Assembly (NCBI GenBank): GCA_021650915.1
Contig: CP091279.1
Location: forward strand, 690,001 to 722,000
Origin: Candidatus Brocadia sp.
GTDB lineage: Bacteria; Planctomycetota; Brocadiia; Brocadiales; Brocadiaceae
Direction: 5' to 3'
Length of the DNA: 32,000 nt
The position numbers and the translations under genes were made by a program. The notes beneath the pieces were generated by a model. That model searched no databases, was not told the DNA's origin, and saw only the letters and a program-made list of their open reading frames with translations. Position 1 is the stretch's first letter; every line of letters starts with the position of its first letter. Positions 1 to 32,000 of this stretch are shown here, piece by piece.

Positions 1-386
1 GCGCATTACAAAAACCGAAGCGGTTTTTTGGAGCAGCAAGAAATATTGAAGAGGGTGGCAGTCTTACCATCATTGCCACGGCATTAATCGATACCGGTAG
101 CAGAATGGATGAGGTGATCTTTGAAGAGTTTAAAGGTACGGGGAATATGGAACTGCATCTTGACAGGAAATTGGCAGATCGCAGATTATTTCCCGCAATA
201 GACATTACCCGCTCCGGTACCCGGAAAGAAGAGTTGATCGTAAATGCAGAGGAAATTAAACGCATGTGGATGCTTCGAAAGGTGCTCAACGAAATGAATC
301 CAATCGAGGCCATGGAATTACTGAAGAACAGGCTGGCAAAATCAAAGACTAACGCTGAATTTCTCATGACGATGAATATTACGTAA
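1..386 (+). CDS. rho: Transcription termination factor Rho, C-terminal part (5' end outside window)
   Basis: The frame is open from base 3. The translation [79 protein letters not shown] is the highly conserved Rho ATPase core and C-terminus. Confidence 0.9.
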
Positions 387-426
387 TCAATTTCCTTTAT
401 CTATTTGAAATTTATACCACTATCAT

Positions 427-1671
427 ATGTCTTCTCTTTTCATATATGACAAGGCTGAAAAGGTGCTGGTGATGTTGCTTGCCGGTGGACAGGGTGAACG
501 TCTCTATCCACTGACAAAAGACAGAGCGAAACCAGCGGTACCCTTCGGCGGCATCTATCGTATTATTGATTTCCCTTTAAGTAATTGTTTGAACTCGGGT
601 TTGAAAAAGATTTCCGTGTTGACACAGTACAAATCGTATTCACTTGACAGACATTTACGCATTGGCTGGAATATAGGTAATTACGAACTGGGTGAATTTA
701 TTGAAAGTATTCCACCACAAAAGAGAACAAGTGATTTGTGGTACCAGGGTACAGCCGATGCCGTCTATCAGAATATTTACGTATTAGAAAGAGAAAGACC
801 GGAAAAAGTTTTGATCCTGGCCGGTGACCATATTTATAAAATGGATTATCGTGAATTAATCGCATTCCATGAATCAAAGCAGGCAGAGGTAACCATCCCC
901 TGTCTGGAGGTTCCTTTGCACGAAGCGAATCGTTTTGGAATCGTAAGTATTAATAACGATCTGCAAATTACGGATTTTGTAGAAAAGCCGCCGCATCCCA
1001 GGCCAATACCTTCAAATCCCAATGTGGCGCTGGTGTCTATGGGAATATATTTGTTTAATACGGAGGTACTGGTAAAGCAGGTTATTGGAGACGCAAAACA
1101 GGATACCAGCCATGATTTTGGAAAAAATATTATTCCTTCAATGATCAGTAATAGCCGATTGTTTGCATATATATTTAATGATAAAAACAATAAAGCAGTG
1201 AAATATTGGAGAGATATAGGAACGCTCGACGCATACTGGGATGCGAATATGGATCTTGTTCAGGTTGAACCTATTTTTAATCTCTACGACACGTCATGGC
1301 CGATTCGTACGTATTATGAACGGTATCCGCCGGCAAAGACCGTGTTTTCAGAGCTATTTCCTGGCGGAAGGTGCGGTATGGTGCTGAATTCCCTGGTTTC
1401 CAACGGATGTATTATCAGTGGGGCACGCGTAGAGAAGTCTGTTATATCGCCAAACGTGAGAATCGAAGATCATTCCGAAGTCTACGATTCAATTATCATG
1501 GATGGTGTTCGAATCGGCAAAAATGTCAAAATTCGAAATACCATCATTGATAAATCAGTCATTGTTCCTGACGGAAAGCAGATCGGATACAATCCAGAAG
1601 AAGACGCCCGGCAGTTTACCGTAACAGAAAAAGGCATTGTTGTAGTTCCCAAGGAGTTGCCTTTGCTTTAG
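427..1671 (+). CDS. glgC: Glucose-1-phosphate adenylyltransferase
   Basis: 414 aa. N-terminal LAGGQGERLYPLTKDRAKPAVPFGG nucleotidyltransferase motif, an FVEKP motif, and a C-terminal left-handed beta-helix-like repeat region (ISPNVRIEDHSEVYDSIIMDGVRIGKNVKIRNTIID). Confidence 0.9.
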   Translation: MSSLFIYDKAEKVLVMLLAGGQGERLYPLTKDRAKPAVPFGGIYRIIDFPLSNCLNSGLKKISVLTQYKSYSLDRHLRIGWNIGNYELGEFIESIPPQKRTSDLWYQGTADAVYQNIYVLERERPEKVLILAGDHIYKMDYRELIAFHESKQAEVTIPCLEVPLHEANRFGIVSINNDLQITDFVEKPPHPRPIPSNPNVALVSMGIYLFNTEVLVKQVIGDAKQDTSHDFGKNIIPSMISNSRLFAYIFNDKNNKAVKYWRDIGTLDAYWDANMDLVQVEPIFNLYDTSWPIRTYYERYPPAKTVFSELFPGGRCGMVLNSLVSNGCIISGARVEKSVISPNVRIEDHSEVYDSIIMDGVRIGKNVKIRNTIIDKSVIVPDGKQIGYNPEEDARQFTVTEKGIVVVPKELPLL

Positions 1672-1882
1672 CCATGCTGACAAGAACGTGCAGCAGTATT
1701 CCCTTTCTCACGCAAAAACCTCTCTTTTTCCTGTCATTACATTTCTTTCTTTCAAGCACCACGCTCATCTCTCTTTCCCGGGCTTGTCTCCTCACAGGAA
1801 ATTTGTTTTTTTGTGTTTATTTTTTGATGGTAACTTTTATAATACGGCGGCTTCGTTATCCCACAAAATAACAGATATCGGT

Positions 1883-3232
1883 ATGAGCATGCTCGATCTT
1901 ACTGAAAACAACCTGAATAAAAATATCTTTAAGTTAAGCATCCCGTTGATTATTGAAAATATTTTGCATATGAGTGTTTTTATTTCAGATACCCTCATGG
2001 TCGCACGCCTGGGAACAGCGGCCATAGCAGCCGTTGGCCTGGCAGGGACCATCTTTTTTATCATCTCCATCATCTTCTCTTCCCTTAATATTGGCTCTGC
2101 AAGTATTATTGCAAGACATGTTGGGGCAAAAGAGATTGGCGCAGCGCAGATGGTAGCGGCACAGTCAATCACCCTGTCTCTTCTGCTGGGCATTCTCGCC
2201 TCACCGTTCCTCGTCCTTTTTGCAAGAAAAATGCTGGTTTTCATGAGTGCAGAGCCAATCATTGTAGATCTCGGGGTCGGATATTTGCAGATTGTCTGCG
2301 GTTTTCTGGTGTTTCGTCTTATTATGCTCGCTTGCAGCGGGATCCTGCGTGGAGCAGGCGATACCAGGACGCCGATGAAGGTAACCCTGGTCGTGAACAT
2401 CATGAACATTCTGCTGAATTGGTTGTTGATCTTTGGCATTGGACCATTTCCGGGATTAGGCGTTCCTGGAGTAGGGTGCGCTACGGTAATTGCCTATATG
2501 GTTGGCACCGGTTTGCTTCTTGCAAAACTCTTTGCAAAAGGGTCTGTTATGAAAGTCTCCCTGCAACAGATGACCCGGTTACATCTCGAAACGTTTAAGA
2601 GGATTATCCGCATCTCTATCCCGGTTGCGATCGATACCTTCCTGACCCAGATGGGATTTATGTTTTTTACCAAAATTGTTGCCATTCTTGGCACCGTTTC
2701 ACTGGCGGCACACGAAATTGCCCTTCGTATCGAATCGATCTCCTTCATGCCAGGATTTGCCCTCGCTGTGTCAACGGCTACTTTGGTGGGGCAGAGCCTT
2801 GGCGCAAAGAATATCAATCTGGCATTTCTCAGCATGAAACGCAGTTGCTATTTTGCCTTGGGATTAATGGGATTTTTTGCCGTAATCTTCCTTCTCTTTC
2901 CAGAACAGATAACCGGGTTGTTTAAACCAGAAAACAAAGTGCATTCATTGGCCACTGTTTGCCTCATGATTTCTGCCATCGAACAGCCCGCTTTAGCTGT
3001 CTATATGGTCTATGCCGGTGGTCTGCGTGGCGCCGGTGACACGGTGAGTCCCATGATTGTAGCCATTGTCGGCACGTTATTCCTCCATGTTCCCCTGGCG
3101 TATTTTTTTGGCATTACGCTTCAATGGGGACTGGCTGGGGTATGGTTTGGTGCGGCAATTGACTGGATTATCCGCGCCGTTGCCATCTACATTCTGTATA
3201 AAAGAGGAAGATGGAGAAGCGTTATGGTATAG
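1883..3232 (+). CDS. MATE family multidrug/toxin efflux transporter
   Basis: Polytopic hydrophobic protein. It has the duplicated MATE half-motifs RGAGDTRTPM and RGAGDTVSPM. The start is placed at ATG 1883 (MSMLDLTENNLNKNIFKLSIPL), because the upstream extension of ORF 1688 is not protein-like. Confidence 0.85.
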   Translation: MSMLDLTENNLNKNIFKLSIPLIIENILHMSVFISDTLMVARLGTAAIAAVGLAGTIFFIISIIFSSLNIGSASIIARHVGAKEIGAAQMVAAQSITLSLLLGILASPFLVLFARKMLVFMSAEPIIVDLGVGYLQIVCGFLVFRLIMLACSGILRGAGDTRTPMKVTLVVNIMNILLNWLLIFGIGPFPGLGVPGVGCATVIAYMVGTGLLLAKLFAKGSVMKVSLQQMTRLHLETFKRIIRISIPVAIDTFLTQMGFMFFTKIVAILGTVSLAAHEIALRIESISFMPGFALAVSTATLVGQSLGAKNINLAFLSMKRSCYFALGLMGFFAVIFLLFPEQITGLFKPENKVHSLATVCLMISAIEQPALAVYMVYAGGLRGAGDTVSPMIVAIVGTLFLHVPLAYFFGITLQWGLAGVWFGAAIDWIIRAVAIYILYKRGRWRSVMV

Positions 3233-3304
3233 GAGCGCCTGATTGCGTAAATTATCGTATATTATCCTCGCATTCAAGATAATCCTTATTGTTTCTTATC
3301 GCAA

Positions 3305-4915
3305 TCAGGCAGGCGTATAATTCTTTTGTCGTTCGTTCATGATCGGGGTTATTCTTCGTGACGACACTTCGTAGTCGGTCAGGAGGTCGTAGAACAGGTC
3401 TGGTTTTTTTTCCTTGAGCTCAATCATATAATCCAGAAATTTCTGGGTGCCATCTCCCAAAACCTTTTTGGTTTTTTCCATGAGAAAAGGATGTTCCTGT
3501 GCTTCATAGATGAAAGGTTTATCAGGATTTGCCTGTTGAAACAATTTAACATCCTGAATAAAATGGAGGATATAAATCATATCCTGAAAGAGCGTGTCCA
3601 TGCCGTAGGTGCTTGCCCGATCCATGAAGTCACGAAATACGGAATACGCTGCAACATACTCCCGAATAACCAATTCCATTGCATCAAGTGAAAAGTATTC
3701 CAGGTGATCCGCTTCACTGCGTAATTGCTTTAATTCATCTAACCCGGCATTTTTGATTTTCGGCATGGTTATCACCGGAAACTTCAACGAATTAAAATTG
3801 GTGATAAAAAGATTCCGCATCTCTGACCGGTACAGGTAACTCTTTATGTACATCAATTGATTAAATTTTTCTGCCTTCTCTTTCCTTTCCAGAAGCTTTT
3901 CTATTAATAGGGCTCCCAGCAATACCTCTAGGGGGATTGCTGCCACATGCAGCAGAAATTCGATATGGGTCGCATAGAACACATACAAAAAGAGGGACGA
4001 TGCGGTTGACAGAGAAAGATAGAGCCATGCCTTTTTGGTAAACTTCGCCAGAGACAGGGTGAATTTCCATGAAAAGCCTTCCAGCCGCCGGGACTGATTA
4101 ACCGCGGTTTTTTTGTATACGCTCAACAAACTCGTTTGCGTGGCGATGATCGATTTAAGCCGCTCAGTCTCCTCAAGCACGGTCTTTTCGTTTACGTAGA
4201 TTTTTTTTGATACAAAGGGCAATACCGCCATTCTCATATTTAAGGCAAGATATTTGAACATCTCCGCCGTATTCCCAGGGACCCTCATTTTTGAAAAGAT
4301 AACTACCGTAAATAAATTTCCCGTAGGTAACATACTGCCAAACCCCAATGCCGATTTAATTCCAAAGGGGATCACAAAGGTGTCCTGCGCTGGAATATGC
4401 GGACTTCCAACCGCGTCGGGAACGTGAAATACATTAAATATCTTGCTTTCCAGCTCAATCTCAGGGGTTGGGTGGGGATTAAGCACATCGTTTATATCTA
4501 TTCCTAACTGGTAAACCAATTGTGCAATCATGGGGTGTTTGTCCGCCGTTTGCTTATCTACCAGGGGGATAACGCGGTGCCATCGGGAAAGCTCCCTGGT
4601 ATTCCACTCAGGCTGCACTCCCGCAGTCGCCATGAGGACCAAACAACTCGTAGTTTTGGTCAAAGGTTGGTTCCCTGCCATTTTACCTGCTAATTGACGT
4701 AACGGATCATCAAGGCTCTCATAGGGGTATGTCATAAAAAAACGCACCAGCGCAGCAGACTTTTCACCTGTTCGCTTGTCAATAAGATGATCATAAAAAT
4801 AACGCACCAGCGAATTGGTCAATTCCTCCAAGTTTCTTGCTTTATACCCAAGATGTTCCAGCGCATCTCCGCATTGGGTCATGTCCTGAATGGTAAAATT
4901 TGTCAGATCGTACAT
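3305..4915 (-). CDS. Hypothetical membrane protein with an N-terminal soluble domain, two central TM helices and a C-terminal helical domain
   Basis: Long 536-aa ORF. Hydrophobic segments AWLYLSLSTASSLFLYVFYA and LLHVAAIPLEVLLGALLI lie mid-protein. No family motif was recognised by eye. Confidence 0.7.
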   Translation of the reverse strand: MYDLTNFTIQDMTQCGDALEHLGYKARNLEELTNSLVRYFYDHLIDKRTGEKSAALVRFFMTYPYESLDDPLRQLAGKMAGNQPLTKTTSCLVLMATAGVQPEWNTRELSRWHRVIPLVDKQTADKHPMIAQLVYQLGIDINDVLNPHPTPEIELESKIFNVFHVPDAVGSPHIPAQDTFVIPFGIKSALGFGSMLPTGNLFTVVIFSKMRVPGNTAEMFKYLALNMRMAVLPFVSKKIYVNEKTVLEETERLKSIIATQTSLLSVYKKTAVNQSRRLEGFSWKFTLSLAKFTKKAWLYLSLSTASSLFLYVFYATHIEFLLHVAAIPLEVLLGALLIEKLLERKEKAEKFNQLMYIKSYLYRSEMRNLFITNFNSLKFPVITMPKIKNAGLDELKQLRSEADHLEYFSLDAMELVIREYVAAYSVFRDFMDRASTYGMDTLFQDMIYILHFIQDVKLFQQANPDKPFIYEAQEHPFLMEKTKKVLGDGTQKFLDYMIELKEKKPDLFYDLLTDYEVSSRRITPIMNERQKNYTPA

Positions 4916-5231
4916 GGGATTATTTCCTTTTAATATTGATCAATACTCTGCTGACACAAATATCTATTTTAATAAAATTCCATCTGGCTTTCATTATGCA
5001 AAGTTATAAACTATTCTGATACAAAATTCCAATGAAGATTGGCGTACAAAGCAACAAGGCCGCAAAAAATCCTTGCATCGTGTTTTTTGCTGATTTATTA
5101 TCGCATATTATAGTCTTGCATAAGCGTCTAACAAAAATATGAATGGACATAACCCTGTCAGGGTTTTGAATCCTGACGGGGCTGACTTGCTTTTCCGACT
5201 CGTTCGGGTTGCGAAATTGAAAGGGAAAATT

Positions 5232-6584
5232 ATGAATTGGCAAAAGACAGTACCGGCAGTGCTGGTTGTCTGTATACTCTTTTCGGGCTGTACTATACTG
5301 CATAAGGAGACACGAGATACGTCCGCGTTATTATCTCATGCCGTTACCAGGGACATACAAGCAGGAATTGAGACCCATATCGAAGAGCAAAATCGCCTGG
5401 GTGGCGGCCATTTCATATTATCTTTTCGAGGTAAAGAACTCAAACTGAAGCTGGTGCGCGTCCACACCGAGTATTTGGCCACGCTGGAGACAGGCGTGCA
5501 TTTCGCGTGCGTTGATCTGGCTTGCGCTGATGGGACGGTATACGACGTGGATTTTTTTCTTTCCGGTGATCCGGGTGAAATGATTGTGACCGAAACGACC
5601 GTTCACAAGGTTAACGGGAAACCTTTATATGTATGGAAGCAGCGGAGTGATAAAACGTGGCACCGTGTCGCCCTGGACAAGGCAACACCGGAATTGCTGG
5701 GTGTAATCACCGGCAGAGATGAATTTGAGTTTGTCTACCGGGCATTCCTGCCAGAGATCAACGATTCTGCCGCTCTGTGGCTGCCTTTGCCGTCATCAGA
5801 TGGATTTCAGACCATCAGCGTCAAAGCGATAGATGTCCCTGCCCGATATAAAATTCTGCTTGAGCCTGAATATGGCAACCGGGTTCTTTTTATGAAACTT
5901 GGCCCCGAACACAGTGGTCAGGCTGTCACCATGCGATTTCAGGTGCAGCGTCTGGAAAAGGGTGTTTATGACGCGGGAACTTTCGATGAGAAAAAATATC
6001 TTCAGCCGGAATCTCTTATGCCGGACGAACAGATGTTTCGCGATTTGGCCGATTCAATTGTAGACGGCAAGACCGGCGACCTTGTTCGCGCAAGGGCGCT
6101 TTACGATTATGTGATCGACAATGTTCGGTATGCCCGGTTTGGCTCAGGCTGGGGCCAGGGAGACGCCATCTATGCCTGTAATGCGCGCAGCGGGAACTGT
6201 TCCGATTTTCATGCCTTCTTTATCGCCTTGTGTCGGTCAATCGGTATTCCGGCGCGTTTTGCCATCGGGGCGGCAATTCCTTCCGAGCGTAATGAGGGCG
6301 GCATTGACGGCTATCATTGCTGGGCTGAATTTTACACCGAAGGCAGGTGGTGGCCGGTGGACATAAGCGAGGCCAATAAGTGCAGCAGCTTGGCGTCGTA
6401 TTTTTTTTGCCATCATCCGGCAAACCGCATTGAACTGAGCCGCGGCCGCGATTTGAAACCAGACCCACGGCCGGTATCAGGCCCAATCAATTTTCTGGTA
6501 TATCCGGTGCTGGAAATCGGCGGGAAGCCGGCACAGGCAAAAGTGGTATTTGCATTCAGCCGGAATCCTGCCGGTAGGCCATGA
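5232..6584 (+). CDS. Transglutaminase-like (Cys-His-Asp) lipoprotein
   Basis: Start at ATG 5232 gives a signal peptide with lipobox MNWQKTVPAVLVVCILFSGC. The C-terminal core has GNCSDFHAFFIALCRSIGIPARF, then GYHCWAEFY, then WWPVDISE, which is the classic transglutaminase-core C/H/D arrangement. Confidence 0.8.
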   Translation: MNWQKTVPAVLVVCILFSGCTILHKETRDTSALLSHAVTRDIQAGIETHIEEQNRLGGGHFILSFRGKELKLKLVRVHTEYLATLETGVHFACVDLACADGTVYDVDFFLSGDPGEMIVTETTVHKVNGKPLYVWKQRSDKTWHRVALDKATPELLGVITGRDEFEFVYRAFLPEINDSAALWLPLPSSDGFQTISVKAIDVPARYKILLEPEYGNRVLFMKLGPEHSGQAVTMRFQVQRLEKGVYDAGTFDEKKYLQPESLMPDEQMFRDLADSIVDGKTGDLVRARALYDYVIDNVRYARFGSGWGQGDAIYACNARSGNCSDFHAFFIALCRSIGIPARFAIGAAIPSERNEGGIDGYHCWAEFYTEGRWWPVDISEANKCSSLASYFFCHHPANRIELSRGRDLKPDPRPVSGPINFLVYPVLEIGGKPAQAKVVFAFSRNPAGRP

Positions 6585-6586
6585 AA

Positions 6587-7780
6587 TTATGCTCGTCCTT
6601 TTAACATACCATGCCAGTACATCCTTGGCAAAACATACGCTTTCAAGGCATACATGCTGTAACGTTCCTGCGATTGGTCAAAAGGAAAAGTTTCCCGCGG
6701 ATTTAATGTATAGTCAAATTCGGCGAGAATGAGGCTTCCGTATCCGGTGACAATGGGACAGGCGGTATAACCGTCGTAGGTGCCCATCAATGGCGTCCCG
6801 TTCATTTTTGACAATAAGTTTCCGACAAGTACCGGCGCCTGTTTCCGGATGGCCGCAGCGGTCTTTGACGTGGGAAGGCTGCTGCAGTCACCAATTGCAA
6901 AGATATTTTTAAAACGGTTATGTTGCAGAGTATCTTTATGTACGTCCACCCATCCATTTTCACCGGCAAGCGGACTTTTTTTTAAAAAATCGGGGGCGCT
7001 CATCGGCGGGGTAACGTGAATCATGTCGTATTTCATGACGATGTCCTCACCGGATTCCGTCTTCTTAAAGACTGCCTCCTTTTTATCCGGTCGTAATTCT
7101 ACAAGATTATGCTGATACCGAACGTCAATTCCTTTCCTTTTGGCTACTTCCACAAGTGCATTTGCATATTTTTTCACGGAAAAAATAACCCCTTGAGGAA
7201 GTGCAAAGGTAAGGGAACTCTTTTCCCGTACACCTGACTTCCGGAAATAGTGCTCTGCCAGGTAACAGATTTTCTGTGGCGCCCCGCCGCACTTAATAGG
7301 AGTGTTTGGCTGGGTAAAGATGGCATTACCGCCTTTAAAATTGCGGATACTTTCCCATGTTGAATTGACAGTATGGTATGAATAATTACTACACATCCCG
7401 TTATTCCCGATCGATTCCTTAAGACCGGGAATCTTGTCCCAATCAAGTTGAATTCCGGCTGCAATAATCAGGTATTGGTATTCTATGGTTTTTCCTGTTT
7501 CCGTAGTGAGATAGTTGTTGCCGGGATCAAACCGGACAACCCTGTCCTTTATCCAGACAACCCCCGGGGGTATGACGTCTTTTGTGTTCTTTTCTGATGC
7601 CTCCCGGGGAAATACCCCTGCACCAACCAGTGTCCATATTGGTTGGTAGTAATGTTTCTCTGAAGGTTCAATTATGGCAATCTTCTGAGGATTACTGATC
7701 CTGCTTAGTTGTGCTGCTACCGTAATGCCGGCAGTTCCGCCACCGACAATTACCAGCTGATAAGTGTCTTTTTGCGACAT
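6587..7780 (-). CDS. sqr: Sulfide:quinone oxidoreductase, type II (mitochondrial SQOR-like flavoprotein)
   Basis: FAD-binding motif VIVGGGTAGITVAAQ. Blocks EPSEKHYYQPIWTLVGAG, NTPIKCGGAPQKICYLAEHYFRKSG, HVTPPMSAPDF, GDCSSLPTSKTAAAI and YDGYTACPIVTGYGSLILAEFDY recall SQOR/SQRDL-type enzymes along the full length. Confidence 0.85.
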   Translation of the reverse strand: MSQKDTYQLVIVGGGTAGITVAAQLSRISNPQKIAIIEPSEKHYYQPIWTLVGAGVFPREASEKNTKDVIPPGVVWIKDRVVRFDPGNNYLTTETGKTIEYQYLIIAAGIQLDWDKIPGLKESIGNNGMCSNYSYHTVNSTWESIRNFKGGNAIFTQPNTPIKCGGAPQKICYLAEHYFRKSGVREKSSLTFALPQGVIFSVKKYANALVEVAKRKGIDVRYQHNLVELRPDKKEAVFKKTESGEDIVMKYDMIHVTPPMSAPDFLKKSPLAGENGWVDVHKDTLQHNRFKNIFAIGDCSSLPTSKTAAAIRKQAPVLVGNLLSKMNGTPLMGTYDGYTACPIVTGYGSLILAEFDYTLNPRETFPFDQSQERYSMYALKAYVLPRMYWHGMLKGRA

Positions 7781-7839
7781 GAAAGGTCTCCTCTATGCTG
7801 AGAGTGCTGTGGAAAAGCTCTTGTGGGTCAGACAAATAG

Positions 7840-8550
7840 TTACAATTCTTTATCTTTGAGCAGACGACCAAATCGTTTGCAAAAATTGATAAGAAATCCG
7901 AGTGCGCATTGTATGTCGCCATTTCCAAACGCCTTTATCAGTCCTACTATTCCCATTTTCTTCGGACGATCTTCTTTGCATTCAGCAAGTACGCAGCCGG
8001 CTTGTGCCACAATATTTACCGACTTCGGGTTCAGAATACCGGAATTCATGAGCGCTTTCAATCCGTCTGATTTGATGAGTTCGTTCAATTGTGCAACTGC
8101 ATCTTTTCCTTGCCCCATGATCCGTTCAAAATCGATTCCTGAACGTTCTGTACCTTTGCACAGTTCATCAAGTGAGTCTACAATCATTGCCAGGATGTCG
8201 GGCACTTTTTCGAATTGTTTCAGGAGGGGCGTCATGGCGTCGAGAGTATTCATAAAGTGAGAAAGGGCATCGATCTTTTTGGGATCGGTGAGCTGGACTA
8301 ACAAACTAGCTGATTTTTTCAAACGTTCTTCTATATCAATACCTGATGCTGCAGCATTGCGATAGAACTCATCCGCAATATCGGTTGTTATCGCCAGCAT
8401 CGCAGGAAGTTTTTTGATAAAAGCATCGATGGTTGATAATGATCTCTCCAGAGAATCAATACGCACGGATAGAGGTGTTAAAAGTTCCATTATTTTGTGA
8501 ACATCCCTATTGTCTTGTAATGCAGGTTCGTTTGTTTTGCTATATTCCAT
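7840..8550 (-). CDS. DUF1641-like helical protein, co-oriented directly upstream of sqr
   Basis: 236 aa, all-helical and repetitive. The C-terminus GIVGLIKAFGNGDIQCALGFLINFCKRFG resembles the DUF1641 signature. It lies 59 bp upstream of the flavoprotein gene on the same strand. Confidence 0.55.
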   Translation of the reverse strand: MEYSKTNEPALQDNRDVHKIMELLTPLSVRIDSLERSLSTIDAFIKKLPAMLAITTDIADEFYRNAAASGIDIEERLKKSASLLVQLTDPKKIDALSHFMNTLDAMTPLLKQFEKVPDILAMIVDSLDELCKGTERSGIDFERIMGQGKDAVAQLNELIKSDGLKALMNSGILNPKSVNIVAQAGCVLAECKEDRPKKMGIVGLIKAFGNGDIQCALGFLINFCKRFGRLLKDKEL

Positions 8551-8716
8551 GGCTCATCCTTACGATCTTTTCTTTTGGGTCCATACCAGTTGATATAATA
8601 CCTTTATCCCGTGCTTGCGCAAGACACAGGTATTAATTTTACTTGACTTATCATAAAAAAGCATTAGCATTTTTTTATGTTATCACAAAAGACTTATTTT
8701 GTTTTCAACCGGTAAG

Positions 8717-9127
8717 ATGCTATTGAAACACTTTAACAGAAAAAGAGACATTGGGAATATCTTTTTTGTTGCGCTCATTATTCCCTATCTCCTCTTGTGT
8801 CTTACGATGGGGGGGTTTCATGAAGGTATCTCCGGCGCCAATCACTGTAGCCATGATCTGCAATCCGGCTCTTATGGTAATCATGATGACGCTGGCTGCC
8901 GTCTGGTTGAAAAAAGAGATACTATTGCTCAGCATGACTCTGAAACATGTCAAATATGCCACTGGTTGAAGACACCTTCAGCCTCAGAGTCATTTTTAAC
9001 CGTAGACGCACAATTTGGTTTTGTATGCATTCGTTCTCCGGGAAATTTCAAGCTCTTACTACCGTCTTTATCCATCCAAAAATTTACCATTCGTCCGCCT
9101 CCCGCAGGCTCCTGTTTTTCTGCTTAG
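8717..9127 (+). CDS. Possible small membrane-anchored His/Cys-rich protein (putative metal-associated)
   Basis: ATG 8717. One N-terminal TM helix (IFFVALIIPYLLLCLTMGG) is followed by HCSHD, HDD and HDSETCQICHW. It sits at the head of a metal-uptake cluster. It competes with overlapping ORFs 8720-8962(-) and 8751-8969(+), so coding status is uncertain. Confidence 0.35.
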   Translation: MLLKHFNRKRDIGNIFFVALIIPYLLLCLTMGGFHEGISGANHCSHDLQSGSYGNHDDAGCRLVEKRDTIAQHDSETCQICHWLKTPSASESFLTVDAQFGFVCIRSPGNFKLLLPSLSIQKFTIRPPPAGSCFSA

Positions 9128-9414
9128 ACAAACCATTCAGGCCGTAAAAATGTTCCGGCATAAAAAAGTGCCGCCGCATTGCTGAAAGGTATTCCTTCGT
9201 GTCGTCTTCAGCTGCCTTTGGCAGCAACTTTTAAGTTTCCCAATAAAGAAAGAGATGTCGAGGGTATAAAAGGCGTTTTGACATACCCCGTAATCATTCG
9301 ACTGAGCGCTCGCGATGAAATCCCTTCTTTTAGAGTGGAATCATAAAAGGTTGAAATCCCTGGTAGTGCAGAGCGCCTATTTGACACTACGAGGCATTTA
9401 TAAAGGAGGATAGT

Positions 9415-11139
9415 ATGAAATTGCTAAGTTATATCATGTTCTTCTGCGCCATCATGATAAACAGCGGTGGATGGCCGTTCCTGACGAGCAGGGCATGTGG
9501 TGATGCAATATCAAAAAACGATGAAGATGTTCTGTTGGCAAGTGCTGCGGAGGAACAAGAAGAAACCGTAGCTGGTGCAAATGAAATCCGTATTAGAAAG
9601 GATGAATTTGATGAGATCGTTGGCCAACTTCAGGGCATGAAAGCCTTTCTTGAAAATATGAAACAGGATTATGACATTCGCTTTAAAGAGATGCAGGAAA
9701 AGATCGCCACCCTTGAGAAGGAAAAAACAGCGCTCGCAAAGGAAGTTACCCAAACGGCAAAGAGGGAATCCCCATCAGGAGTCATCATAAAGACGCCAGA
9801 AACAGAGGTAAAGGAAGAAGGTTATGTTAAGAAAGAGGATTATGATGCTGTTGCGGGGAAGCTTCAGGAAATGGAGTCTGCCTTTGAGCATATGGAATCA
9901 AAATATAACGGCCAGCTACAGGAAATACAAAAGACCTATGATTCCCGTCTTGACGAGATGCAGCAAAAGGTTGCTGTTTCTCCTCAACCCGCAAGTCCTG
10001 AAGCCGGAACGTGGTCGCCTGAACAACCCATTACCTTGTGGAGCATGGGAAAAAGCTATATGAATATTTCATTTGATGGGTTGTTTGCCGCAGCAGGCTC
10101 CACGGCAGAAGACCTGGAAACCCTTGAGACCGGTGGGCACGATCCCAATCAGCGCGGATTCACCGTACAAAATCTGGAAACCACGTTTGAAGGGGCAGTG
10201 GACCCTTATTTTAAGGGACAGGCGAATATTGTTTATCAGATCGATAACGATGGTGAATCGTTTCTCGAGGTAGAAGAGGCCTTTTTAACCTCCATGTCTC
10301 TGCCGTTGAATTTGCAGGTAAAGGCAGGCACCTTCTTTACCGAATTTGGGAGACTGAATCAATTCCATCCGCATGGATGGGACTTTGCAGACCAGCCGTT
10401 GGTCAATGGCCGGTTTTTTGGTCCGGATGGGCTGAGAAATCCGGGGGCGCGGTTATCATGGCTGGCGCCAACTGATAACTATACGGAATTGTTTATTACG
10501 GTACAGGACAGCCAGGGAGACACCGCGTATAGTTTTAGAAATGAAGATACCCTGTTTGGACGTGAGGCAGTTGAAACACGAGTGCGCGGCATGGAAGATA
10601 TGCTGTACACACCGCGCGCTACCACTTCTTTTGATGTAACGGATGAAACGACGGTTTTATTCGGTGCTTCGGCTGCTTTTGGCCCAAATTCTACCGGAAG
10701 GGATAAGGATACGATGGTGTATGGTCTTGATATGTTCTGGAAGTGGAAGTCCAGGTATGCAAGCGGTGGTTTCCCCTTTGTAACCTGGCAGACGGAGGTC
10801 ATGGGCAGGCGTTTCGAGGCGGGTGAGGATATCAATGCAGGTTTGCCTGACGAGATCATGGATAACTGGGGGGCCTACTCACAGATTGCCTGGGGATTTA
10901 AGAAGCGATGGGTGACCGGGCTTCGTGGCGATTATGTCGACGGAGAGGAAGGTGCGACAGACCCCTTAGGATACGAACGTTGGCGGCTTTCCCCCAATCT
11001 TACCTTTTATGCATCAGAGTTCTCGAAGATACGGCTGCAGTATAATTACGATGATATCCTGGGAAACGACAGCACAGAGCACTCAGTATTTCTTCAGTTT
11101 GAATTTTTGCTGGGTTCACATGGAGCGCATAAATTTTAA
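9415..11139 (+). CDS. Outer-membrane beta-barrel-like protein with a duplicated N-terminal coiled-coil
   Basis: AAGGAGG SD upstream of the ATG and an N-terminal signal-like segment. Two similar coiled-coil units are present (KDEFDEIVGQLQGMKAFLENMKQDYDIRFKEMQEKIA and KEDYDAVAGKLQEMESAFEHMESKYNGQLQEIQKTYDSRLDEMQQKVA). The C-terminal ~370 aa have alternating beta-strand-like patterns ending in a terminal Phe (GAHKF), typical of OM barrels. Confidence 0.7.
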   Translation: MKLLSYIMFFCAIMINSGGWPFLTSRACGDAISKNDEDVLLASAAEEQEETVAGANEIRIRKDEFDEIVGQLQGMKAFLENMKQDYDIRFKEMQEKIATLEKEKTALAKEVTQTAKRESPSGVIIKTPETEVKEEGYVKKEDYDAVAGKLQEMESAFEHMESKYNGQLQEIQKTYDSRLDEMQQKVAVSPQPASPEAGTWSPEQPITLWSMGKSYMNISFDGLFAAAGSTAEDLETLETGGHDPNQRGFTVQNLETTFEGAVDPYFKGQANIVYQIDNDGESFLEVEEAFLTSMSLPLNLQVKAGTFFTEFGRLNQFHPHGWDFADQPLVNGRFFGPDGLRNPGARLSWLAPTDNYTELFITVQDSQGDTAYSFRNEDTLFGREAVETRVRGMEDMLYTPRATTSFDVTDETTVLFGASAAFGPNSTGRDKDTMVYGLDMFWKWKSRYASGGFPFVTWQTEVMGRRFEAGEDINAGLPDEIMDNWGAYSQIAWGFKKRWVTGLRGDYVDGEEGATDPLGYERWRLSPNLTFYASEFSKIRLQYNYDDILGNDSTEHSVFLQFEFLLGSHGAHKF

Positions 11140-11339
11140 AAACGGTTAACCATAAAAGATGCCGGGAAAGATTACGGTCAAAAACAGAAGGTTGTTTTTA
11201 TGATTGACACGCATTGTATTCGGCGCAAAGTACGGCATGCTGCATCAGGTTATTTTGACGCAAATACTTTAAACAGGACGGCAAAAATCCTGTCCGATGA
11301 TATAACCGAATGAAACCGATACGAAATTAGGAGGATACC

Positions 11340-12257
11340 ATGAAGATGCGATATCATATTTTATTTAACCTGTTATTGGTAATAATCTGGACGTCTGCCG
11401 CCCATGCGAAACTCAAAATTGTTGCAACGACGTCCGATCTGGGTGCCATCGCCAGGGAAATTGGTAAGGACAAAGTGGAAGTAACCAGCATTGCAAAACC
11501 CACGGAAGATCCCCACTTTGTAGATGCAAAACCTGGCTTTATTGTTAAGTTGAATAAGGCAGACATGCTTATTGACGGTGGGTTGCATCTGGAAATTGGA
11601 TGGTTGCCTCCATTAGTTACAGGAGCAAGAAATCAACGAATACTTCCCGGTAATCCCGGGTATTGCGTCGCCTCAGCGGGAATCTCTGTCTTAGATGCGC
11701 CTGTCGCACTAGACCGTTCCATGGGCGACGTTCATCCCCTTGGTAATCCGCATTTCATGCTTGACCCATCAAATGGAAAGATTGTTGCAACTCATATCTG
11801 TGATCGATTATGTCAAATTGATGACACAAACTGTGGGTACTACAAAAGCAACTTAAACGATTTTGTAAAGAGACTGGATGCGAAATTACCTGAATGGCAA
11901 AAAATGTTGGAACCGTTTCAGGGTACGAAGATTGTCACGTATCATAAAACATTCCCTTACTTTGCAAAACGGTTTCGGCTGGATGTGGTGGGTACCCTTG
12001 AGCCAAAACCAGGGATTCCGCCGTCTCCGACCCACATTAGTCACCTTATTCCCTTGATAAAGGATGAAGGAGTAAAACTGATTATGATTGAGCAGTTCCG
12101 GGAACGCAAGATACCAGAATTTGTCGCAAATCAAACCGGCGCCAAGGTTGTTGTCGTGCCAATTATGGTAGGCGGATTGAAAGAAACAGATGACTATTTG
12201 ACCCTTTTTGATTATACTATTAAGGAAATCGCATCTGCCCTGAAAACAAAACCCTAG
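11340..12257 (+). CDS. Metal (Zn/Mn-type) ABC transporter substrate-binding protein, TroA/ZnuA family
   Basis: Signal peptide ending AAHA. Contains KIVATTSDLGAIAREIG, EDPHFV and HPLGNPHFMLDP His-ligand motifs typical of cluster-9 metal SBPs. AGGAGG SD precedes the ATG. Confidence 0.85.
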   Translation: MKMRYHILFNLLLVIIWTSAAHAKLKIVATTSDLGAIAREIGKDKVEVTSIAKPTEDPHFVDAKPGFIVKLNKADMLIDGGLHLEIGWLPPLVTGARNQRILPGNPGYCVASAGISVLDAPVALDRSMGDVHPLGNPHFMLDPSNGKIVATHICDRLCQIDDTNCGYYKSNLNDFVKRLDAKLPEWQKMLEPFQGTKIVTYHKTFPYFAKRFRLDVVGTLEPKPGIPPSPTHISHLIPLIKDEGVKLIMIEQFRERKIPEFVANQTGAKVVVVPIMVGGLKETDDYLTLFDYTIKEIASALKTKP

Positions 12258-12332
12258 ATCAAACAGAACCTCTCTGGCTACTGTTCAACACGGATTTACC
12301 GTAGGGTGCATGATGGGAACAATAGATAAACT

Positions 12333-13067
12333 ATGCAAAGACAATCAATGAATAGAGACCATTGTATCGCCTTACAGGACGTTTCTGTTGGTTATCGCGG
12401 GCATCCTATTCTTATGGATATTAATTTTTCCTTAAAGGCAGGGGAATTTACCGTCATGTTTGGACCAAACGGCTGCGGTAAAACCACCTTGTTTAAAACC
12501 GTTCTCCAAATTATCCCGCCGATTCACGGTACGATTACCTACGGCGATACCCATTATCCCAGGTTTGGTTATGTGCCTCAACGCCAGATATTGGATGAAA
12601 TATATCCATTTACTGCAGAAGAGGTGGTTCTCATGGGCACCTTTGGGCAGGTAAAACCGTTTTGTCCCACGACAAAAACAGGCCGCGCCTGGGTAGCGCA
12701 GTGCCTGGAAGATGTTGGCATGCTGGATCTGAGAAAACGCCTGTTTTCGGAATTGTCCGGCGGGCAGAAACAGCGTATCCTGATAGCGCGGGCGCTGGCG
12801 ACAAAACCGGATATTCTCCTGCTGGATGAACCGATCACCGGAGTCGATATTATTGCGCAGAGAAAGATCATGGAGCTTATTATTTTGTTGCATAAAAAGC
12901 ATGAATTGACGATTGTCATGGTTACTCATGAAATTCATAGCATTCCCAAATGGATCGATAATTTAATTTGGATTAATGACAGCAAGGTGCTGATTGGTAA
13001 TTCCCTGGAGCTTCTTGCGCCTTTGTTAGCTGAAGAAACTTCATTCCAGGGGACTTTATGGCACTGA
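12333..13067 (+). CDS. Metal ABC transporter ATP-binding protein (ZnuC-like)
   Basis: Walker A GPNGCGKTT, ABC signature LSGGQKQR and Walker B ILLLDEP. Confidence 0.85.
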   Translation: MQRQSMNRDHCIALQDVSVGYRGHPILMDINFSLKAGEFTVMFGPNGCGKTTLFKTVLQIIPPIHGTITYGDTHYPRFGYVPQRQILDEIYPFTAEEVVLMGTFGQVKPFCPTTKTGRAWVAQCLEDVGMLDLRKRLFSELSGGQKQRILIARALATKPDILLLDEPITGVDIIAQRKIMELIILLHKKHELTIVMVTHEIHSIPKWIDNLIWINDSKVLIGNSLELLAPLLAEETSFQGTLWH

Positions 13068-13151
13068 CCGGATCATGGCAGAGACGCTTACGCTAGTGAA
13101 AAACCTAAAAAATCCCGCTGCCTCATGACGTATGTGCGATATCAATAAACT

Positions 13152-14018
13152 ATGGAACAATTCCTGGAAATACTGAGCCCGCAATTTCTTTTGAAGAACT
13201 CCCTCTATGCCGGATTAATTGTTGGATTTGTGTGTCCGCAGGTGGGGATATTTTTTGTATTACGCCGTATGGTACTTTTGGGCATTGCCTTGCCTCAGGT
13301 ATCAAACGCGGGAATTACCTTTGCTTTTTTATTGCACACGATAGGATTCCATTTTCTTCCCCACATGGAATCTGAAAAGTTTATGGCGTTAACCGGTTCT
13401 GTGACCTTTACCCTTGTCGCCATATTTATTTTGGCCGTCCTCGAACGGAGACGGAAGGGTTTTACCGAAAACCGCATTGGATTTACCTATTCAATCGCGG
13501 GAGCGGTTTCCATATTGTTTGTTTCGTGGAATCCTTATGGGCAAACGGAGGTGCTTTCCTTGCTCAAAGGAGAGATCGTTTCCATCCCGGATATTTATCT
13601 ATGGCTGATGCTTGCCATTTATGGCGCCGTTTTTCTTTGTCTCGTCGGGTTTCACCGCAGCTTTATCGTGGTGTCCTACGACTCAGATATGGCTACCACG
13701 ATTGGCAAAAAGGTAATCATCTGGGATGTTCTGCTCTATCTTATTATTGGAGTCGTTATTTCGTTTGGGGTAATGACCGTCGGTCCGCTGGTCATCTTTG
13801 GTTTTTTGCTGATACCGGCAATCACCGCCAGAATGATCACGCGCGGAATATTTCTCTTTTGCGTCGTCTCCTCAATCATTGGCGTTGTTGCCGCCTTTTT
13901 TGGCTTTTATCTTTCATATCGTTTTGACCTTCCCACCGGTCCCACTGACGTTGTTGTGCTCAGTGCAATTCTCTTGTTATCATTCCTTGGAAAAATGGTT
14001 TTCTCATGGAAAAGATAA
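13152..14018 (+). CDS. Metal ABC transporter permease (ABC-3/ZnuB-like)
   Basis: 288-aa polytopic membrane protein immediately after the ATPase gene. Length and hydrophobic pattern fit ABC-3 permeases. Confidence 0.8.
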   Translation: MEQFLEILSPQFLLKNSLYAGLIVGFVCPQVGIFFVLRRMVLLGIALPQVSNAGITFAFLLHTIGFHFLPHMESEKFMALTGSVTFTLVAIFILAVLERRRKGFTENRIGFTYSIAGAVSILFVSWNPYGQTEVLSLLKGEIVSIPDIYLWLMLAIYGAVFLCLVGFHRSFIVVSYDSDMATTIGKKVIIWDVLLYLIIGVVISFGVMTVGPLVIFGFLLIPAITARMITRGIFLFCVVSSIIGVVAAFFGFYLSYRFDLPTGPTDVVVLSAILLLSFLGKMVFSWKR

Positions 14019-14056
14019 CATGAATCAATCTCCTGACAAGGGATAAAATAAATTTT

Positions 14057-14108
14057 TGGTCGAGCAGGCGGCAGGATTACTCCTGCCGCCTGCTCAACCA
14101 ATTTTTTT
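14057..14108 (+). terminator. Rho-independent terminator of the metal-transporter operon
   Basis: Perfect 15-bp GC-rich stem GAGCAGGCGGCAGGA (14062-14076) pairs with TCCTGCCGCCTGCTC (14081-14095). The loop is TTAC, and a T7 run follows at 14102-14108. Confidence 0.85.
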
Positions 14109-14191
14109 AAAGCCGGAGGGAGAAATATCTGTTACACTTTATCCTCATAGGATAGAGGTTAATTTCTGGTTAAATTTTAGGAGAAAGTGTA

Positions 14192-15166
14192 GTGACTACG
14201 AAAAAATTAGCGGGTACAATAATCGGCAGCTTTGCTATGATGACGGTATTGTTTCAAGCCTGTTGTTCGGCAAAGGAAGGAGCAGTTACAACAGAAGGTA
14301 AGGGGAAAACGCAAGCTGAGACCCGATTAGGCCGGGTTGATGTCCCTGATGAGCTCTATAAACAAGGTTTGCATTATGCACAGTACGGTCTTTTTGACGA
14401 AGCGATTGAGATGTATCAAAAAGCGCTTGCCAAGAATCCCCGTTACCCGGATGTTTACAATAAACTTGGCATTGCATACACACAAAAGGGGCTGTTTGAC
14501 AAGGCCATTGAGGCGTTTCAGAAGGCGATCGAACAAAAACCCAGCGACGTTGAAGCTTATTACAATCTCGGTTCAGCGTATTTTGACCGTGGGAGCTTTG
14601 ATAACGCTATTACGGCATTTCAAAAAACCATTCAGCTAAATCCCGAATATCGCTCTGCCTATTCTCTCCTGGGGATTGCTTATACCAAAGTCGGTAAGTA
14701 CGATGAAGCAATTCAGATGTTGAAGAAGCGGATCGATTTCGATCCAGGTCTTGCTATAGCTCATTCGAACTTAGGCATTGTGTTCTCAATGAAAGGCATG
14801 GATCAGGAAGCCCTGGCGGAATATAATAAGGCGCTGGAAATTGACCCGGGACATGAAACGGCGCTCTACAATATTGGTTTGTTATACGATAAGGCGGGAA
14901 ATACCGACAAGGCTATTCACTATTACAACAGAACGGTTGAACTTAATGTTAGTAACGCAGATGCCCAGTGCCGTCTTGGTAAGAATTATATGAAGAACAA
15001 ACAATACGATGAGGCAATCGATGCCTTCCAGACGGCGGCAATGGCGAACCCGGATAATGTTGAAATTTACAATGATCTGGGAAATGCTCATAAAGCAAAG
15101 GGCATGGAAAAAGAGGCTGAGGGATATTTTTCTTTGTATAAAAAAAAGTCAAAAAAGATGAAATAG
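14192..15166 (+). CDS. TPR-repeat lipoprotein
   Basis: GTG start after a GGAGAAAG SD. Signal/lipobox-like N-terminus (AMMTVLFQACCS). About eight tandem 34-aa TPR units are visible (e.g. YNKLGIAYTQKGLFDKAIEAFQKAIEQKPSDVEA). Confidence 0.85.
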   Translation: MTTKKLAGTIIGSFAMMTVLFQACCSAKEGAVTTEGKGKTQAETRLGRVDVPDELYKQGLHYAQYGLFDEAIEMYQKALAKNPRYPDVYNKLGIAYTQKGLFDKAIEAFQKAIEQKPSDVEAYYNLGSAYFDRGSFDNAITAFQKTIQLNPEYRSAYSLLGIAYTKVGKYDEAIQMLKKRIDFDPGLAIAHSNLGIVFSMKGMDQEALAEYNKALEIDPGHETALYNIGLLYDKAGNTDKAIHYYNRTVELNVSNADAQCRLGKNYMKNKQYDEAIDAFQTAAMANPDNVEIYNDLGNAHKAKGMEKEAEGYFSLYKKKSKKMK

Positions 15167-15174
15167 AAAGGGCA

Positions 15175-15492
15175 TCAAAACATCTCTGCTAATTTCTTTG
15201 AAATTACGGAAAGATTTTTGTCCTTCGTTAAGAATTCTATCTCATTTGGATGCACCTTGAGATCGGCAAGCATTTTTTGTATCTTTTTCCATCCAGACTC
15301 TCTTTTTTTCCCGTTGGTTTCCAGATACATATCTGAGACTAACTCTCCCAGTTTTTGGATAAGGCGGAGGTCTTTGTTTTCATAAAAATTCCTGATAACC
15401 TTTTTCTGGTATTCGGTGTATCCCTTTTCACTATACTGATCCATTGGCTTTTTCCTCTCTATCGTTTCCCGGATTTGATTTCTCTTGTTCAC
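15175..15492 (-). CDS. Hypothetical small protein
   Basis: 105-aa ORF, or 89 aa from the internal ATG at 15444 (MDQYSEKGY...). Charged and helical. No motif recognised. Confidence 0.45.
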   Translation of the reverse strand: MNKRNQIRETIERKKPMDQYSEKGYTEYQKKVIRNFYENKDLRLIQKLGELVSDMYLETNGKKRESGWKKIQKMLADLKVHPNEIEFLTKDKNLSVISKKLAEMF

Positions 15493-15530
15493 ACAAGTTT
15501 AAACAATCATGCAATAACAACGTTTCCCAT

Positions 15531-15592
15531 GTAGAGCGACGAGCCTCGTCGCTCTACAACTCTACAACCGCAACTTTGAAATTCCTGTACAT
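15531..15592. repeat. Palindromic repeat element, copy 1 (27-nt perfect palindrome plus conserved tail)
   Basis: GTAGAGCGACGAGCCTCGTCGCTCTAC at 15531-15557 forms 13-bp arms around a central C. The tail AAC(TCTACAAC)CGCAACTTTGAAATTCCTGTACAT is shared with copy 3. It lies 19-80 nt downstream of the gcvPB stop. Confidence 0.9.
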
Positions 15593-15610
15593 CGGGTTAC
15601 CAGGAAGCTT

Positions 15611-17119
15611 TTATCCGTTTTTCCATTTCAATACCGGTTCCCGCGCCGCCTTTACCTCATCGGGACGGCCAACAGGGGTGTTTTTCGGCGTGTCTCGCAC
15701 CACACCGGGCCTTTGTTCTATGTCTCTGGCTATCTGGATCATGACGTCAGCAAAGGCATCCAATGTATCCGGTGATTCCGTCTCAGTAGGCTCGATCATT
15801 AATGCCTCTTCGACGATGAGGGGGAAATAAATCGTGGGGGAGTGGAAACCGCAATCGAGAAGTCTCTTTGCAATATCGAGCGCAGAAGCGCCTTGCTGTC
15901 TCTGTTTTTTCGCGGAAATGACAAATTCATGCATACAGGTTTTTCCATAGGGGATGTCATAATATTTGATAAGCTTATGACGCAGGTAGTTGGCATTGAG
16001 AATGGAAAATTCGCCCACCTTACCAACACCTTCTTTACCCAGGGACAAGAGATAGGTATATGTCCTGATCATCATACCGATATGACCATAAAACGCCCTC
16101 ACCCTTCCAATGGAATCAGGATACTGGTAATTTAAGACATAGGTTGTCGGTATGGATCCGGTCGCAGAAGTATCTTTTCCCCTGTCCACAATTGTTGATT
16201 CCTTTCCTGACTCAATCCGGGGGACAGGTAAAAAAGGTTTCAATTTTTCCGTGACGCCAATAGGGCCTGCGCCTGGCCCGCCACCACCATGGGGTGTGGA
16301 AAAGGTCTTGTGTAAATTCAGATGCAGGATATCAATACCCATATCCCCAGGCCGGGCAATGCCCAAAAGGGCATTCATATTGGCGCCGTCACAATAAACC
16401 AACCCTCCGGCATTATGAGCGATTTTACATATCTCCAGAATCTCTTTTTCAAACAGTCCGAGGGTATTGGGATTGGTGATCATGACGGCTGCTGTATCCC
16501 GGTTAAAGGCATTCTTGAGTTTATTTACATCGATGAGACCGTCGGTATTTGATCGAATGGATTCGACCTCGTAACCACAAAGCGCGGCTGATGCTGGATT
16601 TGTGCCATGGGCGGAATCGGGGATAATGATCTTATGTCTCTTTTCCCCCTGTTTCTCCAGGTATGCCCTGATGATCAGCATACCGGTTAATTCGCCGTGG
16701 GCGCCCGCAGCAGGTTGTAAGGTAAAGGCATCCATCCCGGTAATAGTTATCAGCATTTGTTCCAGGGCGTAAAGGAGTTCCAGGATTCCCTGGCATTGTT
16801 CGGTGGGCTGATAGGGGTGTAATTTCGTGAATCCCTCCAGGCGTGCGGCATCTTCATTGATTTTGGGATTGTATTTCATCGTGCATGAACCGAGGGGATA
16901 AAAATTGGTGTCAACGCAGAAATTTTTCTGCGAGAGTCTGGTAAAATGCCGGACAACGTCAATCTCTGAAACTTCCGGTAGGTTTACCTCCTGCTTCCGC
17001 AGCATCTTTTGGGGAAGCTGGTTCGTTATTGGTATTTCCGGCACGTCAGAGACGGGAGGGATAAAGCAGCGTCTGCCGGGAGACGATTTTTCAAAGATGA
17101 GCGGTTCACTCTGGTCCAT
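15611..17119 (-). CDS. gcvPB: Glycine dehydrogenase (decarboxylating) subunit 2
   Basis: 502 aa. The PLP-lysine motif LNLHKTFSTPHGGGGPGAGP and overall GcvPB-like blocks (GAHGELTG, DGANMNALLG) are present. Confidence 0.9.
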   Translation of the reverse strand: MDQSEPLIFEKSSPGRRCFIPPVSDVPEIPITNQLPQKMLRKQEVNLPEVSEIDVVRHFTRLSQKNFCVDTNFYPLGSCTMKYNPKINEDAARLEGFTKLHPYQPTEQCQGILELLYALEQMLITITGMDAFTLQPAAGAHGELTGMLIIRAYLEKQGEKRHKIIIPDSAHGTNPASAALCGYEVESIRSNTDGLIDVNKLKNAFNRDTAAVMITNPNTLGLFEKEILEICKIAHNAGGLVYCDGANMNALLGIARPGDMGIDILHLNLHKTFSTPHGGGGPGAGPIGVTEKLKPFLPVPRIESGKESTIVDRGKDTSATGSIPTTYVLNYQYPDSIGRVRAFYGHIGMMIRTYTYLLSLGKEGVGKVGEFSILNANYLRHKLIKYYDIPYGKTCMHEFVISAKKQRQQGASALDIAKRLLDCGFHSPTIYFPLIVEEALMIEPTETESPDTLDAFADVMIQIARDIEQRPGVVRDTPKNTPVGRPDEVKAAREPVLKWKNG

Positions 17120-17169
17120 GATTTTATTCCTTTCAATTTTGCTGAAACAAACGACATCGTTGCCGTTTC

Positions 17170-18945
17170 TTATGGCGCCTCAACCCGGTTTCGTCCTCTT
17201 TTTTTAGCTTTATACAGGGCAAGATCAGCAGCCTCTATGAGGGTTTCGTATTCAGCGCCATGATCCGGGAATGCGGCTACTCCGATGCTTATGGTTATTT
17301 TGATGGGCGACGCATGGGAGTTCATTTTAAATTGAAACGATTCGATGTGCTGGCGGATACCTTCTGCCTTTTTGAGGGTATTCGTGATATCGCTTGAAGG
17401 CATGATTATAACAAATTCCTCGCCGCCGTATCGCGCCAGAACGTCTGACGACCGTATGGAATTTTTCATAATGGAAGCTATCTGTTGCAATGCCTGGTCG
17501 CCTACGACGTGCCCGTACGTGTCATTGATGTTTTTAAAGTGATCCAGATCAGCAATGACAAGGCCAAGTGATTCGTTCCGCCGCTTTGCCAGCGCGATTT
17601 GCTTTTTCAGCATTTCGTCAAAAAATCTCCGGTTATACGCCCCGGTAAGTGAATCCGTTATTGCAGCTCGTCTGGTCAGGTCGATAAGTCTGACCCGCTG
17701 GAGTGCGGATGCCGTCAACCCCACATAGACAAGGAGCAGTTTGCGTATCTCTTCGTTATACCAGTAACCGGTGTCTTTTTTTCCGATAATGACCATTCCG
17801 GAAATGGCGCCACCCGTTATCAGAGGGAGGCATGCATATCCGCCTCCTTCCATTTTATGGATAATGCAGTTGCAGGGGACGTCTTTTGCGCTATTGTCCA
17901 CAACAATTTCACGGCCAGTCCTTATTACCTGGCACAATGGTGGGTCTGCAAGTACGTCAGCCCTGATAAGTTTATGAAGAGGCATGGGCGGACTGATGAG
18001 GGTTGCATCGAATGCCTTTTTTACCTTATCGACAGTTAACACTGCCAGCAGTTCCGGCTGAAAGTGTTCATGCAGGGCAGTTGCCATATGGTGAATCAAT
18101 TTATCCTCCCGCACCTCTTCATTCATGAGGGTAGAAAAATACATAAGATATCCCAGGTCTTTGATATTGGCATCGCGCTGCGACACGGCTTTTTTTAGTT
18201 CCGCCTCGATTCGCTTCCGCTCGGTGATATCGAGCGCCACACAGACAATTCCCTGAACGTCCCCCATATTCCCCCGGATTGGAGTGCCCGAAAAGAGCAC
18301 GGGTATTTTTCTGCCATCTTTTGAAACGTAGGTTTTTTCTGTTTTATGGATAAGGTTTTTTACGATTAAATCGAACCACGGTGGCGGAGCATCGCCTTCT
18401 TCTGAAAAGAGTATTTCCATGGGCTTACCAATAAGTTCATGCTCGTTGTACCCCAGGAGTTCACAGGCGGATCTGTTAACCATCTGGATAGTAAATTCAG
18501 GAGACGTGACCACAAGCGCATCATCCATGTTTTGGGTAATGATGTTTGAGTAGTCTTTTAAAGGAATCGTCCCCTGCAACTCTGCGATCATGGTGTTGGA
18601 GGCATGGTCAATCTTTCCTGCATCGCCGCATGAGGGGATCTCAATACGGTGAAAACGGTCTCCTTGTACTGCCTTTTCAACCGTTGATAGTATTTTCTGC
18701 AGGGGTGAAGTTAATCGGCGCAGGAGGAACCACCCGATAATCATCGCAGGGATGGTGAATGCCGGCAGAGAGAGAAGGGTGTTGCGGGTAAAAGAGGGCG
18801 TCGCCTGATGAAAATAGATTGTGAGGCCGGCAAGAATTCCTGCGGGTAAAATCGTGAGCAGAGAGACGAGCAAAACAAGTTTTATCCTGATGCCTCTCCC
18901 CTGAAATATTTTTGTACTCTTCACTTGGTAACGCCTTTCGTGCAA
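17170..18945 (-). CDS. Membrane-bound diguanylate cyclase (2 TM, HAMP-like, PAS, GAF-like, GGDEF)
   Basis: C-terminal GGDEF domain has the active site RYGGEEF and an RxxD I-site (RSSD) five residues upstream. The PAS-like segment ends in ALDITERKRIEAEL. There are two N-terminal TM helices. The start is uncertain: TTG at 18945 or GTG at 18924. Confidence 0.85.
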   Translation of the reverse strand: MHERRYQVKSTKIFQGRGIRIKLVLLVSLLTILPAGILAGLTIYFHQATPSFTRNTLLSLPAFTIPAMIIGWFLLRRLTSPLQKILSTVEKAVQGDRFHRIEIPSCGDAGKIDHASNTMIAELQGTIPLKDYSNIITQNMDDALVVTSPEFTIQMVNRSACELLGYNEHELIGKPMEILFSEEGDAPPPWFDLIVKNLIHKTEKTYVSKDGRKIPVLFSGTPIRGNMGDVQGIVCVALDITERKRIEAELKKAVSQRDANIKDLGYLMYFSTLMNEEVREDKLIHHMATALHEHFQPELLAVLTVDKVKKAFDATLISPPMPLHKLIRADVLADPPLCQVIRTGREIVVDNSAKDVPCNCIIHKMEGGGYACLPLITGGAISGMVIIGKKDTGYWYNEEIRKLLLVYVGLTASALQRVRLIDLTRRAAITDSLTGAYNRRFFDEMLKKQIALAKRRNESLGLVIADLDHFKNINDTYGHVVGDQALQQIASIMKNSIRSSDVLARYGGEEFVIIMPSSDITNTLKKAEGIRQHIESFQFKMNSHASPIKITISIGVAAFPDHGAEYETLIEAADLALYKAKKRGRNRVEAP

Positions 18946-19016
18946 GCGTCAGTGGGCTCTATAGCCCGTCAATATTCCGGATGCCAGCAAAGTCAGACTT
19001 CAGCAACTTTTTCAAC

Positions 19017-19043
19017 GTAGAGCGACGAGCCTCGTCGCTCTAC
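19017..19043. repeat. Palindromic repeat element, copy 2 (palindrome only)
   Basis: The identical 27-mer GTAGAGCGACGAGCCTCGTCGCTCTAC. It lies 8 nt downstream of the gcvPA stop, in the gcvPA to diguanylate cyclase intergenic gap. Confidence 0.9.
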
Positions 19044-19050
19044 AAAGGTA

Positions 19051-20391
19051 TTACAGGTTGGTTAACTCAGAAACCAACCGATCGATTGATTCTTTGGTCT
19101 TCGTTTCCGTTACACACACAAGCATACTATTGGCCAGTTCAGGGTAAAATGCAGAGAGTTCTAATCCGCCAATGATACCCCTTTGCAACAGGTGTTCATT
19201 GATTTTTTGCATTGGGAGGCTATCAATGGATTTCATGACGAATTCATGAAAGAATGGCTGGGAAAACACCGGCTTGACGATATCCAGGGCGCAGAGCCTT
19301 TCATACGCGTAATGGCTTTTCTGGACGTTCAGCATGGCAAGTTCTGCCAGGCCCTTTTTCCCCAAAGCAGACAGATAGATGCACGTCCGCAGTGCCAGGA
19401 GCGCCTGATTGGTGCATATATTTGAGGTGGCTTTCTCTCTGCGGATATGCTGCTCCCTGGCCTGAAGGGTAAGGACAAAACATCGCCGCCCGTGATGATC
19501 AACCGTCTCTCCGGCAATCCTTCCGGGCATCTTGCGCAGCAGTTCCTTACTGACGGCAAAAAACCCCAGGTAGGGGCCGCCATAATTCAGATAATTTCCC
19601 AGCATCTGGGCTTCACCAATAGCAATATCAGCGCCGTACTCACCCGGCGGTTTCAGGATACCCAGAGAAAGAGGATTGACACAGGCCACAAAAAGGGCGC
19701 CGTGGCGGTGGGTAATCTGTGAGATAGTTTCCATGTCTTCAATACAGCCAAAGAAGTTTGGGTTCTGAATGAGCACGGCGGCAGTGGAATCGTCAATGGC
19801 CGTTTCCAGGTGATGGATGTCAGTTATTCCTTCCGGTGTGCCAATCTCCACGATTTCCGTATGCATCCCTTTCACATAGGTACGGAGCGCCTGTCGGTAT
19901 TCCGGATGGATTGCACGCGAGCAAATGACCTTGTTCTTGTCCTTCAGTCGAATTGATAATAATGCAGCCTCGGCAAATGCCGTTGAGCCATCGTACAGGG
20001 AGGCATTTGCCACGTCCATGCCGGTGAGTTCACACATGAAGGTTTGGAATTCAAAAATCGCCTGAAGGGTGCCCTGGCTTACTTCCGGCTGGTAGGGGGT
20101 GTAGCAGGTATAAAATTCACTCCTTGATGCCAGGTGATCGACCAGGGAAGGGATATAATGTTCATAGGCGCCAGCGCCGAGAAAGGAGATGCACTGGTCG
20201 GTATGGGTATTTTTTTCGCTGAAACGTTTTAGGGATTTTAATACCTGCGGCTCAGAAAGACCGTGAGGTAATTTCATCGAAAAATTTCTCAGGGTCTTGG
20301 GAATGTCCACAAGAAGCGGTTCAAGAGAGGGCAGCCCCATTTCGCGGAGCATCTTTTCTTTATCCCCTTTGGTATGAGGAATGTAATCCAT
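19051..20391 (-). CDS. gcvPA: Glycine dehydrogenase (decarboxylating) subunit 1
   Basis: 446 aa. The block FLGAGAYEHYIPSLVDHLASRSEFYTCYTPYQPEVSQGTLQAIFEFQTFMCELTGMDVANASLYDGSTA is characteristic of GcvPA. Confidence 0.9.
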   Translation of the reverse strand: MDYIPHTKGDKEKMLREMGLPSLEPLLVDIPKTLRNFSMKLPHGLSEPQVLKSLKRFSEKNTHTDQCISFLGAGAYEHYIPSLVDHLASRSEFYTCYTPYQPEVSQGTLQAIFEFQTFMCELTGMDVANASLYDGSTAFAEAALLSIRLKDKNKVICSRAIHPEYRQALRTYVKGMHTEIVEIGTPEGITDIHHLETAIDDSTAAVLIQNPNFFGCIEDMETISQITHRHGALFVACVNPLSLGILKPPGEYGADIAIGEAQMLGNYLNYGGPYLGFFAVSKELLRKMPGRIAGETVDHHGRRCFVLTLQAREQHIRREKATSNICTNQALLALRTCIYLSALGKKGLAELAMLNVQKSHYAYERLCALDIVKPVFSQPFFHEFVMKSIDSLPMQKINEHLLQRGIIGGLELSAFYPELANSMLVCVTETKTKESIDRLVSELTNL

Positions 20392-20478
20392 GTATCTTTG
20401 CTCAGGCGCTGAAAAATACCCGTAGTAAATTACGAACGCATCAATGAATTAGGCCTTCGACGACCCCCCTGTGTCAAT

Positions 20479-20532
20479 GTAGAGCGACGAGCCTCGTCGC
20501 CCTACAACCGTAACTCTGAAATTCCTATCCAT
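20479..20532. repeat. Palindromic repeat element, copy 3 (one mismatch, with tail)
   Basis: GTAGAGCGACGAGCCTCGTCGCCCTAC followed by AACCGTAACTCTGAAATTCCTATCCAT, which is homologous to the copy 1 tail. It lies about 90 nt upstream of the gcvPA start. Confidence 0.85.
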
Positions 20533-20608
20533 TAAAGTAAATATTGAAACAATAATAAGCAGGACAATCAACGAAAAAAGTATTTAGTTATCTGCTGTTA
20601 TTATTTGC

Positions 20609-20638
20609 TTGACACAGATTGTTAGGGCAATATATAGT
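20609..20638 (+). promoter_or_regulatory. Sigma70-like promoter facing the ORF-free region
   Basis: TTGACA at 20609-20614. The -10 box is either TATATA (16-nt spacer) or TATAGT (18-nt spacer). No ORF of 60 aa or more follows on the + strand before the terminators at 21246-21327. Confidence 0.4.
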
Positions 20639-20827
20639 GCACATAATTCACGCTCTTCACAAAGACATTGCCAACAATACCACGATAGAGCGATAAAGGC
20701 GAACCCCGAGTGCTCAGGGGGCGCAAAGTAACAGGGTCTTTCTGTGTACAAGGAGGTACGACTGAATAAAACAGGGACACACCGATGCGTCTCTGTTGCT
20801 GACAAAGGAATGGGACTGAGAAGAGAC

Positions 20828-20878
20828 AGCCTTGCTGCCGAAGGTATTGAGGGGGAGATTGGTGGTAAGGCTTTTTTT
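20828..20878 (+). terminator. Terminator-like structure
   Basis: AGCCTT (20828-20833) can pair with AAGGCT (20867-20872), enclosing an inner CCTT/AAGG hairpin. A T7 run follows immediately. The loop is long, so the call is weak. Confidence 0.3.
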
Positions 20879-20962
20879 GTTTGAACAAAAATGGTGACAA
20901 TGTAGTCTTTAGGAAAATCCAGAAGGGATGACATGATTATAGGAAAAACACATCAGCCATAT

Positions 20963-21027
20963 TTAACCCCGTAGGGGTGAAATATCGAGAACATAGCGAT
21001 ACTATGCCACCCCTTATACGGGGTTAA
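20963..21027. repeat. Imperfect inverted repeat (long hairpin or two local hairpins)
   Basis: TTAACCCCGTAGGGGTG (20963-20979) faces CACCCCTTATACGGGGTTAA (21008-21027). Each arm is itself partly self-complementary (CCCC..GGGG). Confidence 0.7.
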
Positions 21028-21245
21028 CCATAATTGCATACCCCTCGAATTGCGAAAGTCGGGCTAATAGCAATTCGTTTTCATGCAACCAAAATGCTTC
21101 TTTGAGATATGAGCGATAAGCCTATTTGTATTTTCAATGTTTTATACTCAAAATAGAACATTTCATTGGGAAAATACCGGCATGGAGAAAACCAGTTCCG
21201 TCATACTTATCGAAGGGGATAACTGGCATAGCCGTTGTTCTCTGG

Positions 21246-21270
21246 CCACGCCCACAGGGCGTGGTTTTCT
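21246..21270 (+). terminator. Intrinsic terminator-like hairpin
   Basis: CCACGCCC, loop ACA, then GGGCGTGG (8-bp GC-rich stem), followed by TTTT. Confidence 0.6.
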
Positions 21271-21298
21271 ACATTATTAATAAATAGAAAATCGACCT

Positions 21299-21327
21299 CG
21301 CACTTTTACAAAAAGTGCGTTTTCGTT
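21299..21327 (+). terminator. Intrinsic terminator-like hairpin
   Basis: CGCACTTTT, loop ACA, then AAAAGTGCG (9-bp stem), followed by TTTTCGTT. It ends 14 nt before the attB-like core copy at 21341. Confidence 0.6.
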
Positions 21328-21351
21328 CAGACACTACGTATGTCGTACCTG

Positions 21352-21379
21352 ATTATAAAAACGTATCATAACTGGTCAA
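21352..21379 (-). promoter_or_regulatory. Near-consensus sigma70-like promoter (left copy), reading leftward
   Basis: On the minus strand: TTGACC (21379-21374), 16-nt spacer, TATAAT (21357-21352). The predicted start falls inside the TGTCGTACCTG core. Confidence 0.45.
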
Positions 21380-21460
21380 AAGAGACAAGGGATAAATTGT
21401 CCTGGAAGTCCTGAGATTACAGGTTAGGTCAAAGAAAATAAAAAAACATCAAAATCCATA

Positions 21461-21675
21461 GCGCGGCACAGCCGCAACCAAATTTCCTCTATGAAAACGG
21501 GGAGATTGCTTCGGAAAAGGCCTCGCAATGACAGCGACCATGCACTTTGATGGCACACGGCACGTTGTCATTGCGAGTGAAGCGAAGCAATCTTTCACTC
21601 ATAAAAACCGGTACCTCCTGAGAGTGGTTTGTGAAAAAACTTACAAAAAAAAAGAAGTTTTCATACAGTAATACT
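21461..21675. mobile_element. 215-bp insertion relative to the right repeat copy, with flanking ATA duplication and a long internal hairpin (MITE/PATE-like)
   Basis: Absent from the otherwise identical copy at 30369-30519. ATA occurs at both junctions (21458-21460 and 21676-21678). The internal inverted repeat pairs AGATTGCTTCG..TCGCAATGACA (21503-21533) with TGTCATTGCGA..CGAAGCAATCT (21566-21593). No terminal inverted repeats were seen. Confidence 0.6.
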
Positions 21676-21764
21676 ATAAAAAAGCCTTAGTAATATTTTA
21701 TTGATATTACTGACAATTTTGCAACTCATGGAATATCAAAGGTATACAGAAAATAGGATTTTAG

Positions 21765-21788
21765 CATGTCGTACTTATGTCGTACCTG
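21765..21788. repeat. attL core
   Basis: CATGTCGTACTTATGTCGTACCTG, with an internal tandem TGTCGTAC-TTA-TGTCGTAC. It overlaps the last four codons and stop of the integrase gene. Confidence 0.8.
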
Positions 21789-22944
21789 CTTGAGCAACCA
21801 ATGGTAAAACCCGATTTTTGTCTATACCCAAAATATGGTCTGTTATCCGTTCTATAGCATTACGCTTAACGTCTATTTGTTTGTGACTATACCTCATGGT
21901 CGTAGTAATATCAGAATGGCCTAATAGCTCTTTAGTGGTCACAATGTCCGCCCCTGTGTCGCTCTGCATTGACGCAAAGCTATGTCTAAGATTATGGAAG
22001 GTAAAATTATCGATACCTAACTGTTTGAACAAAGCGCTAAAGTGCTTGCTATACCGGTTCACCATTGCATGAGTTATTTTTCTGCTTTCAAAGAGATAGT
22101 CACAGGTATGAGAGGTCTTATATTCCCTGAATGCCTTTGCCAAATAGCTTGATAATGGCATGACTACTAGTTTATTTGTCTTACTCTGGGTGAAGGTTAT
22201 TAAGCCTTTAGCAAAGTCAATATCCGTCCATTTTAAGCGTAAGACCTCGTTTAACCTCATTCCGGTAAAGAGACCGGTTAATATCATAAAACGATCTTTC
22301 CCGTGAAGTTTCTCAAAGAGCAAGGATACTTCTTCGTTAGTTAATACTTTGTCCCTGGTTTGTGCTACCTTTAGCCGTTTAATATCCTTGCAGGGGTTTT
22401 TGTCCAGAATTCCCGCCTTAATTGCTGTGGTAAACAAATGAGATAAGATCACGACATCATCATTAATACTGCCATCTTTAACGCCGTCTTTTTCTCTGCG
22501 GTCAATTCTGAATTTCTCGATAACAAACGGTGTTACCTTGTTAAGGGTATAATCCCCAAGATAACTGACCAATGTTCTTATGCTCCGTTCTTTTGCAAGC
22601 CGTGTATTCTCTTTTGCTGCCTTGTAAAATCCCAAATAAACCCCGGCATATTCCGCTAAGGTCAGGATAGCCTTTTTCCTGGGTAGATTCAATTTGCCCC
22701 GCTCCCTGTCACTGATAAACAAAGTTAGCCGTTTCTCTGCTTCTGTCTTATTCCGTATGTCCTTAAAGGTAAGCGATTGCCATTGCTTGCTATCGTCAAA
22801 AAACTCGATACACCATACACCACAATCTTTGAATTCACCGTTTGACCGTTTAGGCCGATCACTCGGACAATAACTCTTACCTGGTCTGCCACTGCAAGGG
22901 ATAAGCTTGCATTGTGGGAAATACTTCCGATACCTCACCGCCAT
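21775..22944 (-). CDS. int: Tyrosine recombinase / phage-type integrase
   Basis: Catalytic motifs are present: TGMRLNEVL (Arg), HNLRHSFAS (His-x-x-Arg) and LLGHSDITTTMRYSH (His..Tyr). The start is placed at ATG 22944 (MAVRYRKYF) after a GAAGGA SD. The ORF could extend to 23034. Confidence 0.9.
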   Translation of the reverse strand: MAVRYRKYFPQCKLIPCSGRPGKSYCPSDRPKRSNGEFKDCGVWCIEFFDDSKQWQSLTFKDIRNKTEAEKRLTLFISDRERGKLNLPRKKAILTLAEYAGVYLGFYKAAKENTRLAKERSIRTLVSYLGDYTLNKVTPFVIEKFRIDRREKDGVKDGSINDDVVILSHLFTTAIKAGILDKNPCKDIKRLKVAQTRDKVLTNEEVSLLFEKLHGKDRFMILTGLFTGMRLNEVLRLKWTDIDFAKGLITFTQSKTNKLVVMPLSSYLAKAFREYKTSHTCDYLFESRKITHAMVNRYSKHFSALFKQLGIDNFTFHNLRHSFASMQSDTGADIVTTKELLGHSDITTTMRYSHKQIDVKRNAIERITDHILGIDKNRVLPLVAQAGTT

Positions 22945-23432
22945 ATCACGCCGTCCTTCAAATAAAAAAAGGCAACAAGCTAACATGTGACAGCATGTCA
23001 GCCGTTGCCTTTTGTCGCCCGATTTCTCAGGCATATATTTTAGCGTCTGTCACCGCTTTCCTATTCTCTCGTACGTACTACCGTACCTTTAAACCCTTGT
23101 CAAGTGTTTTTGTCTATTTTTATTCCTTCCTTTTTCTTTTGACGGGTTGAAAAAAATGAGTGAAAAGAGATATCACATTCATCTATTTATTCTTAAATTT
23201 TAAAATTTTTGCGCCTGTTTCATCCGCTTTTCCAGTATTTTCCTAGCGTCTGATAAGATAGCTTATGTTACATTGCGGATATCAAGAATAATCTAAGTCT
23301 TGTGTTTGCATAGATATACGAATCGATACGCAATTTCCGACACCCCACCCCCCCAAAAAATTTGTTCACAAAGAGCCACGAGATATCCCATCTATATAGG
23401 CCGGGGAATTTTTGGTTTTTTTGAAGAGTCTA

Positions 23433-23461
23433 TTGCTATCCATTTTTATGTGTTGTATAAT
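23433..23461 (+). promoter_or_regulatory. Sigma70-like promoter for the small membrane-protein genes
   Basis: TTGCTA (23433-23438), 17-nt spacer, perfect TATAAT (23456-23461). The first in-frame ATG (23475) is about 7 nt from the predicted start, implying a near-leaderless mRNA. Confidence 0.5.
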
Positions 23462-23474
23462 ATTTTTGCAAAAT

Positions 23475-23666
23475 ATGACCAGGAAGCAAAGAGAAAGTAC
23501 CGCTAAATATTTGTATGACATAAGTAAGGGAATTGCCTTACTTACTGTTGTTGGAAATTTCGCAAAAGACAAGCTTGATATTCCTGTTGTTATTTCTGGC
23601 ATTATAGCAACATTAATAATTTTCTTTTGGGCTTATAGTCTGGAAAGGAATATACAAAATGAGTAA
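23475..23666 (+). CDS. Small two-TM membrane protein (63 aa)
   Basis: MTRKQRESTAKYLYDISKGIALLTVVGNFAKDKLDIPVVISGIIATLIIFFWAYSLERNIQNE has two hydrophobic helices. It is the only + strand unit inside the element. Confidence 0.45.
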   Translation: MTRKQRESTAKYLYDISKGIALLTVVGNFAKDKLDIPVVISGIIATLIIFFWAYSLERNIQNE

Positions 23667-23763
23667 TCTTGCGATACTTTTTATAATAATTTCCATAATT
23701 GGATTGATTGGAATATTTTTAACATATTACGGTCAACGAAGGCATTCTAAGCATACCCATTAA
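23659..23763 (+). CDS. Possible 34-aa single-TM peptide, overlapping the stop of the preceding ORF
   Basis: MSNLAILFIIISIIGLIGIFLTYYGQRRHSKHTH. Its ATG overlaps the last codons of the upstream ORF (ATGAGTAA), and its 3' end overlaps the methylase gene end on the opposite strand. It is below the ORF-track size cut-off. Confidence 0.3.
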   Translation: MSNLAILFIIISIIGLIGIFLTYYGQRRHSKHTH

Positions 23764-24571
23764 ACAAATTCCTACTCCTTACTACAGGTTCAAAGTTACA
23801 ATACAACACTTCCACGGTCTTTGGCTTTGATTCACCGGTCGATTTATGGCTACCCTTGAAGGATTGATATTCATATCTGTTCCAGCCAGCATAAAGATTG
23901 TCGTATAACTCATTGGCATAGTGCGAAACCATGATCTTGCCCTTTACCCCGTGCAAGAGTTCTGCAAGCCTGTAATGATCTTCCTGGCTAAAGGAATCCT
24001 TGCCGTAATAGTGTTCTGCATTCCAGTAAGGGGGGTCGGCATAAACCAGAGTTCCAGGACTGTCGTATCGCTTGATACATTCGGCATAGGGCAAATTCTC
24101 AATACAAACATTCCTTAACCTCTTTGCAATGTCGTCCAGCCCGCCGGTAGCATTCCGAAAACTTATTACTGGATTACGCCCGGTTATCGAAGGCACAGCG
24201 AAGCCCCCTCGCAAGACGTCCCCGGCAAATGATGCCTTTGATAAGAAAAAATAGCGTCCAGCTTTCTCGACATCGTCCTGTGTTTCAGTTTTCCTGAAAT
24301 GATTAAAGACGCTACGGCTATACGGTGTTTCATTAAGCAGTTTGATTAACCTTTGTCTCTTTTCATTGTTTTGAATTACCCGATACAGATTTACAAGGCG
24401 CTCATCCTTATCATTCAATATTTCAATCTGTGAGCGCTCTTTGGCAAAGAATAACTTTGCACCACCCGCAAACGGCTCAAGATAGCAAACGTGGTGCGGA
24501 ACATGCTGTAAAAGCCAGCATGTTAAGTAACCCTTGCTCCCAATCCTGCTTGTCACCGAGCGCAACAGCAT
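23747..24571 (-). CDS. DNA N6-adenine methyltransferase, Dam/D12 class (orphan)
   Basis: SAM-binding motif EPFAGGAKLFF and catalytic motif YADPPYW (DPPY). No adjacent restriction endonuclease candidate was found. Confidence 0.85.
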   Translation of the reverse strand: MLLRSVTSRIGSKGYLTCWLLQHVPHHVCYLEPFAGGAKLFFAKERSQIEILNDKDERLVNLYRVIQNNEKRQRLIKLLNETPYSRSVFNHFRKTETQDDVEKAGRYFFLSKASFAGDVLRGGFAVPSITGRNPVISFRNATGGLDDIAKRLRNVCIENLPYAECIKRYDSPGTLVYADPPYWNAEHYYGKDSFSQEDHYRLAELLHGVKGKIMVSHYANELYDNLYAGWNRYEYQSFKGSHKSTGESKPKTVEVLYCNFEPVVRSRNLFNGYA

Positions 24572-24781
24572 TCAATTAGCCTCTTGACGGTTTCGATTGA
24601 TAAATGCTTCCAGGTCGGAAAGTTTGAAACGATTCAAACGTCCGATTTTAACTACCGGAACCTTCTTGCGCATGCACATATCATACAGAGTAGAAACCTT
24701 TATTTTTAAGTAATCAGATGCCTCTTGCATGGTCATAAGTCCGCCACCATCTTCAACGACTTTCAATTCAGTCATTTGCAA
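24572..24781 (-). CDS. Excisionase/AlpA-like helix-turn-helix DNA-binding protein
   Basis: MTMQEASDYLKIKVSTLYDMCMRKKVPVVKIGRLNRFKLSDLEAFI fits the excisionase-family (MerR-like HTH_17) pattern. Its stop codon directly abuts the methylase ATG (TGAATG). Confidence 0.75.
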   Translation of the reverse strand: MQMTELKVVEDGGGLMTMQEASDYLKIKVSTLYDMCMRKKVPVVKIGRLNRFKLSDLEAFINRNRQEAN

Positions 24782-24790
24782 TCCTCCATT

Positions 24791-25078
24791 TTAGTTTGAA
24801 AAGAATTTATATCTTTTAATTATTTCTTCGTTTGCATTAAGCTCTTTTAATGTATCTAATATGCTTTGACCTCTATTCCACCAGTGAAACCGGCCTGGCG
24901 AATTAAAAGGAATCCTGAGAATGTCATTTTCAAGGTATGGCAAAGGTTTGATTTTGCCTTCCTTGATAAGCTTTAAGGCTTTTTCTTCTTTAAGGATAAT
25001 AGTCTGTCCAGGTTTCAAAGTTAAAGAACCACCCTCCTTTGTTTTTACCGTGAACGTTTTCAGTGCCTCATATTTCAT
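24791..25078 (-). CDS. Hypothetical protein (95 aa)
   Basis: The start overlaps the primase-helicase stop in an ATGA arrangement, suggesting translational coupling. No motif recognised. Confidence 0.55.
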   Translation of the reverse strand: MKYEALKTFTVKTKEGGSLTLKPGQTIILKEEKALKLIKEGKIKPLPYLENDILRIPFNSPGRFHWWNRGQSILDTLKELNANEEIIKRYKFFSN

Positions 25079-27162
25079 ATTTCCACCCCCAGCGCATCAA
25101 GGTCTATTGGTTCATTTTCTTCTTTCGGTGTATCCGTTAGTTTTGAGTCGTCCGGACTGGTCTGGACTACCCCAGAGTTTTCAAAGTGGTCTGGACTGGT
25201 TACGGCATGACTGGTCTGACTGGTCTGGCTATGCGCTGGACTGCTGGACTGGTCTGTAAAATCAGGGGATTCCAGCCTTTTTTGTGGTGACTGGTCTTTT
25301 TTGTCTGGACTGGTTGTGGCCAAGTAGTCCGGTAGTCCAGGTGTATAGGCACGGACTACTGGACTGGTTACTTTGTAATGCGTCGGTTTACCCTTCCCCT
25401 GACTTTCAGAGTTCCAGTATTTACCCATTCCTTTTCTAAGCAAATAGGTAAGTTTGCCTTTGCTTTTTATGCCGATCTTGCTCTTAACAAGTTCAAAGAT
25501 GTCATTCGTTTTTAACGGTTCTTTCCCCATCAAAAGGCTGTGTATTTCTTCAATGGTCTCTATCTCAGGGTCGGGACTAAGTCTAAAACATCCCCTTTCG
25601 GTGTCAAATTCGAGGAACATATGAAAAGGTTCATATCTGGTCTTGTCTTTAGTACCTAATCTATAGTAATAATCGTCCGAATCTTCGTTATCATCTTCGC
25701 TTGCATCATCCATTGTGTAACTACCCCTTTTAACTTTATGAAAACCCAAGACATGGTCAGCAAGGTCAAATATAGCAGTACTGCCTTTATACTGCTTGTC
25801 ATTGCTTTTTACCGTATGATGCAATATTAAGATTGTAAAACCGCAGTCTCTTAACTCCTTTAACCGTTGCATTATCATAGCCATGTGCTGGCTGTCATTT
25901 TCGTCACGGCTTTGGCTTGCCCTCAATGTGTCGAATATCAGAAGGCTTCCCTCTGGTAGTTTTTTATAAAGCTCGTATTCTCTACTGTCTAACCTTGGTG
26001 GTTTTATCTCGTTTGTCGGATGCCAAAACAAGACATTGCTTGCGTCTATCCGCTTAACACGCTCGACAAGGGTAGGTAATGAATTTTCAAAGTCGATATA
26101 AACAACTTGCATCCTCGTTGTTTCAAGTCCAAGAAATGGAGTTCCCTTGCTAACGGCATCCCCCATACCAATTGAAAGTATGGTCTTACCCATACCCCCA
26201 CGTGCTGAAAGTAACGTAATGGCTTGTTGTGGTATGAGTCCTTTTACCGCCCAACTTATAGGAAGGTCTAAAACTTGAAGTTCCGCACCAACTTGTAAGG
26301 CTTTCGTAATGTCAAAGCCTGTAGTTTCGTTGCATTCCTTCGGTATCCATTCAGAAGCGTTTTTTACGGTCTCAATCAGCTTTGCCCTGTCATTATCTGG
26401 CATTCTTACCCAGTCAACGATATCCCCTTTTTCTTGGAGTCCTGGAAGCTCCACCACTTTCAGTTCCCCCACCTTACCATGCAACACATTGGCGATTCTC
26501 AAGGCATACTCCCGGCCAGGCTTATCATTGTCGGGTAGGATAATCACCTTTTTCTTGCCTTCAAAGGCTTCGAGATACCCCTCTTGCCAGGCGGAGTTAG
26601 CTCCACTGTCTAAACAGGTAGCAGTTAACCCCCAGTTAGTAAGAAGGTCGGCCTTAGCTTCCCCCTCGACAATAAAGACATACTTTGTCTTGGTAAGCTC
26701 TGGCAGTCTATACAGGACAGGATCACACCCCCTACCTAGTACCCACTTACCATCTTCCAGGTATTTAAAAACAAATTCTTTAGACCTTCCATTACGTCCC
26801 GGTTCAATCCGCTCTTTAACATAAAGCGTCTTGCCGTCCTTGTCCTTATATTCGAATTGAGCTACAACCTTTGGCTTTATATCTGATTTGATAGTCCCAA
26901 CCATTTCTCCCATCTCCAGTAAGGCCGTTGGGAAATCAACGCCCTTGAATTTTTGGTAGAATGTGAAGACATCGCCTTTACAACCACAGGCAAAGCAATG
27001 GAAAAGACCTGACTGAATATTCACGGACAAGGAGGGGTTTTTGTCCTGGTGGAAGGGGCAAAGCCCAAGTGCTTCTGCCTTGCCTTTAATCTTCAGGGAA
27101 GAGACATGCTTCTGGTAAAATTCGGAATAATTAATTTTCTCTAAGATTTGCTCTTTCTTCAT
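25075..27162 (-). CDS. Bifunctional DNA primase / RecA-like (RepA/AAA_25-type) helicase
   Basis: CHC2 zinc finger CPFHQDKNPSLSV..HCFACGCKGDVFTF. Toprim motifs FIVEGEAKADLL and ILPDNDKPGREYA. Walker A ARGGMGKT and Walker B LLIFDTL. The C-terminal tail is Ser/Pro/Thr/Asp-rich. Confidence 0.85.
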   Translation of the reverse strand: MKKEQILEKINYSEFYQKHVSSLKIKGKAEALGLCPFHQDKNPSLSVNIQSGLFHCFACGCKGDVFTFYQKFKGVDFPTALLEMGEMVGTIKSDIKPKVVAQFEYKDKDGKTLYVKERIEPGRNGRSKEFVFKYLEDGKWVLGRGCDPVLYRLPELTKTKYVFIVEGEAKADLLTNWGLTATCLDSGANSAWQEGYLEAFEGKKKVIILPDNDKPGREYALRIANVLHGKVGELKVVELPGLQEKGDIVDWVRMPDNDRAKLIETVKNASEWIPKECNETTGFDITKALQVGAELQVLDLPISWAVKGLIPQQAITLLSARGGMGKTILSIGMGDAVSKGTPFLGLETTRMQVVYIDFENSLPTLVERVKRIDASNVLFWHPTNEIKPPRLDSREYELYKKLPEGSLLIFDTLRASQSRDENDSQHMAMIMQRLKELRDCGFTILILHHTVKSNDKQYKGSTAIFDLADHVLGFHKVKRGSYTMDDASEDDNEDSDDYYYRLGTKDKTRYEPFHMFLEFDTERGCFRLSPDPEIETIEEIHSLLMGKEPLKTNDIFELVKSKIGIKSKGKLTYLLRKGMGKYWNSESQGKGKPTHYKVTSPVVRAYTPGLPDYLATTSPDKKDQSPQKRLESPDFTDQSSSPAHSQTSQTSHAVTSPDHFENSGVVQTSPDDSKLTDTPKEENEPIDLDALGVEI
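25150..25380. repeat. Iteron-like array of short direct repeats (core GGACTGG / GACTGGTCTG) inside the 3' end of the primase-helicase gene
   Basis: GACTGGTCTG occurs at 25155, 25209, 25218 and 25247, and 9/10 at 25289. TCTGGACTGG occurs at 25190 and 25304. GGACTGG occurs again at 25371. That is at least eight copies of the core in about 230 bp, encoding the repeated TSPD/QTS tail. Confidence 0.8.
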
Positions 27163-27292
27163 GGCCTATCGCCTCAATAAGAAACGTTGCGGAGTCAACG
27201 AGGGAATTTCGCTCTTTTGTAATTGGTTTTGAAGCGATTTCGTCCCTGAATGCACTCAAAAGTTTTCTTAAAATTTTTTTGGCCTTTCTCAT
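27131..27292 (-). CDS. Possible small basic protein (53 aa) at the head of the primase operon
   Basis: ATG at 27292 lies 7 nt after a strong SD (TAGGAGGCTGGGCAATG). The translation is MRKAKKILRKLLSAFRDEIASKPITKERNSLVDSATFLIEAIGHEERANLREN. It overlaps the primase start by 32 nt. It is below the ORF-track cut-off. Confidence 0.35.
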   Translation of the reverse strand: MRKAKKILRKLLSAFRDEIASKPITKERNSLVDSATFLIEAIGHEERANLREN

Positions 27293-27350
27293 TGCCCAGC
27301 CTCCTAAAGAATCTTTATTGATAATCCTTTTCCACTATTTAATAATATAA

Positions 27351-27375
27351 GTAACACATGTGTATATAGTGTTAC
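27351..27375. promoter_or_regulatory. Palindromic operator candidate GTAACA-N13-TGTTAC (site 1)
   Basis: GTAACAcatgtgtatatagTGTTAC lies in the gap between the 241-aa gene and the small-ORF/primase operon. It has the same half-sites and the same 13-nt spacing as site 2. Confidence 0.55.
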
Positions 27376-27392
27376 TAATGTGTAAAAATAAT

Positions 27393-28118
27393 TTAATCGT
27401 AGGATGTTTTCAATTTGTACAAGACAGCAGTAATCTCCTTTTTGTCTTTCTCACTAAGTTTCGGTTTCTGTATGATTTCTATAGCACTCTTTATTATGGA
27501 TTTTTTTAATTTACAAATTATGCGTTCCTCTGCTTTTTCTAAAGCCTCCAGCGTCCGTTTCGAAGCTTTTCGAGCAGCCTTGTTTTTACTCATCAATTCA
27601 AAAATTAGGTACACCTCCATTTTCATCGTCAGATCGTCTGTATTTATCAAGTCCAATAATTGAGATGTAATCGTTTTTAAAATATCTTGATTGTAATTTG
27701 GAATGTCATCAAAATCTCGAAGGTCAACATGTGGCAGAGGATTACACGATAAGTCGGCGATTAATGAATCTTTAAAATGTACTTCCAGTTCTCTTTTGTT
27801 AGACCTATGCCATTCTTTGAAATGCGTGATAAAATATTCAGTAAAATCATGGCAATTTTTTTCGTACATTTCTTTGAAATTAGGTTCAGTTCGCCATTTC
27901 CGCAAGAGACCGTAAGAAATATCCGCTAGCCTGGTTATATCTTTCGCTTGTTTGATTATATCCTTCAAGGGGAAGTTGTAAAGCATAACCAAACAAATTA
28001 AGTATTTAGAATAAGACATGCCTATAGGATCACCTTTAGGCACTCCTTTTCGAGTCGGTTCTTTGTAGTTTGAAAGTCTATCAATGATAAAATTTAACAG
28101 TAAAGTACGTTTTCCCAT
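27393..28118 (-). CDS. Hypothetical protein with a probable N-terminal HTH (candidate element regulator)
   Basis: 241 aa with an AGGAGGG SD 7 nt upstream. The segment LKDIIKQAKDITRLADISYGLLRKWRTE looks like a helix-turn-helix. The C-terminal half is helical and charged. No family was recognised. Confidence 0.6.
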   Translation of the reverse strand: MGKRTLLLNFIIDRLSNYKEPTRKGVPKGDPIGMSYSKYLICLVMLYNFPLKDIIKQAKDITRLADISYGLLRKWRTEPNFKEMYEKNCHDFTEYFITHFKEWHRSNKRELEVHFKDSLIADLSCNPLPHVDLRDFDDIPNYNQDILKTITSQLLDLINTDDLTMKMEVYLIFELMSKNKAARKASKRTLEALEKAEERIICKLKKSIIKSAIEIIQKPKLSEKDKKEITAVLYKLKTSYD

Positions 28119-28139
28119 TTTAAATCCCTCCTGATATTG

Positions 28140-28164
28140 GTAACAATATATACTAAATTGTTAC
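28140..28164. promoter_or_regulatory. Palindromic operator candidate GTAACA-N13-TGTTAC (site 2)
   Basis: GTAACAatatatactaaatTGTTAC overlaps the -10 box and spacer of the promoter of the 241-aa gene. Confidence 0.55.
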
Positions 28165-28173
28165 TATTGTCAA
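28145..28173 (-). promoter_or_regulatory. Sigma70-like promoter of the 241-aa gene
   Basis: On the minus strand: TTGACA (28173-28168), 17-nt spacer, TATATT (28150-28145), about 27 nt upstream of the ATG at 28118. Confidence 0.55.
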
Positions 28174-28225
28174 TATAAATTTTTAAGAACAATACATCTA
28201 GGGAAATGGACTTGCCAGGTATCCC

Positions 28226-29020
28226 CTATCCCTCAATTAACTTTAACATCTCAATTGCATTTCTAACCGACTTCCCTGCATGGCAATTATTGAACATAAC
28301 TAAGGTATGCCTGGTAGCGCCGGATATTTTCTTTATATCAGACACAAAAATCTTCAAATCATCGGGGGTATACAGATAGTCATACCGTTCTGCTACTGAA
28401 GCATCAAACCAATTTGCATTCCTGCCGTGAAACCTGAAATATCCAAGATCGGTTGTTGCCGTTGGATTATACGGCATGAGACCTTTGAGTTTGGGTTCAT
28501 CTACAATGCAGTATCCAATGTTGTTCTCTTTGAGAAATGTTAGACCTCTTTCGCTATGCCAGTAATAGTTTCTAAACTCTACTACCAATGGTATGTCTTT
28601 CAGTCTCTCTTTGAAAGTCAGAAGGTAGTCATAATTATCTTTTACTGCGTGAAAGCTATAGGGGAATTGAGCGAGAACTGCGGTTAGCCTGTTTTCCTTC
28701 TTTAAAGGTTCGATGGCATATAGGAAGCGATCAAAGGCATCTTTATTGTCAATGAATGCCCCTGTATCTTTATCCCGTATATCATGAGTCATTGATTTAT
28801 GCGCCTTGATGGTAAATTCAAAACCCGGAGAGGTCTTTTTAATCATGCCTTCAAAGGATTTTGGGGAGGGAATTGTATAATACGTGGAATTAATCTCCGT
28901 TATCTTAAATCCAAGCTTCTGTTCGTAAAACGGTAGCATCTCTCCCTTTTTAATATTGGCAGGACAAACAGTGCCTACCCAATCGGGAAACGAAAAACCC
29001 GAGGTACCGACTTTGATCAT
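28226..29020 (-). CDS. DUF72 (YecE-like) family protein
   Basis: The N-terminus MIKVGTSGFSFPDWVGTVCP matches the characteristic DUF72 start (GTSGWSYxxW). The 264-aa length is typical. Confidence 0.8.
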   Translation of the reverse strand: MIKVGTSGFSFPDWVGTVCPANIKKGEMLPFYEQKLGFKITEINSTYYTIPSPKSFEGMIKKTSPGFEFTIKAHKSMTHDIRDKDTGAFIDNKDAFDRFLYAIEPLKKENRLTAVLAQFPYSFHAVKDNYDYLLTFKERLKDIPLVVEFRNYYWHSERGLTFLKENNIGYCIVDEPKLKGLMPYNPTATTDLGYFRFHGRNANWFDASVAERYDYLYTPDDLKIFVSDIKKISGATRHTLVMFNNCHAGKSVRNAIEMLKLIEG

Positions 29021-29184
29021 CTTGATAACTATTCTTTATTGAAAAACCTTTTAAAGCAATAAATATAGCGTCTAAAAATTAAGGGGACATCGTTCATAAT
29101 TCATTCCATAGAATTAAGTAAACTGTCCTTGGAATTCCCACTTTAATCTTTGCCTTGACCTGTTCCATAAGCTACCTCCAAGTA

Positions 29185-29610
29185 TTAATTTCTCTGCTCT
29201 GTATCCGTGTATTTTATGACTTTGCCAGATATAGCAGTTTCCATTTGCTCTTGCTCATCTAAAACATATAAATTACCAACCGGAATAGCAACCGTCCCAC
29301 CACTTCGCATTCGCATAGTTGTTCTTATTTGAATGACTCCATCACCACCTACTTGTCGTGTTTTCTCTTCAATAATAGGAGTTATATTTTTCTCGTGAAT
29401 AATGAATCCGTTTATTTCTCCTATAACAACATAATCTCTGGTAGGCATTTTATCCCCAAAAAATAGGTCTATAGGACATCCTTCTGGCTTTGCTTGATAA
29501 TTTGTCTTTTCATAATTTACAAAAGCAAACTGATTTCTTGCCGCACTTTCAATTGTTGCACAACCACTTAATGTTAAACAAGCAGCTAATACAATTAATA
29601 TAGCCTTCAT
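29185..29610 (-). CDS. Small lipoprotein of unknown function
   Basis: Signal peptide with lipobox MKAILIVLAACLTLSGC. The GGAG-containing SD AAGGAGATG lies upstream. Confidence 0.7.
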   Translation of the reverse strand: MKAILIVLAACLTLSGCATIESAARNQFAFVNYEKTNYQAKPEGCPIDLFFGDKMPTRDYVVIGEINGFIIHEKNITPIIEEKTRQVGGDGVIQIRTTMRMRSGGTVAIPVGNLYVLDEQEQMETAISGKVIKYTDTEQRN

Positions 29611-29734
29611 TTTACATCTCCTTATATTTGTTCAGTTATCTATTTAATACAGTAACTATAGTATTACCTTATAAAATCTTTGTTTTTTTGTACGTTTTTA
29701 GACAACCCCCTGCACCTCCTTTTCTAAGGGGGAC

Positions 29735-29760
29735 TTTGGTTGCGGCTGTGCTGCGTTATG
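29735..29760. repeat. Short dispersed repeat, inverted copy of 21457-21482
   Basis: TTTGGTTGCGGCTGTGCTGCGTTATG is the reverse complement (24/26) of CATAGCGCGGCACAGCCGCAACCAAA at the left edge of the 215-bp insertion. Confidence 0.8.
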
Positions 29761-29924
29761 AATATAATGTGTAATATGAGTGTAATATAGGCATGAAATT
29801 CCATTTTCATGGAGACTGGCTGATTATGATAGCACTTTACAGGAACAAGTCAATACACATTCGTTCAGATAAAAAGACGTATGGACATATCAAAATCCTT
29901 CAAAAGTCTGAAGTTTAATAACCT

Positions 29925-29970
29925 TAAACAAAAATAGCCTGATATGCCATTTCCGACATACCAGGCTATT
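29925..29970 (-). terminator. Terminator-like hairpin in the ORF-free right arm of the element
   Basis: AATAGCCTG (29933-29941) pairs with CAGGCTATT (29962-29970), with extra inner pairing. On the minus strand it is followed by TTTTTGTTT. Confidence 0.5.
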
Positions 29971-30355
29971 GTTTAAAGCTCCGCAGATACTTAATACGCT
30001 TTGATCGCTTCTCGGATCGTCATCCTATCCCTTAATTAACAATCATCCTATTTTCACCCAGGCCTTTTTGTTTGCATACGACAGGGAAATGGATAATAGA
30101 TATATGTCAAAGAGAAAAATACCATACCCCCCTCCCATCACACAAACAAAAATACACCCGCCTTTTTATTCGCTTTCAGCGTTAATAGACGTCAGTATTT
30201 CCGTTTTTACAAAAATATTTTCAAGGCATCTTAGCCTTAGCATAAACATCATGATTATGGCTGCCTACGAATATTGTTCGGGCAATTTTTCCTTCATTAA
30301 TTTGGCAAGTATTCCTATATTAATGTTAGACATATTCGACAATTTCGGTAACTTT

Positions 30356-30379
30356 CATGTCGTACTTATGTCGTACCTG
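30356..30379. repeat. attR core
   Basis: A perfect second copy of CATGTCGTACTTATGTCGTACCTG. Confidence 0.8.
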
Positions 30380-30519
30380 ATTATAAAAACGTATCATAAC
30401 TGGTCAAAAGAGACAAGGGATAAATTGTCCTGGAAGTCCTGAGATTACAGGTTAGGTCAAAGAAAATAAAAAAACATCAAAATCCATAAAAAAGCCTTAG
30501 TAATATTTTATTGATATTA
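30369..30519. repeat. Right copy of the long direct repeat (chromosomal flank of attR)
   Basis: Identical to 21341-21460 plus 21676-21709. It lacks the 215-bp insertion. Confidence 0.9.
30380..30407 (-). promoter_or_regulatory. Near-consensus sigma70-like promoter in the attR flank, reading into the element
   Basis: On the minus strand: TTGACC (30407-30402), 16-nt spacer, TATAAT (30385-30380). The -10 box starts at the base adjacent to the att core. Confidence 0.45.
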
Positions 30520-30590
30520 TATAAAGCAACGGTAAGATAATTGAAAAGAATTGTCCCAGAAACAATGCGGAAATGAGATCAGGAGGCGGC

Positions 30591-30650
30591 ATGCCCGTTG
30601 GAAAAATCGTTCACCCGGTAGTTGTTAGCCATACGTTCGGAATGCGGTAA
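30591..30650 (+). CDS. Candidate 19-aa peptide ORF (possible RiPP-type precursor or leader peptide)
   Basis: AGGAGG (30581-30586) lies 4 nt before the ATG. The translation is MPVGKIVHPVVVSHTFGMR. Its TAA stop lies 3 nt before the radical SAM ATG. Short ORFs like this also arise by chance. Confidence 0.3.
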   Translation: MPVGKIVHPVVVSHTFGMR

Positions 30651-30653
30651 CTC

Positions 30654-32000
30654 ATGTCGGTGATTTTACTGGAACACCCACGTACAAAAAACCCAGAACG
30701 GCTTGAGGAAGTGGTTAATGCCCCTCTCTCTGCCTGTCTCTTTACTGGCTATATTGCTTCTGTCTTGCGTAAAAACTTGATAGAAGTTGAAATCGTCAAT
30801 GCCCATCTTTGCGACTGGTCGCTAGAGCAAACAGCCGTCTACCTCTCAAATAAATCCTTCCGGCTTCTGTGTGTTCATGCAAGATATCTGTGGGAAAGGA
30901 CACAGGACGTTTTTGACTTGCTTTCAACCCTGAGATCTCTGGGGGCAACAGCGCATGTCAACCTCTATGGATACTATCCCACGTTTGCCTATAAAACGAT
31001 CCTCGGACATCTTCCGTTCATTGATTCTGTGACGGTTGGCGAACCTGAAATAACGACCCTTGACCTTGCGCGGTATCTCCTGTCGGAAAAGGATGTCTCT
31101 TCGGAAATGAATATTCCGGGACTCGCCTTCAGAGATAGGGAGGGAAAGGTTGTTTTTCATCCGCGTCCACCGAACAACGATTTGGATCAACTTCCTTTTC
31201 CAGATAGACAGGACATCACCCTTTGTCAGAAAAAGGGTATCGTGACGTATATCCAGGGAAGTCGTGGATGTTACGGGCAGTGCACCTTTTGTTACCTCAA
31301 TTCATTCTATGGGGAAATAAACCAATGGCGTGGCAGAAGCGCAAAAAATATCTTTGAGGAGATTTTTGCATTAAACACAAGACACGCCATTACAAACTTT
31401 TACTTTTCAGATGCTAATTTTTTTGGTCCCGGGAAAGCCGGCCAAGAACGCGCAGTCACCCTTGCAGAACTTATCCTCTCGAATGATCTGGAGATATGCT
31501 TTGGTTTTGAGTGCCGCGCAAATGATGTTGAGGAATATTCCATTTCAAGGCTTGTTATGGCAGGTCTTACCAACGTATTTCTGGGTTTGGAGAGCGGTGA
31601 TCAGGCGTCATTGAGGCGATTGAAAAAGCACATTACCGTTGATGAAAACAAAAGGGCTATCCAGTTGTTGCGAGGGTGTGGAATTGAGCCAACCTTTGGT
31701 TTTATCATGTTTGAACCGTATTCCACCCTGGAGAGTGTGCGAAACAATTTTGAATTTCTGAAGGAAATGAATGTCATGACCACTCCCGCCGTAACGGCCC
31801 ATCTGTTGCATCACCGGCAAACCCTTTTTCAGGGAACACCTGACTATCAGATGATGATACCTGACTCACCCTGTTCTGGTCATGGTGTCTTATGCTCAAC
31901 ATATGAAACCCGCTATACGATGAAAGATCAAAAAGTTGCGGCGTTTTCAGCGGTTATTACCCGGGTATGCAGCGAGGCATTATCGTTAATTCCAACAACT
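30654..32000 (+). CDS. B12-binding-domain radical SAM protein (3' end outside window)
   Basis: The frame is open from ATG 30654 to the window end (449 codons). It carries the radical SAM cluster motif GSRGCYGQCTFCY (CxxxCxxC) and a GLESG-type motif (FLGLESGDQASL). The N-terminal ~150 aa resemble the cobalamin-binding domain arrangement of class B radical SAM enzymes. Confidence 0.8.
   Translation, partial: MSVILLEHPRTKNPERLEEVVNAPLSACLFTGYIASVLRKNLIEVEIVNAHLCDWSLEQTAVYLSNKSFRLLCVHARYLWERTQDVFDLLSTLRSLGATAHVNLYGYYPTFAYKTILGHLPFIDSVTVGEPEITTLDLARYLLSEKDVSSEMNIPGLAFRDREGKVVFHPRPPNNDLDQLPFPDRQDITLCQKKGIVTYIQGSRGCYGQCTFCYLNSFYGEINQWRGRSAKNIFEEIFALNTRHAITNFYFSDANFFGPGKAGQERAVTLAELILSNDLEICFGFECRANDVEEYSISRLVMAGLTNVFLGLESGDQASLRRLKKHITVDENKRAIQLLRGCGIEPTFGFIMFEPYSTLESVRNNFEFLKEMNVMTTPAVTAHLLHHRQTLFQGTPDYQMMIPDSPCSGHGVLCSTYETRYTMKDQKVAAFSAVITRVCSEALSLIPTT

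Follow-up and report, generated by a model that had tools for sequence, protein, structure and literature searches.

A small integrative element in the chromosome of Candidatus Brocadia, with a predicted lambda-style attachment site

Here we describe a chromosomal integrative element of an anammox bacterium of the Candidatus Brocadia fulgida type, which lies within a window of 32,000 nucleotides (assembly GCA_021650915.1, contig CP091279.1, positions 690,001 to 722,000). The element is genuine, and its sequence was recovered at 99.9-100% identity in independent assemblies (LAQJ01000136/151, the JGI ANAMFRP contigs and many Logan contigs). It occupies an intergenic site ~135 nt upstream of a radical SAM gene, and its genes and sites are collected in Table 1. 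The genes named in the original prediction are all present with the domains given there, from the integrase, methylase, HTH protein and primase-helicase to the DUF72 protein and the 141-aa lipoprotein, as are the small ORFs of 95, 53 and 241 aa, the plus-strand pair of 63 and 34 aa and the ORF-free right arm.

Table 1. Features of the element and its borders (window coordinates; arm-type sites are putative).
Feature	Position	Strand	Remarks
Remnant P arm outside element	21340..21460		third, half copy of the 24-mer, ATGTCGTACCTG, at 21340-21351 (half arm-type site TGTCGTAC at 21341-21348), then 121 nt identical to 30368-30488
215-bp segment	21461..21675		splits remnant arm; missing from right-hand copy; internal inverted repeats; partial inverted copy at 29715-29763
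attL core, left 34-bp repeat	21676..21709		inverted repeat AGTAATAT (21689-21696), spacer TTTATTG (21697-21703), ATATTACT (21704-21711)
P' arm of attP, 55 nt	21710..21764		conserved across family members
P' arm-type integrase sites (putative), left 24-mer	21765..21788		TGTCGTAC-TTA-TGTCGTAC; overlaps int stop codon
Tyrosine integrase, 389 aa from M31	21775..22944	-	reaches 23034 as the longest ORF; catalytic residues (R, K, H-x-x-R, H, Y) intact; four conserved Cys N-terminally
GTACG-rich patch upstream of int	23069..23087		conserved in family
63-aa membrane protein	23475..23666	+	weak DUF6722 match; family backbone gene
34-aa membrane peptide	23659..23763	+	conserved beside 63-aa gene in relatives
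D12/Dam-class N6-adenine DNA methyltransferase	23747..24571	-	without partner nuclease; in every family member
HTH_17 / excisionase-family DNA-binding protein	24572..24775	-	67 aa; 69 aa from TTG at 24781; TIGR01764 43.4 bits vs cut-off 28.8
95-aa protein	24791..25078	-	gene overlaps primase-helicase stop (ATGA); family seen in these elements alone
Primase-helicase	25075..27162	-	CHC2 zinc finger, Toprim, RecA-like AAA_25, disordered acidic/Ser-Pro tail
53-aa protein	27131..27292	-	overlaps primase start; same place in at least 3 relatives
241-aa all-helical protein	27393..28118	-	N-terminal HTH; own promoter-like site 28145-28173
DUF72 protein (TIM barrel; nuclease-like per literature)	28226..29020	-	cargo; in no relative
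Lipoprotein, 141 aa	29185..29610	-	lipobox LSGC; cargo; in no relative
Non-coding right arm	29611..30355		no credible ORF
P arm-type integrase sites (putative), right 24-mer	30356..30379		sequence conservation
P arm of attP	30380..30485		family-conserved; ATCAAAA-type repeats; GAATT-N-AATTC-type palindrome in relatives
attR core, right 34-bp repeat	30486..30519		AGTAATAT 30499-30506, TTTATTG 30507-30513, ATATTATA 30514-30521

The integrase probably starts at M31 (MAVRYRKYF), the position at which all of its relatives start, and its catalytic residues are invariant among the family integrases. The 95-aa protein has an N-terminal beta domain with a weak resemblance to the GINS B-domain, while the 241-aa protein belongs to a family of 710 relatives, none of them annotated, and its confident structure model gave no fold match. 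Within the right arm are a terminator with a 17-bp stem (29933-29970, minus strand), whose hairpin is conserved in sequence L018, and a promoter-like site (29826-29853, minus strand) directed at the cargo genes; another promoter-like site (30380-30407, minus strand) abuts the P arm sites, and the attR core overlaps a promoter-like TTGATA directed at the downstream radical SAM gene. Searches against Pfam, PHROGs, NCBIfam and PADLOC gave no match in the element to a capsid, large terminase, tail, lysis, relaxase or T4SS gene, and no origin-like iterons were found in it. The element is neither a prophage nor an ICE, as had been predicted, and has the integrase, excisionase-like and primase-helicase backbone of an integrative element.

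The original prediction had placed the ends of the element at the 24-mer, CATGTCGTACTTATGTCGTACCTG. This repeat is present in exactly two copies, with no matches in 100 shuffles, and its 8-mer TGTCGTAC is found 5 times against 0.30 expected. Further out lies a perfect direct repeat of 34 bp, at 21676-21709 and 30486-30519, with a period of 8810 bp and likewise no matches in shuffles. Sequence comparison places the ends of the element at this 34-nt repeat, so that it measures 8810 bp and spans 21710-30519, or equivalently 21676-30485, and not 21765-30379. In all ten family elements with both ends, an outer repeat of 11-34 nt, specific to the locus, stands 52-104 nt beyond the TGTCGTAC site on the integrase side and 120-155 nt beyond the far site, and the flanking sequence diverges on either side of each outer repeat. 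The attP reconstructed for these ten measures 253-277 bp, and in several of them a 7-nt spacer separates the two halves of an inverted-repeat core.

Two other accounts of the 24-mer have to be weighed against this arrangement, and we consider both of them very improbable. In one, already disfavoured, the 24-mer itself serves as att core, with the 8.6 kb enclosed by its copies as the element, and excision joins GGTAACTTTC through a 24-mer to CTTGAGC. A perfect 24-bp direct repeat, with none expected by chance, would suit such a core, as would the integrase stop codon (TAA) inside the left copy, which recalls some elements whose attP abuts int; but the same motif is found next to every family integrase, whatever the chromosomal locus, and verbatim in eight unrelated metagenome contigs, and most relatives have two copies that disagree in one half (GCCGTACC versus GTCGTACC). 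The motif consists of an 8-mer repeated directly in tandem, with no inverted repeat around an overlap region, the ~60 nt and 110-150 nt outside the 24-mers are also conserved family-wide, and the locus-specific repeats lie further out in ten of ten elements. The circle junction expected from the 24-mer (GGTAACTTTC-24-mer-CTTGAGCAACC, for an 8591-bp circle) and the expected empty site, with one 24-mer between GGATTTTAG and ATTATAAAAACG, are absent from all 93 fetched sequences. In the other account, the sequence that follows the 24-mer on the right is a landing pad present in several chromosomal copies, a small gene or RNA, and elements insert at its 5' end. The outer locus-specific repeats put that sequence inside the element, and the conservation of the integrase-side flank is inexplicable by a one-sided target. 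It is true that conservation extends ~170 nt past the 24-mer, both at different loci and in the 8 metagenome contigs, that a tiny ORF (MSYL[IV][IV]KTY...) begins in the 24-mer, and that two tandem copies exist in the window and in B. sinica; however, the stop of the tiny ORF varies from 11 to >25 codons, B. sinica is without its ATG, and the segment has no Rfam match. With the ends at the 34-nt repeat, the sequences outside the 24-mers would be conserved at unrelated chromosomal loci because the arm architecture puts them inside the element.

As read from these alignments, the attP of the element is lambda-style and ~253 bp long, with the 34-bp repeat as its crossover core and the 24-mers as internal, putative arm-type sites ~60 nt and 110-150 nt from the core; measured as pairs of TGTCGTAC sites, they stand ~65-85 nt away on the P' arm and ~135-150 nt away on the P arm. 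The attP of phage lambda extends from about -152 to +82, and that of the element from ~-152 to +85 relative to the spacer centre, for a total of ~250 bp. As in lambda, a central core of inverted repeats surrounds a 7-bp spacer, here in an 8-7-8 layout inside the 34-bp repeat, arm-type sites are repeated on both arms, and an excisionase-family HTH protein is present. In lambda and HK022 the arm sites are conserved while core specificity diverges, and the family is similar in that the arm motif is kept across integrases only 45-68% identical while the cores differ. Unlike those of lambda, the putative arm sites are built of TGTCGTAC 8-mers in tandem, and both arms bear an identical pair in one orientation; the integrase stop codon falls in the P' sites, the Cys-rich N-terminal domain of the integrase has no sequence match to that of lambda, and the carrier is not a phage. 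The patch upstream of int, which had been proposed as a putative integrase-binding site, gains support from family conservation, with TTTAAAGGTACGGTAGTACGTAC upstream of int in 10 of the 16 family loci examined, and is likely to be a third such site that would serve as an autoregulatory operator.

Several sequences bear on whether the element moves. Logan contig L071, 8840 nt long, is identical to 21676-30515 and its ends overlap by 30 nt, which makes an 8810-nt cycle, and Logan contig L085 runs in the order int, P' arm, core, P arm. The core repeat, at 34 nt, exceeds the k-1 of 30 of the Logan graphs, so that both contigs could instead stem from tandem copies or from an artefact of the graph. 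The circle junction expected from the 34-nt core (...AAAATCCAT-34mer-CTGACAATT...) is present in one Logan contig. These contigs fit an 8810-bp circle, while the contigs of most samples break as the integrated state predicts, and no empty attB was found in the assemblies and sequences examined. The remnant arm to the left of attL, a half-site with a 121-nt duplicate, is most likely left over from the attR arm of a previous, or earlier tandem, copy in the same attB; the same remnant is found in the strain with a variant element (L024/L025).

In the scheme that we propose, the Cys-rich N-terminal domain of the integrase would bind the TGTCGTAC arm sites, and the HTH_17 excisionase would steer excision of the 8810-bp circle. 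The CHC2-Toprim-RecA-like primase-helicase may then replicate the circle, perhaps with the help of the overlapping 53-aa and 95-aa proteins, and the backbone Dam-class methylase may mark element DNA for protection or timing. The lipoprotein and the DUF72 nuclease-like cargo would be expressed from their own promoter-like site.

Related elements were seen only in anammox Brocadiales, and we found no published description of such a family of small phage-related elements in this group. Backbone synteny is maintained in 18 elements, within a uniform size range at different loci; the excisionase-like HTH protein, the Dam-class methylase, the small membrane proteins and the integrase are fixed, and the replication module is variable. 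One strain with the same int and attL bears a different methylase/HTH/replication module. The content had been described as mostly uncharacterised cargo, which is overstated for the methylase, the HTH protein and the 63/34-aa pair, all backbone, and for the 95-aa and 53-aa proteins, which recur in several relatives. Three proteins, the lipoprotein, the DUF72 nuclease-like protein and the 241-aa HTH protein, are absent from all relatives and count as cargo.

A satellite reading of the family is plausible from its gene content, and the earlier comparison with satellites is supported in part. A small-terminase gene is carried by 5 of 18 relatives (phrog_57, E = 3e-34, in four; Terminase_4 in the B. 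sinica element) and an antirepressor (AntA/ANT) by one, in each case with no other virion gene. The element in the window has neither of these, nor any other hijacking gene that could be recognised. Transfer from cell to cell may depend on a helper phage. From the phage repertoire, relatives that share its backbone have a small-terminase gene or an antirepressor and nothing else. Such dependence is the weakest step of the scheme, and we hold it tentatively, at somewhat less than even chances. No helper-phage candidate was found, the sole IMG/VR relative of a family terS being weak (32% over 118 of 180 residues), and searches of IMG/VR for relatives of the integrase and of the primase-helicase, for a TGTCGTAC arm-site 20-mer and for the predicted circle junction were all negative.

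The element resembles P4-like satellites in its size (theirs ~10 kb), integrase, AlpA-type HTH, large primase-helicase and cargo near one end. It differs in that psu, delta, sid and epsilon were not found in it, in its unrelated host, and in a primase-helicase of the CHC2-Toprim-AAA_25 type, where P4 alpha is a primase joined to a D5-type helicase. With PICI-type satellites it has in common its size range (6-11 kb), a terminally placed integrase, an AlpA/Xis-like HTH, a primase/replicase, a one-directional gene string and accessory genes at the far end, and some family members have terS as their sole virion-related gene. In contrast to PICIs, no Stl-like repressor, ppi, cpm or rpp was recognised, the Dam-class methylase and the small membrane-protein pair are fixed backbone genes, and the host phylum, Planctomycetota, is unmentioned in the text of PMC10085698. 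The element in the window has three generic components only, a class ('Type C') that the SatelliteFinder paper treats as too weak to call (PMC10085698). By the defining tests it is not a P4-like satellite, nor a PICI beyond that weakest class. PICMI, the minimalist satellites of Vibrionaceae, are, as far as their description goes, also small and reduced in gene content, and they lack genes for capsid remodelling (PMC10803314). The present backbone includes a methylase and a primase-helicase, and no sequence relationship was seen.

Whether a phage is involved at all is the question raised by the strongest of the alternatives, an autonomous, plasmid-like integrating replicon that spreads in vesicles, through transformation or by means of a transfer function that escaped recognition, for which the terS of the relatives would be incidental cargo. 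Its own primase-helicase, integrase and excisionase, the lack of a hijacking gene in the window's element, the absence of IMG/VR relatives and the several backbone proteins without an assigned function, including the membrane pair, are all consistent with such a replicon. However, a relaxase, coupling protein or FtsK-like translocase was not found in the element, the small terminase, antirepressor, Rep_O and Prim-Pol modules of the relatives are phage-derived, and int, xis and pri accompanied by terS alone are the mark by which PICI-type satellites are recognised (PMC10085698), so we consider this account unlikely, at perhaps one chance in a handful. Less likely again is an immobile, decaying island, the remnant of a prophage or satellite that is now inherited only vertically. 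Both att cores are perfect, both pairs of arm sites are identical, and no backbone ORF is disrupted, either in the window or in >20 Logan contigs of 100% identity; the uniform size and synteny of 18 elements at different loci, the module-swapped variant in the same attB and the cycle-like contigs also speak against decay. What such an island would explain is its shared location in every B. fulgida-type assembly examined, the missing empty site, an int called as two ORFs in LAQJ01000151, and the adjacent remnant arm, which indicates that decay does occur at the locus.

The best overall explanation, which we hold with good confidence, is an 8810-bp integrative element with a lambda-style attP, of a family found only in anammox Brocadiales, for which transfer by helper phages would be a possible route. 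Such an element is probably still mobile in Candidatus Brocadia.

The window is matched at 99.96-99.97% identity by two contigs of Candidatus Brocadia fulgida (LAQJ01000136.1 and LAQJ01000151.1), and at 99.9-100% by ANAMFRP, a 2011 JGI anammox enrichment, and by many Logan contigs, the assembly-graph contigs built from public reads. Independent assemblies have recovered the region again and again, and it is therefore a genuine part of the chromosome of an anammox member of the Planctomycetota. On one side of the integrative element are the glycine-cleavage genes (gcvP subunits), on the other a radical SAM gene with a long frame that opens near 30655; no tRNA or tmRNA that might have served as the integration target is present in the window.

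The original prediction placed the ends of the element at the two copies of a 24-mer, TGTCGTAC-TTA-TGTCGTAC, which it took for the att core. As a perfect direct repeat the 24-mer holds, with exactly two copies in the window and none in shuffled sequences, and its 8-mer TGTCGTAC occurs five times against 0.3 expected. It is not, however, the end of the element, as 34-mer repeats lie further out and conserved sequence spans both sides of the 24-mers, nor is it unique to the locus, as an exact copy is also found in eight unrelated metagenome contigs. A repeat scan and direct reading revealed half of a 24-mer at 21340-21351, then 121 nt identical to 30368-30488 and, after an interruption of 215 bp, a perfect 34-mer (21676-21709, identical to 30486-30519). 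With this half 24-mer, its duplicate and the 34-mer, about 150 nt of what was taken for chromosome on the right turn up a second time, left of the presumed attL.

The relatives of the element, small integrative elements of anammox Brocadiales, show where the ends belong. The TGTCGTAC motif stands at or just past the stop codon of every integrase in the family, with a second occurrence at the far end of each element, and the consensus of this arm motif in int orientation is AAAGGTACGGCGTAAGTACGACATAAG. Elements at quite different chromosomal loci also share conserved sequence outside the two motif copies, for about 170 nt past the far one and about 60 nt past the one next to int. We first read this conserved flank as a chromosomal landing pad, a reading rejected once outer repeats had been located: all ten elements with both ends available have a second, locus-specific direct repeat of 11-34 nt, separated on the outer side from the int-side motif by 52-104 nt and from the far motif by 120-155 nt, and flanks diverge on both sides of each outer repeat. 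The search for this second repeat further out was decisive in placing the true ends. Joined in silico, the ends give an attP of 253-277 bp in every one of the ten. Within the window's perfect 34-mer sits an inverted-repeat core flanking a 7-nt spacer, duplicated at attL (AGTAATAT-TTTATTG-ATATTACT) and attR (AGTAATAT-TTTATTG-ATATTATA); core arms of 5-7 bp around 7-nt spacers occur in five of the nine other elements. Distinct from the core, pairs of TGTCGTAC flank the variable cores on both sides in 10 of 10 elements.

Judged from sequence, it is well supported that the 24-mers are pairs of arm-type sites, putatively recognized by the integrase, and that the element measures 8810 bp. Its predicted layout is that of a classical heterobivalent integrase system: the arm-type sites of the P and P' arms are conserved, and the core varies with the target. 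Four of the five features that define lambda integration are found here, and arm binding by the N-domain is putative; by this analogy the integration module appears to work mechanistically as that of lambda does. The junctions expected if the 24-mer were the core are absent from all 93 sequences in hand. A further suggestion, that a CGTAC-rich patch at 23069-23087 resembles an arm-type site, found support in a near-identical TTTAAAGGTACGGTAGTACGTAC upstream of int in 10 of the 16 loci examined, and the patch may act in int autoregulation. In one relative, from Anammoxibacter OFTM214 (L051, about 11164-11320), the arm motif and P-arm-like sequence after the int stop are inverted (GTCGTACTCTCGTCGTAC, then arm-like sequence); this layout departs from the common one and may represent an inversion or a different attP arrangement. 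More generally, a direct repeat adjoining an integrase gene, though perfect, need not be the att core, and finding the real ends needed the comparison of relatives.

Features of the element and its surroundings, with attachment sequences under the corrected model
Feature	Position	Strand	Remarks
Promoter-like site	30380-30407	minus	in the P arm; abuts arm sites and faces a terminator with a 17-bp stem (29933-29970)
Promoter-like site	29826-29853		points toward the lipoprotein and DUF72 genes
Promoter-like site	28145-28173		points toward the 241-aa gene and the long string of backbone genes
attP junction (predicted)			AAAATCCAT-34mer-CTGACAATTTTGC
attB (predicted)			CAGTAATACT-34mer-TATAAAGCAACGG
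attL			CAGTAATACT-34mer-CTGACAATT
attR			AAAATCCAT-34mer-TATAAAGC
Junction with the 24-mer as core (original prediction)			GGTAACTTTC-24mer-CTTGAGCAACC
Integrase			tyrosine recombinase, PF00589 E = 3e-32
63-aa and 34-aa membrane pair			strand opposite the main gene string
D12/Dam methylase		minus	in the gene string
HTH_17 protein			TIGR01764 'excise' 43.4 bits (cut-off 28.8); PF12728 E = 1.2e-13
Primase-helicase			CHC2 + Toprim + AAA_25
Small ORFs of 95, 53 and 241 aa			in the element
DUF72 gene, lipoprotein gene			in the element
Glycine-cleavage P-protein subunit genes (502 and 446 aa)	15611-20391	minus	with a gene for a PAS-GGDEF diguanylate cyclase (about 584-591 aa) between them
Palindrome GTAGAGCGACGAGCCTCGTCGCTCTAC	15530-15557, 19017-19044, 20478-20505		28 nt, GC-rich, intergenic, around the gcvP genes
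c-di-GMP-I riboswitch	20688-20842	plus	Rfam score 35.5 (gathering score 35); outside the element
116-aa ORF	20584-20934	minus	overlaps the riboswitch on the opposite strand; probably spurious
Terminator-like hairpin	21299-21319		immediately before the remnant arm
Interrupting segment	21461-21675		215 bp, within the remnant arm

The promoter-like sites come from consensus scans only. In such a scan the attR core also overlaps a TTGATA, a candidate -35 for the radical SAM gene downstream; if it serves as such, that promoter would be rebuilt by the element. The non-coding arms yielded nothing convincing as iterons or an origin. A tiny ORF starting in the 24-mer was rejected because the position of its stop is not conserved, and a known RNA in the right arm or flank was set aside, Rfam giving only a meaningless sub-threshold miRNA match.

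Left of attL, the half-site together with the duplicate of 121 nt and the interruption of 215 bp make up a leftover P arm that ends at the same core, and therefore this attB has been used before. The B. sinica locus (L029) is arranged likewise, the remnant P arm outside its attL having diverged, and the remnant arm of the window is also present in a strain with a variant element; to the left of the remnant arm, no traces of element genes were found. The interrupting segment contains GATTGCTTCG...CGAAGCAATC motifs in inverted orientation and a stretch of 49 nt that is 80% complementary to part of the right arm of the element (29715-29763); it is not high-copy among the sequences in hand. Beyond the remnant arm, the PAS-GGDEF gene of the gcvP region is close to the riboswitch, the sole window-wide Rfam match at gathering level, downstream of which there is no convincing ORF. 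A similar riboswitch-like stretch, followed by three small ORFs, lies within the far arm of a related element on metagenome contig L018. The palindrome copies look like REP elements, and Logan contigs end at the one near 20503.

Domain searches showed the gene list of the original prediction to be correct. In a 22-sequence alignment that includes the window protein, the integrase catalytic residues R230, K255, H317, R320, H343 and Y352 are invariant and the N-terminal region is conserved and Cys-rich, while the domain matches of the HTH_17 protein make it a predicted excisionase (recombination directionality factor). The last 110 or so residues of the primase-helicase (25075-25400) form a low-complexity Ser/Pro/Asp/Gln tail, with short direct repeats in its DNA (25189-25206 and 25303-25320). 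The 95-aa gene overlaps the primase-helicase stop, and the model of its product (pLDDT 84) matched GINS B-domains only weakly and locally (E of at least 0.04); that it is a replisome accessory is a guess. In another frame, the 53-aa ORF shares 32 nt (27131-27162) with the start of the primase-helicase gene, and it is probably a real coupled gene because it is conserved at the same place, with 47-55% identity, in three relatives (L029, L034 and L043). The 241-aa protein belongs to an unannotated family, with 710 relatives in an exhaustive search vs 2 in a word-indexed one, and has no match in Pfam, PHROG or NCBIfam. Twelve of 60 family members give weak N-terminal matches to PF10668 (best E 5.5e-5), a small-terminase HTH family, and to transposase HTH families. 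The all-helical model of the 241-aa protein is confident (pLDDT 91, pTM 0.88) but has no fold match in PDB or BFVD, hhalign showed no homology to the products of the genes that take its place in other elements, and one distant relative adjoins an HTH_17 gene in another mobile-looking context. DUF72 proteins are TIM barrels related to UV-damage endonuclease and predicted to bind damaged DNA (PMC11791011, PMC3828134). In the B. fulgida draft contig LAQJ01000151.1 (L070), the integrase is called as two ORFs (289 and 96 aa), and DUF72 and the 53-aa protein have shortened genes; the four gap openings in its 10.4-kb alignment to the window look like sequencing indels rather than pseudogenes.

Neither the two cores nor the arm sites show a mismatch, and every backbone ORF is intact. 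At the same attB, WBZY01001124.1 (L024) and Ga0245520_00237 (L025) carry a variant element with a 99.8% identical integrase and with the membrane pair and attL as in the window, exchanged from about 24037 onward (methylase 62% and HTH 47% identical, different downstream genes), which points to module exchange between family members; in the variant, a 354-373-aa protein replaces the 95-aa protein and the primase. Most Logan contigs end where an integrated copy predicts, at 21680 and 30396. The Logan contig L071 (from ERR15459716, with 10-15 similar places) spans exactly 21676-30515 with a 30-nt terminal overlap, giving an 8810-nt cycle, and another (L085, ERR3169468) runs through int, P' arm, core and P arm in that order. 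In L071, L081 (ERR3169466) and L085 the path crosses P arm and core unbranched, where an integrated copy should produce branches, and L071 has the k-1 terminal overlap of a cycle. Since the 34-nt core exceeds k-1 = 30, the paths of L071 and L085 fall short of read-level proof; such cycle-like paths need the branches into the chromosome to be missing or to have much lower coverage, a pattern consistent with an excised circle or with tandem copies. A 31-aa ORF that spans the attR/flank junction, looked up as a way to empty sites, has no recorded match. The element is genuine, with corrected ends, and it is probably active.

At least 224 relatives of the integrase were found at 45-100% identity, the named ones all from Brocadia, Jettenia, Loosdrechtia, Anammoxibacter or unclassified Brocadiaceae/Planctomycetota, and species-representative genomes yielded 35 loci, with up to four per genome. 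Across 18 elements, tblastn and clustering defined a fixed module of HTH_17 protein, Dam-class methylase, small membrane protein(s) on the opposite strand and integrase. It is preceded by a replication module that differs between elements (CHC2-Toprim-AAA_25; CHC2 + D5_N; BT4734_N + PriCT_2; Prim-Pol; Rep_O + DnaB_C; CHC2 + DUF3987), and the far end is occupied by variable genes. Several relatives also encode the 95-aa and 53-aa proteins; none encodes the 241-aa protein, DUF72 or the lipoprotein. A small terminase (phrog_57, E = 3e-34) is encoded in four relatives and a Terminase_4 gene, along with ERCC4 and PC4 proteins, in the B. sinica element, so that terS is present in 5 of 18; one element has an AntA/ANT antirepressor, and no other virion gene was found in the relatives with terS or antirepressor. 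The B. sinica relative (BAFN01000001.1, about 921-11260) is 10.5 kb long, adjoins pyruvate kinase, and has a 300-aa uncharacterised protein between HTH and methylase. The family is Brocadiales-specific and satellite-like. Literature searches on anammox and phage satellites found nothing relevant, and the papers naming Brocadia, integrase and mobile genetic element do not describe these elements. The integration mechanism is conventional; what is new is the group of hosts, a backbone that includes a methylase, and a possible life as a satellite.

What kind of element this is can be judged against several known systems. The original prediction held that it has no prophage or ICE genes, and indeed virion, lysis, relaxase and secretion genes were not found: no capsid, large terminase, portal, tail or lysis gene, and no relaxase, type IV secretion or coupling protein, was detected in the element. 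MADS, the methylation-associated defence system, combines a MAD1 HTH protein and a methylase with further mad genes. Neither a prophage nor an ICE or IME, the element is not a MADS system either, the HTH protein scoring 41.6 bits against the NF047737 cut-off of 80 and the PADLOC mad1 match (E = 7e-8) standing with no other mad component found; a PADLOC defence scan of the element returned only methylase models and this mad1-like HTH. With P4-like satellites the element shares an integrase and an AlpA-type regulator. The alpha protein of P4 has a D5-type helicase part, whereas the window's CHC2 + Toprim + AAA_25 protein has a different architecture, and the D5_N type is found only in the B. sinica relative. 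The defining P4-like genes are the psu-delta-sid operon and epsilon/Ash (PMC10085698), and no ORF of the window's element has a Pfam, PHROG or NCBIfam match to the capsid-hijack operon or to epsilon/Ash; the element is not a P4-like satellite. As in PICIs, integrase, AlpA/Stl-type regulator and primase/replicase are combined in one small island, and the window's element has none of the packaging or capsid-interference genes terS, ppi, cpm and rpp. It reaches only the three-component level of PICI, the 'Type C' class set aside as ambiguous by the SatelliteFinder authors (PMC10085698).

IMG/VR held no relative of the integrase or primase, no arm-site 20-mer and no attP junction, only one weak relative of a family terS. 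In PICIs a helper phage triggers induction, replication and packaging; no helper phage was identified here. Helper-phage dependence is our best guess for transfer because, at the family level, integrase, excisionase and replication module are joined by terS or an antirepressor as the sole phage-derived extras; for the present element, we hold helper-phage-dependent transfer to be possible, though tentatively so. Likewise tentative is the wider reading, that it is one member of a phage-satellite family of anammox Planctomycetota for which no earlier description was found, with its own backbone (Dam-class methylase, membrane pair, lambda-style integrase with TGTCGTAC sites), several members per genome, and swapped replication and hijacking modules. 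If that were true, still unidentified helper phages of anammox bacteria would be implied, and the lipoprotein, DUF72 and 241-aa block would be candidate anti-phage or exclusion cargo.

Anammox bacteria matter to the nitrogen cycle and to wastewater treatment. A family of small, modular elements that integrate and seem to be active, with several to a genome, would be a natural source of integration tools, namely an integrase, a 253-bp attP and a defined attB, and the family would give a handle on anammox phage biology through its helper phages, terS specificity and cargo genes.
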